Translations under genes and position numbers: made by a program
Source of the DNA: Nostoc minutum NIES-26
GTDB lineage: Bacteria; Cyanobacteriota; Cyanobacteriia; Cyanobacteriales; Nostocaceae
Assembly (NCBI GenBank): GCA_003326215.1
Contig: LXQD01000205.1
Span: 65,301-97,300, forward strand
DNA length: 32,000 nucleotides
Reading direction: 5' to 3'
In this document: positions 1 to 32,000 of the stretch, piece after piece
Position numbering within the stretch: position 1 is the stretch's first letter
Layout: the number at the start of each line of letters is the position of its first letter
Notes under the pieces: generated by a model
Seen by the model: only the letters and a program-made list of their open reading frames with translations
Told to the model about the DNA's origin: nothing
The model's database searches: none

Positions 1-1
1 C

Positions 2-1465
2 GCAGGGGTAGTGGCTGTTCCGGCTTATCCACCCAAACAAAATCAAAAGCTTACCAGATTACAATCAATCATCACAGATGCCCAAGCAAAGGTAGCTCTA
101 ACTAATCAATCTCTGTTCGAGAATATTAAAGGACGCTTTGAACAAGATACAGAACTGGCAAAAATCCATTTACTTGCTACCGATAGCATTGCTGAGGAAT
201 TAGCCTCAGACTGGCGAAAACCGGAAGTTAACAGCAACACTTTAGCCTTTCTGCAATATACTTCGGGTTCTACTGGTACGCCCAAGGGAGTCATGGTCAG
301 TCATGGCAATCTGCTGCACAACTTGGAGTACATGAAGCAGGCATTTAATCTGACCCCTGACAGCGTATCTGTATCTTGGCTACCTGGTTTCCATGATATG
401 GGTCTGATCGATGGACATCTGCAACCTTTGTATACAGGGTTTAGGTGTATCCTGATGCCGCCTGCATCTTTTGTGCAGCGACCGATTCGATGGCTGCAAG
501 CAATTTCGCACTATAAAGCAACTCATTGCGGTAGTCCCAATTTCGGCTACGACCTCTGCGCCAGCAGCAATCTCACTCCAGAACAACTAGAATCTCTCGA
601 TTTAAGTCATTGGCATAATGCCTACAGTGGTGCTGAACCAGTTCGCAAAGAAACAATGGAGCGGTTTGCCGCTAAATTTCAAGCTTGTGGTTTTCACTCT
701 CACTTCTTCTACCCTTGCTATGGTTTGGCAGAGTCTACTTTGATGGTTTCAGGTGGCAACATCAAAGATGAACCGATTTACTGTCAAGTCGAGGCAGAAG
801 CACTCGAACAAAATCGGATTATCCCAGCTAATGCAGATACCAAAAATGTTAGATATTTGGTAGGGTGTGGGCACTCTTGGCTAGATGCGAAAATTGTCAT
901 TGCTAACCCAGAGACAATGACGCAATGTGCCCCTAGCGAAGTCGGAGAAATTTGGGTTTCTGGTTCCAGCGTGGCTCAAGGTTATTGGCAAAGACCAGAA
1001 GCAACAACACAAACATTTCAAGCATATCTGCAAGATGGAAGCGGCCCATTTCTCCGCACTGGTGATTTCGGATTTTTACAGGATAGTGAGTTGTTTGTCA
1101 CCGGACGCGTTAAGGACATGATTATTATCCGGGGTCGCAATCACTATCCCCAGGATATTGAATCGACGGTAGTGAAAAGTCATCCAGCTTTACGAATTGG
1201 TTTCGCGGCGGCTTTTTCTGTTGAATTAGATGGCGAAGAGCAACTCGTCGTTACTTCTGAGGTTGAGCGGACTGCCATTCGCAAACTGAATGTCGATGAA
1301 GTCGTGGCGGCTATCCGACAAGCGGTATCAGAAGAACACGAACTTCAAGTTTATGCTGTGGTGCTGTTGAAGCCTGCAAGTATTCCCAAAACTTCTAGCG
1401 GTAAAATTCAGCGTCATGCCTGTCGAACTAAGTTTCTAGAAGGAACGCTGGATGTTGTAGATATG
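2..1465 (+). other. Fatty acyl-AMP ligase (FAAL)-type adenylation domain, N-terminus missing
   Basis: AMP-binding motifs [55 protein letters not shown] and KTSSGKIQR are present. An ACP and KS follow directly, the typical FAAL loading architecture. Confidence 0.8.
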
Positions 1466-4400
1466 TGGCATTCCGCAAGTAGCCAACTTCCTAATGCAAA
1501 AGCAGAATCTTCTCGTCCTTTAAAGGCACTGAATAAACAGGCAGAAACTATTCAAGGTTGGTTGGTTGAGAAAATTTCACAGCAGCTAAAGATTGCACCT
1601 CAAACCATAGATGTTCAAGAACCTTTTGCACGCTACGGTTTGGATTCGCTGGCGGCGATGATGCTTTCCACGGAACTAGAAGATTGGTTGCGGTTGAGCC
1701 TTTCTCCGACTCTGATTTATGATTATCCTTCCATTGCCGCTTTGGCTGAACATTTAGCTGTGGTTGTTGAGAATTCCCAGCCAGAACCAGGGGAGCAGAG
1801 AATCTGGGGAGCGGGGGAGCTGGGGAGTGGGGGAGAATTCTCTAGTCTTTCTCCTAATCCTCAATCCTCAGATGCGATCGCAATTATTGGTATTGGCTGC
1901 CGTTTTCCAGGAGCAAAAGACCCGGAAGCCTTCTGGCAACTGCTGCAAAATGGTACTGATGCCATTGTAGAAGTACCGAGCGATCGCTGGGATATTCAGC
2001 AAGTTTACGATACCCAACCAGCGACACCAGGGAAGATGAACACTCGTTGGGGCGGATTCCTGGAAGATGTGGATCGATTTGATGCTGCTTTCTTTGGCAT
2101 CAGTCCCCGCGAAGCCGAAAGTATCGACCCGCAACAACGCCTAGTGCTAGAAGTCAGTTGGGAAGCGCTGGAAAATGCTGGCGTTGCCCCACAGCAATTA
2201 AAAGGCAGTCAAACTGGGGTATTTATCGGCATTAGCACCAACGATTATGCGCGGTTGCAGTTTAACCATCCTACCGGCACTGATGCTTACTTCGGTACTA
2301 GTTCGGCGTTCAGCATTACCGCTAATCGCTTATCTTACTTACTAGATTTGCGCGGGCCGAGTTGGGCAGTAGATACAGCTTGTTCTTCCTCACTAGTGGC
2401 GGTGCATCAAGCTTGCCAAAGTCTGCGTCAAGGAGAGTCGGAACTAGCTGTAGCTGGTGGAGTCAATCTCATCCTGACTCCCGAATTAACGATCGCATTT
2501 TCCCAAGCGCAAATGATGGCAGCAGATGGGCACTGCAAGACATTTGATGCTACTGCTAACGGTTACGTTCGCGGTGAAGGCTGCGGCGTTGTTATTCTGA
2601 AGCGCCTCAGTGATGCCCAGCGAGATGGAGACAATATTTTAGGAATCATTAGAGGTTCGGCTGTTAACCAAGATGGCCGCAGCAATGGATTGACAGCACC
2701 AAACGGCCCTTCCCAGCAAGCGGTTGTGCGTCAGGCTTTAGAAAAGGCGCAAGTACAACCCGCACAAATTAGCTATGTCGAAGCGCACGGTACTGGTACG
2801 CCGTTGGGAGATCCCATCGAGGTGAATTCTCTCAAAGAAGTGCTGACACAGGGAAGAACGCCGTCATGTTCTTGCTGGATTGGTTCGGTAAAAACTAATA
2901 TCGGTCATTTGGAAGCTGCATCGGGAATTGCCAGCTTGATTAAAGTGGTGCTGGCGTTACAGCATCAAGAGATTCCACCTCACTTACATTTGCAGCAGCT
3001 TAATCCTCACATCAAGTTAGAAGGCACTGGCTTGGCGATTCCCACTGAACGCCAGACATGGGCTGGAGAACGGCGATTTGCTGGTGTTAGTGCGTTTGGG
3101 TTTGGCGGGACTAATGCTCATGTGATTTTGGAAGAAAGTCAAAAAACGAACCACATAGACGCGTTAGCGGCTTCCCGCAGGGTAGGACGCAAAGTACACG
3201 GAGAAATGAGGGTTTCAGAGGGTTCTTGTGTAAGTAACGAGGAAGAATTTGAGCGTCCTAAGCATTTGCTGACTCTCTCGGCGAAGAGTGAAAAGGCGTT
3301 GAAGGAATTGGCACAGAAGTATGGGCAATTCTTAGCGGTCAATTCAGAAGTCGCTGTGGCTGATGTTTGTTTTACTAGTAACACGGGGCGATCGCATTTT
3401 GATTATCGTTTAGCAGCGATCGCTGAATCAACTGCACAGTTAAGCGAACAACTGAATGCTTTTGCCAATTCTCAACCAACTGCGGCGTTAGTTAGTCAGC
3501 CAGAAACCAACAAGCCTCGTAAAATCGCATTTCTCTTCACCGGACAAGGTTCTCAGTATCCTGGAATGGGACGGCAACTCTACGAAACTCAACCAGTTTT
3601 TCGCCGTACTCTGGAACGCTGTGATGAAATTCTCCGGGCTTATCTAGAGCAACCTCTACTGTCAGTTATTTACCCTGAGTCGAACACAAATTCAGTGTTA
3701 AATGAAACAGCATATACACAACCAGCTTTATTTGCCTTGGAATATGCTCTCTTTGAACTGTGGAAATCTTGGGGAATTGTCCCAGATATAGTTATCGGTC
3801 ACAGTGTCGGGGAATATGCTGCGGCTTGTGCTGCTGGGGTGTTCAGTTTAGAAGATGGGCTGAAGTTGATTGCCATCAGGGCAGGGTTGATGCAGGCATT
3901 GCCTCCCAATGGCATGATGGCGGCAGTATTGACTGATGAACAACGGGTGGTGGATGCGATGTCTGCGACGGGCTTTGCCAACGCTCCTTATGGTGCAACG
4001 GTATCTATTGCTACCGTGAATAGTCCGAATCAAATTGTGATTTCGGGAACCAAAGAAGCTGTGCAGGAAGTGCTGAAACAATTTGAGTCTCAGAAAATTT
4101 CTGCCAAAGCTTTGAGAGTTTCTCACGCTTTTCACTCTCCGTTGATGAACCCGATGCTAGAGTCTTTTGAAGAGATTGCCGCCTCTGTGAAGTTTAACGC
4201 GCCTAGTATTCCTTTGGTTTCCAATTTGACAGGCGAAATCCTTAGCAATCAAGACATTCCTGACGCGAATTATTGGTGTCGTCATATTCGAGAAGCGGTA
4301 AGATTTTCAGCCGGGATGGAGACGCTGCATCGTCAAGGTTATGACTTATTTCTGGAAATCGGCCCTAATTCTACGCTGTCAAATCTAGGAAAACAGTGTT

Positions 4401-7400
4401 TACCGAAAGGTGTAGGAACTTGGTTGACTTCTCTAACAAAAGAAGACAACTGGCAATCATTACTCAACAGTTTGGCAACACTATACACCCTTGGCGTAGA
4501 TGTGGATTGGTCTGGATTTGACCGAGACTTTACGCGCAGTAAGCTAGCACTCCCTACTTACCCGTTTCAGCGTCAACGTTTTTGGATTAAAACCGACGGA
4601 GGAAATAATACAAAATTGAATACTACAACAGACGAACTCGGCAAACAAAGCCAGAATTGGACATCTCAACAATACTTCTATGGCTGGCAATGGCAACCTC
4701 AGCAGCTAGTTGCAACGGGAGAGATTTCGCCTGGGGCTGTCCTCATCTTTAAGGACGCTCAAATGGTTGCCAAAAACCTTGAAAAGCTGTTTGATGCGGA
4801 AAAATACCCTGTCTACTTTGTCACTGCGGCTCAAAAGTTCCAACAAAAAACAGAACAACACTTCACTATCAATCCTGCTTCGCCGGAAGACTATGAAAAA
4901 CTCATTCAAGCTTTCAAACAGCAAGGTCTGACGATTACAGCTATCATCCACCTTTGGAATTACAATCAAGCTGCAATTTCAAGGTTGCCTGTAGATTCTC
5001 ACGATTCTGTACTGCAAGAAGGTATGTACAGCGTGTTGTATTTAGGACAAGCACTGGTCAAACATTACGCCAATTCTCCCATCAATTTACTGCTGTTAAC
5101 TCAGGGTGCTTATGTAACATCTGCAAATGAAACGCTTCAGGGTTTACACCAAGCGATGGGAGCAACCTTAGCCCAGACACTGACTCAAGAACACAATAAT
5201 ATTCAAGCAAAAGTAGTAGATATTACACCTGGGAGTGTCTCTTCAGAAACACTAGCTACAATTTTGTTCCAAGAGTTGCCAGCCAAACCTGACAAAGAAG
5301 GAATTGTAGTTATCCGCCAAGGACAACGATTTATTCGGATTTTTGAAAGAATGGAAATTCCGGCTGGTAAGGAATTTCGGCCAGTCTTAATACCCGGAGA
5401 TACTTGGTTAATTACTGGCGGTGTGAGTGATGTCGGGACAGAAATTGCTAAGGGAATGGTGAGTCGCGCACCGATTAATTTAGTACTAACTGGTCGTCAT
5501 CCCCTACCGCCAAAAGCAGAATGGCACTTGCATGATGGTGACAACAGCACTAGCAAACGCATCCGGATTATTCAAGACCTAGAGCGACTGGGAGCTACGG
5601 TACTGTACCACGCTGTAGATGCTACAGATGCCGAAGGAATGCAGCAGTTGATGGAAACTATCCGCGAGCGCTTCGGGCAATTACATGGAGTTATCCACGC
5701 TGCTGGGGTGCAGGATCAAACAAGATTCAAGCTGTTGCAAAAAACACCCGAAACAGTGGCGGAGGTACTTGCTCCGAAAGTTGAGGGAACCATTATCTTA
5801 GATAATGTCACCCAAGACGAACCTTTAAAATGTTTTGCTGTCATCTCCTCTGCTGCGGCATCAAAAGCTGAATGGGGAGCTAACTTAGGAGATTATGCAG
5901 CAGCTAATATTTTCCTGGATAACTATGCAACATACCGCGCCCAACGCGGTGCGCCAGGACATTCACTTGCGGTTAATTTCTCCTTGTGGCGCGACAAGGG
6001 AATGGCAAAAATTGGCGGACAGGCGTTAGTAATTTTAGCGAAAGTTAAAGGGTTGAAGCTTCTAGAAGTAGACCAAGCTGTAAATGCTTTTATTGAAGCT
6101 TTGTCCTTAGATGAGCCTGTAGTTCACATTGTAGATTTGCTGGAAAAAGATCGGGAGAGCAGAGGAGCAGAAAAGCAGAGGAGCAGAGGAGAGAAATTAC
6201 TGCAAGTTTCCCCTCCGCCCCCTATCCCCTCCGCCCCTCTGCCTCTTAAGATCCAACCCAAAACCCAAAATATCCGCCGCCTAGTTCTGGAAATATTAAG
6301 TAAATATCTAACGATTCCCCAAGAACAAATACAAGGATACAGGTCTTTTCAAGAGTTGGGATTAGATTCTCTAGGCGCTGTGGAAGCTATCAAACAGTTA
6401 AGTCTAACTTTCAAACACCAATTATCTCCGACACTTTTCTTCGAGTATCAAACGCCGGATGAACTAGCAGACTATTTAGAAAAACAGTATGGCGCATCTG
6501 CGATCGCACCTCCAGAAACGCCTGTAAACAAGCATGAAGAAGGCAGGAAACAGGAAGCCAGTACTCCTTCTGCCTCTCTTATCAAAAAGGAGACTCCAAC
6601 TAATTTGATGGTTCAACAATCAAACTTTAAAGCAATGGACGTTAAACAAGAAGATATTGCCATTATCGGCATGGCTTGTAAAATTCCAGGGGCTGACAAT
6701 TTAGAGCAATATTGGCAGTTTCTCACTGAAAAACGCTCCTTTATTAAAGAAGTTCCGAGCGATCGCTGGTTAATTGAGGATTACTATGAGGAGAATGGAA
6801 CAGCCCCGCATACGACCTATTGTAAGCGTGGTGGCTTTATCGAAAATCCCTTTGACTTTGACCCGATGTTCTTTGGCATTTCGCCACGGGAAGCCACGGC
6901 GATGGACCCACAACAACGGGTGTTTTTGGAAGTAGCTTGGCAAGCTTTACAACAAGCAGGTTACGGCGGCAAATACCGGACAAAAGATATCGCGGTAATC
7001 GTTGGTGGCGACCAAAATAACTATGTAGAACACTTCTTTAATTATCAGTACGGTACTGTACTCAAGCGGCGTTTGCACAAGACTTCTTGGTTTAAGCAAC
7101 TCACTCCTAGCGAACAGAAAAACTTACTCGATACGGTTTCAGATGTTCTCAAACCTAGCGAACTCCTCCCCGAAGCAACCGCTGGGAACGAGTTAAATCA
7201 AATTGCGGCGCGAGTTAGCCACTGCTTAGACCTGATGGGGCCAAGTTTAGAAGTAGGTACAGCTTGTTCCTCTTCTTTAGTGGCAATACACCTGGCTTGT
7301 GAGAGTATCCGGGCGGGCGATACTTGCATTGCGATCGCAGGTGGCGTTAACCTAAACCTCAGTCCTACTCCCTTTACTTTCCTCAGTCGCGTTCAAGCTT

Positions 7401-9259
7401 TTTCTCCCACAGGTGAATGTTTCCCATTCGATAGCCGCGCTAATGGCATGGTTGTCGGCGAAGGTACGGGCGCAGTTGTTCTTAAATCCTTACGCAAAGC
7501 CTTAGAAGATGGCGATTACATTCACGCTGTGCTTAAAGGTTCCGCCATTAACAACGACGGACATTCCCAAGGAATCACCGCCCCGAAACCTGAAGGTCAA
7601 GCTGAAGCGATTCGTAAGGCTTACAATAAGTTTGGCATCGACCCCGAAACCATCTCCTACATTGAAACTCACGGCACTGGCACAATGTTAGGCGATCCCG
7701 TAGAAGTCGAGGGCATCACCAAAGCTTTTCGTGATTTCACCGACCGTAAAGGTTTTTGCGGTATCGGTTCAGTCAAATCTTCTATCGGTCACTTAATGGC
7801 TGGTTCAGGTGTTATCAGCTTGATTAAAGTCGTACTCGCCATGCAAAACGGCAAAATTCCGCCAACAGTCGGCTTTGAAAAACCTAACCCCCATATCGAT
7901 TTTGCCAATACACCTTTATATGTAGTCGGTGGAGAAGGTAAACCTTGGACAAGTAATGGCGAATTGTTACGCGCCGGAGTCAACGGATTTGGATTTGGCG
8001 GCACAAATTGTCACCTAATTGTCGAACAATCTCCAATTTCACAATCTGCTAAATCCGCACAACAAACTTCCTCTCCTCATCTTTTGTGCTTAACTGGACG
8101 CAATCAAAAAGTTCTCAAAGAAATTGTCAAACAATTGCACGAGCATATTAGCAAACATCCAGAACAAGAATTATCAGAAATCTGCTTAACGCTCAGTAAT
8201 TCCCAACGCGAACTGTCTTATAAAGCGGCGTTAGTTGTGAATAATCGCCAACATTTGTTGGATTCCTTAAACGCCATTTTATCAGAGCAAAACCAGCCAA
8301 ACATTCAAATCAATCGTTCAAATCCCCAAAAAGCCACACCTACTTATCTAGTTTTGGATAGTAGCTGTACTTTAACACCAGAAGAAGCCAAAATATTAAG
8401 CGATCGCTATCCAGAATTCAGAAAAGCCTACGCTGATTGTGAATTCCTCTGGCGACGCACAATATCAACCTGGGATTTAAACAGTAACGCCGCCCTTTCA
8501 CAAAAAGCCCATACCTTTGCCGTACAGTATGCTTTGTGTAACTTGTTGATGTCTTTGCAACTTCAACCCACCGCTTTATTAACAGAAGGAGTCGGAATCT
8601 TAGTCGGAGCTTGTTTGACTGCGATGTTCTCTTTAAAAGAGGCATTCATCTTATTAGCGGAATTAGAAGGAAAGCAGATTAACAATTCTGTCGAAGAACC
8701 AAGATTAGAAGCTCCATTAGTAACAGTTTGGAATTCTCCCTTAGTAACCCCACTAGGAACTTACAAACCATCTGGTAAGTTCACCAAAACACAAATGCAA
8801 TCACTCGTACATGTTTCTGGTTCATTAAAAACCGAACATTGCCGAGAAACATGTAGTGAAGCCGGAGCTTATTTATATTTAGGAGAAGCAAACATCAGAC
8901 AGCAATTAAATATTGCAGACGATACACTTTGGATTCACTTCGAGAAAAATCAGCCAATCGCAAATTTCTTAACTGCGATCGCTCGATTGTACACCGCAGG
9001 AGTTCAGTTTAACAGCCTAGGTTTATTCCCCAAAGGACTGCGGAGAGTACCATTACCGACTTACCCATTCGAGCGAAAAACTTATAAAGCTCCAATTGAC
9101 TATAGCGAACCGGAACTACAACAAGCTTTAGAACTTGAAGGTTTGCTACTCATAGAACACCTAGCAGCACTATCGCCAGAACAGCGACAATCTAGCTACA
9201 AAGCTTTACTTGAAGAATTCGGATTCACTGCTAAAACGGTTGAGAATACGAATAATTAG
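2..9259 (+). CDS. Type I polyketide synthase, 5'-truncated at the window edge: FAAL-ACP-KS-AT-KR-ACP-KS-(decayed AT)-C-terminal tail
   Basis: A 3082-aa ORF stays open to the window edge, with no stop in frame upstream of nt 11. Domain motifs are listed in the sub-features below. No DH, ER, MT or TE motifs were seen. Confidence 0.95.
1538..1765 (+). other. ACP domain 1
   Basis: Motif [18 protein letters not shown], with the phosphopantetheine Ser codon tcg at 1646-1648. Confidence 0.85.
1769..1840 (+). repeat. STRR-like GGGGAGN heptamer block flanked by GAGAATTC direct repeats, in frame in the ACP1-KS1 linker
   Basis: The block gagaattc...ctggggagcgggggagctggggagtgggggagaattc encodes [17 protein letters not shown]. 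Confidence 0.7.
1871..3139 (+). other. Ketosynthase domain 1 (C-H-H intact)
   Basis: Motifs [27 protein letters not shown] (Cys codon 2381-2383), [29 protein letters not shown] and [14 protein letters not shown]. Confidence 0.95.
3155..3194 (+). repeat. Dispersed repeat family B (TAGACGCG..GGCTTCCCG.AGGGTA), in frame in the KS1-AT linker
   Basis: atagacgcgttagcggcttcccgcagggtaggacgcaaag matches the copies at 15910-15942 and 18102-18133 (reverse orientation). Confidence 0.75.
3521..4405 (+). other. Acyltransferase domain, malonyl-CoA-type signature
   Basis: Motifs [23 protein letters not shown] (Ser codon 3803-3805) and HAFH (4124-4135). HAFH is the classical malonyl-specific signature, as opposed to YASH. 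Confidence 0.9.
4688..6145 (+). other. Ketoreductase region (structural psi-KR plus catalytic KR)
   Basis: Rossmann motif [17 protein letters not shown] starts near 5399. Also present are HAAGV, APKVEGT and [21 protein letters not shown] (catalytic S/Y/N region). No HxxxGxxxxP DH motif lies between the AT and KR. Confidence 0.8.
6153..6245 (+). repeat. Inverted purine/pyrimidine heptamer arrays (GCAGAGG... / ...CCCCTCCG, CCTCTGC), in frame in the KR-ACP2 linker
   Basis: The left arm is gggagagcagaggagcagaaaagcagaggagcagaggagag and the right arm is cccctccgccccctatcccctccgcccctctgcctc. Together they encode [32 protein letters not shown]. Confidence 0.7.
6263..6490 (+). other. ACP domain 2
   Basis: Motif [18 protein letters not shown], with the Ser codon tct at 6368-6370. 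Confidence 0.85.
6650..8029 (+). other. Ketosynthase domain 2 (C-H-H intact, ~40-aa insertion upstream of the active-site Cys)
   Basis: Motifs [27 protein letters not shown] (Cys codon 7265-7267), [29 protein letters not shown] and [14 protein letters not shown]. The segment between the GxxxG strand and the Cys is about 91 aa, against about 53 aa in KS1. The extra sequence lies at about 7010-7204. Confidence 0.9.
8078..9085 (+). other. Decayed acyltransferase-like region (AT0), active-site motifs lost
   Basis: The region is collinear with the KS-AT linker and AT of module 1 and ends in the same post-AT motif ([11 protein letters not shown] vs [12 protein letters not shown]). GQGSQ is replaced by DSSCT (8357-8371), GHSxG by TEGVG (about 8582), and no HAFH/YASH motif is present. 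It is about 130 aa shorter than module 1. Confidence 0.7.
9098..9256 (+). other. C-terminal helical tail, possible docking element
   Basis: About 55 aa follow the post-AT motif ([41 protein letters not shown]) and look amphipathic and helical. The assignment rests on position only. Confidence 0.3.
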
Positions 9260-9290
9260 TTCTCTTGCTCAATAGGTTTTTCTTTATCCT

Positions 9291-9399
9291 GTGCCCTCTG
9301 CGTCTACCGAAGTTTGCTCAACGGGGGGGAACCCCCGCACGCAACTTCTCTCTGTGGTTTATAAATTATTTAACCACAGAGGCACAGAGAACACAGAGA
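9291..9399. repeat. Composite of dispersed Nostoc-type repeats in the PKS-NRPS intergenic region
   Basis: gtgccctctgcgtctac resembles 18082-18100. caacgggggggaaccccc resembles 30118-30135. A 10-bp perfect hairpin ctctgtggtt/aaccacagag lies at 9350-9381, followed by three CACAGAG units at 9374-9399. Confidence 0.7.
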
Positions 9400-9459
9400 G
9401 AACAAAGGCTAGTTTTTAGGACTTTTGAATAAACATTTACTAGTATTTATTGGAGCATT

Positions 9460-9714
9460 ATGAGTCTTAACAGTTTACAACTACAAATCTTCACTTTCGT
9501 TGCTAAAATCACAGGACACGATGTAGAAGACTTAGAACCAGATATGTATCTGGAAAGCGATATGGGATTAGACTCTATCAAAATGGTAGAGCTACTCAAC
9601 ACCTTTATTCAAATGGTTCCACAGGAAAAACAAGCTGAATTTTTGCAAGTTGTACCCATGGAACAACTAATGCAACTCCAAACTTTAGCAGAAGTTCTAC
9701 AACTCGGTCAAACT
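9460..9714 (+). other. N-terminal carrier protein domain (probable ACP of the split PKS module 2)
   Basis: Motif SDMGLDSIKMVELLNTF, with the Ser codon tct at 9574-9576. The domain starts at residue 1, leaving no room for an N-terminal docking domain. Confidence 0.8.
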
Positions 9715-12700
9715 TGGATTGCTCCTCAAGAATCAGTAACACCTTCTCCAGCTATTTCTGCACCTCAAACTACCATTGTTTCTTCAACTATTTCTACACT
9801 TCAAACTACCACCGTTTCTTCAACTATTTCTGTACCTCAAACCGCCACTGTTTTCTCATCTCAAATAGAAGAAACAGCGCAAGAAGTCCCAATTCTTGAT
9901 GCTCAATATATATTCTTAGCTTCTCACTGGGCTGTATCTACTTGCAGTTTATGCTCTACATTACGGTTGAACGGGCCTTTTAATGCCCAAGTTTTTCGCC
10001 AAAGCTGGCAAGAATTGCTGACTCGTCATCCCATGCTGAGAGCATACTTTTCCATCCCAGCTGGAGCAACTAGTTTTAAAGATTATCGCTTGATGGTTCT
10101 GGATAATCCTACTCCTCCAGAAATTGCCATCACTGATTTAAGAAATTGCGATCGCCAAACTCAAGATTACCGCATTAACGAAGAAGTTCATCGTTGCATC
10201 AATTCCAGATGGGATATCTCACAGTGGCCCTTGCATAGATTCTTTGTCTTTCAACTCGAAGATGCAGTTTACGAAGTCTTCTTCACCAATCATCACCTGA
10301 TTTCTGATGGTTTGAGTAACCAAATTGTGTTACGTGACTTCATGGAGATTTACGGTGCAAGGCTAAACGGAACCCAGCCTATTTTACCTGCTGCGATCGC
10401 AGTTGCAGATTATCGGGCGATCGCTAACACGCTCAACACCTGGCAAAATCAACAAGCAGAACAATCTCTGCACAAATATTTGAGCAAGCAGGGCAAAGAT
10501 AAATTTCTCTGGAACCCCCAAGGCAGCACCGTCAAATATAACTCCACCAACATCCGCACTTTATCCTACCGTCTCAGCCGCAAAGTCACAGATAGCTTAA
10601 TTAGCCGTACCCGCGACTGGCGCTTACCACTCAATTCTTTAGTAGTTGGTGCTTATTTACGAACTGCTGCTAAGTTCTGTCAGTTACCCGAATCTGTTGT
10701 ATTGAACATTCCTACTAGCGGACGCATCTATCCTGGAGTAGATATTCCTAACGAAATTGGCTGTTTTGCTCAAAATCTCGCATTGAGTTTCAAAGCCCCA
10801 ACACCTGACGAAAACTGGTCTAATCTGCTGTATGGCATTCATTCAGAAATTCATACAAATCTAGCCGCAAATCATGACAACGCTCAAACTCGCCAAATGG
10901 GGATTTGGCTGCGAGAAAAAGTCGCACTCGAAGATGGCAAAATTCCCCCTACTGCTGCTAGTTTGATGCAAATGGGAATGAAAGCAAATTTATTCCTTTC
11001 TAACATGGGGCAAACCCACATCAAACCTGAGTATGGTTCCCTGAAAATTCTCAATTACCGAGCAGCTACCGTCACCAACGCGGGTACTGTAGACACATTG
11101 GTAGAGATATTCGATAACTGCTTGCACTTAAATACCAGCTACGATAGCAACTTCTTTAGTGAATATCTCATCGATACTTTTTGCAGGCAATTGATTGCAG
11201 ACATTGAAGAATTAGCATCTCTACAAATTCAGCCCCAGCAAATTACTCAGCCACTTTCACTGTCAGCAACAGATACTCAGTTCAAGTCCATCCTGCAACA
11301 AATAGCCACAGAAGTTTGCCATGACACCATCACTGATACAGCTTTAGATAAAGATTTAGTAGTAGATTTGGGATTAGATTCGCTAGAACTAATCCGCATC
11401 ATCACCAAATTAGAAAAGCAATTAGGTAAGGTAAATCGTCAAGCTTTACTATCTTGCAGAAGCTTGCGAGAAATGGTCTATACACTCAGCCACGGAGAAA
11501 TACCTGCAACAGTTGCAGCGACTCCCCAGCTAGTAGAAATACCTTACTTGGAAATTATCGAACAAGTTAAGCGTACTCCTGATGCAGTAGCGGTTATTGA
11601 TGGCAACATCAAACTCACTTATCAACAACTGCACAATCTTTCCAATCAAGTTGCTAATTACTTGAAAACTCAGGGAGTAAAACCAGGTGTTTTAGTAGGT
11701 ATTATGCTGAATCCTGGTTATCTGATGTGGGTGGGAATATTGGGTATTCTCAAGGCGGGAGGCGCTTACGTTCCTTTAGATCCTGCTTATCCTAACGAAC
11801 GAATTCAATACATACTAGAACATGCTGAAGTTCAAACTTTATTAAGCGAACATCAGCTGAATGCAAAATTAACAGAATGTCTAACAGCACAGTTACCCCT
11901 ATCAACTTTAGTATTCTTGGATGAGGGAGAAGCTTTAACTGGGACAACTTTAACCCAAGTTAACAAGAGTTCTTGGTCTAATAGTTCCGAACTAACTCCT
12001 GCTAGCGTCAATACTCCTGACGATTTGATGACAGTATTGTACACCTCCGGTTCTACAGGTCGTCCCAAGGGAGTGATGCTCAATCATCGGGGTTACATGA
12101 ACCGCCTCAACTGGATGCAAAAAGCCTTTCAGTTGTCGCCTGGGGAGCGAGTTGCCCAAAAAACATCCTGTTGCTTTGATATTTCAGTTTGGGAAATATT
12201 CTGGCCTCTCATGGTAGGCGCTACAGCTTGTCCTGTGAAGCGGGAAGTCGTAAGAAATCCTTGGAATTTAGTGCAGTGGATGCATGACACCCAAATTAAT
12301 ATCATGCATTTCGTTCCCTCCTTATTCGGAGAGTTCGTTACTGCTTTAGAGGAAGAAGCGTGGACATTTCCTCACTTGCGTTGGTTAGTGTTTAGCGGTG
12401 AAGCCTTACCTGTTTCTTTCATTCAACGTTGGTTAGACAAGCATGGAACCAAAGTTGGGTTAGCAAATCTTTACGGCCCCACGGAAGCATCTATAGACGT
12501 TACCGCTCATATCATTCCTAGTAGTGTCCGAGATGCAACCAGTATCCCCATTGGCAAAGCAATTGACAACGTTAATATTGTTCTCCTAGATGAACAAATG
12601 CAACCTGTGAAACAGGGTGAGTTGGGAGAACTGTGGATTGGTGGCGTACAATTGGCTCTTGGTTATCTTAAAAACCCTGAAAAAACAGAGCAATCTTTCC

Positions 12701-14517
12701 GCCCCAACCCCTTCGCAGACATCAACAGCAAATATCTCTACCGTACTGGCGATTTAGCGAAGCAATTACCCGATGGCAGTTTTGAATATCACGGACGAAT
12801 TGACCATCAAGTTAAAATACGCGGTTTCCGTGTGGAACTGGGAGAAATTGAGAATGTGCTTAACAGCCACCCTGATATTCGAGAAGTTGCTGTCGTCGCC
12901 CTAGACTATGGTTCGGGACAGAAAAAGCTAGTTGCTGGTATCGTTGGACAGCAGGTAGACAGCAAACAACTCAAAGAATATGTGGGACGCTGGGTACCTG
13001 ATTACATGATTCCGCACCGGATAGAATTGCTAGACAGCCTACCTAAAAATCATAACGGCAAACTGGATCGCCAAGCGATCGCAGCTATCCTCAACGGCGA
13101 AACCCCTTGTACAGACGCGATTAATCGCGTTTCTACCGAGGAATACGTACCTTTAGGCCCCGCACAGCGCTGGGTAATGAAATACTTTGAACCTCCATAT
13201 CAATGGACTGGTTACACCCGTTTTGTTTACCGCCATCCCCTAGAAATTAATGTTTTCAACCAAGCACTGAACTTGATTGTAGAACGCTATCCCGTTTTAC
13301 GTACAATATTTGTCCAAAAAGCAGGTCAATGGCAACAAAAAATCATTCAGCCAACTGAAGAATTAAAAGCAATTCTCTATGATGGTAGCCATTTAAAAGC
13401 TGAAAAACGAGATGAAGAAATTCGTACTTTAATTCAACAAGCTGGCGAACAACTGCAATTTGACCAATGGCCGTTACTGAAGGTAATTGTTGTCAAAATC
13501 AGTGATTCATGTTACGACATGGCATTTATTGGACATCATTTAATCGGTGATTTACTAAGCAACGGTTTAGTTTTCCAAGAGTTTTGGTTTACCTATACTC
13601 AAAATTTAGGCAACCCAAGTAATATCAATCTGACCACAACTAACAAGCCTTCTTACAATGACTATGTGCGTCTATTAACGGAAAAAGAAGCACAAGGAGA
13701 TTTGGCAAAGCACATTTATTATTGGTTGTACCAATTTCCTTCAGAAAAATCTGCTTTCCAAGTTCCTTTCGATTTTGAGAAAGGAGAAAATATCGAAGCT
13801 TCTGCTGCTCAAAAAAGATTTCTCCTGCCCAAACCTCAGAGCGAAATTTTACTAACCAAAGCCAAGGAGTATTATGTTTGCAACCTTTATTATCTTTTAC
13901 TTGCTCCTTTATATCGCCTCCTTGCTGAATGGAGTGGAAGACCTGGAGTAGTATTAAGTCATCGCAGTCACGGCAGAGATTTGGGCAATAATCACAGATT
14001 CTTTGACAGTGTTGGTAATTTCGCTGTTAATTATCCTATGGGTATCACTGTTGAAGAAAAAACCAGATGGGAGCCAATCATTAAGCAAATCAAACAACAA
14101 TTTGATTGGTTACCGATGAACGGGGTTACCTTTGATTGGTTAGGCGAAAAACTACCCAGTTATATGTACCCAGATAATCGTTTAACACCTGTGAGAGCTA
14201 ATTATTTGGGCAACCGTACCATTCCTACTTCTCAGGTATTCGATTTCATTGCAGAAGATTGGGATCGCCGCTTATCTCCTCCCCAACAAAAACGTACAAC
14301 TCTGTTAGAATTCTTCTTCACTCTTGTGAATGGTTCCTTAGAATTGGAGATTGAATATTCTACTAATTTCCATCTACCAGCAACTATTAATCGGTTAGGC
14401 GAACGATATTTAGAACTAGTTAATGACATGGTGTCAGTTGTACCTGTGACATCTGCAAATAATGGTCATAATCGTCTAAATAGTCGCAAAACAAGTTTGC
14501 AAGAGTTAACAGTGTAA
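9460..14517 (+). CDS. NRPS-like megasynthase with domain order carrier-C-carrier-A-C
   Basis: A 1685-aa ORF starts at ATG 9460, preceded by ttattggagcatt (GGAG). Domain motifs are listed in the sub-features below. No carrier follows the A domain and there is no TE or R domain. Confidence 0.92.
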   Translation: MSLNSLQLQIFTFVAKITGHDVEDLEPDMYLESDMGLDSIKMVELLNTFIQMVPQEKQAEFLQVVPMEQLMQLQTLAEVLQLGQTWIAPQESVTPSPAISAPQTTIVSSTISTLQTTTVSSTISVPQTATVFSSQIEETAQEVPILDAQYIFLASHWAVSTCSLCSTLRLNGPFNAQVFRQSWQELLTRHPMLRAYFSIPAGATSFKDYRLMVLDNPTPPEIAITDLRNCDRQTQDYRINEEVHRCINSRWDISQWPLHRFFVFQLEDAVYEVFFTNHHLISDGLSNQIVLRDFMEIYGARLNGTQPILPAAIAVADYRAIANTLNTWQNQQAEQSLHKYLSKQGKDKFLWNPQGSTVKYNSTNIRTLSYRLSRKVTDSLISRTRDWRLPLNSLVVGAYLRTAAKFCQLPESVVLNIPTSGRIYPGVDIPNEIGCFAQNLALSFKAPTPDENWSNLLYGIHSEIHTNLAANHDNAQTRQMGIWLREKVALEDGKIPPTAASLMQMGMKANLFLSNMGQTHIKPEYGSLKILNYRAATVTNAGTVDTLVEIFDNCLHLNTSYDSNFFSEYLIDTFCRQLIADIEELASLQIQPQQITQPLSLSATDTQFKSILQQIATEVCHDTITDTALDKDLVVDLGLDSLELIRIITKLEKQLGKVNRQALLSCRSLREMVYTLSHGEIPATVAATPQLVEIPYLEIIEQVKRTPDAVAVIDGNIKLTYQQLHNLSNQVANYLKTQGVKPGVLVGIMLNPGYLMWVGILGILKAGGAYVPLDPAYPNERIQYILEHAEVQTLLSEHQLNAKLTECLTAQLPLSTLVFLDEGEALTGTTLTQVNKSSWSNSSELTPASVNTPDDLMTVLYTSGSTGRPKGVMLNHRGYMNRLNWMQKAFQLSPGERVAQKTSCCFDISVWEIFWPLMVGATACPVKREVVRNPWNLVQWMHDTQINIMHFVPSLFGEFVTALEEEAWTFPHLRWLVFSGEALPVSFIQRWLDKHGTKVGLANLYGPTEASIDVTAHIIPSSVRDATSIPIGKAIDNVNIVLLDEQMQPVKQGELGELWIGGVQLALGYLKNPEKTEQSFRPNPFADINSKYLYRTGDLAKQLPDGSFEYHGRIDHQVKIRGFRVELGEIENVLNSHPDIREVAVVALDYGSGQKKLVAGIVGQQVDSKQLKEYVGRWVPDYMIPHRIELLDSLPKNHNGKLDRQAIAAILNGETPCTDAINRVSTEEYVPLGPAQRWVMKYFEPPYQWTGYTRFVYRHPLEINVFNQALNLIVERYPVLRTIFVQKAGQWQQKIIQPTEELKAILYDGSHLKAEKRDEEIRTLIQQAGEQLQFDQWPLLKVIVVKISDSCYDMAFIGHHLIGDLLSNGLVFQEFWFTYTQNLGNPSNINLTTTNKPSYNDYVRLLTEKEAQGDLAKHIYYWLYQFPSEKSAFQVPFDFEKGENIEASAAQKRFLLPKPQSEILLTKAKEYYVCNLYYLLLAPLYRLLAEWSGRPGVVLSHRSHGRDLGNNHRFFDSVGNFAVNYPMGITVEEKTRWEPIIKQIKQQFDWLPMNGVTFDWLGEKLPSYMYPDNRLTPVRANYLGNRTIPTSQVFDFIAEDWDRRLSPPQQKRTTLLEFFFTLVNGSLELEIEYSTNFHLPATINRLGERYLELVNDMVSVVPVTSANNGHNRLNSRKTSLQELTV
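9752..9859 (+). repeat. 3 x 36-nt tandem repeat encoding a 12-aa Ser/Thr-rich unit in the carrier-C linker
   Basis: The units lie at 9752-9787, 9788-9823 and 9824-9859, and units 1 and 2 differ at 4 of 36 positions. The peptide is AISAPQTTIVSS / TISTLQTTTVSS / TISVPQTATVFS. Confidence 0.9.
9886..11229 (+). other. Condensation domain 1
   Basis: A C1-like motif PILDAQYIFL is present. The catalytic motif HHLISDG lies at 10291-10311. Confidence 0.85.
11272..11493 (+). other. Carrier protein domain 2 (PCP), located upstream of the A domain
   Basis: Motif DLVVDLGLDSLELIRIITKLEKQLG, with the Ser codon tcg at 11380-11382. Confidence 0.8.
11542..13095 (+). other. Adenylation domain (amino-acid-type, Asp in FDxS retained)
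   Basis: Motifs LTYQQLHNLSNQVANYL, LYTSGSTGRPKGV, CCFDISVWEIF, NLYGPTEASID, YRTGDLA, GRIDHQVKIRGFRVELGEIE and NHNGKLDR. I did not attempt a specificity code by eye. Confidence 0.92.
13108..13136 (-). repeat. Dispersed palindromic repeat family A (GTAGAGACGCGATTAATCGCGTCTGTACA), in frame at the A/C junction
   Basis: tgtacagacgcgattaatcgcgtttctac is the reverse orientation of the 28249-28277 copy with one mismatch. It encodes CTDAINRVST. Confidence 0.85.
13141..14439 (+). other. C-terminal condensation-like domain (putative release or ester/amide-forming C)
   Basis: A C1-like motif VPLGPAQRWVM comes directly after the A domain. The catalytic motif is HHLIGDL at 13534-13554 (HHxxxD kept, Gly replaced by Leu). 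Confidence 0.75.
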
Positions 14518-14537
14518 TTCATAGCAAATTGATATTA

Positions 14538-14598
14538 CCCCCCTTATAAAGGGGGGAAACCAGAAAAATCCGATTCCCTCGCCTTTATAAGGGGAGGG
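14538..14598 (+). terminator. Two GC-clamped hairpins 21 nt downstream of the NRPS stop (repeat-derived, possible terminator)
   Basis: The first is cccccctt-ata-aagggggg at 14538-14556. The second is ccctcgcc-tttataa-ggggaggg at 14576-14598. Neither is followed by a clear U-tract. Confidence 0.35.
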
Positions 14599-14632
14599 TT
14601 AGGGAGGGGTAAAACTAGGGTTGAAATTGAAA

Positions 14633-14671
14633 CGCAAAGGGACGCAAAGTTTAGCGCAAAGGAGCGCAAAG
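14633..14671. repeat. 4 x CGCAAAG at 10-12 nt spacing
   Basis: The copies lie at 14633, 14643, 14655 and 14665. The ggacgcaaagt unit also occurs inside the family B copy at 3184-3195. Confidence 0.7.
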
Positions 14672-14897
14672 TTAATGAATTTATGACATGCTGTACTCAG
14701 TTACTAATGATTAAAAAAGTCTGAAGTATAGCTGGCGATCGCAAATTCTTAACCTAGTAATAATTTAATACTAACCTAGTAATTGCTAGTATTAAAAATT
14801 TGCAAAAATTAGCACAAAAATTGGAAGTTAAATTAAGTGAAAGTACTGGTAAAGTACTGAAGGAATTCCACTTTCATCGAAAGTACAACTGTTCGTT

Positions 14898-15851
14898 ATG
14901 CGTAATTACTTTTCCACTTTTGTTGTATCAACGACTGTTGCAGTCTCGGCTGCTTTACCAGTTCAAGCTGCGACTTTTGACTTCAGTAAATTACAATTGA
15001 TTTCCACACGACCAATTGAATCTAATTCCGAATTATCTTTTTTTGGTGATGTGAATGCTAACGAAGGTCAAACAGCATTCATTAATCCCGATCCCAATGC
15101 TCCAGACAACGGTCATGCAGAAATTAGTCCCAATTCAGGAAGCTTTGCACCTTACTATGCAACTGGTCGGAATGCCAGTCCTGAAAATAGTGGTGCTACT
15201 AGAGCAGCCAGTTTAAAAGGGGTGACAAATTTCCCTAACTTTTTCAATTATCTGACTAAAAATTCAATCGCTCTCAATAGTATTGGTTTTAGTTACGGGC
15301 AAAAAAGCGATCGCGATTTTCGAGAAACTTGGAATTTAGGAGAAGATAAACTCGGTCAAGATTGGCTAGCTAGTTCTACTTCAACAATTGAAGAGAGAAT
15401 TTATCGAGCTAATCCCGATGTTGTAGAAACCTATTTCTCTTTAGGTAATACTAGAATACTCAATTTAGGATATACCCCTTTATACGCTACTTTTGAGTAT
15501 GGAGAGACACCAGCTAGGGAAGATAATATTGACTTATTCTATTCAGAACCAGTCAAAGTTACAAAAGTAGGTGGATTAAATTCATTAGAAGCAGGTCTAG
15601 CAGATGCATTTTTACAAGACGTTGCCAATAACGGAGGTAGCATTCAGTTAGTTGGAGAAGATGTCGCAGCTCAAGATGGTTCTTTTACCTCTGGCAATGG
15701 CTTCAGTATTTTTAACTTCTCATTACCGTTAACTGTACGTGCAGTCTCCGTTCCCGAACCTTCTGCAATTTTAGGATTTTTGATGCTTGCCGGTTCAGGT
15801 ATATTCTCTTTCTCAAAACAACAGAAAAAAGCACCAAAAACCTTGAATTAA
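14898..15851 (+). CDS. Secreted PEP-CTERM sorting-domain protein
   Basis: The N-terminal signal peptide is MRNYFSTFVVSTTVAVSAALPVQA/ATF. The C-terminus VPEPSAILGFLMLAGSGIFSFSKQQKK shows PEP, a TM helix and a basic tail. Confidence 0.75.
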   Translation: MRNYFSTFVVSTTVAVSAALPVQAATFDFSKLQLISTRPIESNSELSFFGDVNANEGQTAFINPDPNAPDNGHAEISPNSGSFAPYYATGRNASPENSGATRAASLKGVTNFPNFFNYLTKNSIALNSIGFSYGQKSDRDFRETWNLGEDKLGQDWLASSTSTIEERIYRANPDVVETYFSLGNTRILNLGYTPLYATFEYGETPAREDNIDLFYSEPVKVTKVGGLNSLEAGLADAFLQDVANNGGSIQLVGEDVAAQDGSFTSGNGFSIFNFSLPLTVRAVSVPEPSAILGFLMLAGSGIFSFSKQQKKAPKTLN

Positions 15852-15895
15852 TAGCAATTCTCTAAATCCGACAACAGATTTAAATCTGATTGTCC

Positions 15896-15950
15896 TAATT
15901 ACGAATTACGTAGACGCGCTCTGCATGGCTTCCCGAAGGGTATTACGAAT
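15896..15950. repeat. Family B repeat inserted in ATTACGA heptamers
   Basis: The sequence is taattacgaattacGTAGACGCGCTCTGCATGGCTTCCCGAAGGGTAttacgaatt. It supplies the spurious ATG at 15925. Confidence 0.75.
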
Positions 15951-15963
15951 TGGAGAAAGAGAG

Positions 15964-17046
15964 ATGGCTATTTTTGGAAAAATGGGTATGTATTTTCATA
16001 CCCTGGTTACAGCTACGACGATCGCAATTGGAGCAATGGTAGCACCACCATCCACAGCAGCAACTTTCAAAGTGACTGTGGAAAATGTAGCTCCAGAAAG
16101 TGGGATTAACTTAGCTCATTTTTGGATAGGCTTTCATGATGGTAGTTTTGATGCTTTCAATGCAGGTGAACCTGCTTCAGGAGCAATCAAACTCATGGCT
16201 GAGGAACAAGTAATCGGTCTTGGTGCTAGAATTCTGGATGATTTCAATATTCCCACTCCACAACTTACTGATATAGTCATTTCCACCTTTGCAGCGGGTA
16301 CTGACTATGCTTTCATCTCCCCAGAACTTCAGTCTGCGTTAGAAGCAGGTAGCGATCGCGCCACCATATCTGCAATCCTGGATTCGATTTTTAATTCCGA
16401 CATCGACGTGAAGGATTTACCTCCCTCACCAGGAACCATTGCCGCTGAGTTCGCTAACAGTCAAGCCGGAAAAAATGGTGGCACACAAGATATCTTGTTC
16501 TATCCCACCCTATCGCCAATTCCCATAGTCCAGCCTCCTGGTACAACTGCTTCCAGACTTATTGAACTGGACGATCCTCAAAAAAATCGTTTCTTCAGTT
16601 ACGCTACAATGCTTTTTCCTAGTAACGATGCCTTCATTGGGAATGACAATCCAAAAGCGATTCAAGTTTTTGACGAACAAGGAAACTTCATAGGAGCAGA
16701 TTTCACAGTTTTTGGGAATCAAGCATGGGATGCAGGTACTGAAGTCAACGACGAGAAAATCTTTTCTATGCCTGCAAACATAGATGAAAACGGCACAATT
16801 CAACCCCATCCTGGTTTAAAAGCGCCTGGTGAAGGAGGAATTGTAGATACTCAATTGGATGGGTTAAGCTTTGCCAACGCTGATTTTTCCAAGCCAGGTT
16901 ATCAAATAGCACACATCACAATTACCAAGGTAGACGAACCAAGCACTAATCATGGTTTACTTGTTCTCGGCGGCTTGTTGTCGATAGTTACAATAATGAG
17001 CAAATTAAAGCAAGGAAGAAACAATTTTTCGTCAAGATTTAACTGA
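15964..17046 (+). CDS. Secreted spondin_N-like protein with a variant PEP-CTERM anchor
   Basis: The ORF is open from 15925, but its first 13 codons are repeat-derived. ATG 15964 follows ggagaaagagag. After the signal-like segment comes ATFKVTVENVAPESGINLAHFWIGFHDGSFDAFNAGEPAS, resembling cyanobacterial spondin_N-type proteins as I recall them. The C-terminus VDEPSTNHGLLVLGGLLSIVTIMSKLKQGR matches the PEP-CTERM layout. Confidence 0.6.
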   Translation: MAIFGKMGMYFHTLVTATTIAIGAMVAPPSTAATFKVTVENVAPESGINLAHFWIGFHDGSFDAFNAGEPASGAIKLMAEEQVIGLGARILDDFNIPTPQLTDIVISTFAAGTDYAFISPELQSALEAGSDRATISAILDSIFNSDIDVKDLPPSPGTIAAEFANSQAGKNGGTQDILFYPTLSPIPIVQPPGTTASRLIELDDPQKNRFFSYATMLFPSNDAFIGNDNPKAIQVFDEQGNFIGADFTVFGNQAWDAGTEVNDEKIFSMPANIDENGTIQPHPGLKAPGEGGIVDTQLDGLSFANADFSKPGYQIAHITITKVDEPSTNHGLLVLGGLLSIVTIMSKLKQGRNNFSSRFN

Positions 17047-17158
17047 AAAGTTAGCCGAAAAACGGAAAATTAAGATTTGTATTGTTTGAAAAAACCCTGC
17101 ATTACAGGTAGGTTTCTTTGCTCATACTCGACCAACCTTAAATTGCCCAATTATACAG

Positions 17159-17233
17159 GTTTGTAGTGAAGGATTTAACCCTCTTTCAGTAATACCTTCA
17201 GGGCTGAATCTGCCTTACTACAAACCCCCCCCC
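17159..17233. repeat. 68-nt imperfect long palindrome followed by a C9 tract
   Basis: The outer arms ggtttgtagt (17159-17168) and actacaaacc (17217-17226) are perfect, and the inner arms are partly complementary. A run of 9 C lies at 17225-17233. Confidence 0.6.
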
Positions 17234-17554
17234 AACTTACCTTTTCAGAACAACTCGCTTCAATAATTATCACAATCAGCTTAATCATTAATTTCACGTT
17301 CATGCATACGTGAATTATCAAGTTTCTTGTTCGTGTGACTAACACTTATGAAATACAGCTAGATAAAACTCTTATCTAGTACTCATTACACTCAATATTT
17401 GTGAGAAATCATCTGTTTCGTAAATAACTCACATGTACTGGTGAAGCCTTTAAATATAGCTAATTTCTAGCTTTGACCGAATTCTTTATTGGTCATCTCA
17501 CCACTGTTTAAGTCAAATTAATTCAACTACATCATTTCAACAGGTTCAAAAATT

Positions 17555-17995
17555 ATGTCTACATCAATTCCAACACCAATTATGCCCGTATCCACTCAAC
17601 TAGGAACACCTGAAATTATGTCTTTAGCAACTCCAACAGCAATTATACCTGTACCGACTCAAATAGAAACTCCTGAAATTCAAAAAGGTTTTAATCTTTT
17701 AGGATTAAAAGTCTCAGATATTGAATTGAACGAGCTGAAACATGGCAATACCGTTTCATTAGAAAGCAGACGACTAAGTGAAATAGGTTCAGTATTGATA
17801 CTTGCAGAAGCTCTTTCATCATTGCATTCAGTTAAAAACATTACCTTCAAAGATTTACCAAAAGTTGTTACAGAATCCACAAATTGTTCTGGCATTCCCG
17901 TCCATCGATGGAATGATGATATACTTGGTAAGTGTTACCTGCTGCTCACTTTAGTAGATGGTCAACCTGCATTCAAGATATCATCTCAAAAGTAG
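17555..17995 (+). CDS. Hypothetical protein with an N-terminal tandem 21-aa Pro/Thr-rich duplication
   Basis: A 146-aa ORF with an ATG start. No recognisable family motifs and no signal peptide. It contains two 63-nt repeats at 17558-17683. Confidence 0.45.
   Translation: MSTSIPTPIMPVSTQLGTPEIMSLATPTAIIPVPTQIETPEIQKGFNLLGLKVSDIELNELKHGNTVSLESRRLSEIGSVLILAEALSSLHSVKNITFKDLPKVVTESTNCSGIPVHRWNDDILGKCYLLLTLVDGQPAFKISSQK
17558..17683 (+). repeat. 2 x 63-nt tandem duplication inside the hypothetical CDS
   Basis: 17558-17620 encodes STSIPTPIMPVSTQLGTPEIM and 17621-17683 encodes SLATPTAIIPVPTQIETPEIQ. Confidence 0.85.
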
Positions 17996-18034
17996 CGTAA
18001 ATCCAGACCCTTCAAGCATATTATCTGGGTAAAT

Positions 18035-18172
18035 ATAGCAATCCTAAATCACTTGTGAAAATTTCTAATTCTTGTCTCTCAGTGTCCTCTGCTTCTCTGT
18101 GGTAGCCTACGGCAAGCCGCTATTGCGTCTACGTTAAAAAGATAACTTTCACAGTTGAAATAGGATTGCTAT
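18035..18172. mobile_element. 138-bp MITE-like element with 26-bp imperfect terminal inverted repeats, carrying a family B unit
   Basis: The left TIR is atagcaatcctaaatcacttgtgaaa (18035-18060). The right TIR, reverse-complemented, is atagcaatcctatttcaactgtgaaa (18147-18172), matching at 22 of 26 positions. The interior contains gtagcctacggcaagccgctattgcgtctacg. No ORF and no clear target-site duplication were seen. Confidence 0.55.
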
Positions 18173-18246
18173 CTCACAAGCATAATTCTTTGTATTACGC
18201 TAATTCCATCAATTAACTACACATTTTAGGTGAAAGGAATCTTACC

Positions 18247-18849
18247 GTGACCACATCAAAAGCTTATAAAGATTCGTCATTTTCACATGACGACCTGTTT
18301 CTATCGAAACAAATTATTATCAATCCTGTGACAGGCGATCGCATGACTATTCTTTGCTCCACCGCCGATAGTAATGGAGAATATTTTAAAGTTCAATTTG
18401 ACCTACCACCAGGAGCAAAAGGCAGTCCCTTGCATTACCACGGTTCTATGCATGAAACCTTTGAGGTTTTAAGAGGTTCGCTCAATATGGAACTTTGTGA
18501 AAAAGGCAACAGAAAAACATTGCGAACTGGAGATAAAGTATACGTTTACCCTGGTATGTATCATAGTTTCTGGAATGAATCTAATGACTGGGTAACATTC
18601 ATTAGTGAAATACGTCCTGCTGGGAATTTTGAGCAATTTTTAAAAGCTTGGTACGGTTTAGCTGGAGACAGAAAAGTAAACAAAGATGGAGTACCTACCA
18701 ATTTATTGCAACTAGCCTTAATTGTTCAGAAATCCGACACCATAGTTGTCGGACAACCGCCGTTTCTGCAAAAAATAATACTCAACATACTGACTAAAAT
18801 TGCTCGTATTTTAAAAGTAGAGCGAACCCTAGTCAAATATTGGCGGTAA
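18247..18849 (+). CDS. Cupin-fold protein
   Basis: Cupin motifs GSPLHYHGSMHETFEVLRG and YPGMYHSFWN are present. The GTG start is preceded by aggtgaaagga, and the start position is uncertain. Confidence 0.6.
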   Translation: MTTSKAYKDSSFSHDDLFLSKQIIINPVTGDRMTILCSTADSNGEYFKVQFDLPPGAKGSPLHYHGSMHETFEVLRGSLNMELCEKGNRKTLRTGDKVYVYPGMYHSFWNESNDWVTFISEIRPAGNFEQFLKAWYGLAGDRKVNKDGVPTNLLQLALIVQKSDTIVVGQPPFLQKIILNILTKIARILKVERTLVKYWR

Positions 18850-18868
18850 CATCAGCATCAACAAAAGT

Positions 18869-18916
18869 AATTCGTAGTTAAAGTAATTTTAATTACGAAT
18901 TACGAACTACGAATTA
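18869..18916. repeat. Inverted heptamer (AATTCGT / ACGAATT) arrays forming a 12-bp perfect stem
   Basis: taattcgtagtt (18869-18880) is complementary to aactacgaatta (18905-18916). It lies between the cupin stop and the membrane-protein start. Confidence 0.7.
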
Positions 18917-18930
18917 TCTAGGAGAAAACC

Positions 18931-19680
18931 ATGAAAGACCGCGTACAACTTTTGAGAATAACAGGTGCTGTGCTGACTTTTCTATCTATTTCCATCAACA
19001 TACCCTACATTTTGCTGATTCAAAATTTTGAGTATGATGATATTCTCCGCGCACCCACTAACTACATCCTCACTAAATTTCACGAAGGCGGTTCCGAACT
19101 CATCTTCACTTGGTTTCTTTTTGCTTTGTTAGCATTACTGTTTATTCCAGCCAGTACATTTCTACAAAAAGTACTCACAAGAGAAGATACTGTCTATTTG
19201 TCCGCAGCTACCTTAATGGGTGTGCTTTCTGGTTTGTTGCAGTCTATTGGACTCATGCGCTGGGTATTTGTCGTTCCTGTCTTAGCCGATTTGTATGTTC
19301 AACCAACAACCGATAGAGCAACTCGTTCTGCTGTTGCTGTTGTCTTTCAAGCAGTTCATCAATATGGTGGTGTTGTTATCGGCGAACATTTGGGACAAAC
19401 TTTACTCGCCTTATGGACATTGGGAGTTGGTGTGGCGATGCTTGGCTCACCCTTCTTTAAATCTTGGATTGCTTGGTTTGGTCTTTTTACAGTACCTCTT
19501 TTAATTCTCGGACAAACTGAATTACTTGCAACAGTTATTCCATCTATGCCAGTGTGGAAAGTCACTCCTATTGGTTTCATGCTTTGGGAAGTTTGGCTTT
19601 TAATAACAGGAGTCAGTCTACTTTTGACAGCAAATAAATATAAAAGTACCGACAAAACTCAACAACTTTCCAGAATTTGA
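18931..19680 (+). CDS. Multi-pass integral membrane protein, family not assignable by eye
   Basis: The ATG start is preceded by taggagaaaacc. There are about 6-7 hydrophobic helices, for example ITGAVLTFLSISINIPYILLI and LIFTWFLFALLALLFIPA. Confidence 0.7.
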   Translation: MKDRVQLLRITGAVLTFLSISINIPYILLIQNFEYDDILRAPTNYILTKFHEGGSELIFTWFLFALLALLFIPASTFLQKVLTREDTVYLSAATLMGVLSGLLQSIGLMRWVFVVPVLADLYVQPTTDRATRSAVAVVFQAVHQYGGVVIGEHLGQTLLALWTLGVGVAMLGSPFFKSWIAWFGLFTVPLLILGQTELLATVIPSMPVWKVTPIGFMLWEVWLLITGVSLLLTANKYKSTDKTQQLSRI

Positions 19681-19707
19681 AAATCAACAGTTCTCAGTCT
19701 TGAAGAA

Positions 19708-19887
19708 GAATTCAGAAGTTAGAATTTAGGAGTCAGACTAAAAAAAGTGGAAGATTTAGAGCCGCTACTAATAGAAAACCACTAAATAGAAGATTGACTA
19801 GTGGTCTTAAACCAAGCAATTCATCTACCATTCGTACAAAATTCAGAATTCAATTCTGACTCCTCACTCCTGAATTCTGTTGTGATA
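19708..19887. repeat. Heptamer-type repeat blocks in inverted orientation flanking ~125 bp
   Basis: The left block is gaattcagaagttagaatttaggagtcaga (19708-19737). The right block tctgactcctcactcctgaattc (19865-19887) reads gaattcaggagtgaggagtcaga when reverse-complemented. A palindrome tcagaattcaattctga lies at 19853-19869. Confidence 0.5.
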
Positions 19888-19908
19888 AATTACTAATTAA
19901 ATATAATC

Positions 19909-20664
19909 ATGATTGACACAAATCGTTGGATTGTCCGCTATCAATCCCATCCTAAAGTTCGTTTGCGCTTATTTTGCTTTCCTTATGCTGGAGGTAGTAC
20001 CTCTACATATCGTAAATGGTCGGAGTTATTACCATCAGATATTGAAGTTTGTCCTGTACAACTTCCTGGACGGGAAAACAGATCGATGGAAGCTCCTTTC
20101 ACTCATGTTACACCGCTGGTTGAGAGTTTATTACCAGTTTTAAACTCATATCTAGACCTTCCTTATGCTTTTTTTGGCCACAGTATGGGAGCCTTAATTA
20201 GTTTTGAATTAGCCCGTCACATTAGAAAACAACGCTACCCCGAACCTCAACATTTATTTGTTTCTAGCCGTCGCTCTCCTCATCTTCCTTCTTCAGAGCC
20301 TCCTATTCATAAACTACCTGAAACCGCTTTTTGGGAGCAACTTCGCCTCTATGATGGTGTACCCGATACACTATTACAAAGTTCTCAAATAGCCAAGTTG
20401 TTTCTACCACTGTTGCGAGCAGACTTTGCCATTCATGAAACATATAAATACACCCCAGGCACTCAATTTAATTACCCAATAACAGCCTTTGGCGGGTTAC
20501 ACGATCGCAAAGTCGGCTCTGAAGAAATTATGGCTTGGCGAGAGTTAACTAATAGTGATTTCTACCTTCACTTATTTCCTGGCAATCACTTATTTTTACG
20601 TAAGGAGTACCAGCAAATTTTATCAGTTATAGCTCGAAATCTGAGTCAAAAAATTGCAGCTTAA
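19909..20664 (+). CDS. Type II (editing) thioesterase
   Basis: Motifs LFCFPYAGGS, the nucleophile elbow GHSMGALISFELA, GGLHDRKV (Asp) and FPGNHLFL (His). At 251 aa, its length is typical for this family. Confidence 0.9.
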   Translation: MIDTNRWIVRYQSHPKVRLRLFCFPYAGGSTSTYRKWSELLPSDIEVCPVQLPGRENRSMEAPFTHVTPLVESLLPVLNSYLDLPYAFFGHSMGALISFELARHIRKQRYPEPQHLFVSSRRSPHLPSSEPPIHKLPETAFWEQLRLYDGVPDTLLQSSQIAKLFLPLLRADFAIHETYKYTPGTQFNYPITAFGGLHDRKVGSEEIMAWRELTNSDFYLHLFPGNHLFLRKEYQQILSVIARNLSQKIAA

Positions 20665-20707
20665 CTTTTTAAAATGAAACGACTATCAATTAAAAAATTT
20701 TCTGTAG

Positions 20708-20735
20708 GGTGCGTTATGCTTCTGGCTAACGCACC
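20708..20735 (+). terminator. 9-bp perfect hairpin after the thioesterase gene (dispersed-repeat type)
   Basis: The arms are ggtgcgtta (20708-20716) and taacgcacc (20727-20735), with a 10-nt loop. It sits 44 nt after the stop and has no U-tract. Confidence 0.35.
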
Positions 20736-20792
20736 ATGACAGATTAGTTCAAAATGGTACATTACATCAGACTAATCACCAGCTTAAACATC

Positions 20793-21893
20793 ATGGAAAT
20801 TAACAAATTGCTGAATACTAACATCGAATCTTCAATGATTTTAATGACACCAATGCAGATCAAAGAGCAATTGCCTTTAACCAAAGTTGCTACAGAAACT
20901 GTATTGCAAGGTAGACAAGCTATACAAAATATACTTGACGGCAAAGATTCCCGAAAATTTATTATTGTTGGCCCTTGCTCTATCCATGATTTCGATGCTG
21001 CTTTAGAATATGCAGAAAAATTGAAAATTATTGCCGAACAGGTAAAAGACAAACTGTTGATTGTGATGAGAGTTTACTTTGAAAAACCTAGAACTACAAT
21101 TGGATGGAAAGGATTAATTAATGACCCCGACTTAGATGGCTCATTTAACATTCAAAAAGGATTATTTACGGCACGCAATTTGTTACTCAAAATTGCTGAA
21201 TTAAAATTACCTGCTGCTACAGAAGCTTTAGATCCTGTAACACCTCAATATTTCTCCGATTTAATTTCTTGGGCTGCAATTGGAGCGCGCACAATTGAAT
21301 CTCAAACCCATCGGGAAATGGCAAGCGGATTATCCATGCCAATAGGTTTTAAAAATGGTACTGATGGTAATATTCAAGTTGCTCTTGATGCTATTCAATC
21401 AGCTAATAAACTCCACCATTTTTTAGGAATTGACCAAAGAGGTCAAGTTTGTACATTTAAAGCAAAAGGAAATAACTACGGTCATATTATTTTACGTGGG
21501 GGAGATGGTAAACCGAATTTTGATGCACCTACTGTAGCTTGGGTAGAGAAGAAGCTAGAGGGACTTAAGCTACCTCAAAGAATCATCATTGACTGTAGTC
21601 ATGGAAATTCTTATAAAGATCATAAGCTACAGGCCACTGTCTTTAATAACGTTCTCCAGCAAATTGCAGATAGGAATAAATCAATTGTTGGCATGATGCT
21701 TGAGTCCAACTTGTATGAAGGAAATCAGAAGATACCTACAGATTTAAAAAAATTGAAGTATGGCGTATCTGTTACAGACAAATGTATTAGTTGGGAAGAA
21801 ACAGAAGAAATAATTCTATCTGCACATCACAAGTTAAGCAGAATGGTTGTATCTGGAACTCCTCTGCGAAACTTATTGACAACTGTAAGATAG
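20793..21893 (+). CDS. 3-deoxy-D-arabino-heptulosonate-7-phosphate (DAHP) synthase, type I-alpha (AroG/F/H-like)
   Basis: The protein is collinear with E. coli AroG as I recall it: IIVGPCSIHD, MRVYFEKPRTTIGWKGLINDP, IGARTIESQTHREMASGLSMPIGFKNGTDG, IILRGG and MLESNLYEGNQ. The ORF is open from 20754. ATG 20793 or ATG 20835 fits the AroG N-terminus better. Confidence 0.88.
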   Translation: MEINKLLNTNIESSMILMTPMQIKEQLPLTKVATETVLQGRQAIQNILDGKDSRKFIIVGPCSIHDFDAALEYAEKLKIIAEQVKDKLLIVMRVYFEKPRTTIGWKGLINDPDLDGSFNIQKGLFTARNLLLKIAELKLPAATEALDPVTPQYFSDLISWAAIGARTIESQTHREMASGLSMPIGFKNGTDGNIQVALDAIQSANKLHHFLGIDQRGQVCTFKAKGNNYGHIILRGGDGKPNFDAPTVAWVEKKLEGLKLPQRIIIDCSHGNSYKDHKLQATVFNNVLQQIADRNKSIVGMMLESNLYEGNQKIPTDLKKLKYGVSVTDKCISWEETEEIILSAHHKLSRMVVSGTPLRNLLTTVR

Positions 21894-22221
21894 CTATTGT
21901 CAATACCATGCTTCTTGCAAAAAATCAAAAAATTGGGGATGTCATTCTGTAAGTGAAAGCTTGCCACAGAGAGGCGTTCCCATAGAATAGGGTAGCATTT
22001 TGCGGAATATTTTCACTCGTAAAACATGATATCTTAAGTATTTTTGTAATAAGTTTTGAGTCTTAAATATATAAAGCTTACTACTATTTATAGCAAACAA
22101 ATATCCTGAAAATCACAAATCTTTCCCTTGTAAATGTATTTAAATCAGCTTAAATTAATAATTATCACCCTGAAAAATTTCTGAAAAATTATCAATCTAT
22201 AACAATACAAATAGGTGATTT

Positions 22222-22467
22222 ATGACTAGACAAGAAATCTTTAGCAAAGTTCAAGCTGTTGTCGCCGAAGAACTAGCCAATGAACAACAAAAAGTTACCC
22301 CAGATGCTAATCTAACTTTAGATTTAGGAGCAGATTACTTAGATTTAATCGCAATGTTTCAAGCATTAGAAGATGCTTTTGGTACAAAAATTCCTCCTAA
22401 GGAAGCAAAGCAACTTTTAACAGTACAAGAAGTTGTAAATTACATAGGTCAGACAGTTATTTTTTGA
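22222..22467 (+). CDS. Acyl carrier protein-like protein with Tyr in place of the phosphopantetheinyl Ser
   Basis: The 81-aa protein is collinear with E. coli AcpP. DLGADYLDLIAMFQALEDAF aligns with [20 protein letters not shown], and the codon is tac at 22336-22338. Confidence 0.8.
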   Translation: MTRQEIFSKVQAVVAEELANEQQKVTPDANLTLDLGADYLDLIAMFQALEDAFGTKIPPKEAKQLLTVQEVVNYIGQTVIF

Positions 22468-22476
22468 GTTTTAACC

Positions 22477-23733
22477 ATGATAAATAAAAATTTAAGAAGG
22501 GTTGTAGTTACAGGTATGGGAGCTATTACCCCTCTAGGAAATTCGGTGAAAGAGTATTGGGAAGGGTTGATTGCTGGACGCAGTGGTATTGATGCAATTA
22601 CCCACTTTGATGCTTCTTTGCATACTTGTAAAATCGCAGGTGAAGTTAGAGGCTTTGACCCTTACGACTATTTAGAACGCAAAGATGTCAAGCATATATC
22701 GCGTTTTTCTCAATTTGCAGTTAGTGCAAGTCTACAAGCGATCGCTAATGCTGGGTTAAAAATCAACGACTCAAATGCTACTCAAGTTGGCATTATTATA
22801 GGCAACGGCATCGGCGGTCTGCAAGTGATCGAGGAACAGCAAAAAATCTTCCTGGCTCAAGGGCCCAAACGCTGTAGTCCTTTTACAATTCCCATGACAA
22901 TCTCTAACATCGCAGCCGGACTCACAGCAATTTATACAGGGGCTAAAGGGCCGAACTTTTGCACTGTTACCGCTTGCGCTGCTGGTTCTAATGCGATTGG
23001 AGAAGCTTTTCGCTTAATTCAAACAGGCCAAGCTCAGGCAATGATTTGTGGTGGTACAGAAGCAGCGATTACACCTCTATGTATAGCTGCCTTCAGTTCT
23101 GCCAAAACCCTAACAACTAGAAATGACGAACCCACACGAGCCTCTCGTCCCTTTGATGCAGAGCGAAATGGCTTCGTCATGGGAGAAGGAGCGGGGATTC
23201 TACTCATAGAGGATTTAGAACATGCTCTGCGTCGGGGAGCTACTCATATTTATGCAGAGATTGTTGGCTATGGCCTGACTTGTGATGCTTACCATATAAC
23301 CACTCCCACACCCAGCGGTGAGGGAGCCACCAGAGCTATGGAACTAGCCTTAAAAGATGCTGGCTTGTTCCCCAACGAAGTCAGCTATATTAACGCTCAT
23401 GGCACTAGCACTGTAGCTAACGATGCCACAGAAACCTTAGCTATTAAGCAAGCTTTAGGAAACCGTGCCCTCGAAATTCCTATTAGTTCCACCAAATCCA
23501 TGATTGGCCATCTTTTAGGTGCATCTGGAGGCGTTGAAGCTATTGCCACAGTCTTAACAGTAGGTCTTGATTTAATTCCACCAACAATCAATTTAGATCG
23601 GCCAGATCCAAAGTGCGATTTAGACTATGTTCCTTACCAAAGCAGAAGTCAAAGAGTAGATGTTGCTCTTTCTAACTCTTTTGGCTTTGGAGGACATAAC
23701 GCTTCTTTAGCTTTTAAAAAGTTTGAAGACTAA
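22477..23733 (+). CDS. fabF: Beta-ketoacyl-ACP synthase II (FabF-like), cluster-embedded paralogue
   Basis: Motifs RVVVTGMGAITPLG, TVTACAAGSNAIGEA (Cys), NAHGTSTVANDATE (His), KSMIGHLLGASG (His) and FGFGGHNASLAF. Confidence 0.9.
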   Translation: MINKNLRRVVVTGMGAITPLGNSVKEYWEGLIAGRSGIDAITHFDASLHTCKIAGEVRGFDPYDYLERKDVKHISRFSQFAVSASLQAIANAGLKINDSNATQVGIIIGNGIGGLQVIEEQQKIFLAQGPKRCSPFTIPMTISNIAAGLTAIYTGAKGPNFCTVTACAAGSNAIGEAFRLIQTGQAQAMICGGTEAAITPLCIAAFSSAKTLTTRNDEPTRASRPFDAERNGFVMGEGAGILLIEDLEHALRRGATHIYAEIVGYGLTCDAYHITTPTPSGEGATRAMELALKDAGLFPNEVSYINAHGTSTVANDATETLAIKQALGNRALEIPISSTKSMIGHLLGASGGVEAIATVLTVGLDLIPPTINLDRPDPKCDLDYVPYQSRSQRVDVALSNSFGFGGHNASLAFKKFED

Positions 23734-23736
23734 TAA

Positions 23737-23785
23737 AGGCAGAAGGCAGAGGGCAGGAGGCAGAAGGTAGAAGTCAGAAGTCAAA
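23737..23785. repeat. STRR array, 7 x AGGCAGA-like heptamers
   Basis: The units are aggcaga aggcaga gggcagg aggcaga aggtaga agtcaga agtcaaa. The array starts immediately after the FabF-like stop. Confidence 0.85.
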
Positions 23786-23849
23786 AGTTATTATTTTTCT
23801 CCCCTATATCCCTCATCTCCCTCACAAGAATAACTAGCAAATAAAGCAG

Positions 23850-24860
23850 ATGAAATCCTTAGTAAGACAAGGTGTTGTTCTCACGGGGACTGGCTCTGCG
23901 GTTCCAGATACGTGCTTGGACAATCATCAACTCAACCAAATGGTAGTTACTTCTGATGATTGGATAACGACTCGCACAGGAATTCGCCGCCGCCATCTTC
24001 TTGCGCCGAAGAATTCGCTCACAGCTATGGCTACTGAAGCTGCTCAAAAGGCTATAGCGATGGCAGGTATAGCACCACAAAACTTAGATTTGATTATTTT
24101 AGCTACATCGACTCCTGATGATTTGTTTGGGAATGCTAGTCAAATTCAAGCTCGACTGGGAGCTACCCAAGCCGTAGCTTTTGATTTGACAGCAGCTTGC
24201 TCTGGTTTTGTGTTTGGTTTGGTAACTGCCGCCCAATTTATGCGGACTGGAGCCTATCAAAATGTTCTCCTCATCGGTGCTGAAGTGCTTTCTCGGTGGG
24301 TAGATTGGTCTGATAGACGTACTTGCGTTCTCTTTGGCGATGGAGCAGGAGCAGTAGTTTTACAAGCAAGTGAATACGATTGTCTCTTGGGTTTTCAACT
24401 TCATACTGATGGTACGCAAAATCAATATCTAAAATTGGGATTTCAAGAACAAGAGAAACTACTAATTGATAGTATCAGGGTTGGTCAAGGTACATACCAA
24501 CCAATTGCAATGAACGGACAAGAAGTTTATCGCTTTGCCGTTCAAAAAGTCCCTGAAGTTATTGAAAAGGCACTATACCGAGCCGGATTAGATATTGAAC
24601 AAGTAGACTGGCTATTGATGCATCAAGCCAATCAGCGAATTTTAAATGCTGTGGCCGAACGTTTAAATCTTCCCGAAGAAAAAATCATTAGCAACGTAGC
24701 AAACTATGGAAACACTTCTGCTGCTTCAATTCCTCTAGCTTTGGATGAAGCTGTTCGTCGAGGGCAAATCAAACCACATGATATTATCGCTCTGGCTGGC
24801 TTTGGCGCTGGGCTTTCTTGGGGTGCTGCGATTTTTGAATGGGGTTCTCTTAATTCGTAA
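23850..24860 (+). CDS. fabH: Beta-ketoacyl-ACP synthase III (FabH-like) with an intact Cys-His-Asn triad
   Basis: Motifs GTGSAVP, DLTAACSGFVFGL (Cys), LMHQANQRIL (His), NYGNTSAASIPLAL (Asn) and GFGAGLSWG. The last three codons and the stop lie inside an AATTCGT heptamer array. Confidence 0.9.
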   Translation: MKSLVRQGVVLTGTGSAVPDTCLDNHQLNQMVVTSDDWITTRTGIRRRHLLAPKNSLTAMATEAAQKAIAMAGIAPQNLDLIILATSTPDDLFGNASQIQARLGATQAVAFDLTAACSGFVFGLVTAAQFMRTGAYQNVLLIGAEVLSRWVDWSDRRTCVLFGDGAGAVVLQASEYDCLLGFQLHTDGTQNQYLKLGFQEQEKLLIDSIRVGQGTYQPIAMNGQEVYRFAVQKVPEVIEKALYRAGLDIEQVDWLLMHQANQRILNAVAERLNLPEEKIISNVANYGNTSAASIPLALDEAVRRGQIKPHDIIALAGFGAGLSWGAAIFEWGSLNS

Positions 24861-24877
24861 TTCGTAATTCGTAATTC
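24851..24877. repeat. STRR array, about 3.5 x AATTCGT
   Basis: The array taattcgtaattcgtaattcgtaattc overlaps the FabH-like stop codon at 24858-24860. Confidence 0.85.
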
Positions 24878-24973
24878 AGATTCTTTTTTGATGATTGGTT
24901 GTGAAGTGTAGGGAGAATTTTTATTTTGTCTCCCTTGTAATTGGTTTTTTTACGAGTTTAAAGTAACCCGCGT

Positions 24974-26698
24974 ATGAATACACTATCTCTACAACAGAAC
25001 ATCACGCGTTCTTGGCAAGTGCCTTTTACTGGCAATTCAAATTCAGACAATTTAAATTCAATTGTAACTGTAGGCGATCGCAATCTGACTATAGACGAGG
25101 TGGTGAATGTAGCCCGTCATGGCACACAGGTGCGTTTAACTGATAATGTAGATATCCTAAAAGGCGTGCAAGCATCGTGTGACTACATCGATCGTGCAGT
25201 TGAAACAGGCCAACCAATATACGGAGTTACATCTGGCTTTGGTGGAATGGCACATGTTGTCATTTCCCGCGAACAAGCAGCCGAACTTCAAACTAACTTA
25301 ATTTGGTTTCTAAAATCTGGAGCGGGTGCGAGATTGCCGTTGGCAGATGTCCGCGCCGCCATGCTTTTGCGTGCCAATTCACACTTATATGGTGCATCGG
25401 GTATACGACTCGAATTGATTCAACGAATTGAAACTTTTTTAAATGCTGGTGTGACACCGTATGTCTATGAGTTTGGCTCTATTGGTGCTAGTGGCGATTT
25501 AGTACCTTTGTCTTATATTACTGGGGCGCTCATAGGTTTAGATCCCAGCTTTACAGTTGACTTCGACGGTAGAGAAATGGATGCTCCTACAGCGCTGTGT
25601 CGGCTGGGTTTGCAGCCTTTGCAACTGCAACCGAAAGAAGGCTTGGCAATGATGAACGGCACTTCTGTGATGACAGCGATCGCAGGTAATTGCGTGTATG
25701 ATGCTAGAGTCTTACTTGCACTAGCAATGGGCGTACATGCCTTAGCCATCCAAGGTTTATACGGGACAAATCAATCGTTCCACCCGTTTATCCATAAACA
25801 CAAACCCCATCCCGGTCAACTGTGGGCAGCAGACCAGATGTTTTCCCTGCTTAAAGGTTCATACTTAGTCCGTGAAGAATCAGATGGCAAGCATGAATAT
25901 CGCGGTCAAGAACTAATCCAAGATCGTTATTCTCTGCGCTGCCTTCCACAGTATATGGGGCCAATTGTTGACGGAATATCGGAGATTGCCGAGCAAATCG
26001 AGCTAGAAATGAACTCAGTCACCGATAATCCATTGATTGATGCCAACAAACAAGCTAGTTATCATGGTGGCAATTTTCTCGGACAGTATGTAGGCGTGAC
26101 AATGGATCGCTTGCGCTACTATATAGGGCTATTAGCTAAACACATCGACGTACAGATCGCGCTGCTTGTTTCACCAGAGTTTAGCAACGGACTCCCACCT
26201 TCTTTAGTTGGCAATCTAGAGCGTAAAGTCAACATGGGACTTAAAGGTTTGCAAATTAGTGGAAACTCGATCATGCCACTATTGACCTTCTATGGAAATT
26301 CTTTAGCCGATCGCTTTCCTACCCATGCCGAACAATTTAATCAAAACATTAACAGCCAAGGATATGTTTCAGCAAATCTGACACGTCGTTCTGTAGACAT
26401 ATTTCAATATTATATGGCGATCGCGCTGATGTTTGGAGTCCAAGCCGCTGACTTGCGTACATATAAAATGACTGGTCACTACGATGCACGTACATGCCTT
26501 TCTACCGGAACTTTAGAGTTGTATGCGGCAGTTCGTCAAGTAGTTGGACATCAGCCAACATCTCTGCGTCCATACATTTGGAACGATAACGAACAGTCCT
26601 TGGACGAGCATATCGCCTTGATTTCAGCTGATATCGCTGCTGGCGGTCTAATTGTGCAAGCAGTTAGCGATATTTTGTCAAGCTTGAAGTCAATATAA
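24974..26698 (+). CDS. pal: Phenylalanine ammonia-lyase (MIO-dependent, cyanobacterial short PAL type)
   Basis: The MIO triad ASG sits in GSIGASGDLVPLSYITG (25487-25495). The Phe-selectivity pair F-L sits in NLIWFLKSG (25307-12). The protein is near-collinear over its whole length with the Nostoc punctiforme and Anabaena variabilis PAL sequences as I remember them. Confidence 0.92.
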   Translation: MNTLSLQQNITRSWQVPFTGNSNSDNLNSIVTVGDRNLTIDEVVNVARHGTQVRLTDNVDILKGVQASCDYIDRAVETGQPIYGVTSGFGGMAHVVISREQAAELQTNLIWFLKSGAGARLPLADVRAAMLLRANSHLYGASGIRLELIQRIETFLNAGVTPYVYEFGSIGASGDLVPLSYITGALIGLDPSFTVDFDGREMDAPTALCRLGLQPLQLQPKEGLAMMNGTSVMTAIAGNCVYDARVLLALAMGVHALAIQGLYGTNQSFHPFIHKHKPHPGQLWAADQMFSLLKGSYLVREESDGKHEYRGQELIQDRYSLRCLPQYMGPIVDGISEIAEQIELEMNSVTDNPLIDANKQASYHGGNFLGQYVGVTMDRLRYYIGLLAKHIDVQIALLVSPEFSNGLPPSLVGNLERKVNMGLKGLQISGNSIMPLLTFYGNSLADRFPTHAEQFNQNINSQGYVSANLTRRSVDIFQYYMAIALMFGVQAADLRTYKMTGHYDARTCLSTGTLELYAAVRQVVGHQPTSLRPYIWNDNEQSLDEHIALISADIAAGGLIVQAVSDILSSLKSI

Positions 26699-26744
26699 TT
26701 CGTAATTTCATGCAGACAATCTCGGCTAGAAAGGAGATTTAATA

Positions 26745-28295
26745 ATGAATATTGCACAAAATGTAGAACTTGGTTGTTATCTTTTTCCTAATAAACCAGC
26801 GCTCATCTTTGAAGAAGAATCTTTCACATACAAAGACTTGAACGAAAGAGCAAATCGTGTTGCTAACGGTCTACGCAGTTTGGGAATTAGGCGTGGAGAG
26901 CGTGTAGCTTTGTTTTTGCCAAACATTCCAGAATTTGTCTTTTCTTATCTTGGCATTCTGAAAATTGGTGCGATTGCTGTCTCAGTTAACGTCATGCTCA
27001 AAAGTGATGAAGTAAGCTATATTCTCAATGATTGTGCTGCCAAAGTAATCATTACAACAGAGTCTCAAAGTGAGTATGTGCAAGAGGCAGATTTAATCGC
27101 CTTACAACACATTTTAATTACAGAAGGCACAGCTAAAAAAGGTATTAGTCTAACAGAACTAATGGCAAAAGCTTCTCCTGAAGCACACGCAGTGGAAATG
27201 GCTCGCCACGCTCCTGCAAGTATCCTCTACACATCAGGCACTACAGGCTTTCCCAAAGGAGCTACACTTTCTCATGGCAATGTTCTTTTCAACAGCTATA
27301 GTGCTAACTGTTGTTATCGTATTCAAAAGAGCGATCGCTTACTACTTTACTTACCTTTATTCCATTGTTTTGGTCAAAATGCAATTCTCAACGCTAGTCT
27401 ATCTGCTTGTGCAACCCTGATATTACAACGCCGATTTGACTTAGAACAAGTCTTGAAAACCATCACTGTACATCAAGTGACAATGTTATTTGGAGTACCG
27501 ACAGTATTCATTAAACTGCTGAATATGGATACATCTGACTGTAACCTGAAAAATATTCGCTATTACTTTTCAGCAGCAGCACCCATGCCTTCTGAAGTAG
27601 CACAGCGTTGGTATCAAAAGTATGGAATTGTAATTCATGAAGGGTATGGTTTAACAGAAACATCGCCATTTGCTGCTTATAATCACAACTTGAAATACAA
27701 ACTAGGTAGCGTTGGTACTTCCATTGCAAATGTAGAAATAAAGATTGTTGATGGTAATGGTTATGAAGTACAAGCAGGCGAGTTAGGTGAAATAGTTATT
27801 AAAGGGCCAAACGTCATGCTTGGTTATTGGAATCGTCCTTTTGAAACAGCAGAGGTTATTAAAAATGGTTGGTTCCATACTGGTGATATTGGTCGGATGG
27901 ATGAAGAAGGTTTTTTCTACATCGTTGACCGCTTAAAAGACATGATTATTTTCTCTGGATTTAAAGTTTACCCAACAGAAGTTGAAAATATTATTTATCA
28001 ACATCCAGCGGTTGCTGAAGTAGCTGTATATGGAGTTGACGATCGCCTCAAAGGCGAGATTGTCAAAGCAAATATTGTCCTTAAAACTGGTCATCCAATA
28101 ACAGAACAACAAATCATTGACTTTTGTTATCAAAAGATGGCAGCTTACAAAATTCCCCGCGTAATTAAGTTTGTAGATTCAATTCCCAAAAACTCAACTG
28201 GTAAAGTATTGAAGCGAGTTTTACGTCAGGAATCAACAGTAGTCAGTAGTAGAGACGCGATTAATCGCGTCTGTACAGGAAGTAGTTGTCAGTAG
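26745..28295 (+). CDS. Aryl/acyl-CoA ligase (4-coumarate/cinnamate-CoA ligase-like)
   Basis: Motifs LYTSGTTGFPKGATLSHGN, GYGLTETS, HTGDIGRMDEEGFFYIVDRLKDMIIFSGFKVYPTEVE and PKNSTGKVLKR. The C-terminal ~19 aa (VVSSRDAINRVCTGSSCQ) are encoded by a dispersed repeat. Confidence 0.88.
   Translation: MNIAQNVELGCYLFPNKPALIFEEESFTYKDLNERANRVANGLRSLGIRRGERVALFLPNIPEFVFSYLGILKIGAIAVSVNVMLKSDEVSYILNDCAAKVIITTESQSEYVQEADLIALQHILITEGTAKKGISLTELMAKASPEAHAVEMARHAPASILYTSGTTGFPKGATLSHGNVLFNSYSANCCYRIQKSDRLLLYLPLFHCFGQNAILNASLSACATLILQRRFDLEQVLKTITVHQVTMLFGVPTVFIKLLNMDTSDCNLKNIRYYFSAAAPMPSEVAQRWYQKYGIVIHEGYGLTETSPFAAYNHNLKYKLGSVGTSIANVEIKIVDGNGYEVQAGELGEIVIKGPNVMLGYWNRPFETAEVIKNGWFHTGDIGRMDEEGFFYIVDRLKDMIIFSGFKVYPTEVENIIYQHPAVAEVAVYGVDDRLKGEIVKANIVLKTGHPITEQQIIDFCYQKMAAYKIPRVIKFVDSIPKNSTGKVLKRVLRQESTVVSSRDAINRVCTGSSCQ
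28237..28278 (+). repeat. Family A repeat (CAGTAGT x2 plus GTAGAGACGCGATTAATCGCGTCTGTACAG) forming the 3' end of the CoA-ligase CDS
   Basis: The sequence is cagtagtcagtagtagagacgcgattaatcgcgtctgtacag. The core agacgcgattaatcgcgtct is a perfect 20-bp palindrome. Confidence 0.85.
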
Positions 28296-30094
28296 TATTT
28301 TCCCCTCAGCTCTGTTACCCCCAATCCCTAAAGATCGTGAATTTAAAAAGTATTACCAAAACCTTAAATCCATTGGAGCAGTTGCAAAAAAGTACTGCTA
28401 TCCAACCCAATCTACTTTCACTTGACCAGACAAGCGATTTAACTGTTGCAGCAGCTTTAGTCAAGACACTGGAAGATTTAGGAGTCCGCTATGCTTTTGG
28501 CCTGTTCGGAGGCGGAATCACACCCCTTGTTGCTAGCTTAGAGCAAAGTTCAATCCAAGTACTGCAATTTCGTCATGAAGCCGGAGCCGCATTTGCAGCT
28601 ATTGAGTCTTACTTTGCTAGCGGACACCCAGTTGTAGTATTCAGCACAACTGGCCCAGGTATTACTAACGCTTTGACAGGATTGTTTGCTGCTCGTTGGG
28701 AAGGAGCAAAAATCATTTTCCTCTCGCCTTGCACCTCTGCAACACAACGCGGACGCTGGGCTTTTCAAGAAACCAGTCTGTACACCATGTCTAATACAGG
28801 CATTTTTACTTCAGGAACATTATTTCATTACGCCACCACTGTTGAATGTAGCTCGGAACTGCCAAAAATTGCTCGTAAGCTCTTGGCAGGTATGGGAAAA
28901 CCAGGGGGCTTTGTAGCTCATATCAGTATCCCTAGAGCAATTCAGACAAGTTCGCTGATGACACCATTACCTCGCGTGAATTTCTCTCAATCTTCGGTAA
29001 CTGCTGGGGAAGATGCTATCTGCAAGTCTTTACAACTGCTGTGTGAGGGGCCATTTGCCATTTGGGTTGGTTTCGGTGCTAGAGGTGCAGCCGCGGAAAT
29101 CCGCCAACTTGCTGAGAGAACCAAAGCTGCGGTGATGTCATCCTCTCGTGGTAAGGGGATATTTCCTGAAGATCATCCTCAGTTTGTGGGTGTTACAGGC
29201 TTCGGAGGACATAGCTCTGTTGTGAAGTATATGCAAGAGCATCGTCCTTTACGCGTACTGGTTTTGGGAACTCGGCTAGGTGAATTTACCTCGTTTTGGA
29301 GTCCGGTTATGGTTCCTTCACGCGGGTTTATACACGTAGATATTGACCCGGAAGTGCCAGGAACTGCTTATCCAGCAGCGGAGACATTTGCCGTCCACTC
29401 CGATATTGGAGCTTACGTTAAAGCATTGCTTAAGTATTTTCCACAAACTTATGGTTTGTCACCAATATTACCTTTACCTCGTGGCGATCGCCAATTAATC
29501 AAGCCCTATGGAGAAGGTCTAGTACGCCCTGAATTATTGATGGATGCAATTCAAAGGGTAATTGTTGAAAAAAGCGATGCAGTAGTAATGACCGAGGCAG
29601 GTAACTCCTTTGCTTGGGGAACCCACACGCTCAGATTTACTACACCAGGTCGTTACCGGGTAAGTACTGGGTTTGGCTCGATGGGGCACGCTGGCACGGG
29701 TATTTTAGGTGCTGCACTGGCGCGAAATCGTAAGGCGATCGCCATTCTTGGTGATGGTGCTATGCTCATGAACAGCGAAATTACTACCGCTGTCAAACAC
29801 AAAATTCCTGCCGTCTGGATTGTACTCAATGATGCACGTTACAACATGTGCGATCAAGGCATGAATATGGAAGGATTCTATGGTGTAGATGCAGAGATAT
29901 CCACCGCAGATTTCGTGATGATTGCCCGTGGTATGGGAGCTGATGGCATTCGTGTAGACAGCGAGTTTGATGTCGAAGCAGCCTTAGAAACAGCTCTAGC
30001 CTCTACTGTACCCTTTGTTGTTGACGTAGCGATCGACCCGACACGACCAGCACCAATTGGCACTCGAATTAACAGTTTAATCAGTAGTCAGTAG
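28286..30094 (+). CDS. Thiamine-diphosphate-dependent enzyme (acetolactate-synthase/carboligase family)
   Basis: An N-terminal Pyr-domain segment LVKTLEDLGVRYAFGLFGG and the catalytic Glu context FRHEAGAAFAA are present. The ThDP motif is GDGAMLMNSEITTAVKHKIPAVWIVLND, with GDG at 29750-29758. There is no in-frame ATG near the 5' end. The start could be TTG 28286 (overlapping the upstream stop), GTG 28337, or TTG 28373/28382. Confidence 0.85.
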   Translation: MSVVFSPQLCYPQSLKIVNLKSITKTLNPLEQLQKSTAIQPNLLSLDQTSDLTVAAALVKTLEDLGVRYAFGLFGGGITPLVASLEQSSIQVLQFRHEAGAAFAAIESYFASGHPVVVFSTTGPGITNALTGLFAARWEGAKIIFLSPCTSATQRGRWAFQETSLYTMSNTGIFTSGTLFHYATTVECSSELPKIARKLLAGMGKPGGFVAHISIPRAIQTSSLMTPLPRVNFSQSSVTAGEDAICKSLQLLCEGPFAIWVGFGARGAAAEIRQLAERTKAAVMSSSRGKGIFPEDHPQFVGVTGFGGHSSVVKYMQEHRPLRVLVLGTRLGEFTSFWSPVMVPSRGFIHVDIDPEVPGTAYPAAETFAVHSDIGAYVKALLKYFPQTYGLSPILPLPRGDRQLIKPYGEGLVRPELLMDAIQRVIVEKSDAVVMTEAGNSFAWGTHTLRFTTPGRYRVSTGFGSMGHAGTGILGAALARNRKAIAILGDGAMLMNSEITTAVKHKIPAVWIVLNDARYNMCDQGMNMEGFYGVDAEISTADFVMIARGMGADGIRVDSEFDVEAALETALASTVPFVVDVAIDPTRPAPIGTRINSLISSQ

Positions 30095-30252
30095 TAGAGA
30101 CGCGACGCCAGTCGCTACAACGGGGGGAACCCCCCTTCGGGTGACGCTCGCAGGCTCGCTAACGCTACGCTAACACAGTTGCCTGCGGAGGGAAACCCTC
30201 CCGCAGCACTGATTCACCGCAACGCGCTGGCTCATTAATCGCGTCTGTACAG
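30082..30252 (+). mobile_element. Family A repeat split by a nested 129-bp insertion (MITE-in-repeat)
   Basis: The left half cagtagtcagtagtagagacgcga lies at 30082-30105 and the right half ttaatcgcgtctgtacag at 30235-30252. Together they reconstitute the intact 28237-28278 copy exactly. The insert at 30106-30234 has its own hairpins, ggggggaacccccc and ctgcggagggaaaccctcccgcag. Confidence 0.75.
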
Positions 30253-30341
30253 TTGTTATCAGATTAATTGCGTCTGTTGTCATTAGTTATTCTCCGTGTC
30301 CTCGCGTCCCCTCATTACCCCACAACCAAAGGAAATTTCCC

Positions 30342-31472
30342 ATGATCTATCCACCCGTAGGTATTCGCTCAATTGCAATTAATTTTCCTAGTGTCATTCG
30401 CACTAATGATTATTGGCGCAAAAATTACCCTGATTTAGTTGCAATGGCAGAGGAAAAAAGTCTATCAAAGGTGTTTTCGCCTGCTGATTCTACCCCCAGC
30501 AATCAGTTTGAACAGGTAATGACACCGTATCTCAAAGACCCATTCCGTGGTACTATTGAGCGCCGAGTTCTCGGTTCGGATGAGTCATCGCTAACACTAG
30601 AGTATCAAGCAGCCAAGAATGCGATCGCAGCGGCAAATCTATCTCCAGAAGAAATCGATTTGATGATTGTTGCTTCACTCTGGCCGGAAAATATTCTACC
30701 TGGCAATGCCGCCTTTCTTGCTGGTCAACTCGGTCTGCGCGGTGCTGCTTGGAATTTGGATTCAACCTGTTCTAATGCTATGGTTGCTCTGCAAAACGCC
30801 ACTGCACTGGTGCGAACTGGAGAGTATCGCAATGTGCTGGTTGTGGTTTCTTGCACTTACTCTCGCTTTACCGATGAAAACGATACCCTCTCGTGGTTTT
30901 TCGGTGACGGTGCTGGAGCTTTTGTGGTTGCGCCGCTAAAACCAAGCCAGGGAATTCTTGGCAGCAAAATTGTGAATACATCTGCAACTTGTGGCACCTT
31001 CTATAATGAATTAACTATGGATGCTGAGGGCAAGCCAAGGATGTTAATTAGAGCAGCAAAAAATACTAACAGAGTACTGAGTGAGACTGCTGTGGATTAC
31101 CTACGCGAGTGCTGCTTGGGTGCTGTTGCTGCTGCTGGTGTTACCCTAGAGCAAATTCAATTTTTTGCTTTTAATACACCCACTGCCTGGTATTCGCATC
31201 TCTGCACGCAGGCGTTAGGCATCGAACCAGAGCGGACGATTAACCTTTACCCCTACTATGCAAACATTGGGCCAATGCTACCCATCGCCAATCTTTACCA
31301 CGGCGCACAATTAGGCAAGATTCACGAAAACGACTTAGTTCTCGTTTACACTGTTGGTTCTGTATCTAATGCTGCTGCAACTGTAATGCGCTGGGGCGAT
31401 GTTGCTCTAAGTACAGCACCCGCAACCTCAGCTAACCTGACAGATGTGTTGCCGAAACTGGTGCTAGTCTAA
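30342..31472 (+). CDS. KAS III (FabH)-like acyltransferase, candidate furanolide-synthase-type enzyme
   Basis: The fold is FabH-like, with the Cys in NLDSTCSNAMVAL (codon 30768-30770) and FFGDGAGAF. The HQAN His position reads AFNTP, and the NYGNTSAAS region reads YYANIGPML. Confidence 0.85.
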   Translation: MIYPPVGIRSIAINFPSVIRTNDYWRKNYPDLVAMAEEKSLSKVFSPADSTPSNQFEQVMTPYLKDPFRGTIERRVLGSDESSLTLEYQAAKNAIAAANLSPEEIDLMIVASLWPENILPGNAAFLAGQLGLRGAAWNLDSTCSNAMVALQNATALVRTGEYRNVLVVVSCTYSRFTDENDTLSWFFGDGAGAFVVAPLKPSQGILGSKIVNTSATCGTFYNELTMDAEGKPRMLIRAAKNTNRVLSETAVDYLRECCLGAVAAAGVTLEQIQFFAFNTPTAWYSHLCTQALGIEPERTINLYPYYANIGPMLPIANLYHGAQLGKIHENDLVLVYTVGSVSNAAATVMRWGDVALSTAPATSANLTDVLPKLVLV

Positions 31473-31569
31473 AATAATACCTTTTAAGAAACTCTAAGTA
31501 ATAAATTATTTAGCTTGAAGCAGTTGACTGTTAACTGCGTCTGGCTTTTCCCCATAATCCCAAGAAACA

Positions 31570-31602
31570 AGATACCCGATTTGTCTAAAAAGTCGGGTAT
31601 CT
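31570..31602 (+). terminator. 10-bp perfect hairpin about 100 nt downstream of the last gene
   Basis: The arms are agatacccga and tcgggtatct, with a 13-nt loop. Confidence 0.35.
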
Positions 31603-31661
31603 GTGCTTTCAATTCTGACAAATTAAATAGAACTACTATACTGGTTTTTATGCTCGAATCG

Positions 31662-31708
31662 TGACAAAAGTCATAGGTTGCTTTATGACTTTTGTCAGAA
31701 TATTTTTT
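31662..31708 (+). terminator. 14-bp perfect hairpin followed by a T-tract (rho-independent terminator-like)
   Basis: The arms are tgacaaaagtcata (31662-31675) and tatgacttttgtca (31685-31698), with loop ggttgcttt. The hairpin is followed by gaatattttttc. Confidence 0.5.
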
Positions 31709-32000
31709 CATAAAAAGATGTTTTAATAACTTCAGGGATTAACAAAATGAACTAAAAAAGTTATATAGTATACATTTTGTATTTAAGGGAAAGAAACAAT
31801 CACAATTAATTTCTTACTTATTATGGTAAGAAAAACTGAGTAACTCATAGCTAAAAATCAACATATTCTTCCCCTCCCTATTTTTGGTAAGGTTGAAACC
31901 TTTGTGATACTGTTGTTTGACTTGTTCGATTTTACCAAAAGTCAGTCAGATAAAAAAAGTTTTTGCCAAAAAGCTAAGATTTTTGTCATATAAAGAGAAC

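Follow-up and report, generated by a model that had tools for sequence, protein, structure and literature searches.

Where does the A domain of an NRPS find its carrier, and how does the chain leave the enzyme, when neither a carrier nor a release domain follows? In NRPSs the carrier usually comes after the A domain, an epimerization (E) domain comes after a carrier, and release proceeds via a thioesterase (TE), a reductase (R) or a condensation (C) domain. The question is raised by an ORF from Nostoc minutum NIES-26, situated in a stretch of 32,000 nucleotides (GCA_003326215.1 LXQD01000205.1:65301-97300, hereafter the window). An earlier note, made from the sequence alone, described it as carrier-C-carrier-A-C with no TE in cis. 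The reading that we favour, with a probability of about 50%, is that the ORF is the module at which an orphan lipid line, primed with a fatty acid, finally passes from PKS to NRPS, and that its terminal domain, E*, off-loads the chain bound to the second carrier, T2. The features of the window are listed in Table 1.

Table 1. Features of the window; nucleotide positions are counted from its first letter, and residues refer to the product of the ORF named in the row or containing the domain.
Feature	Position	Strand	Details
PKS ORF, (FAAL)-ACP-KS1-AT-KR-ACP-KS2-degenerate AT	11-9259	+	Pfam; N-terminus cut at window edge
NRPS ORF, T1-C1-T2-A-E*	9460-14517	+	1685 aa; exact match to RCJ32490.1 (Nostoc minutum NIES-26)
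T1, PUFA-synthase-type ACP	9475-9723	+	PP-binding (Pfam), residues ~12-48; GLDSIK, Ser39 codon 9574-9576
Tandem repeat, 36 nt x 3.1	9744-9853	+	Encodes Thr/Ser-rich T1-C1 linker
C1, ordinary condensation domain	9880-11220	+	Condensation (Pfam), residues 141-587; HHLISDG 10291-10311
T2, ACP-like carrier upstream of its own A domain	11293-11478	+	PP-binding (Pfam), residues 612-673; GLDSLE, Ser641 codon 11380-11382
A domain, predicted serine-activating	11560-13062	+	AMP-binding, residues 701-1070; AMP-binding_C, residues 1129-1201 (Pfam)
A-to-E* linker, 26 residues, no carrier	13063-13140	+	Pfam envelopes end at 1201 and start at 1228; pLDDT <50 at 1216-1225
E* (C2), epimerization-family domain	13141-14433	+	Condensation (Pfam), residues 1228-1658; HHLIGDL 13534-13554; SHRSHGR 13957-13977; Asn1581-Tyr1582 14200-14205
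PEP-CTERM secreted protein	14898-15851	+	No Pfam domain
146-aa ORF	17555-17995	+	No family match; conserved in 10 related loci
DUF4386 membrane protein	18931-19680	+	In 14 related loci
Type II thioesterase (TEII)	19909-20664	+	Separate gene; in 11 related loci, all cyanobacterial
AroG-type DAHP synthase	20754-21893	+	In 4 sequences of the window's clade
Free-standing ACP gene	22222-22467		

Pfam annotation of the 1685-aa product bears out the domain order given in the note, whose motif coordinates proved right within one or two codons. The E-values range from 1e-8 to 1e-88, and hence the domain calls are not due to chance. The two matches to Condensation (PF00668) score 103.8 bits for C1 and 152.6 bits for the terminal domain, C2 in this annotation and E* below. 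The envelopes of AMP-binding_C and C2 are 26 residues apart and 27 residues remain C-terminal to C2, thus a carrier domain (about 70 aa) fits on neither side. In the AlphaFold2 (AF2) model of T2-A-C2, residues 1216-1225 form a short disordered linker without a helical bundle. The A domain therefore does run straight into a C-like domain, as had been claimed. A Pfam check for a cryptic carrier between A and C2 found none, and such a carrier 3' of the A domain is ruled out by Pfam on the excised segments together with the model. Pfam detects no thioesterase or reductase domain within the ORF, in agreement with the note as regards the TE. In place of the canonical C-A-T[-TE] module we find C1-T2-A-E* with TE and R absent, and the carrier nearest to E* is situated about 550 residues N-terminal to it.

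In the PKS encoded upstream, KS2 retains its triad (Cys2419, His2555 and His2594; nt 7256-7792), which rules it out as a non-elongating KS0 of the kind seen in enacyloxin. The AT of the KS2 module is degenerate: its GHSxG has become EGVGIL (nt 8585), and the 343-aa tail of the PKS (nt 8228-9256) has no AT match in Pfam. T1 would therefore have to be loaded in trans in the window's line; in some homologues, L028 among them, the AT is intact. T1 matches the ACP region of PfaA with 34.9 bits, and its D38 and S39 are invariant in the alignment of 93 sequences, bar one gapped row. It belongs to the KS-AT module, since AT-T1 or KS-AT-T1 fusions occur in P0033, P0101 and L028. Colinearity and the split and fused variants suggest that T1 is the acceptor carrier for the KS2 module and the donor for C1.

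The profile of C1 is that of an ordinary condensation domain: its best matches are ordinary C domains (PvdL C3 with 108 bits, McyB), with E domains at just 38-56 bits, and there is also a weak match to PapA5. H279 and D283 are invariant in the 93-sequence alignment. Both T1 and T2 are ACP-like. In T2 the phosphopantetheine-attachment serine, Ser641, is intact and invariant in the same alignment, and in the AF2 model the domain is a helical carrier-type bundle with Ser641 starting helix II. The note had proposed this N-terminal carrier as the one that the A domain loads, and the split homologues agree, as one protein ends with C-T and the next one is A-C2. This points to T2 as the carrier that naturally pairs with the A domain.

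The specificity code of the A domain, whose prediction had been suggested as a check, is DIWHVSLIDK in the motif register of GrsA. It matches DVWHLSLIDK at 8 of 10 positions, the deviations being Val for the canonical Leu at position 299 and Ile for the canonical Val at position 236; Asp235 and Lys517 of the serine-type code are present. Across 53 homologues these code residues vary little or not at all. The highest identity in the PDB (36-37%) is to the serine modules of teixobactin, Txo1/Txo2. Thus the A domain is predicted to be specific for serine throughout the family.

The terminal domain had been taken for a second C-like domain with HHxxxD retained. The motif is indeed kept, but the domain is not a generic second C. 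In profile searches E domains score 115-185 bits over the full length and C domains at most 75 bits; the score against TIGR01720, 29.6 bits, is under the cut-off of that model. A Foldseek search with the whole T2-A-E* model was dominated by the A domain and uninformative on E*, which was then modelled alone (pLDDT 90, pTM 0.88). This model has the two-lobed CAT-like fold of the condensation superfamily, with TM values of 0.7-0.85 against solved C and E structures. E domains occupy all of the ranks 1-9 (TM 0.78-0.85), and 6cgo follows at rank 29, with HtmB2-CT also below the E domains. Hence, by sequence profile and predicted fold, E* belongs to the E branch.

Its active site is specific to the family. 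SHRSHGRD aligns with EGHGRE of PvdL E2 and TycB3 E, placing Arg1502 at the catalytic Glu, and the family motif is SHRxHGR. Arg1502 is invariant in the 93 sequences together with H1359, H1360, D1364, S1500 and R1506, and H1501 is nearly invariant; N1581 and Y1582 are invariant in 42 sequences. The invariant arginines are R1502, R1506, R1579, R1586, R1604 and R1612. With active-site residues invariant or nearly so, E* is evidently under strong constraint. A phmmer search of E* against 1.84 billion representatives yields about 30 clusters (50% identity) with at least 30% identity to E*, a list that is swamped by giant NRPSs with summed scores and gives the cluster count only.

The order is non-canonical, as the note stated, but it is not an isolated oddity. 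About 93 full-length homologues with the same order are found in the cyanobacteria, Bacillota, Gammaproteobacteria and Myxococcota, the hosts including Nostoc, Microcystis, Crocosphaera, Paenibacillus, Bacillus cytotoxicus, Clostridium and methanotrophs. The short forms end with E*. In the long forms, 69 of the approximately 93, it is followed by a C-terminal FabG-like SDR, whose closest solved relatives are FabG and a (3R)-hydroxyacyl-CoA dehydrogenase. The split forms keep the order: KS-AT-T-C-T followed by A-C2, T-C-T-A followed by C2, and C2-SDR; in L028 the A-E* half is a protein of its own (974 aa), encoded after KS-AT-T-C-T. E* and E*-SDR also exist on their own, as would be expected if the domain reaches its carrier-bound substrate in trans. 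In Microcystis-type loci an extra KS-AT-ACP gene follows A-E*. What recurs at the locus is a core of PKS, NRPS and MFS transporter. Among the 52 sequences compared, 29 have the transporter, and 18 have a PEP-CTERM protein gene near that of the NRPS, mostly immediately downstream of it. In the literature searched, by domain string and cluster hallmarks, the family is not described, though a description may exist elsewhere. T-C-T-A-E* is an uncharacterised, presumably lipid-building family spanning several bacterial phyla.

In our main reading, the FAAL-ACP-KS-AT-KR-ACP-KS-dead AT protein would extend a fatty acyl starter twice, the second extension ending on T1 as a 3-oxo-5-hydroxyacyl thioester. 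L-serine would be activated by the A domain and loaded onto T2, and C1 would make the amide, giving N-acyl-seryl-S-T2. E* would then act on the T2-bound thioester and take the chain off the enzyme; cyclising release, hydrolysis and transfer to an anionic acceptor are candidate chemistries. The position of T2 N-terminal to A would follow from the unit being in effect an A-less C-T module plus an A-E* didomain, and the C-T and A-E* halves are separate proteins in some genomes. In the long-form relatives the fused SDR would most simply reduce the 3-oxo group. Alternatively, its target could be the seryl 3-hydroxyl and not the 3-oxoacyl chain, since a (3R)-hydroxyacyl-CoA dehydrogenase is among its solved relatives. 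Moreover, chain assembly may go on beyond T2 in some clades, given the KS-AT-ACP gene that follows A-E* in the Microcystis-type loci.

E*, an altered domain of the epimerase type, probably either processes a fatty chain capped with serine or releases it. Release is our best guess because most loci have no thioesterase. Of the 52 sequences compared, 11, all of them cyanobacterial, have the TEII gene; in the others it is absent within 10 kb. No thioesterase was found within 10 kb in the loci of Paenibacillus, Bacillus, Clostridium, Luteimonas and Cellvibrio. In the Methylocaldum locus (L004), hydrolase genes of the AXE1 and esterase types are situated some 4 kb downstream. In the window and ten other cyanobacterial loci the release could be done by TEII.

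A tentative alternative, on the whole unlikely, is that E* is purely a tailoring domain, abstracting the C-alpha proton of the (N-acyl)seryl thioester on T2 to yield D-serine or, by beta-elimination, dehydroalanine, while the chain is released by TEII in the cyanobacteria, by an unrecognised hydrolase in other groups, or by spontaneous chemistry. E domains are tailoring catalysts, not release catalysts, and both profile and fold group E* with them. Since most of the E-domain active site is kept, including the His, the Asp and the Asn-Tyr motif, E* may do nothing but deprotonate C-alpha, leading to epimerisation or elimination, and the TEII genes adjoin the NRPS in 11 loci. However, a true E domain has a DCL-type C domain after it, and E* has none. 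We know of no stand-alone E domains, while stand-alone transferase-type C domains are known; E* does occur alone. The loci without a thioesterase, listed above, also speak against tailoring as the sole role. Finally, in TycA the His and Glu form the base/acid pair of epimerisation, and E882A loses 99.5% of product formation (PMC8905534), whereas E* invariably has Arg where two-base epimerisation calls for Glu. A site with His only could still deprotonate.

A more specific version of release by E* we consider doubtful. In it E*, neofunctionalised by the Glu-to-Arg change and SHRxHGR, would be a carbanion-forming release catalyst acting on an N-(3-oxoacyl)-seryl thioester bound to the carrier that precedes its own A domain, with neither a TE nor an ordinary C domain involved. 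The product could then be a tetramate, a gamma-lactam/beta-lactone or, by way of dehydroalanine, a primary amide. If true, the chemistry would be new among the ways in which assembly lines off-load their chains.

The note suggested off-loading onto a small-molecule nucleophile made in the locus. It is improbable that E* passes the chain on to such an acceptor, small and anionic and produced by neighbouring genes, for example a shikimate-pathway intermediate. This reading draws on DAHP synthases of two types encoded a few genes downstream of the short-form NRPS (four AroG, and six type I-beta at the equivalent place in other short-form loci), on the several invariant arginines of E*, which would suit an anionic co-substrate, on the stand-alone E* proteins, and on the precedent of enacyloxin, released onto DHCCA (PDB 6cgo). 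However, the ten DAHP synthases are all in cyanobacterial short forms; the gene is missing from the other 42 of the 52 sequences compared, including all long-form loci, and the NRPS has no conserved neighbours dedicated to the modification of shikimate. The structural similarity of E* to 6cgo is surpassed by 28 other neighbours. Besides, in the maculalactone cluster the DAHP synthase macA serves furanolide genes (PMC13288894), and by analogy that of the window may serve the furanolide genes next to it.

These downstream furanolide genes, taken alone, resemble the nostovalerolactone/nostoclide pks1 cluster. As the identity of the PKS-NRPS, that cluster is ruled out, having no NRPS.

Still less probable, indeed very much so, is a non-catalytic scaffold or docking role of the terminal domain, comparable to the X domain of glycopeptide synthetases or the inactive C domain of VibF, with the A domain serving another carrier. 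VibF likewise has an A domain directly before a C-type domain with no carrier between, and the window does contain a free-standing ACP gene. However, this gene is not conserved in the loci of Bacillota or Proteobacteria, T2 keeps its invariant attachment serine, and the invariance or near-invariance of HHxxxD and SHRxHGR in about 93 sequences from several phyla would be unexpected of a scaffold. An artefact (mis-assembly, a frameshifted pseudogene or an annotation error) is refuted by the sharing of the order among 93 aligned homologues and 46 species-representative genomes, by the frame unbroken over 1685 codons and by the same protein deposited in GenBank, the overlapping ORFs of one MAG locus (L023) suggesting a frameshift at that locus.

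The T-C-T-A-E* order breaks all three of the usual NRPS rules at once and yet is conserved in distant bacteria. Hence the family is a natural test of how a carrier and its partners find each other when the tether has been moved. It is likewise a natural test of the function that an E-type active site has after its Glu base has been exchanged for Arg. One solved member would give the product class for dozens of orphan clusters composed of PKS, T-C-T-A-E* with or without SDR, and MFS, and might reveal a new release reaction.

Among the known systems, E domains (TycA, TycB3, GrsA, PvdL E2) are the best profile and fold matches of E*. They share with it the His and Asp of HHxxxD, the HGR of EGHGRE, VGxF..YP and the Asn-Tyr of (F)NYLG. 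Unlike them, E* is neither preceded by a carrier nor followed by a DCL C domain, it has the invariant Arg for the catalytic Glu, preceded by an invariant Ser and a near-invariant His, and it can be stand-alone or fused to an SDR.

With the releasing domains of the condensation family (enacyloxin Bamb_5915, the terminal C of crocacin CroK, fungal CT, RapP/FkbP) E* shares a conserved His motif and a position at the C-terminal end of a line without a TE in cis, where in the long forms the SDR comes after it, and it is the sole off-loading candidate present universally. Chain release by a condensation-family domain is reported for crocacin (PMC10549243) and, according to the title of PDB entry 6cgo, for enacyloxin. 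The releasing domains are C-type and either directly follow a carrier or are free-standing, while E* is E-type and follows an A domain.

Departures from the C-A-T order are known from non-linear (type C) NRPSs with displaced or trans-acting A domains, such as VibF (Cy-Cy-A-C-T-C), HMWP2 and A-less C-T modules like SyrE module 9. By general layout, the family has in common with this group that the A domain is not immediately upstream of its carrier, that an A domain runs directly into a condensation-type domain, and that the A domain serving a C-T unit is encoded separately in some homologues. What sets the family apart from this group is that the carrier is N-terminal to A in the same polypeptide and that T-C-T-A-E* is fixed across phyla.

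Finally, in the termination modules of hybrid PKS-NRPS lines (ACP-C-A-T-TE/R, making lipopeptides and tetramates) a C domain joins an ACP-bound 3-oxoacyl or polyketide chain to one amino acid, as we propose for C1. Compared with these modules, the T-C-T-A-E* line has the carrier and the A domain swapped, no TE or R, and a terminal E-type domain with or without a FabG-like SDR.

The ORF preceded by the truncated PKS gene encodes a protein of 1685 residues, identical to RCJ32490.1, annotated as 'non-ribosomal peptide synthetase' of Nostoc minutum NIES-26. The window contains 14 large ORFs, all on the plus strand (see the table). Pfam, run on the entire protein and on excised pieces, yields the order T1-C1-T2-A-C2, and all motif coordinates quoted in the earlier note are correct. 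The spacer between A and C2 is 26 residues, 27 residues lie downstream of C2, and the AlphaFold2 model of T2-A-C2 (pLDDT 87) has nothing more there than a short disordered linker (residues 1216-1225). Hence no carrier is hidden at the A/C2 junction, where a cryptic one had been considered possible, and Pfam finds neither a TE nor an R domain in this ORF, so the carrier-C-carrier-A-C order with no cis TE stands. The Thr/Ser-rich T1-C1 linker (TTxVSSTIS) is encoded by 3.1 copies of a 36-nt unit (window 9744-9853).

Features of the window, and recurrence of neighbours clustered from 52 sequences (the window and 51 fetched loci, a few being the same genomic place)
Feature	Position (nt)	Strand	Details	Sequences (of 52)
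Upstream PKS ORF	11-9259	+	truncated by window edge; (FAAL)-ACP-KS-AT-KR-ACP-KS and 343-residue tail	
NRPS ORF	9460-14517	+	T1-C1-T2-A-C2	
T1			PP-binding, residues about 12-48, Ser39	
C1			Condensation, residues 141-587, HHLISDG	
T2			PP-binding, residues 612-673, Ser641	
A			AMP-binding, residues 701-1070; AMP-binding_C, 1129-1201	
C2 (E*)			Condensation, residues 1228-1658, HHLIGDL	
PEP-CTERM secreted protein	14898-15851	+		18, cyanobacteria only
PEP-CTERM secreted protein	15925-17046	+		
146-aa ORF	17555-17995	+	no family match	10
Cupin	18247-18849	+		
DUF4386 membrane protein	18931-19680	+		14
Type II thioesterase (TEII)	19909-20664	+		11, cyanobacteria only
AroG-type DAHP synthase	20754-21893	+		4
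ACP, FabF-like, FabH-like	22222-24860	+		7 (FabF-like KS)
Aromatic ammonia-lyase, CoA ligase, ThDP enzyme, KASIII-like enzyme	24974-31472	+		
MFS transporter			usually directly after NRPS gene	29
Acg-family FMN oxidoreductase				8
NmrA-like reductase				8
Type I-beta DAHP synthase				6
DevBCA-like exporter				4

A search of 5.8 billion proteins yields about 100 homologues with nearly whole query coverage and the same Pfam content. They come from many cyanobacteria, Paenibacillus, Bacillus cytotoxicus, Halalkalibacter, Clostridia, Methylocaldum, Desulfobacterales and Anaeromyxobacter. T-C-T-A-C2 is a conserved family rather than a curiosity. BLAST domain mapping of 93 aligned members separates a short form, T-C-T-A-C2 (24 members, the window ORF among them), from a long form, T(-T)-C-T-A-C2-SDR (69 members), usually with two T1 copies. 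The additional domain, matched by adh_short with 212 bits, is a classical SDR whose nearest solved relatives are a (3R)-hydroxyacyl-CoA dehydrogenase and FabG enzymes. Scanning one genome per species with the C2 profile produced 46 loci: 29 cyanobacterial, including Microcystis and Crocosphaera, 12 from Bacillota, four from Gammaproteobacteria and one from Myxococcota.

Splitting does not change the domain order. In a Microcystis locus (L028) KS-AT-T-C-T is followed by a 974-aa A-C2 protein, and in locus L025 T-C-T-A by a stand-alone C2; stand-alone C2 and C2-SDR didomain proteins occur among the homologues, as does a fused AT-T-C-T-A-C2 (P0033). As the order is kept throughout, it is ancient and under selection, and the window NRPS can be regarded as an A-C2 unit attached to an A-less C-T module. 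In Microcystis-type loci (L028 11923-18470) KS-AT-ACP, a PfaA-like fragment and a KR-DH protein come after the A-C2 gene, and chain building or extension may be different there. The NRPS of a Richelia MAG (L023 6447-11323), broken into overlapping ORFs within C1, is probably a frameshift or assembly error and no true split.

By its profile C1 is an ordinary C domain, weakly resembling PapA5. The A-domain code was read manually against GrsA (FDxS, PP(T/S) strand, G(S/E)A strand, NxYGPTE, A10 Lys), following the GrsA numbering. The result, DIWHVSLIDK, coincides with the serine code DVWHLSLIDK at eight of ten positions. Across 53 homologues the code residues vary little or not at all, and the most similar solved A domains (36-37% identity) are teixobactin serine modules; both support serine as the predicted amino acid. 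The two carriers are closer to ACPs than to typical PCPs, with T1 (GLDSIK) matching the tandem-ACP region of PfaA and T2 the AcpM and ACP models.

The last domain, described in the earlier note as a second C-like domain, is indeed of the condensation type with HHLIGDL, but by profile and fold it is not an ordinary C domain but E-type; we denote it E*. In PDB searches with the single sequence and with the profile, the leading matches are epimerization domains aligned over their full length. PvdL E2, TycB3 E, TycA E and GrsA E reach 115-176 bits with the profile, whereas ordinary C domains score at most 75 bits; the top profile match, the E-COM-C construct 9rde (185 bits), is not an E domain alone. 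The E-specific model TIGR01720 matches weakly. With the AlphaFold2 model of E* (pLDDT 90.3, pTM 0.88), E domains occupy Foldseek ranks 1-9 (TM 0.78-0.85). The SHRSHGRD motif aligns to EGHGRE of PvdL E2 and TycB3 E, placing Arg1502 at the position of the TycA catalytic Glu E882, one of two catalytic bases, whose E882A substitution loses 99.5% of product (PMC8905534). H1359, H1360, D1364, S1500, R1502 and R1506 are invariant in 93 members, position 1501 is His in 92 of the 93, N1581 and Y1582 of NYLG are invariant in 42 members, and several further arginines are also invariant. With the Glu replaced by an invariant Arg, E* cannot act as a standard two-base epimerase; it is a constrained, E-derived and presumably catalytic domain.

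The KS2 ketosynthase ending the PKS domain series retains its Cys-His-His triad. The 343-residue tail, which has no Pfam AT match, is a dead AT, with EGVGIL where GHSxG is expected; hence T1 malonylation must occur in trans. Within the stretch that covers KS2 and this tail (window 6650-9256), KS2 has about 35 residues more than KS1 between the N-terminus and the active-site Cys. In the favoured scheme KS2 probably extends the chain onto T1, A loads the predicted serine on T2, and C1 links the T1-bound acyl chain to it; more tentatively, E* might remove the N-acyl-seryl thioester from T2. Its pocket (His, Asn-Tyr, Arg for Glu) is suited to carbanion or enolate formation and stabilisation without opposite-face re-protonation, so cyclising release (Dieckmann or aldol-lactonisation of a 3-oxoacyl-seryl thioester) or beta-elimination of the seryl hydroxyl would fit; hydrolysis alone, or passing the chain to an anionic acceptor, is no less possible. 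The long-form SDR would most simply provide the ketoreduction absent from the KS2 module, or, as it remains fused to E* in split genes, it may act on the T2-bound intermediate instead.

Alternatively, E* may be a tailoring domain, and the TEII encoded downstream would perform the release. The TEII gene is confined to cyanobacterial loci, and the sole near-universal gene set is PKS, NRPS and exporter, which argues that off-loading is intrinsic to the megasynthase in most lineages. PPTases are also found among the neighbours. MMPL transporters occur in Bacillus and Methylocaldum loci; in B. cytotoxicus and Methylocaldum (L002 5235-9601; L004 1-685, 17716-18873) they accompany an FMN oxidoreductase of the Acg family (Rv3131-like), which in Bacillus bears a TAT signal, a setting that looks like mycobacterial-style lipid export. 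A second alternative is that E* transfers the chain to a shikimate-derived acceptor. Two DAHP synthase classes, AroG-type in the window and type I-beta in Nostoc LEGE 12447 (L005 18349-19434) and five other loci, stand at equivalent places a few genes downstream of short-form NRPS genes, which hints at a shikimate-pathway link independent of the furanolide genes described below. That E* is a non-catalytic scaffold agrees poorly with its invariant residues, and the permuted order as an artefact is dismissed by its retention across the family.

Four consecutive downstream genes, from the ammonia-lyase to the KASIII-like enzyme, have the predicted classes of the CybB/C/E/F core enzymes of furanolide clusters (PMC13288894). 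This suggests that a furanolide (cyanobacterin, nostoclide, maculalactone) pathway abuts the PKS-NRPS, as a neighbouring or joined pathway, much as nvl and ncl abut each other in pks1 of N. punctiforme. The ACP accompanying the FabF-like and FabH-like genes is free-standing; in Spirirestis and Heteroscytonema (L013, L017) FabF-like and FabH-like genes, together with a DevBCA-like exporter, adjoin the long-form NRPS, and these FabF-like and FabH-like genes may supply the starter acid. The first PEP-CTERM protein lacks a Pfam domain, and its 96 homologue clusters are all cyanobacterial; the second contains a spondin-like domain. Both may act as partners of the product outside the cell. Neither Pfam nor NCBIfam matches the 146-aa ORF.

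The literature searched held no account of this architecture or cluster family. This permuted NRPS module type is real, conserved and uncharacterised, and new chemistry may lie in its final step. In ancestry and fold E* is closest to E domains, from which it departs in having neither a carrier before it nor the catalytic Glu; in position and probable role its nearest counterparts are releasing C domains, terminal or free-standing, such as those in enacyloxin and crocacin. For the displaced A domain, the closest systems are the non-linear NRPSs VibF and HMWP2 and A-less C-T modules, where A domains are likewise displaced; unlike in the closest known systems, here the carrier precedes A.

What the first reader, a model, noticed from the sequence alone, without database searches (positions are those of the whole stretch)
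20754..24860. Dedicated DAHP synthase plus a type II ACP/KAS II/KAS III set between the assembly line and the PAL cassette
A second-copy-type AroG-like DAHP synthase inside a biosynthetic locus is a known way to push carbon into aromatic precursors. Here it sits directly upstream of Phe-consuming genes. The adjacent FabH-like enzyme has an intact triad and the FabF-like enzyme is intact, so both look competent for elongation. One hypothesis (inference only) links the halves of the window. Cinnamoyl- or dihydrocinnamoyl-CoA from PAL and the ligase could prime FabH. FabF could then elongate it to an omega-phenyl fatty acid, which the FAAL at 2-1465 activates for the PKS-NRPS. Omega-phenyl acyl and beta-amino acid units are known in cyanobacterial lipopeptides. 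Alternatively, the set belongs only to the furanolide branch.
Basis: inference. Interest (0 to 1): 0.6.

Follow-up and report, generated by a model that had tools for sequence, protein, structure and literature searches.

The report
Extra fatty-acid and shikimate genes, serine-less ACP
Between a lipid assembly line and a furanolide gene set lie spare copies of a shikimate-entry enzyme and two fatty-acid condensing enzymes, plus a conserved carrier-protein look-alike that cannot carry anything. The proposed phenyl-fatty-acid bridge between the two halves is therefore unlikely, and the look-alike is the only unusual part.

Summary
The four genes are real and intact. They are a class I-alpha DAHP synthase (closest to AroF, not AroG), an 81-aa ACP-like protein, a FabF and a FabH. 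All are extra copies; housekeeping acpP-fabF and fabH lie on other contigs.

The "ACP" has Tyr where the phosphopantetheine serine should be (DLGADYLDL). This holds in all 10 related loci, with both TAC and TAT codons, and omega is about 0.18. It is a selected protein but not a carrier.

FabH keeps every primer-pocket residue of 89 housekeeping cyanobacterial FabH, including the Phe87 equivalent, so cinnamoyl-CoA priming has no sequence support. The block also occurs in a locus I identify as Nostoc punctiforme pks1, whose published products include no omega-phenyl acyl unit.

FabH belongs to a cyanobacterial second-copy clade. Its other members sit in FabF-(ACP)-FabH-(FabZ) cassettes, often beside FAAL, CylC or PKS genes. 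Furanolide-synthase homologues occur in 118 of 301 Nostocaceae genomes, yet 113 of these lack the ACP-like gene.

Best reading (about 0.4): the DAHP synthase feeds the furanolide branch, and FabH/FabF boost straight-chain acyl supply for the FAAL through housekeeping ACP. Self-resistance is the main rival.

The parts
20754..21893 (+). Class I-alpha DAHP synthase paralogue (379-aa ORF; orthologues are mostly 376 aa)
   Evidence: PF00793 289 bits; TIGR00034 482.8 bits against 173.2; PRK12755 522.8 against 343. Best solved relative is E. coli AroF, 6agl, at 411 bits. The motifs GPCSIHD, KPRTTIGWKG, DCSHGNS, ESNL and SVTDKCI are visibly aligned. 68% identical to the C43 copy. Intact in 7 of 10 related loci, broken in 1, absent in 2.
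21894..22221 (+). 328-bp AT-rich gap before the ACP-like gene, with a promoter-like site at 21961-21988
   Evidence: The site matches 10 of 12 consensus positions, but promoter-like sites are not enriched over shuffles (24 found against 21.6 expected), so it is only a candidate internal promoter.
22222..22467 (+). ACP* : ACP-like protein with Tyr39 (codon 22336-22338) at the phosphopantetheine site; not a carrier
   Evidence: It reads DLGADYLDL where housekeeping ACP reads DLNADSLDT and solved ACPs read DLGADSLD. Tyr is kept in all 10 related loci with TAC or TAT. Omega is 0.18. Net charge is -6 against -14 for housekeeping ACP. The AF2 model has the ACP helix order with Tyr39 at the start of helix II, at pLDDT 61. 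An AGGTGA ribosome-binding site lies upstream, and the gap to FabF is 9 nt.
22477..23733 (+). FabF* : KAS II paralogue, catalytically intact, with a remodelled ACP-docking patch
   Evidence: TIGR03150 624.3 bits. Cys167 (22975-22977), His308 (23398-23400), His345 (23509-23511) and gate Phe404 are present. It lies in a 9-row clade (SH-aLRT 100) on a stem of 0.24 substitutions per site. Clade-diagnostic changes in E. coli numbering: K69 position R to H (His73), D71 to S (Ser75), G201 to A (Ala205). Positions 127, 133 and 137 also differ from other cyanobacterial FabF. Omega is 0.13. Intact in 9 of 10 loci.
23850..24860 (+). FabH* : KAS III paralogue with a housekeeping-type primer pocket
   Evidence: TIGR00747 380.4 bits. 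Cys117 (24198-24200), His258 (24621-24623), Asn288 (24711-24713) and Phe93, the equivalent of E. coli Phe87 (24126-24128), are present. All 27 pocket, CoA-binding and ACP-docking positions checked carry the majority residue of 89 housekeeping FabH. It lies in a 7-row clade (99) inside a 33-row second-copy clade (100). Omega is 0.12. Present in 7 of 10 loci.
17555..17995 (+). 146-aa protein of unknown family that accompanies ACP* in all 10 loci
   Evidence: 76-89% identical across the loci. No Pfam or NCBIfam match even at E=10. The AF2 model is unusable at pLDDT 45.
19909..20664 (+). Type II thioesterase (context)
   Evidence: PF00975 149 bits. It has 80-82% orthologues in type A loci and 37-39% counterparts in type B loci. 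It is 42% identical to a thioesterase near the L095 second FAS II cassette.
24974..31472 (+). Furanolide cassette (context): PAL, CoA ligase, ScyA-related ThDP enzyme, FabH-fold furanolide-synthase homologue
   Evidence: NF035927 1013 bits. 82-88% identical to the block I identify as the N. punctiforme ncl subcluster (PMC9324945).
2..9259 (+). FAAL-ACP-KS-AT-KR-ACP-KS megasynthase (context; the putative consumer of fatty acid)
   Evidence: The N-terminal AMP-binding plus DIP2-like AMP domain is the FAAL signature.

Best explanation
The finding covers two separate accessory units inside a mosaic supercluster of the Nostoc punctiforme pks1 type.

1. The DAHP synthase is an extra class I-alpha isozyme. 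It pushes carbon into the shikimate pathway for the Phe-derived furanolide cassette.

2. ACP*-FabF*-FabH* is a derived copy of a cyanobacterial second FAS II cassette. In other cyanobacteria that cassette has the form FabF-(ACP)-FabH-(FabZ) and often accompanies FAAL-primed lipid clusters.
- FabH* and FabF* are catalytically intact.
- FabH* has the ordinary acetyl-CoA-type primer pocket.
- The cluster encodes no FabD, FabG, FabZ or FabI, so both enzymes must work on housekeeping holo-ACP.
- Their most likely role is to raise initiation and elongation capacity for straight-chain, probably medium-chain, fatty acid. A thioesterase would free this acid and the FAAL would load it.

3. ACP* cannot carry an acyl chain. 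It is a conserved non-carrier partner, most likely of FabF*.

Shown here: gene identities, intact catalytic residues, the Ser-to-Tyr change and its conservation, purifying selection, paralogy and gene neighbourhoods. Inferred: the direction of metabolite flow, the chain length and the ACP*-FabF* partnership.
For: - Gene identity and paralogy.
- DAHP synthase precedent in a furanolide cluster: macA (PMC13288894). In G201/L104, where the furanolide genes are gone, the DAHP synthase is broken into fragments.
- FabH* lies in a 33-row clade (SH-aLRT 100) apart from 89 housekeeping FabH.
- Of seven sampled sister-clade contexts, six carry an adjacent FabF and four a FabZ-like gene. Three have a FAAL within 10 kb. 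Four have FAAL, CylC-halogenase or PKS genes.
- FabH is reported as the rate-limiting enzyme of a cyanobacterial FAS (Kuo and Khosla 2014, as cited in PMC4880568). An extra FabH is therefore a direct way to raise acyl supply.
- The FAAL of the N. punctiforme counterpart is proposed to load octanoic acid (PMC9324945).
- The cluster has its own true carrier (142 aa, Ser present) and a PPTase upstream, so ACP* is not needed as the assembly-line carrier.
- Omega is 0.12-0.18 for all three genes.
- The Fab set is not a general furanolide part: 113 of 118 genomes with a furanolide-synthase homologue lack ACP*.
Against: - Physical linkage is tighter to the furanolide side. The order ACP*-FabF*-FabH*-PAL is contiguous in 7 loci.
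- The block sits beside two different PKS types that share only 44-51% identity.
- In Nostoc sp. FACHB-973, ACP* and the DAHP synthase stay with the furanolide genes although no PKS is present.
- The cluster holds no dedicated holo-ACP for FAS, no FabZ and no demonstrated acyl-ACP thioesterase.
- Nothing in FabF* indicates a shortened acyl pocket. The I108 and A193 positions are ordinary, and positions 133 and 137 are smaller than in other cyanobacterial FabF, not bulkier.
- The role of ACP* is unexplained by a simple flux booster.
- No expression data could be obtained.
Confidence: 0.4

Rival explanations
1. Self-resistance by target duplication. FabF* and FabH* are product-insensitive copies of the condensing enzymes. 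They protect the producer from a KAS-inhibiting lactone made by the cluster.
For: - Essential housekeeping enzymes are duplicated inside a biosynthetic cluster.
- The FabF* clade sits on a long stem of 0.24 substitutions per site and has clade-diagnostic changes near the acyl-pocket entrance (G201A beside F202) and the docking patch.
- The N. punctiforme product 9-dehydronostovalerolactone has an alkyl tail, a lactone and an exocyclic methylene (PMC9324945). From my own knowledge this resembles electrophilic KAS inhibitors such as C75 and cerulenin, and thiolactomycin-type clusters carry FabF resistance copies (PMC5518548 was listed but not read).
Against: - Sister cassettes carry a true ACP and FabZ as well. 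That fits biosynthesis better than resistance.
- FabH* has only 9 conservative clade-specific changes, none in the pocket.
- The catalytic and known inhibitor-contact residues of FabF* checked here (Cys163, His303, His340, Phe400, Thr270, Thr307, Ala309) are unchanged.
- The type A and type B loci have different PKS products yet the same Fab set.
- Nostoclides are reported as signalling molecules without allelopathic effect in the organisms tested.
- A serine-less ACP has no obvious resistance role.
Confidence: 0.2
2. The set serves the furanolide branch in an unknown way, as in the reader's alternative. It might make or process an acyl or beta-keto unit for the furanolide synthase, or tailor the product.
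For: - Gene order ACP*-FabF*-FabH*-PAL-ligase-ThDP-synthase is constant, with 9-247 nt gaps, in 7 loci.
- The block moves with the furanolide genes between two PKS contexts.
- By gene order, the three genes would be NclA-C of the published ncl subcluster, since NclD is the PAL (PMC9324945). This is my inference; the supplement was not available.
Against: - Published sets of four furanolide genes (cybBCEF, macBCEF) are described as the core of the pathway and include no Fab genes (PMC13288894).
- 113 of 118 genomes with a synthase homologue lack ACP*.
- ACP*-FabF* persist intact in G201/L104 although all furanolide genes are gone.
- The FabH* pocket is housekeeping-like.
Confidence: 0.15
3. Cinnamoyl- or phenylpropionyl-CoA primes FabH*, FabF* elongates it, and the omega-phenyl fatty acid is loaded by the FAAL.
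For: - PAL and a CoA ligase lie directly downstream.
- FabF* has smaller residues (Thr in place of Met) at pocket positions 133 and 137 than other cyanobacterial FabF. This could tolerate a bulkier chain end.
Against: - The FabH* primer pocket equals housekeeping FabH at every position checked, including Phe at the E. coli 87 position.
- ACP* is not a carrier.
- The cinnamoyl-CoA made by the PAL and the ligase already has a consumer in the furanolide synthase. This follows the published cyb paradigm as I recall it; the original paper is not in the library.
- N. punctiforme, which I infer carries the same block, is reported to make no omega-phenyl acyl product.
- Loci lacking PAL keep ACP*-FabF*.
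Confidence: 0.05
4. The set is a decaying relic: duplicated Fab genes with no present function, the Ser-to-Tyr change marking a dead ACP.
For: The region erodes often. FabH* is lost in 3 of 10 loci, FabF* in 1 and the DAHP synthase in 3. One locus shows a clean FabF*/PAL fusion deletion.
Against: - Omega is 0.12-0.18 at dS of about 0.5-0.6.
- Tyr is kept with both synonymous codons.
- The ACP* frame is intact in 10 of 10 loci.
- The catalytic residues of FabF* and FabH* are invariant.
Confidence: 0.05

Closest known systems
pks1 (nvl + ncl) cluster of Nostoc punctiforme PCC 73102 (Krumbholz et al. 2022, PMC9324945)
   Same: Genome G226 carries unk146-ACP*-FabF*-FabH*-PAL-ligase-ThDP-synthase at 75-89% amino-acid identity, next to a type I PKS. 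I identify it as N. punctiforme from the chromosome length of 8,234,322 bp in 6 replicons and the gene position matching NclD = RS10365. If NclD is the PAL, the three Fab-type genes are NclA-C by gene order.
   Different: The PKS there (nvl, nostovalerolactone) is a different assembly line, with only 48-51% identity in KS-AT regions. That locus has no DAHP synthase and no NRPS. The paper's main text gives no role for the three genes, and the supplement was not available.
macA, the DAHP synthase of the maculalactone furanolide cluster (Nodularia sp. NIES-3585, PMC13288894)
   Same: A DAHP synthase gene sits inside a furanolide cluster and is interpreted as aromatic precursor supply.
   Different: The mac cluster also has a chorismate mutase and has no Fab genes or PKS. 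Sequence identity to MacA was not measured here.
Dedicated fab operons of lipopeptide and aromatic polyketide clusters.
   Same: Extra FabH, FabF and ACP genes inside a cluster supply a defined short or medium acyl chain to the assembly line.
   Different: Those systems have a true holo-ACP and FabH enzymes with altered primer choice. Here the ACP lacks the serine and the FabH pocket is housekeeping-like.
Cyanobacterial second FAS II cassettes FabF-(ACP)-FabH-(FabZ), several beside FAAL/ACP/CylC-type lipid clusters (seen here in L094-L096 and L099-L102; I know of no paper describing them)
   Same: FabH* is their sister clade (SH-aLRT 100). ACP* is nearer to the L095 cassette ACP (53%) than to the housekeeping ACP (43%).
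   Different: The cassette ACPs read in L095, L100 and L102 keep DSL. Gene order differs, and four of the seven cassettes have a FabZ-like dehydratase, which this locus lacks.
Plasmodium falciparum mitochondrial ACP (Falekun et al. 2021, PMC8547962)
   Same: That ACP homologue has an aromatic residue (Phe113) in place of the modified Ser. It is essential without a Ppant arm, and the aromatic side chain contributes to binding a protein partner.
   Different: It is eukaryotic and its partner is Isd11-Nfs1 in Fe-S biogenesis. Here the candidate partner is a KAS II paralogue in a bacterial biosynthetic cluster, and no binding has been shown.

Membership tests
Class I-alpha DAHP synthase (AroF/G/H type) | Family profile above the curated cut-off | tested here: met
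   TIGR00034 482.8 bits against 173.2; PRK12755 522.8 against 343; PF00793 289 bits.
Class I-alpha DAHP synthase (AroF/G/H type) | Metal and PEP-site motifs (Cys of GPCS, KPRT, His of CSHGN, Glu of ESN, Asp of TD) | tested here: met
   All are aligned and identical to E. coli AroF in the 6agl alignment.
   NF006723 (AroG) scores 426 bits, below its cut-off of 568. The best solved match is AroF at 411 bits against 359 for AroG. Feedback specificity itself cannot be read from sequence here.
FabH (KAS III) | Profile above cut-off and Cys-His-Asn triad | tested here: met
   TIGR00747 380.4 bits against 292.1; Cys117, His258, Asn288.
FabH (KAS III) | Short-primer pocket (E. coli F87', L142, F157, L189, L205 positions) and ACP-docking Arg249 | tested here: met
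   At each position the residue equals the majority residue of 89 housekeeping cyanobacterial FabH. The primer actually used is not testable here.
FabF (KAS II) | Profile above cut-off, Cys-His-His triad, GFGG gate with Phe400 | tested here: met
   TIGR03150 624.3 bits against 493.75; Cys167, His308, His345, Phe404.
FabF (KAS II) | Canonical basic ACP-docking patch (E. coli K65, R68, K69) | tested here: inconclusive
   The K65 and R68 positions are kept. The K69 position is His in all 9 clade members, against Arg in 108 of 115 other cyanobacterial FabF. The D71 position is Ser. The R127 position is Lys or Arg, against Asp, Ser or Asn in the others.
Acyl carrier protein (AcpP type) | Sequence family and four-helix topology | tested here: met
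   TIGR00517 76.9 bits against 70.45. It aligns over its full length to solved ACPs. The AF2 model has helices 3-22, 39-53, 59-62 and 68-79 at a modest pLDDT of 61.
Acyl carrier protein (AcpP type) | Serine of the DSL motif that receives 4'-phosphopantetheine | tested here: not met
   Tyr39 occupies the site in the window and in all 9 other loci. The protein is therefore not filed as a carrier ACP.
Dedicated fab operon supplying a lipid assembly line (CDA or R1128 type) | Own holo-ACP, and a FabH with altered primer choice, next to the loading enzyme | tested here: not met
   There is no holo-ACP and the FabH pocket is unaltered. The FAAL lies about 20 kb upstream in the same gene direction. 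The set may work like such an operon but is not a typical member.
Self-resistance target duplicate | A duplicated essential target inside the cluster, and a product that inhibits that target | not testable with these tools
   The duplication is shown. Inhibition by the products is unknown.

The most novel reading that the evidence does not exclude
ACP* is a carrier-protein mimic. Its Tyr39 side chain stands in for the phosphopantetheine arm. It forms a stable complex with FabF*, whose docking patch has changed in step. The complex would act as a regulatory or specificity subunit of a ketosynthase, for example by gating chain length or by keeping FabF* away from housekeeping ACP. That would be a bacterial counterpart of the Ppant-independent ACP of Plasmodium, and a new way of controlling a KAS II.
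Probability: 0.2. Interest if true: 0.75.

Novelty: new variant of a known kind. Interest (0 to 1): 0.45.

Why it matters
Extra shikimate and fatty-acid genes inside biosynthetic clusters are a familiar theme, so most of this finding is ordinary. Three points have value.

1. It removes an attractive but unsupported link (an omega-phenyl fatty acid) between the two halves of a cluster type that includes the studied N. punctiforme pks1.
2. It points to a cyanobacterial clade of second FAS II cassettes, several of them next to FAAL-primed lipid clusters. These may answer where the medium-chain starter acids of such pathways come from.
3. It documents a serine-less, Tyr-bearing ACP homologue under purifying selection, tightly coupled to a FabF paralogue. 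N. punctiforme is genetically tractable and already has an over-expression strain for this cluster, so the homologue could be tested there directly.

Tried and rejected
- Promoter and terminator scan: counts were no higher than in shuffles, so it is uninformative about operon limits.
- AF2 model of the conserved 146-aa neighbour: pLDDT 45, too poor for a fold search. Pfam at E=10 found nothing.
- Supplement of PMC9324945, for the gene table and TPM values of pks1: not held. The Moffitt 2007 PAL paper was not held either, and a search for Npun locus tags found nothing.
- Literature search for FAAL-linked FabH/FabF in cyanobacteria: no paper describes it.
- Sequencing error as the cause of the Tyr codon: rejected. 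Tyr is present in 10 independent assemblies with two synonymous codons.
- A shortened FabF* pocket of the I108F or A193M type, as a sign of medium-chain specificity: not found.
- DLGADYLD ACP-likes in other phyla as evidence of a recurrent ACP*/KS pair: rejected. ORF lists around them suggested no ketosynthase neighbour; in two Firestonebacteria loci the gene follows an ORF of over 1000 aa that I guessed to be an RND-type pump, without a family search.
- Feedback specificity of the DAHP synthase from single residues: not attempted, because I could not verify the residue numbering.

Full report
**What is there.** The window is G000:C205:65301-97300 of a 9.84-Mb Nostocaceae genome. The closest named proteins come from Dendronalium sp. 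ChiSLP03b. All large genes run on the + strand, in this order:
- FAAL-ACP-KS-AT-KR-ACP-KS megasynthase (2-9259)
- NRPS (9460-14517)
- two secreted-type proteins
- a 146-aa unknown protein (17555-17995)
- a cupin and a DUF4386 protein
- a type II thioesterase (19909-20664)
- the four genes of the finding
- PAL, CoA ligase, a ScyA-related ThDP enzyme and a FabH-fold furanolide-synthase homologue (24974-31472)

Upstream on the contig lie ABC-export genes, a response-regulator/AraC gene, an MFS gene, a 142-aa true carrier protein (Ser present) and an Sfp-type PPTase. Downstream, a GH3 gene on the other strand ends the block.

**Check of the observation.** The four genes score well above the curated cut-offs for DAHP synthase, ACP, FabF and FabH. 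FabH has Cys117/His258/Asn288. FabF has Cys167/His308/His345 and the Phe404 gate.

They are extra copies. Housekeeping acpP-fabF is on C311 and fabH on C295. Four further PF00793 matches lie elsewhere; the 297-aa one on C302 is probably a KDO8P synthase, judged from its length only. Identities to the housekeeping or nearest copy are FabF 67%, FabH 69%, ACP 43% and DAHP synthase 68%.

The DAHP synthase is nearer to Tyr-sensitive AroF than to AroG.

The important correction concerns the ACP. It reads DLGADYLDL where the housekeeping copy reads DLNADSLDT and solved ACPs read DLGADSLD. Tyr39 (TAC, 22336-22338) therefore occupies the phosphopantetheine site.

**The Tyr is a conserved feature.** I found the ACP-like gene (ACP*) in ten loci:
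- the window
- G016 (Nostocaceae CENA357)
- G131 (MAG LS6_sbin.32)
- G201/L104 (Anabaena cylindrica FACHB-243 type)
- L103 (GCA_032153685.1)
- G226
- Nostoc sp. ChiSLP01
- Nostoc sp. C117
- Nostoc sp. FACHB-973

. All ten have Tyr, encoded by TAC or TAT.

Pairwise omega is 0.18 for ACP*, 0.13 for FabF*, 0.12 for FabH* and 0.09 for PAL, at dS of about 0.5-0.9. ACP* is much less acidic than the housekeeping ACP (net -6 against -14). It has lost the acidic residues of helix II and the following loop. A modest AF2 model keeps the ACP helix order, with Tyr39 at the start of helix II.

In a library of 1.84 billion representatives, the family forms a single 50%-identity cluster. Other serine-less ACP-likes are scattered.

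**Synteny.** Four loci (window, G042, G016, G131) share the whole gene order at about 85% amino-acid identity.

Three loci (G226, ChiSLP01, C117) have unk146-(DAHPS)-ACP*-FabF*-FabH*-PAL-ligase-ThDP-synthase beside a different PKS (44-51% identity) and a different thioesterase (37-39%).

G226 has a chromosome of 8,234,322 bp in six replicons. The PAL lies at a position that fits locus tag RS10365. I therefore take G226 to be N. punctiforme PCC 73102 and its locus to be the published pks1 (nvl + ncl) cluster (PMC9324945). This identification is an inference. Because NclD is the PAL, ACP*, FabF* and FabH* would be NclA-C by gene order. The main text assigns them no role.

Three loci are eroded.
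- G201/L104 keeps the PKS-NRPS, ACP* and FabF*. Its thioesterase is truncated and its DAHP synthase fragmented. It has no FabH* and no furanolide genes.
- L103 lacks FabH* and has only a PAL remnant.
- FACHB-973 has no PKS. A clean deletion there fuses about codon 8 of FabF* to about codon 436 of PAL.

Totals across the ten loci:

| Gene | State |
|---|---|
| ACP* | present in 10 of 10 |
| unk146 | present in 10 of 10 |
| FabF* | intact in 9 of 10 |
| FabH* | present in 7 of 10 |
| DAHP synthase | intact in 7, broken in 1, absent in 2 |

**Where the Fab genes come from.** In a tree of 122 FabH sequences, the window's FabH lies in a 7-row clade (SH-aLRT 99). That clade sits inside a 33-row clade (100), separate from 89 housekeeping cyanobacterial FabH that include the genome's own copy.

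I sampled seven contexts of the 26 sister sequences.
- Six have an adjacent FabF.
- Four have a FabZ-like gene.
- Three have a true ACP with DSL.
- Three have a FAAL within 10 kb.
- Four have FAAL, CylC-halogenase or PKS genes.

. Cyanobacteria thus have a recurrent second FAS II cassette, often linked to lipid natural-product clusters. The set in the window is a derived form of it: FabZ is lost, the ACP has lost its serine, and the gene order has changed.

FabF* sits in a 9-row clade (100) on a stem of 0.24 substitutions per site.

In contrast, furanolide-synthase homologues are common. 118 of 301 sampled Nostocaceae genomes have one at 53% identity or more. Only five of those genomes carry ACP*. 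Published core furanolide gene sets include no Fab genes. The genome's second ThDP/synthase pair on C1 also has none.

All 27 FabH pocket, CoA-binding and ACP-docking positions examined carry the same residue in FabH* as in the majority of 89 housekeeping FabH. These include Phe at E. coli position 87 and Arg at position 249. Only nine conservative clade-specific changes exist. There is therefore no sign of a pocket enlarged for cinnamoyl- or phenylpropionyl-CoA.

FabF* keeps the triad, the gate and the inhibitor-contact residues checked. It differs from other cyanobacterial FabF as follows:

| E. coli position | FabF* | Other cyanobacterial FabF |
|---|---|---|
| K69 (docking patch) | His | Arg |
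| D71 (docking patch) | Ser | Asp |
| R127 | Lys/Arg | Asp/Ser/Asn |
| G201 (beside F202) | Ala | Gly |
| F133 (pocket) | Thr | Met |
| T137 (pocket) | Thr/Ala | Met |

Together with the 9-nt ACP*-FabF* gap and the altered surface of ACP*, this suggests a specialised ACP*-FabF* pair. No binding has been shown.

**Interpretation.** The DAHP synthase is best read as precursor supply for the Phe-derived furanolide. There is a precedent in macA. It also decays where the furanolide genes are lost.

For FabH* and FabF* I favour extra initiation and elongation capacity on housekeeping holo-ACP, feeding the FAAL with straight-chain acid. Three points support this:
- FabH is reported as the rate-limiting enzyme of a cyanobacterial FAS.
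- The N. punctiforme FAAL is proposed to load octanoate.
- The sister cassettes go with FAAL clusters.

Three points weigh against it:
- Linkage is tighter to the furanolide genes.
- There is no shortened FabF pocket.
- ACP* remains unexplained.

Confidence is about 0.4. Self-resistance (0.2) and an unknown furanolide-side role (0.15) remain open. The omega-phenyl bridge is unlikely (0.05).

**Comparison and novelty.** Dedicated fab genes and DAHP synthases in clusters are known kinds. This very block is present in a studied cluster, though without an assigned function. The new element is the conserved Tyr-for-Ser ACP homologue paired with a FabF paralogue. Its nearest functional precedent is the Ppant-independent Plasmodium mACP, whose Phe113 replaces the Ser and helps bind a partner (PMC8547962).

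I had seen it independently and tested it across related loci.

Noticed in passing
G000:C1:71629-74444 (outside the window): A second ThDP-enzyme plus furanolide-synthase-like pair (64% and 62% identical to the window's) lies in the same genome. tblastn at E<=1e-20 found no second PAL anywhere in the genome, and the Fab-family hits include none on C1 other than this synthase-like gene.
   Followed up: partly
301 Nostocaceae genomes: Homologues of the FabH-fold furanolide synthase (53% identity or more) occur in 118 of 301 sampled genomes, often in 2-3 copies. Several copies carry internal stop codons.
   Followed up: no
L095:5925-11573, L101:20-8185, L096:2361-11553: Second FAS II cassettes (FabF-(ACP)-FabH-FabZ-like) stand beside FAAL genes in other cyanobacteria, and in L095 and L101 also beside ACP and CylC-halogenase genes. 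They are a possible source of the medium-chain starter acids of such pathways.
   Followed up: partly
L106:10802-10933 (Nostoc sp. FACHB-973): A 43-aa ORF starts like FabF* (MISKHIRR) and continues as PAL residues of about 436-476. This marks a clean deletion that removed FabF*, FabH* and most of PAL. This locus also has no PKS between the PPTase and unk146.
   Followed up: partly
L061:18524-19582 (G201): The thioesterase is truncated to 141 aa and the DAHP synthase is split into fragments of 114 and 68 aa, while ACP* and FabF* next to them remain intact.
   Followed up: yes
window 17555-17995: A 146-aa protein with a Pro/Thr-rich repeat at the N-terminus and a conserved C-terminal part of about 100 aa. 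It is present in all ten ACP* loci, matches no known family, and its AF2 model reaches only pLDDT 45.
   Followed up: partly
L072:7218-7460, L073:10001-10246, L074:208-459, L070, L071: ACP-like proteins with the same DLGADYLD motif occur in Firestonebacteria, Omnitrophica and Terrimicrobiaceae MAGs. In two Firestonebacteria loci the gene directly follows an ORF of over 1000 aa. I guessed this to be an RND-type transporter from its length and N-terminus, without a family search. The ORF lists suggested no ketosynthase neighbour.
   Followed up: partly
L105:71-4889 (Logan contig SRR8782779_8983): Two class III aminotransferases, a 165-aa ACP with Ser, a FabH 83% identical to FabH*, and directly after it a fragment 86% identical to the C-terminal half of FabF*. 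This is a rearranged relative in a different context.
   Followed up: no
L097:14060-17607 (C205 upstream of the window): A response-regulator/AraC gene, an MFS gene, a 142-aa carrier protein (GITSLEA) and an Sfp-type PPTase precede the FAAL megasynthase. The regulator, carrier and PPTase recur at 71-83% identity in Nostoc sp. FACHB-973, next to unk146 and the DAHP synthase.
   Followed up: partly
G000:C328:38917-39654 and C328:57748-59484: Another DAHP synthase lies about 18 kb from a ScyA-like ThDP enzyme (60% identical to the window's) and PKS genes. This may be a scytonemin-type locus.
   Followed up: no

What the first reader, a model, noticed from the sequence alone, without database searches (positions are those of the whole stretch)
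22222..22467. ACP-like protein with Tyr at the phosphopantetheine attachment site
The 81-aa protein aligns with AcpP along its whole length. At the invariant DSL serine it reads DLGADYLDL, with codon tac at 22336-22338. This is one transversion away from tcc, which encodes Ser. It heads a tightly spaced ACP/FabF/FabH set, with a 9-nt gap to the next gene. There are three possibilities. The ACP may be dead (a recent point mutation or sequencing error). It may be a non-pantetheinylated ACP-fold partner or scaffold protein. Or the set may rely on carriers in the megasynthases.
Basis: seen in the sequence. Interest (0 to 1): 0.6.

Follow-up and report, generated by a model that had tools for sequence, protein, structure and literature searches.

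The report
Conserved serine-less (Tyr) acyl carrier protein paralogue
A small cyanobacterial protein with the fold of the fatty-acid carrier protein has tyrosine where the cofactor-bearing serine should be; this is conserved and under selection, not an error, so the protein probably works by binding other proteins, not by carrying acyl chains.

Summary
ORF 22222-22467 encodes an 81-aa protein that passes the curated ACP models, and its model superposes on solved ACPs (TM 0.92). Tyr39 (TAC 22336-22338) sits exactly where the phosphopantetheine Ser belongs.

It is not a lesion or a sequencing error. All 17 database homologues (63-99% identity) and all 16 loci read as DNA have Tyr, encoded by both TAC and TAT. 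Mean dN/dS is about 0.25 (CI 0.16-0.40). All Tyr-ACPs form one clade (99/96) arising from cyanobacterial AcpP. No Ser is conserved in the family. The acidic docking surface is largely gone (net charge -5 against -14).

The gene heads ketosynthase operons in three cluster types:
- the published nostoclide-type cluster of Nostoc punctiforme;
- a FAAL-PKS cluster;
- an aryl-polyene-like type II PKS that has its own true ACP and AcpS.

It stays under purifying selection where the adjacent FabF has been lost.

Best reading: a pantetheine-free pseudo-carrier that acts by protein binding, partner unknown. FabF and FabH are catalytically intact and must use another carrier.

I call it a new variant of a known kind; Plasmodium mACP (Ser to Phe) is the precedent. 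This scan has earlier noted Ser-less ACP look-alikes in phages.

The parts
22124..22167 (+). Conserved upstream blocks (TCCCTTG ... TTAAATTAATAATTATCA), a possible promoter for the ACP-Y operon
   Evidence: Alignment of the 260 nt upstream of ACP-Y from 14 loci shows blocks shared by the type A loci. The consensus scan places its best promoter-like site elsewhere, at 21961-21988, and the site count is not above shuffled sequence. Promoter function is inferred only.
22213..22218 (+). Shine-Dalgarno-like AGGTGA upstream of the ACP-Y start codon
   Evidence: (A/G)GAGGT or AGGTG is conserved at this distance in almost all loci (sequence).
22222..22467 (+). ACP-Y: an 81-aa AcpP paralogue with Tyr at the phosphopantetheine site
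22336..22338 (+). Tyr39 codon TAC, at the position of the DSL serine
   Evidence: Orthologues use TAC or TAT.
22465..22479 (+). Conserved junction: TGA, a 9-nt spacer without a Shine-Dalgarno sequence, then the ATG of the downstream ketosynthase (probable translational coupling)
   Evidence: The junction TGA-GTTTTACTT-ATG-AT is kept in type A (leading to FabF) and type B (leading to FabH), and before FabF stubs in the Desmonostoc locus and type C.
22477..23733 (+). FabF (KAS II) paralogue, catalytically intact
   Evidence: TIGR03150 624 bits. C167, H308, K340 and H345 are conserved. It is 67% identical to the housekeeping FabF. It lies inside the cyanobacterial FabF clade on a long stem.
23850..24860 (+). 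FabH (KAS III) paralogue, catalytically intact
   Evidence: NF006829 420 bits. The Cys/His/Asn motifs are kept. It is 69% identical to the housekeeping FabH.
20754..21893 (+). DAHP synthase (aromatic precursor supply), upstream neighbour
   Evidence: A DAHP synthase (macA) is also part of the maculalactone furanolide cluster (PMC13288894).
24974..31472 (+). Furanolide core genes (PAL, CoA ligase, ScyA-related ThDP enzyme, KAS III-like furanolide synthase), downstream neighbours
   Evidence: They are syntenic with the N. punctiforme PCC 73102 ncl region (PMC9324945).
17555..17995 (+). h146: a small protein of unknown fold that lies near ACP-Y in most loci but also occurs widely without it

Best explanation
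ACP-Y is a pseudo-carrier. It is a paralogue of the cyanobacterial fatty-acid-synthase AcpP that lost the phosphopantetheine serine once (Ser to Tyr), at the base of a small cyanobacterial clade. Purifying selection has kept it since then. It keeps the four-helix ACP fold but has no attachment site, so it cannot carry acyl chains. It most likely acts by binding another protein. Tyr39, at the N-terminus of helix II, and the now largely uncharged, hydrophobic helix II face would form the contact, taking the place of the acyl-pantetheine arm. It is translated from its own ribosome-binding site at the head of operons that contain thiolase-fold ketosynthases. The next cistron (FabF or FabH) follows after a conserved 9-nt spacer that has no ribosome-binding site. 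My rough odds for the partner, given a binding role: a cluster-encoded ketosynthase-type enzyme about 45%, housekeeping ACP-dependent enzymes about 30%, another or unknown protein about 25%. The intact FabF and FabH paralogues must take their substrates from another holo-carrier, most simply the housekeeping AcpP. What is shown: the fold, the conserved Tyr, selection, single origin, the gene contexts and the loss of surface charge. What is inferred: the absence of any modification, the binding role and the partner.
For: Tyr is invariant in 17 homologues of 63-99% identity and in 16 loci read as DNA. The codons are TAC in 9 loci and TAT in 7. Median dN/dS is 0.205 in seven type A genomes, against FabF 0.129, FabH 0.123 and PAL 0.089. 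The mean pairwise omega is 0.25 with bootstrap CI 0.16-0.40, and no copy has a stop. No Ser is conserved anywhere in the family. ACP fold. All Tyr-ACPs form one clade (99/96) on a long stem among cyanobacterial AcpPs. Its best Ser-bearing matches are cyanobacterial AcpPs. It is only 43% identical to its own genome's AcpP, whereas FabF and FabH are 67-69% identical to their housekeeping copies. Net charge is -5 against -14. Over the helix II-III segment it is -2 to -3 against -10 to -11. The gene is present in 10 of 389 Nostocaceae species genomes, always inside biosynthetic clusters. There are three context types. Type A is nostoclide-like, including N. punctiforme PCC 73102. Type B lies next to a FAAL-PKS and has no furanolide genes. 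Type C lies next to an aryl-polyene-like type II PKS that has its own true ACP and AcpS. ACP-Y remains intact where FabF was deleted (Desmonostoc). In L153 and L157 only a FabF stub remains, yet dN/dS between those two copies is 0.17 at dS 0.74. The junction and the ribosome-binding site are conserved. Precedent: Plasmodium mACP has Ser replaced by Phe113, which contributes to binding Isd11 (PMC8547962).
Against: No partner has been identified and no interaction was tested. The loss of most acidic residues on helices II-III argues against simple docking on the basic ACP sites, which the FabF paralogue still keeps (K69, K72, K131, R132). Retention after loss of FabF shows that the FabF paralogue is not an obligate partner. 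The four core furanolide genes suffice for furanolide production in E. coli (PMC13288894), so ACP-Y is not needed for that chemistry. Homologous PKS/NRPS clusters exist without ACP-Y. Its dN/dS is somewhat higher than that of its neighbours. Absence of any covalent modification on Tyr is assumed, not shown.
Confidence: 0.55

Rival explanations
1. Sequencing error or a recent strain-specific lesion in an otherwise normal ACP.
For: TAC is one transversion from TCC.
Against: Tyr is invariant in every relative, across at least five genera and three cluster types. Both Tyr codons are used, and the gene is under purifying selection.
Confidence: 0.01
2. A relic with little function as a protein. The ORF would be kept mainly as a leader cistron whose translation drives re-initiation at the downstream ketosynthase gene, which has no ribosome-binding site of its own.
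For: The TGA + 9 nt + ATG junction is conserved and lacks a Shine-Dalgarno sequence, while ACP-Y has its own ribosome-binding site.
Against: dN/dS of about 0.2 and an invariant DLGADYLDL motif indicate selection on the protein sequence. The ORF stays intact and constrained (omega 0.17) in loci where only a short FabF stub follows it.
Confidence: 0.08
3. A decoy or throttle of primary fatty-acid synthesis, or part of a self-resistance cassette. ACP-Y would bind housekeeping ACP-dependent enzymes when the cluster is switched on, and the FabF/FabH paralogues would be a by-pass or resistant copies.
For: Intact duplicates of the essential genes FabF and FabH sit inside a biosynthetic cluster. Duplicated FabF-type targets in clusters are an established marker of self-resistance to FAS inhibitors such as the thiotetronates (PMC5518548 appeared in the search but was not read; the rest is my own knowledge). 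ACP-Y persists without the FabF paralogue.
Against: Most of the acidic docking surface used by FAS enzymes is lost. No product of these clusters is known to target FAS. Cyanobacterin is described as an inhibitor of photosynthesis (PMC12395478).
Confidence: 0.2
4. It is a carrier after all. Tyr39 (or another residue) would be covalently modified, for example O-phosphopantetheinylated or O-acylated as an activated aryl ester, giving an unprecedented carrier chemistry.
For: Tyr specifically recurs at this site in several unrelated ACP-like families. Adenylating enzymes and PPTases lie near ACP-Y in some loci.
Against: To my knowledge no PPTase modifies Tyr. A Tyr ester could not reach a ketosynthase active site at the end of the pantetheine tunnel. 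Other Ser-less ACP domains carry Glu, Pro, Asp or Phe instead. Type C encodes a normal ACP beside it.
Confidence: 0.04

Closest known systems
Housekeeping type II FAS acyl carrier protein AcpP (PF00550, TIGR00517), e.g. the AcpP of this genome next to fabF, and T. thermophilus ACP (PDB 1x3o)
   Same: Same length and four-helix fold. It aligns without gaps, scores above the curated ACP cut-offs and keeps the DLGAD-x-LD motif. It is followed by fabF, as in the cyanobacterial acpP-fabF operon. It descends from cyanobacterial AcpP.
   Different: Ser is replaced by Tyr at the attachment site. Net charge is -5 instead of -14, and eight acidic positions in helices II-IV are neutral or basic. It is 43% identical to its own AcpP. 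It sits 9 nt before the ketosynthase gene instead of about 190 nt. It is found only in biosynthetic clusters, in 10 of 389 family genomes.
Plasmodium falciparum mitochondrial ACP (mACP; Ser replaced by Phe113), Falekun et al., eLife 2021 (PMC8547962)
   Same: An ACP-fold protein whose attachment Ser is replaced by an aromatic residue. It is conserved and functional without phosphopantetheine. In mACP the aromatic residue contributes to the binding interface with a partner.
   Different: Independent origin: ACP-Y comes from bacterial and cyanobacterial AcpP. The mACP partner is the LYR protein Isd11 in Fe-S cluster biogenesis. The partner of ACP-Y is unknown, and ACP-Y lies in secondary-metabolite operons with ketosynthases. 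Canonical FAS and a canonical AcpP are present in the same cell.
ncl (nostoclide) subcluster of the pks1 region of Nostoc punctiforme PCC 73102 (Krumbholz et al. 2022, PMC9324945)
   Same: The N. punctiforme locus has the same gene order: ACP-Y, FabF, FabH, PAL, CoA ligase, ThDP enzyme, KAS III-like enzyme. Its ACP-Y is 76% identical and also carries Tyr. The paper names the PAL NclD, which fits ACP-Y, FabF and FabH being NclA-C (my inference).
   Different: The paper's main text does not mention the Tyr or a role for these three genes. In the window the flanking assembly line is a different PKS/NRPS from nvl.
Ser-less ACP look-alikes of phages noted earlier in this scan (AI notes e1-3179794, e1-122384 and others)
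   Same: Small ACP-fold proteins with the carrier Ser replaced (Tyr or Phe; Asp or Glu), conserved, read as binding proteins.
   Different: Different lineages and contexts: phage genomes, not cyanobacterial biosynthetic clusters. Those notes were not checked here.

Membership tests
Acyl carrier protein (AcpP; PF00550 / TIGR00517) | Sequence match above the curated family cut-off | tested here: met
   PF00550 43 bits (cut-off 20.8); TIGR00517 76.9 (70.45); NF002150 83.3 (66).
Acyl carrier protein (AcpP; PF00550 / TIGR00517) | Four-helix bundle ACP fold | tested here: met
   AF2 pLDDT 82.9 with helices 3-17, 39-53, 59-62 and 68-79. Foldseek TM 0.92 to 1x3o.
Acyl carrier protein (AcpP; PF00550 / TIGR00517) | Conserved Ser of the DSL motif as the 4'-phosphopantetheine attachment site | tested here: not met
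   Tyr39 occupies that position in this protein and in all relatives. No other Ser is conserved.
Acyl carrier protein (AcpP; PF00550 / TIGR00517) | Strongly acidic helix II-III recognition surface | tested here: not met
   Segment charge is -2 to -3 against -10 to -11 in cyanobacterial AcpPs. Whole protein: -5 against -14.
Acyl carrier protein (AcpP; PF00550 / TIGR00517) | Is converted to the holo form and carries acyl thioesters | not testable with these tools
   Needs a PPTase assay and mass spectrometry.
Pantetheine-independent ACP homologues (Plasmodium mACP type) | ACP fold with a non-Ser residue at the attachment site, conserved across orthologues and under selection | tested here: met
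Pantetheine-independent ACP homologues (Plasmodium mACP type) | The replacing residue contributes to a protein-protein interface with a defined partner | not testable with these tools
   No complex prediction or pull-down was available. The partner is unknown.
Pantetheine-independent ACP homologues (Plasmodium mACP type) | Common descent with apicomplexan mACP | tested here: not met
   ACP-Y branches from among cyanobacterial AcpPs, so the origin is independent. It resembles mACP in mechanism only.
Nostoclide-type (ncl) furanolide gene cluster | Adjacent homologues of the four core genes CybB, C, E and F (ammonia lyase, CoA ligase, ThDP enzyme, furanolide synthase) | tested here: met
   Synteny at 82-87% identity with N. 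punctiforme. Core set defined in PMC13288894.
Nostoclide-type (ncl) furanolide gene cluster | ACP-Y is required for furanolide formation | not testable with these tools
   The literature indicates that the four core genes alone give furanolides in E. coli. ACP-Y also occurs in clusters without furanolide genes.
Cluster-embedded duplicated FAS genes as self-resistance | A second, intact copy of an essential FAS gene inside a biosynthetic cluster | tested here: met
   FabF and FabH paralogues are 67% and 69% identical to the housekeeping copies, with active sites intact.
Cluster-embedded duplicated FAS genes as self-resistance | The cluster product inhibits the duplicated enzyme, and the paralogue is insensitive | not testable with these tools
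   No product of these clusters is known to target FAS.

The most novel reading that the evidence does not exclude
Tyr39 is itself a covalent attachment site: an O-linked prosthetic group, or an acyl group held as an activated aryl ester. ACP-Y, and the other DLGADYLD families found in Omnitrophica, Firestonebacteria and elsewhere, would then be a new pantetheine-free class of carrier protein. A more moderate version, at about 25%, is that aromatic-for-Ser ACPs are a widespread class of constitutive mimics of acyl-ACP that act as adaptors.
Probability: 0.04. Interest if true: 0.9.

Novelty: new variant of a known kind. Interest (0 to 1): 0.55.

Why it matters
Databases annotate this gene as 'acyl carrier protein', and cluster-mining tools would count it as the carrier of a type II FAS/PKS set. 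That annotation is wrong in a way that changes how the published nostoclide locus and two other cluster types are read. The FabF and FabH paralogues have no carrier of their own next to them. A conserved pantetheine-free ACP-fold protein sits at the head of the operon. Outside apicomplexan mitochondria, Ser-less ACPs with a function are hardly described: the eLife 2021 paper reports finding none outside Apicomplexa and the chromerid Vitrella. Here there is a bacterial family with clear selection, and a genetically tractable host, N. punctiforme, carries an orthologue in a cluster that can be induced. That makes it directly testable what an ACP fold does without its cofactor. The pattern search also suggests that Tyr-for-Ser ACP-fold proteins recur in several uncultured phyla.

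Tried and rejected
1. Stop-codon read-through producing an ACP-Y-ketosynthase fusion. In the window ACP-Y and FabF are in the same frame (TGA + 9 nt). But the spacer is 8 nt in L022 and 10 nt in L024, and L025 has a second in-frame TGA. Rejected.

2. h146 as a dedicated partner. It lies near ACP-Y in most loci. But the family is present in 51 of 389 genomes against 10 for ACP-Y, and it sits in homologous PKS/NRPS clusters and next to FabH-like genes that have no ACP-Y. Its confident C-terminal domain has no PDB fold match. No support for a dedicated pairing.

3. An alternative attachment Ser. None is conserved.

4. Regulatory RNA upstream. No Rfam match at E <= 0.1 in 17000-25000. The promoter and terminator scan was not above shuffled sequence.

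5. Literature. Searches for Npun locus tags and for Ser-less ACPs in cyanobacteria found nothing. The supplement of PMC9324945 is not held.

7. A single-chain fold of a read-through ACP-Y-FabF product, to look at docking. I did not run it, because the tool returns no coordinates or contact information, so the interface could not have been read.

8. The HMM search of 1.84 billion representatives found no further close family beyond one representative and one distant metagenomic Tyr relative, P0030.

Full report
**Observation**

ORF 22222-22467 (+) encodes an 81-aa protein, MTRQEIFSKVQAVVAEELANEQQKVTPDANLTLDLGADYLDLIAMFQALEDAFGTKIPPKEAKQLLTVQEVVNYIGQTVIF.
- It matches PF00550 and exceeds the curated cut-offs of NCBIfam ACP models over its whole length.
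- It aligns without gaps to solved FAS ACPs. DLGADYLD lies opposite DLGADSLD, so Tyr39 (TAC 22336-22338) stands exactly at the phosphopantetheine serine.
- An AlphaFold2 model built on 17 homologues (pLDDT 82.9) is a four-helix ACP bundle in which Tyr39 is the first residue of helix II. Its best PDB match is T. thermophilus ACP, at TM 0.92.
- The next gene starts 9 nt after the TGA. It is a bona fide FabF (TIGR03150, 624 bits) with Cys167, His308, Lys340 and His345.
- After a further 116 nt comes a FabH with its Cys/His/Asn motifs intact.

**Not an error and not a dead gene**

- A search of 5.8 billion proteins returned 16 homologues of 63-99% identity, from Nostoc, Anabaena cylindrica, Desmonostoc and metagenomes. 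All have Tyr.
- Among 389 species-level genomes of the family, 10 carry the gene, in 11 loci and 5 genera.
- In all 16 loci that I read as DNA the codon is Tyr: TAC in 9 and TAT in 7. Synonymous change has therefore occurred at this codon without any replacement.
- No copy has a stop or frameshift.
- Nei-Gojobori dN/dS in seven type A genomes is 0.205 (range 0.06-0.29). Over the same genomes it is 0.129 for the adjacent FabF, 0.123 for FabH and 0.089 for PAL. The mean pairwise omega over 13 sequences is 0.25, bootstrap CI 0.16-0.40.
- No Ser is conserved anywhere in the family. The conserved Thr residues are ones that ordinary ACPs share.
A 99%-identical protein from another record also has Tyr.

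**Origin**

- The genome has a normal acpP-fabF pair elsewhere, with DSL, and a separate fabH. ACP-Y is only 43% identical to that AcpP. The FabF and FabH paralogues are 67% and 69% identical to their housekeeping copies.
- In a maximum-likelihood tree all 16 Tyr-ACPs form one clade (99/96) on a long stem among cyanobacterial AcpPs. This fits a single Ser-to-Tyr event followed by fast change and then constraint.
- The best Ser-bearing matches of the family profile among 1.84 billion representatives are cyanobacterial AcpPs: Coleofasciculus, Chroococcidiopsis, Phormidium, Prochlorothrix.
- The paralogous FabFs lie inside the photosynthetic-cyanobacterial FabF clade (98/95) but outside the Nostocaceae housekeeping clade, on long stems.
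- The cassette therefore looks like an old duplicate of the cyanobacterial acpP-fabF pair plus fabH.

**What changed besides the Ser**

- Net charge is -5 (median of 17) against -14 for cyanobacterial AcpPs. Over the helix II-III docking segment it is -2 to -3 against -10 to -11.
- By alignment to E. coli numbering (from my own knowledge), the equivalents of D35, D38, E47 and E48 are kept. E41, E49, D51, D56, E57 and D70 are neutral, and E53 and E60 are Lys.
- Several cavity-lining positions carry bulkier residues (V43F, A68V/I). This fits a protein that no longer shelters an acyl chain, but that is inference.
- The canonical acidic recognition surface is thus largely erased. The FabF paralogue, however, still keeps its basic docking residues K69, K72, K131 and R132.

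**Gene contexts**

- Type A (window, N. punctiforme PCC 73102 and five other genomes): h146 .. (DAHP synthase) - ACP-Y - FabF - FabH - PAL - CoA ligase - ScyA-related ThDP enzyme - KAS III-like enzyme.
  - The last four genes are the furanolide core set. The N. punctiforme locus is the published ncl (nostoclide) subcluster, whose PAL is NclD (PMC9324945).
  - The four core genes alone give furanolides in E. coli (PMC13288894), so ACP-Y, FabF and FabH have no assigned role in that chemistry.
- Type B (two genomes and one metagenome contig): FabF and an h146 homologue are transcribed divergently. Then come ACP-Y, FabH, and a FAAL-ACP-KS-AT-KR-ACP synthase that is 46-49% identical to the window's upstream PKS. 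There are no furanolide genes.
- Type C (contig L153): ACP-Y, a FabF stub, a ketoreductase, a true 139-aa ACP with its Ser, an AcpS, FabA-like dehydratases and ketosynthases. This is an aryl-polyene-like type II PKS.
- Decayed variants:
  - In Desmonostoc, FabF, FabH and PAL are deleted, leaving a 43-aa FabF stub, but ACP-Y is intact.
  - In A. cylindrica an IS element follows FabF.
  - L153 and L157 both lack FabF, yet their ACP-Y copies differ with dN/dS 0.17 at dS 0.74.

ACP-Y is therefore maintained without the FabF paralogue, and in one context it sits beside a genuine carrier. These facts argue for a function of its own that is not acyl carriage.

**Operon anatomy**

- ACP-Y has a conserved Shine-Dalgarno sequence, and type A loci share upstream blocks.
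- The junction TGA-GTTTTACTT-ATG-AT is conserved in type A (leading to FabF) and type B (leading to FabH), and before the FabF stubs in the Desmonostoc locus and type C. It contains no Shine-Dalgarno sequence. This suggests translational coupling of the next cistron to ACP-Y.
- I considered programmed read-through, because the two ORFs are in frame in the window. I rejected it: the spacer is 8 or 10 nt in two orthologues, and another has a second in-frame stop.

**Mechanism**

The best-supported reading is a pantetheine-free pseudo-carrier that works by binding another protein. Tyr39 and the de-charged helix II would form the contact.

The closest precedent is Plasmodium mitochondrial ACP. Its Ser is replaced by Phe113, which is needed for binding Isd11 (PMC8547962). 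That resemblance is one of mechanism, not of descent.

The partner is unknown. Thiolase-fold ketosynthases are the only class present in every operon that ACP-Y heads, and this includes the KAS III-like furanolide synthase in the Desmonostoc remnant. But the charge loss and the survival of ACP-Y without FabF keep this open.

Rivals:
- A decoy or throttle of housekeeping FAS, or a self-resistance cassette: about 0.2.
- A leader cistron with little function as a protein: about 0.08.
- A real carrier modified on Tyr: about 0.04.
- An error: about 0.01.

FabF and FabH are intact and need a holo-carrier. The housekeeping AcpP is the simplest candidate, and carriers in the megasynthase cannot be excluded.

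**Novelty**

I found no paper that mentions this Tyr or a bacterial Ser-less ACP in a biosynthetic cluster. The eLife paper states that its authors found Ser-less ACPs only in Apicomplexa and Vitrella. Earlier AI notes of this scan describe Ser-less ACP look-alikes in phages (not checked here), so the general kind has been seen before in this scan on other DNA. I rate this a new variant of a known kind.

**Seen in passing**

- A pattern search for DLGADYLD found other coherent ACP-like families with Tyr in Omnitrophica, Firestonebacteria and a Terrimicrobiaceae genome, in unrelated gene contexts.
- Of the 216 ACP-like domains in the top 150 profile hits, 44 lack Ser.

Noticed in passing
L044, L053-L094 (metagenome and genome loci): An 86-88-aa ACP-fold family of Omnitrophica type with DLGADYLD (Tyr at the Ser site). 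About 40 diverged members sit in a conserved block: ArsR-type regulator, Tyr-ACP, an overlapping 133-aa unknown protein, a CarD-like protein. There are no FAS genes. The search was by pattern, so the Tyr is there by construction, but the family is coherent.
   Followed up: partly
L045-L047, L096-L103; L050-L052; L043, L083, L085, L095: Three further DLGADYLD ACP-like groups. One is of Firestonebacteria type (78-90 aa), lying after an RND efflux operon and before a TPR protein. One is an 86-aa type. One forms the C-terminal domain of proteins of about 410 aa, for example in a Terrimicrobiaceae genome.
   Followed up: partly
window 17555-17995 (h146); L104-L113: The h146 family is present in 51 of 389 Nostocaceae genomes. 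It lies beside homologous NRPS/PKS clusters or directly upstream of FabH-like genes. It has a variable Pro/Thr-rich N-terminus and a confident C-terminal domain of about 105 aa (four helices and a three-stranded sheet) with no PDB fold match at E < 0.001.
   Followed up: partly
L029 1-20000 (and L030, L049): The type B cluster holds DUF4336, a B12-binding radical SAM enzyme, an HMGL-like enzyme, an NHL-repeat protein, FabF and an h146 homologue on one side. On the other side lie ACP-Y, FabH and a FAAL-PKS 46-49% identical to the window's PKS. Its product is unknown.
   Followed up: partly
L153 1-5839: An aryl-polyene-like type II PKS operon (KR, 139-aa ACP, AcpS, FabA-like DH, KS, ApeI-like DH, second KS) is headed by a Tyr-ACP and a FabF start stub (MINKKIRKVIV...).
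   Followed up: partly
L028 about 9900-9800 (- strand), L157 926-958, L153 1464 onward: Short FabF N-terminal stubs (MISKHIRR..., MISQSLGKVI*, MINKKIRKVIV...) remain after the conserved ACP-Y junction in loci where FabF has been deleted. These losses are at least two separate events.
   Followed up: yes
Top 150 hits of the profile search (P0019-P0167): Many hits are proteins with two to six tandem ACP-like repeats. 44 of 216 ACP-like domains lack Ser at the attachment position (Glu 9, Pro 6, Asp 5, Phe 5, Tyr 4 and others). P0030 (86 aa, JGI metagenome) is a distant single-domain relative that also has DLGADYLD.
   Followed up: partly
L007/L008 10001-15400 (Anabaena cylindrica): This is a decaying copy of the locus. 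The thioesterase and DAHP synthase are fragments, and transposase genes (DDE_Tnp_1, DDE_5) follow FabF. ACP-Y and FabF remain intact.
   Followed up: partly

Follow-up and report, generated by a model that had tools for sequence, protein, structure and literature searches.

The 32,000 nucleotides of Nostoc minutum NIES-26 analysed here (the window) raise the question of which product the gene cassette at positions 24974–31472 makes, and whether it acts alone or together with the FAAL-PKS-NRPS line that precedes it. ORF listing and profile searches find four co-directional plus-strand ORFs in this interval, each with a strong family match, in agreement with the four consecutive genes of the original prediction; they are clustered and colinear, with intergenic gaps of 46, 41 and 247 bp (Table 1). 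Judged by sequence, the cassette is a close copy of the published cyanobacterial gene set for benzyl-substituted butenolide lactones (furanolides). We put at roughly 85% the probability that the four genes are a functional orthologue of the ‘signature’ furanolide genes CybB/C/E/F and MacB/C/E/F, of the nostoclide N (ncl) type, with the route and product proposed below. The cassette itself is ordinary, and the neighbouring lipid-serine assembly line is conserved.

Table 1. Features of the window; numbers prefixed L denote compared loci, and scores are given in bits against the model cut-off.
Feature	Coordinates	Strand	Evidence or remark
Type I PKS, N-terminus cut by window start	11..9259	+	Pfam and motif positions
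NRPS, ACP-C-PCP-A-C	9460..14517	+	Pfam and motifs
Six conserved genes, NRPS to DAHP synthase	14898..20664	+	Same order in L087, L088/L093 and L094
unkA	14898..15851	+
unkB	15925..17046	+	Spondin domain
unkC	17555..17995	+	Also directly upstream of ACP in L001 and L010
Cupin	18247..18849	+
DUF4386	18931..19680	+
Type II thioesterase	19909..20664	+
AroF/G/H-type DAHP synthase	20754..21893	+	PF00793; TIGR00034 483 vs 173
Discrete acyl carrier protein (ACP), 81 aa	22222..22467	+	TIGR00517 76.9 vs 70.45
FabF-type beta-ketoacyl-ACP synthase II, 418 aa	22477..23733	+	TIGR03150 624 vs 494
Canonical FabH (KAS III), 336 aa	23850..24860	+	TIGR00747 380 vs 292
Phenylalanine ammonia-lyase (PAL; CybB/NclD homologue), 574 aa	24974..26698	+	Pfam PF00221 Lyase_aromatic, E 1.9e-148
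Cinnamate/aryl-acid CoA ligase (CybC homologue), 516 aa	26745..28295	+	AMP-binding and AMP-binding_C
ThDP-dependent acyloin synthase (CybE homologue, ScyA-related), 585 aa	28337..30094	+	TPP_enzyme N, M and C domains
Furanolide synthase (CybF homologue), KAS III-like, 376 aa	30342..31472	+	ACP_syn_III domains
Terminator-like hairpin	31662..31697	+	16-bp stem then T-run; 190 bp past synthase stop; consensus match only

The lyase carries the MIO triad A172-S173-G174 together with the selectivity pair F112-L113, as had been predicted for a Phe-type MIO ammonia-lyase, and the same F-L pair is present in the N. punctiforme PAL (NpPAL, PDB 2NYF), against which the window enzyme scores 1097 bits. Its identity is 87% to the PAL of an N. 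punctiforme-type chromosome (L001), which is the same as PDB 2NYF in all but 5 of 569 residues (~99% identical), and 71% to CybB of the cyanobacterin locus (L011). The window and L001 enzymes both read WFLKSG at this motif, whereas CybB reads WYHKVG and has Y-H in place of the F-L pair. This difference separates a known Phe user (NpPAL) from a known Tyr user (CybB), and it divides the 60 synthase-linked lyases compared into 14 with F-L and 46 with Y-H.

The second protein is the aryl-CoA ligase anticipated at this position, with 511 bits against NCBIfam PRK06187 (cut-off 476) and identities of 82% to the L001 ligase and 71% to CybC over 498 residues. The final ~10 codons of the ligase gene pass through a dispersed 18-bp palindrome at 28254. 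The longest ORF for the ThDP enzyme starts at TTG 28286 and runs into the ligase gene, but homologues align from GTG 28337 (MNLKSITKT...), 41 bp after the ligase gene. GTG 28337 is therefore most likely the start, which would leave the two genes without overlap. In an alignment with homologues, the ThDP enzyme contains the motifs RHE, GDGAMLMN and VLND, so the GDG...ND signature noted originally stands. The protein passes the NCBIfam NF035927 ‘ScyA-related’ model (1013 bits, cut-off 1000) and is 84% identical to its L001 counterpart and 67% to CybE. A score of 911 bits against the ScyA model NF035923 could also point to a scytonemin-like pathway. This value lies under the ScyA cut-off of 1020, while the ‘ScyA-related’ model passes, no other scytonemin-type genes are found among the window ORFs, and the enzyme's partner is a CybF-type synthase, as it is in the cyanobacterin (cyb) cluster; the probability of such a pathway is negligible.

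The fourth protein is 86% identical to the L001 synthase and 72% to CybF. In a profile alignment with the window FabH and E. coli FabH, C143, N278 and N308 pair with C112, H244 and N274 of FabH. Cys and Asn are therefore retained, and only the His is exchanged, for Asn. The FabH fold and the Cys had been described correctly in the original prediction, but the Cys is not the only catalytic residue kept. Across 22 members of the synthase family, the Tolypothrix and Scytonema sequences among them, C143, N278 and N308 do not vary. The synthase thus resembles FabH in its thiolase/KAS III fold domains and in keeping both the Asn and the Cys nucleophile, but differs from it in the Asn that replaces the catalytic His and in a score far below the fabH cut-off (TIGR00747, 110 bits versus 292), and a decarboxylating KAS III was rejected on these two grounds. 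CybF, a characterised relative, performs an O-acylation and a cyclisation, not a condensation with malonyl-ACP.

Homologues of the cassette proteins carry annotations such as ‘3-oxoacyl-ACP synthase III’ and ‘long-chain-fatty-acid-CoA ligase’, which would suit a set of housekeeping or unrelated enzymes (AHAS, FabH, a fatty-acid CoA ligase and histidine ammonia-lyase) brought together by chance. Such a reading is already refuted by the fabH score together with those against AHAS (TIGR00118, 207 versus 538) and hutH (350 versus 539). The AHAS score, far under its cut-off, rules out an acetohydroxyacid synthase large subunit (IlvB/IlvG/IlvI), the housekeeping identity weighed in the original prediction. 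In addition, the catalytic His of FabH is replaced in the synthase, an adjacent gene encodes a genuine FabH, and 52 of 80 species loci (the best 80 of 351 synthase relatives in 185,579 species genomes) repeat the order lyase-ligase-ThDP enzyme-synthase, colinear on one strand. A chance grouping consequently has next to no probability.

The cassette is therefore best read as a Phe- and cinnamoyl-based furanolide cassette, as first proposed, a reading supported by the match to ncl (82–89% identity), the match to CybB/C/E/F (67–72%), the AHAS score and the downstream flanks of relatives. In the route that we suggest, the PAL would turn L-Phe into cinnamate, as its 87% identity to the characterised NpPAL implies, and the ligase, from its 71% identity to CybC, would convert this to cinnamoyl-CoA. 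The ScyA-related ThDP enzyme would decarboxylate an arylpyruvate and couple it to a second 2-oxo acid, yielding an alpha-hydroxy-beta-keto acid (acyloin). This second substrate is probably 2-oxoisovalerate, by analogy with the nostoclides and cyanobacterin; the sequence itself does not predict the substrates. The synthase, with its Cys/Asn/Asn set, would then O-acylate the acyloin with cinnamoyl-CoA, and ring closure could follow the Morita-Baylis-Hillman / 1,4-hydride-shift cascade reported for CybF. The predicted product is an unhalogenated 3-benzyl-4-alkyl-5-benzylidene butenolide; cinnamoyl-CoA would supply its alpha-benzyl group, and the two oxo acids its beta and gamma substituents.

The lack of tailoring rests on several searches. 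Pfam scans of all window ORFs of at least 100 aa detect no halogenase or O-methyltransferase, and none of the cyb O-methyltransferase, halogenase, Rieske, NmrA-like or tyrosinase proteins has a tblastn match in the window, in line with the first reading of the DNA. That reading had made the unhalogenated product depend on what lies beyond position 32000. The DNA of Dendronalium sp. ChiSLP03b, 98.3% identical in nucleotides over the cassette part, and that of Halotia likewise have no halogenase or methyltransferase downstream of the cassette. Because such genes are absent from the window and from these two downstream flanks, an unhalogenated, cinnamoyl-derived furanolide would be expected. The hairpin past the synthase is the longest-stemmed terminator-like site in 14400–32000 and, by its sequence, likely marks the end of the transcription unit.

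Upstream of the cassette lies a probable supply gene. This DAHP synthase gene, which is annotated in homologues with a start ~39 bp downstream (20793), likewise precedes the cassette in L003, L005/L094, L008, L009 and L093, and probably boosts the supply of aromatic precursors; the maculalactone (mac) cluster also contains one (PMC13288894). Directly 5′ of the lyase, an ACP-FabF-FabH trio occurs in the window (22222–24860) as well as in L001, L003, L005/L094, L008, L009, L010 and L093. The window FabH has an intact Cys/His/Asn triad (motifs AACSGF, MHQAN and YGNTSAAS) and is distinct from the furanolide synthase. Among the best 80 species loci, the trio is present only in the four ncl-clade loci L007–L010, the other 76 being without it. 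It is a conserved ncl-clade feature, with identities of 76–99% for the ACP beside the cassette, 82–100% for FabF and 88–97% for FabH; the ncl-type cassette thus travels with a private ACP-FabF-FabH set. The published furanolide scheme has no role for the trio, and the pathway may therefore do something extra.

One such extra role would be that the PAL and ligase mainly feed a cinnamoyl-CoA starter to FabH-FabF-ACP, which would build from it an omega-phenyl fatty acid or polyketide; this product, in place of cinnamoyl-CoA, would be passed to the synthase or the FAAL. The position of the trio immediately 5′ of the PAL, its restriction to the ncl clade among the best 80 loci and its 76–100% identity across genera are consistent with this. 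However, nostoclides N1/N2 are plain furanolides that were also made with CybE/CybF from cinnamate-type acids (PMC12395478), FabH and FabF score above the housekeeping equivalog cut-offs and have ordinary motifs, and the Desmonostoc locus (L006) has the ligase, ThDP enzyme and synthase without KS, FabH or PAL. We give this starter role very little credence.

A supercluster of 16 co-directional genes closes with the furanolide cassette at its 3′ end; it runs, in the order of Table 1, from the FAAL-PKS through the Ser-type NRPS, unkA, unkB, unkC, cupin, DUF4386, thioesterase, DAHP synthase and trio to the four cassette genes, PAL first and synthase last. The PKS has the architecture FAAL-ACP-KS-AT-KR-ACP-KS-linker with no second AT, and its orthologues measure 3128–3129 aa. 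The NRPS specificity code DIWHVSLIDK, derived by hand, is read as Ser-like, and identity to its orthologues is 95% in Dendronalium, 88% in Halotia and 74% in A. cylindrica. The gap between thioesterase and DAHP synthase is 89–128 bp, and the whole layout is kept in Dendronalium, Halotia and Atlanticothrix. From the short gaps and the conserved PKS-NRPS synteny, this line may be functionally coupled with the cassette. By analogy with the pks1 region of N. punctiforme, the FAAL-PKS-NRPS(Ser) line and its accessory genes most likely give a separate lipid-like product.

Alternatively, the assembly line and the furanolide cassette could build a single molecule, for example if the terminal C domain of the NRPS off-loads a lipo-seryl chain onto a furanolide or acyloin hydroxyl. 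Such a hybrid would fit the co-directional arrangement of all 16 genes with short gaps, the layout kept in the three other genera, and an NRPS that ends in a C domain and contains no cis thioesterase. Yet it appears quite improbable, given that the ncl-type cassette of N. punctiforme adjoins another PKS (nvl) and that two distinct products were isolated from that organism (PMC9324945), that more distant PKS-NRPS relatives (L091, L092) have no furanolide genes within 10 kb, that furanolide cassettes stand alone in most of the best 80 species loci, and that macBCEF by itself suffices for finished furanolides in E. coli (PMC13288894). The proposal that the 16-gene unit, found in at least three genera, is one pathway to a covalent lipo-seryl-furanolide hybrid, or to a variant in which the FabH/FabF/ACP trio elongates the acyl part first, is unlikely; if true, either product would represent an undescribed furanolide subclass.

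Two separate pathways remain the preferred reading. The cyb cluster of Tolypothrix sp. PCC 9009 and Scytonema hofmanni UTEX 2349 (D’Agostino et al. 2022, as summarised in PMC13288894 and PMC12395478), for which these summaries report in vitro reconstitution of the CybB/C/E/F chemistry, has the same B, C, E, F core order as the window (71, 71, 67 and 72% identity) and a synthase with the same Cys/Asn/Asn positions (sequences P0009 and P0015). It differs in its Tyr lyase and coumaroyl-CoA, in a DAHP synthase of another type with an FXD domain, in the absence of the ACP-FabF-FabH trio, and in two O-methyltransferases, an NmrA-like reductase, a Rieske oxygenase, a flavin halogenase and a tyrosinase without counterparts in the window. 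The mac cluster of Nodularia sp. NIES-3585 combines the BCEF logic with a DAHP synthase for precursor supply (PMC13288894), as in the window, but has a chorismate mutase, a tyrosinase and tribenzyl products; here the likeness and the differences are drawn from the published description, not from sequence.

The closest relative is the ncl subcluster in the pks1 region of Nostoc punctiforme PCC 73102, a locus assigned to nostoclides N1/N2 in which RS10365 is the PAL NclD (Krumbholz et al. 2022, PMC9324945); the link to nostoclides was drawn there from regulator overexpression, transcription and homology, not from gene knockouts. L001, which carries this subcluster, shares with the window the order ACP-FabF-FabH-PAL-ligase-ThDP enzyme-synthase on one strand (76–89% protein identity), the F-L pair, the absence of halogenase and methyltransferase, and unkC upstream, and in both cases the cassette terminates a FAAL-primed PKS region on its 3′ side. 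In pks1, nvl and ncl are adjacent and account for two separate, co-regulated mediators (PMC9324945). Chaining of a furanolide cassette to a FAAL-primed PKS, a feature that the original prediction set apart from the described furanolide clusters, is thus published, whereas the FAAL-PKS-NRPS partner is indeed different: the window has a FAAL-PKS and Ser-type NRPS alongside the cupin, DUF4386 and type II thioesterase genes, and N. punctiforme has the tetronate-like nvl PKS with FAAL-ACAD, an FkbH-like enzyme, a tetronate FabH-like enzyme and BVMOs (PMC9324945). The ACAD, FkbH and BVMO domains, taken from that description, are not found in the window, nor is any AraC-type regulator gene, the class to which AraC_PKS1 of pks1 belongs. 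The window also places a DAHP synthase between its two parts, and none was seen in L001. The host differs too, being a Nostocacean of Dendronalium-like kind. Cyanobacterin, a furanolide, is a photosystem II inhibitor, and the N. punctiforme furanolides include cell-density-linked mediators that turn on other gene clusters. The locus described here leaves the picture of furanolide biosynthesis unchanged and is of use in genome mining and in picking clusters to express: it adds a further close ncl orthologue, in another genus, and shows that, besides its pairing with nvl in N. punctiforme, an ncl-type cassette ends a second, different FAAL-primed assembly line.

The window holds 15 ORFs that are 100 aa or longer, without exception on the + strand, and a short ACP gene in addition to these. 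The four cassette genes that the original prediction had placed at 24974-31472 are real and strongly assigned by family matches. The observation is confirmed, and its interpretation as a furanolide cassette is supported. Rfam and tRNA scans over the window gave no match, and a promoter scan returned 44 sites compared with 40.4 +/- 6.7 in shuffled sequence; since this count is no better than that of shuffled sequence, no operon boundaries were drawn from it.

Features of the window, with positions, strand and assignment
Feature	Position	Strand	Assignment
PKS	11-9259	+	FAAL(cut)-ACP-KS-AT-KR-ACP-KS-linker
NRPS	9460-14517	+	ACP-C-PCP-A-C
unkA, unkB	14898-17046		between NRPS and unkC
unkC	17555-17995		146 aa, no family match
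ACP gene	22222-22467	+	81 aa
Aromatic amino-acid lyase (PAL)	24974-26698	+	PF00221, E 1.9e-148
AMP-binding ligase	26745-28295	+	family match
Palindrome GACGCGATTAATCGCGTC	28254-28271		perfect, 18 bp, 3' end of ligase ORF
ThDP enzyme, three-domain	28286/28337-30094	+	NCBIfam 'ScyA-related TPP-binding enzyme'
KAS III-like protein (furanolide synthase)	30342-31472	+	family match
Hairpin	31662-31697		16-bp stem and T-run

The gene order ACP, FabF-like KS, FabH, PAL, ligase, ThDP enzyme and synthase is exactly that of the ncl-type locus on the N. punctiforme-type JGI chromosome (L001), with identities to the window proteins of 76, 82, 89, 87, 82, 84 and 86%, respectively. The PAL of this chromosome differs at 5 of 569 positions from the N. 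punctiforme PAL of PDB 2NYF, which the window PAL matches with 1097 bits. The ncl subcluster of N. punctiforme pks1 has been assigned to nostoclides N1/N2, with the PAL RS10365 corresponding to NclD (Krumbholz et al., PMC9324945). In the cyanobacterin (cyb) locus of Tolypothrix PCC 9009 / UTEX 2349 (L011), CybB, CybC, CybE and CybF are 71, 71, 67 and 72% identical to the window proteins. According to second-hand accounts in the literature (PMC13288894, PMC12395478 and, for the mechanism, also PMC8777810), the Cyb lyase and ligase generate an aryl-acryloyl-CoA, the ThDP enzyme joins two 2-oxo acids into an acyloin and the synthase CybF first O-acylates, then performs a Morita-Baylis-Hillman step and a 1,4-hydride shift; the lactone carbonyl and alpha-benzyl group derive from the acryloyl-CoA, the beta and gamma substituents from the oxo acids.

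The ASG triad of the MIO group comprises residues 172-174 of the window lyase, and the selectivity pair is F112-L113. The motif WFLKSG is the same in the N. punctiforme PAL, whereas the Tyr-using CybB carries WYHKVG at this motif. Among 60 lyases linked to furanolide synthases (loci L001-L085), the pair is Y-H in 46 and F-L in 14, and we suggest from these sequences that it may offer a rule for telling Tyr-derived from Phe-derived alpha-benzyl groups in genome mining. Following the MIO triad, most Y-H lyases have GDLTPL, and the F-L lyases have GDLVPL, with GDLAPL in one.

The ThDP protein, which contains the motifs RHE, GDGAMLMN and VLND, passes the model for ScyA-related TPP-binding enzymes (1013 bits, cut-off 1000). 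An identity as AHAS was rejected (equivalog score 207, cut-off 538), as was an identity as ScyA (911, cut-off 1020), and curated cut-offs also rejected FabH and HutH memberships for the cassette proteins. Because the protein falls below the AHAS equivalog cut-off, the grouping with IlvB/IlvG that the original prediction had named as speaking against itself is not what was found. Homologues of the ThDP enzyme start at the position of GTG 28337 (MNLKSITKT...), so the apparent 10-bp overlap with the ligase results from choosing the longest ORF. At the palindrome GACGCGATTAATCGCGTC, the ligase is ~10 codons longer than in Halotia and Atlanticothrix. The same 18-mer is present in one copy each in five other loci (L003, L009, L072, L087 and L094) and is therefore a dispersed short repeat.

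When a profile of 22 members of the synthase family is aligned with the window's own FabH and with E. coli FabH, C143 corresponds to the catalytic Cys, N308 to the Asn and N278 to the position of the His. All three residues are invariant across the 22 members. The claim that this protein keeps only the Cys was thus slightly off, in that the Cys is indeed kept, but so is the Asn, and the His alone is replaced.

A scan with one genome per species yielded 351 synthase relatives. Of the 80 best loci among these, 52 have lyase, ligase, ThDP enzyme and synthase colinear on one strand and 15 have the ThDP-synthase pair alone, the remainder being incomplete or interrupted by contig ends. Within these 80 loci, the synthase is 83-88% identical to that of the window in four, after which identity drops directly to 72% or less, a gap that places the window in a tight ncl clade, to which the ACP-FabF-FabH trio is confined in the same set. 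Both the FabF (624, cut-off 494) and the FabH (380, cut-off 292, triad intact) of the trio exceed their cut-offs. Within the ncl clade, Desmonostoc muscorum CCALA 125 (L006, 953-8346) has unkC, DAHP synthase, ACP, ligase, ThDP enzyme and synthase, and lacks PAL, KS and FabH, the PAL match being a 4% remnant; PNPOx, hydrolase, ADH, glyoxalase and MatE genes lie 3' of its synthase.

The absence of a halogenase and an O-methyltransferase, as the original prediction had stated, holds for the window, where no homologue of the cyb O-methyltransferases, halogenase, Rieske oxygenase, NmrA-like reductase or tyrosinase was found, and also for the genes listed downstream in two relatives. An exact-sequence search with the window's synthase matched no record, and the window is therefore outside the indexed assemblies. 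The nearest genome, Dendronalium sp. ChiSLP03b (98.3% identical over window positions 20704-31887, with the region on two contigs), has beyond the synthase an opposite-strand GH3 gene, DUF1294, toxin-antitoxin genes and transposases, and Halotia branconii has an HTH gene on the opposite strand. Together with the hairpin, these downstream genes indicate that the cassette ends at the synthase gene, and its product is therefore expected to be unhalogenated. Some 5 kb downstream of the synthase, beyond a large NB-ARC/WD40 gene, the opposite strand of Atlanticothrix CENA357 encodes a tyrosinase (L005, 16296-17594). By analogy, a link of this tyrosinase to the furanolide locus is possible, because the cyb and maculalactone (mac) clusters also have tyrosinases.

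At the 5' end of the supercluster, the 16 co-directional genes of which the furanolide cassette forms the 3' end, the second KS of the PKS has a KS-AT linker region behind it but no AT (one Acyl_transf_1 match only in the protein, and no GHSxG), and the ACP that serves this KS is apparently the domain at the N-terminus of the NRPS. The domain order of the NRPS is unusual, with a carrier ahead of the adenylation domain and a terminal C domain in place of a thioesterase. Its adenylation-domain code, derived by hand without a prediction tool, is DIWHVSLIDK, which we take to resemble serine codes. Full-length relatives with 40-63% identity occur in cyanobacteria, Paenibacillus, Bacillus cytotoxicus and Methylocaldum, many with an extra KR, and we know of no product of an NRPS of this kind.

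The genes 3' of the NRPS encode, in order, two probable secreted proteins, unkC, a cupin, DUF4386, a type II thioesterase and a DAHP synthase of the AroF/G/H type. The secreted appearance of unkA and unkB is odd for a biosynthetic cluster: by eye, the N-terminus of unkA resembles a signal peptide, unkB contains a spondin domain (NF038123, 102 bits), and both genes are found in synteny in Halotia, Atlanticothrix and Dendronalium. Proteins 76-100% identical to unkC are encoded beside the ncl-type cassette in the N. punctiforme-type chromosome, Nostoc C117 and Desmonostoc, and one with 50% identity beside a distant PKS-NRPS relative without furanolide genes (L091).

The complete 16-gene order is kept in three other genomes, namely Halotia branconii (complete genome; L088 and L093), Atlanticothrix silvestris CENA357 (L094) and, over two contigs, Dendronalium ChiSLP03b (L087 and L003). 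Anabaena cylindrica (L089/L090) has a decayed supercluster with PKS, NRPS, unkA, unkC, thioesterase and DAHP-synthase fragments, ACP, KS and transposases; at 17648-24483 the thioesterase is truncated (137 aa) and the DAHP-synthase fragment measures 114 aa, with ACP and KS intact, and DDE transposases and ParB/AAA genes come next. The locus examined contains neither FabH nor any of the four furanolide genes, and no furanolide genes lie within 10 kb of the more distant PKS-NRPS relatives (55-63% identity). N. punctiforme carries this cassette 3' of another FAAL-primed PKS, nvl, and there two distinct compounds have been isolated (PMC9324945). Given these relatives without furanolide genes and the two nvl/ncl products, the simplest reading is that of two adjacent subclusters, probably co-regulated, with the furanolide cassette as a portable module, and we consider a true hybrid, or a product extended by the trio, improbable.

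The chaining of the cassette to a PKS, which the original prediction did not recall for described furanolide clusters, thus has a published precedent, but the FAAL-PKS-Ser-NRPS partner is new to the literature searched. A review of FAAL enzymes (PMC11837247) contains no counterpart of the neighboring PKS-NRPS, and neither this partner nor the conserved 16-gene layout is described in the literature searched; both are of moderate interest for genome mining. The cassette itself is a further example of a furanolide kind that is already known and recently characterized.

Follow-up and report, generated by a model that had tools for sequence, protein, structure and literature searches.

A KAS III-fold protein with a Cys-Asn-Asn triad in Nostoc minutum NIES-26 as a probable furanolide synthase of the CybF type

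Introduction

Two genes for FabH-like proteins lie in a 32,000-nucleotide stretch of DNA from Nostoc minutum NIES-26, analysed here as a whole and referred to as the window, and only one of the two products has the Cys-His-Asn triad of a canonical FabH. The question that this locus raises is what the other protein does, as a preliminary description of the window had proposed that it keeps the Cys of the FabH fold, has exchanged the decarboxylation-activating His for Asn, and would transfer acyl groups to O or C nucleophiles rather than condense them with malonyl-ACP.

CybF was reportedly described in 2022 by D'Agostino, Gulder et al. as the furanolide synthase of the cyanobacterin cluster of Tolypothrix sp. 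PCC 9009. The enzyme is annotated as a 3-oxoacyl-ACP synthase and was modelled on FabH structures, and in this strain cybE and cybF measure 1872 bp and 1131 bp, respectively (PMC8777810). Together with CybE and a CoA ligase, CybF makes furanolides in vitro from two 2-keto acids and an aryl-acrylic acid (PMC12395478, PMC13288894). The enzyme first O-acylates an acyloin, then performs a formal Morita-Baylis-Hillman reaction and last a 1,4-hydride shift (PMC12395478, PMC13288894), with coumaroyl- or cinnamoyl-CoA as the acyl source in the first step (PMC12395478, PMC13288894, PMC8777810) and an enzyme nucleophile invoked for the second (PMC8777810). The furanolide clusters of cyanobacteria (cyb, ncl and mac) have a four-gene signature of aromatic ammonia-lyase, CoA ligase, ThDP enzyme and furanolide synthase, corresponding to CybBCEF (PMC13288894). 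A gene for DAHP synthase often accompanies these four (PMC13288894, Table S1), as macA does in the mac cluster (PMC13288894).

Results

Residue mapping and fold of the enzyme

The open reading frame of the gene under study is real, and the N-terminus of its product (MIYPPVGIRS) is kept among homologs; of the named proteins, one from Dendronalium sp. is the closest. Both the ACP_syn_III and the ACP_syn_III_C domains of Pfam match the protein. FabH models match it with E-values of 1e-32 to 1e-34, but its scores of 118 bits on NF006829 (cut-off 249) and 110.5 bits on TIGR00747 (cut-off 292.1) do not reach either curated FabH threshold. The other FabH-like protein of the window (23850-24860) passes FabH models and has the Cys-His-Asn triad, and it is therefore a valid internal reference, as the preliminary description had assumed.

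Alignment of the N. minutum enzyme with FabH placed Cys143 (codon 30768-30770, in the motif STCSNA) on the FabH Cys, Asn278 (codon 31173-31175, FAFNTPTAWY) on the FabH His (LMHQANQRIL) and Asn308 (codon 31263-31265, YYANIGP) on the FabH Asn (NYGNTSA), so that the triad reads Cys-Asn-Asn and not Cys-His-Asn. Four methods, namely phmmer, MAFFT, hhalign and the earlier alignment by eye, were concordant in this mapping, and the codon coordinates first given for the retained Cys and the replaced His proved exact. With phmmer, Asn278 fell on the His of all three solved FabH structures compared (2ebd, 8vd9 and 1ub7) and Asn308 on the Asn of two of the three, the ungapped alignment with 2ebd being off by one residue; we keep the Asn-on-Asn placement because the remaining alignments and the invariance of Asn308 favour it; the Asn stands in the changed context that had been described. 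The same mapping was supported by a MAFFT alignment of 23 sequences and by profile-profile comparison of 34 family members with five cyanobacterial FabH proteins (hhalign probability 99.8%, E 1.3e-30). Clustering of Cys143, Asn278 and Asn308 in space would be expected from the alignment, as distinct from measured distances.

From the family alignment, an AlphaFold2 model was obtained (pLDDT 88, pTM 0.90), and its best matches in the PDB were FabH and PqsC, with query-normalised TM of 0.70-0.79, Foldseek E-values of about 1e-26 and identities of 17-26%. The proposed FabH fold was upheld by these matches and by the Pfam domains, with an acyl-accepting Cys143 that is invariant in the family alignments, and the alignments placed no His at the decarboxylation position. 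Relative to FabH (E. coli 1hn9, Aquifex 2ebd and the FabH of the window), the fold is common (target-normalised TM 0.84-0.88), as are the Cys and Asn positions and the motif GDGAGA, whereas identity is 23-29%, Asn278 stands in for the His, and an insertion of about 40 residues near the N-terminus (roughly residues 25-65, after the first strands, with lower pLDDT) characterises the family and is missing from FabH. PqsC, a component of PqsBC in Pseudomonas quinolone synthesis, gave the highest query-normalised TM (0.75-0.79) and is likewise KAS III-like with an altered triad and a partner that is not malonyl, but its identity to the N. minutum enzyme is just 18-19%. PqsC retains the His, lacks the Asn and functions as a heterodimer with PqsB. 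No solved structure of the family was returned by the PDB fold search with the model, and no paper on a CybF structure or on CybF mutagenesis was found in a literature search.

Cys-Asn-Asn across the family

A homolog search across 1.8 billion cluster representatives (50% identity) gave 143 clusters at E < 1e-30, and 101 full-length representatives from the best 150 were aligned to survey the triad. Cys-Asn-Asn, with the motifs NTPTA and YANIGP, was the commonest pattern (37 of the 101), while in other representatives the place of the His was taken by Ser, Pro, Thr, Tyr or Ala. His itself was seen there only in representatives with no more than about 36% identity to the N. minutum enzyme, becoming frequent only at about 32% or below, and an invariant or near-invariant His was found nowhere in the family alignments.

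The preliminary description had regarded loss of the His as typical of KAS III-like acyltransferases, and the two best-studied of these enzymes speak against this view. CerJ and ChlB3 use a Cys-His-Asp triad and the H295N variant of CerJ is inactive (PMC9573744); since both enzymes need the His, its loss is no general mark of acyl transfer in the KAS III fold. Enzymes of the CerJ/ChlB3/DpsC type resemble the N. minutum enzyme in using the KAS III fold for acyl transfer with a Cys as acyl carrier (PMC9573744), but theirs is a Cys(Ser)-His-Asp arrangement and they build no ring. CerJ was compared through its published triad; the two triad positions aligned here beside the Cys are both Asn in the N. 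minutum enzyme. As judged from the alignments, Cys-Asn-Asn is a hallmark of the clade to which this enzyme belongs and not of KAS III-like acyltransferases generally.

Some members of the family depart from the usual architecture. A locus in the metagenome-assembled genome UBA2566 (L019:9989-12394) has PAL, ligase and ThDP enzyme followed by a tandem pair of KAS III-like genes, of which the second copy is long-branched with a His at the FabH His position (FVFHAPMAWY). Longer proteins of 503-724 aa (L012:9989-11512, and proteins P0125 and P0152) suggest that the KAS III-like domain can be fused or extended at its C-terminus. The name '3-oxoacyl-ACP synthase III family protein' is all that more than 1,300 homologs carry; no model specific for furanolide synthases exists in Pfam or NCBIfam, and databases label the family 'FabH family' because it has neither such a curated model nor a solved structure.

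Gene neighbourhood in the window

All genes of the window lie on the + strand, in the order megasynthase, NRPS, five small genes and type II thioesterase, followed by a cassette that runs from DAHP synthase to the KAS III-like gene (Table 1).

Table 1. Features of the window, with positions counted from its first nucleotide.
Feature	Position	Strand	Evidence or remark
FAAL-ACP-KS-AT-KR-ACP-KS megasynthase (cut by window start) and NRPS	2-14517	+	
DAHP synthase (aromatic precursor supply)	20754-21893	+	as in the cyb and mac clusters
ACP-like protein, DLGADYLDL, Tyr at the expected phosphopantetheine Ser	22222-22467	+	PP-binding domain
FabF-type KAS II	22477-23733	+	TIGR03150, 624 bits (cut-off 494)
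Canonical FabH (Cys-His-Asn)	23850-24860	+	NF006829, 420 bits (cut-off 249); TIGR00747, 380 bits
Phenylalanine ammonia-lyase (PAL)	24974-26698	+	match to 2nyf, 1097 bits, ~87% identity
Aryl-acid CoA ligase (CybC-like)	26745-28295	+	AMP-binding domains
ScyA-related ThDP enzyme (CybE-like acyloin synthase)	28286-30094	+	NF035927, 1013 bits (cut-off 1000)
Probable KAS III-fold furanolide synthase (CybF/Ncl type)	30342-31472	+	376 aa

The KAS III-like gene is the last of a PAL, CoA ligase, ScyA-like ThDP enzyme and KAS III-like series. The ThDP gene, whose product is predicted to make an alpha-hydroxy-beta-keto acid acceptor, directly adjoins the KAS III-like homolog in 22 of 25 cyanobacterial loci. 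The CoA ligase, with a predicted role in supplying cinnamoyl-CoA, holds the identical position in the loci L001-L003, L019, L077 and L078 and in the N. punctiforme locus. By sequence comparison, the lyase is orthologous to the PAL crystallised from N. punctiforme (2nyf); it reads WFLK (a Phe-Leu pair), whereas the cyb-type lyase reads WYHK (a Tyr-His pair). DAHP synthase is also the first gene of L077 and L078.

An ACP-like protein, a FabF and a FabH are encoded between DAHP synthase and PAL, and each of the five ncl-type loci (the window, L001-L003 and N. punctiforme) has kept all three, FabF-type KAS II among them; the set is absent from the cyb-type and Scytonema hofmannii clusters. The expected phosphopantetheine Ser is replaced by Tyr in the ACP-like protein of all five loci (the window, L001:1630-1872, L002:1537-1773, L003:1625-1861 and N. 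punctiforme L086). Its presence in all five argues that the Tyr is a conserved feature, not a sequencing error or recent mutation, and because it takes the place of the phosphopantetheine Ser, the protein probably cannot carry an acyl chain.

The FabH of the window is a second, cluster-borne copy, 69% identical to a FabH on another contig of the same genome (G000:C295:17264-18142). The latter adjoins a 293-aa gene with an acyltransferase-domain match, which we read as fabD-like, and its FabH as the housekeeping copy. With a true FabH in the window and this further copy on contig C295, the KAS III-like enzyme was ruled out as the organism's own FabH.

For the FAAL-PKS and NRPS genes upstream, a syntenic and equally spaced arrangement was seen in a single metagenome-assembled genome (G001), whose NRPS is 90% identical. 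Nostoc sp. C117 does not have them beside the cassette, and a search of about 19 kb around the N. punctiforme cassette returned no match to the upstream PKS/NRPS beyond the CoA ligase. Given synteny in G001 only, they are unlikely to be an obligatory part of the pathway. Two adjacent yet separate subclusters have a precedent in N. punctiforme, where the nvl tetronate-type PKS lies beside ncl (PMC9324945), and the upstream genes of the window are probably a neighbouring subcluster of this kind, standing to the cassette as nvl to ncl. A 146-aa open reading frame at 17555-17995 (orf146), without a Pfam or NCBIfam match, has counterparts of 77-79% identity in N. punctiforme and Nostoc sp. C117, where it immediately precedes the ACP-like gene, and may be a component of the ncl-type cassette.

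Relation to the cyb, mac and ncl clusters

The genes from 24974 to 31472 carry the four-gene furanolide signature in the order of macB, macC, macE and macF, which is also that of L077 and L078. The second of these loci comes from Tolypothrix sp. NIES-4075, and its 11 genes agree in layout with what has been published on cybA-K: DAHP synthase, lyase, ligase, O-methyltransferase, ThDP enzyme (1872 bp) and KAS III-like gene (1131 bp), followed by genes for a NAD-binding protein, a Rieske protein, a FAD halogenase, a methyltransferase and a tyrosinase. Comparison with CybF was made through this counterpart, from a sister strain with architecture and gene lengths identical to those of PCC 9009. The KAS III-like protein of L078 (P0015) was 71% identical to the N. 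minutum enzyme over 360 residues without a gap, and Cys-Asn-Asn is common to both. In a maximum-likelihood tree, the N. minutum enzyme and its three closest relatives were sister to P0015 and a Scytonema hofmannii protein from a cluster similar to the cyb type (support 100/96), apart from a clade of loci with a ThDP enzyme as the only neighbour (18 entries, 100/100).

Like cybF, the N. minutum gene is KAS III-like, measures 1131 bp and comes after a ScyA-like ThDP gene, and its cluster also encodes an aromatic ammonia-lyase, a CoA ligase and DAHP synthase; MacF of Nodularia sp. NIES-3585 is a further close relative. The cyb cluster differs in that its lyase is a TAL (Tyr-His) and that of N. 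minutum a PAL (Phe-Leu), and in that the N. minutum locus lacks the halogenase, methyltransferases, Rieske protein and tyrosinase but has the ACP-like/FabF/FabH set that cyb lacks.

A second related locus is the ncl subcluster of Nostoc punctiforme PCC 73102. A search with the first 166 residues of 2nyf in 389 genomes of the family returned one genome at 100% (G179), with a PAL locus in the same order as the window: orf146, ACP-like protein, FabF, FabH, PAL, ligase, ThDP enzyme and KAS III-like protein. The N. punctiforme PAL is NclD of the nostoclide subcluster and a proven PAL (PMC9324945); the letter D would suit PAL if ncl starts at the ACP-like gene, since PAL would then stand fourth. Nostoclides N1 and N2, described as butenolide relatives of cyanobacterin, were assigned to ncl on the basis of homology, transcription and regulator overexpression (PMC9324945). 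In ncl, the KAS III-like protein (PMC9324945) is a true ortholog of the N. minutum enzyme, with identical gene order, 82-86% identity and the same Cys-Asn-Asn, and its cluster has the same Tyr-for-Ser change in the ACP-like protein. The window differs from ncl in having DAHP synthase, type II thioesterase and FAAL-PKS plus NRPS upstream, as does one metagenome-assembled genome. Taken with the cyb comparison, we consider it very likely that the N. minutum enzyme is a furanolide (butenolide) synthase of the CybF type and the ortholog of the last enzyme of ncl. Furanolide synthase has already been described, and this enzyme adds a member to that group, not a new mechanism.

Proposed mechanism

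The cassette would supply both substrates of such a synthase. PAL would form cinnamate and the CoA ligase cinnamoyl-CoA, the donor we infer for the enzyme because the lyase has the PAL pair and its ortholog is a proven PAL (PMC9324945); as the lyase is of the PAL and not the TAL type, cinnamoyl-CoA is expected rather than coumaroyl-CoA. The ScyA-like ThDP enzyme would couple two 2-keto acids, one of them probably phenylpyruvate, to an acyloin acid.

The KAS III-like enzyme would then load the cinnamoyl group, most likely on Cys143 as in all KAS III enzymes, and move it onto the acyloin hydroxyl, an O-acylation of the kind shown for CybF. Addition of an enzyme nucleophile to the enoyl ester would yield an enolate, whose attack on the ketone would form a C-C bond of the Morita-Baylis-Hillman type, and a 1,4-hydride shift would give an alpha-benzyl-gamma-benzylidene butenolide core. 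Cys143 is thus assigned the part of acyl carrier and possibly of Michael donor too, while Asn278 and Asn308 would serve as hydrogen-bond donors, probably polarising the carbonyl of the thioester or ester and stabilising the enolate. As no malonyl unit is decarboxylated in this scheme, the FabH His would be dispensable. O-acylation, the C-C bond and the hydride shift have been shown for CybF only, and for the N. minutum enzyme they are predictions from its relationship to CybF.

The function put forward at the outset therefore largely stands. Transfer of a cinnamoyl group to an O nucleophile, with no malonyl condensation, agrees with CybF orthology, but acyl transfer is not all that the published enzyme does: C-C bond formation of the Morita-Baylis-Hillman type and a 1,4-hydride shift follow, and these build the butenolide ring.

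Discussion

One part of the cassette that does not fit readily into a CybF-type reaction is the trio between DAHP synthase and PAL. The three-enzyme route as published makes no use of FabF, FabH or the serine-less ACP-like protein, and the real acyl donor could differ from cinnamoyl-CoA. The enzyme might then still be a synthase of the furanolide type, but one that takes a chain made or extended by the FabH/FabF/ACP-like set, such as a cinnamoyl-primed or enoyl intermediate, and the product would differ from known nostoclides and maculalactones. The kept position of the trio in the window, L001-L003 and N. punctiforme speaks for such a donor, as does its absence where the cyb-type and S. hofmannii clusters are concerned. 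Nostoclide-type structures, however, are not known to need more than the four core enzymes. The Tyr in place of the phosphopantetheine Ser in five of five loci also stands against it, as do nostoclides N1 and N2, cyanobacterin-related butenolides from the orthologous subcluster (PMC9324945), and we regard a different donor as improbable.

A step lower in probability, and distinctly unlikely in our view, is that the enzyme only esterifies the acyloin, in the manner of the O-acyltransferases CerJ and ChlB3, and leaves ring closure to occur spontaneously or through another protein. A KAS III fold with a conserved Cys and no decarboxylation His would suit this, and acyl transfer comes first even in CybF. 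Against it, CybE, CybF and a CoA ligase suffice for furanolides in vitro (PMC12395478), the N. minutum enzyme is 71% identical to the counterpart of CybF, and its Cys-Asn-Asn differs from the Cys-His-Asp of CerJ and ChlB3 (PMC9573744) in a family with no invariant His.

That the enzyme is instead a divergent KAS III still condensing with malonyl-ACP, Asn standing in for the His, is scarcely credible: Asn308, the Cys, the overall fold and the E-values of the FabH models are as such an enzyme would have them, but its scores on those models are far under the cut-offs, the His is missing across its clade, a genuine FabH lies 5.5 kb upstream with another on contig C295, and the enzyme is orthologous to a characterised non-Claisen enzyme.

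As a CybF-type enzyme, the N. minutum protein offers one more Phe-based (PAL-type) furanolide synthase for the CybE/CybF chemo-enzymatic platform. A Cys-Asn-Asn enzyme beside a canonical FabH in one locus also makes C143, N278 and N308 clear targets for mutagenesis, which could show how a Claisen condensing scaffold became a catalyst of the Morita-Baylis-Hillman type, and a curated furanolide synthase model would fix the annotation of the homologs.

The same genome holds a second pair of ThDP and KAS III-like genes (G000:C1:71623-72702; L072:9630-12445), with 64% and 61% identity to those of the window. No lyase or ligase was found near this pair on contig C1, and a large WD40-repeat gene adjoins it. 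The pair falls in the clade of loci with ThDP and KAS III-like genes only (100/100), and among Nostoc, Calothrix and Scytonema loci no other context is as common; most of the Nostocales loci sampled have this pair alone, and neither a lyase nor a CoA ligase lies within 10 kb.

The known furanolides include cyanobacterin, nostoclides, maculalactones and enhygrolides, and comprise photosynthesis inhibitors and antibiotics; in N. punctiforme they act as cell-density mediators that turn on other biosynthetic clusters (PMC9324945, PMC12395478). Our wider suggestion is a tentative one, possible but short of probable: that the ThDP-paired Cys-Asn-Asn family is far larger than the known furanolide clusters, that its pair-only clade may make widespread, unrecognised butenolide-like metabolites or signals from a different donor, and that in ncl-type loci FabF, FabH and the serine-less ACP-like protein may supply the synthase or modulate it by a route beyond the three enzymes published so far.
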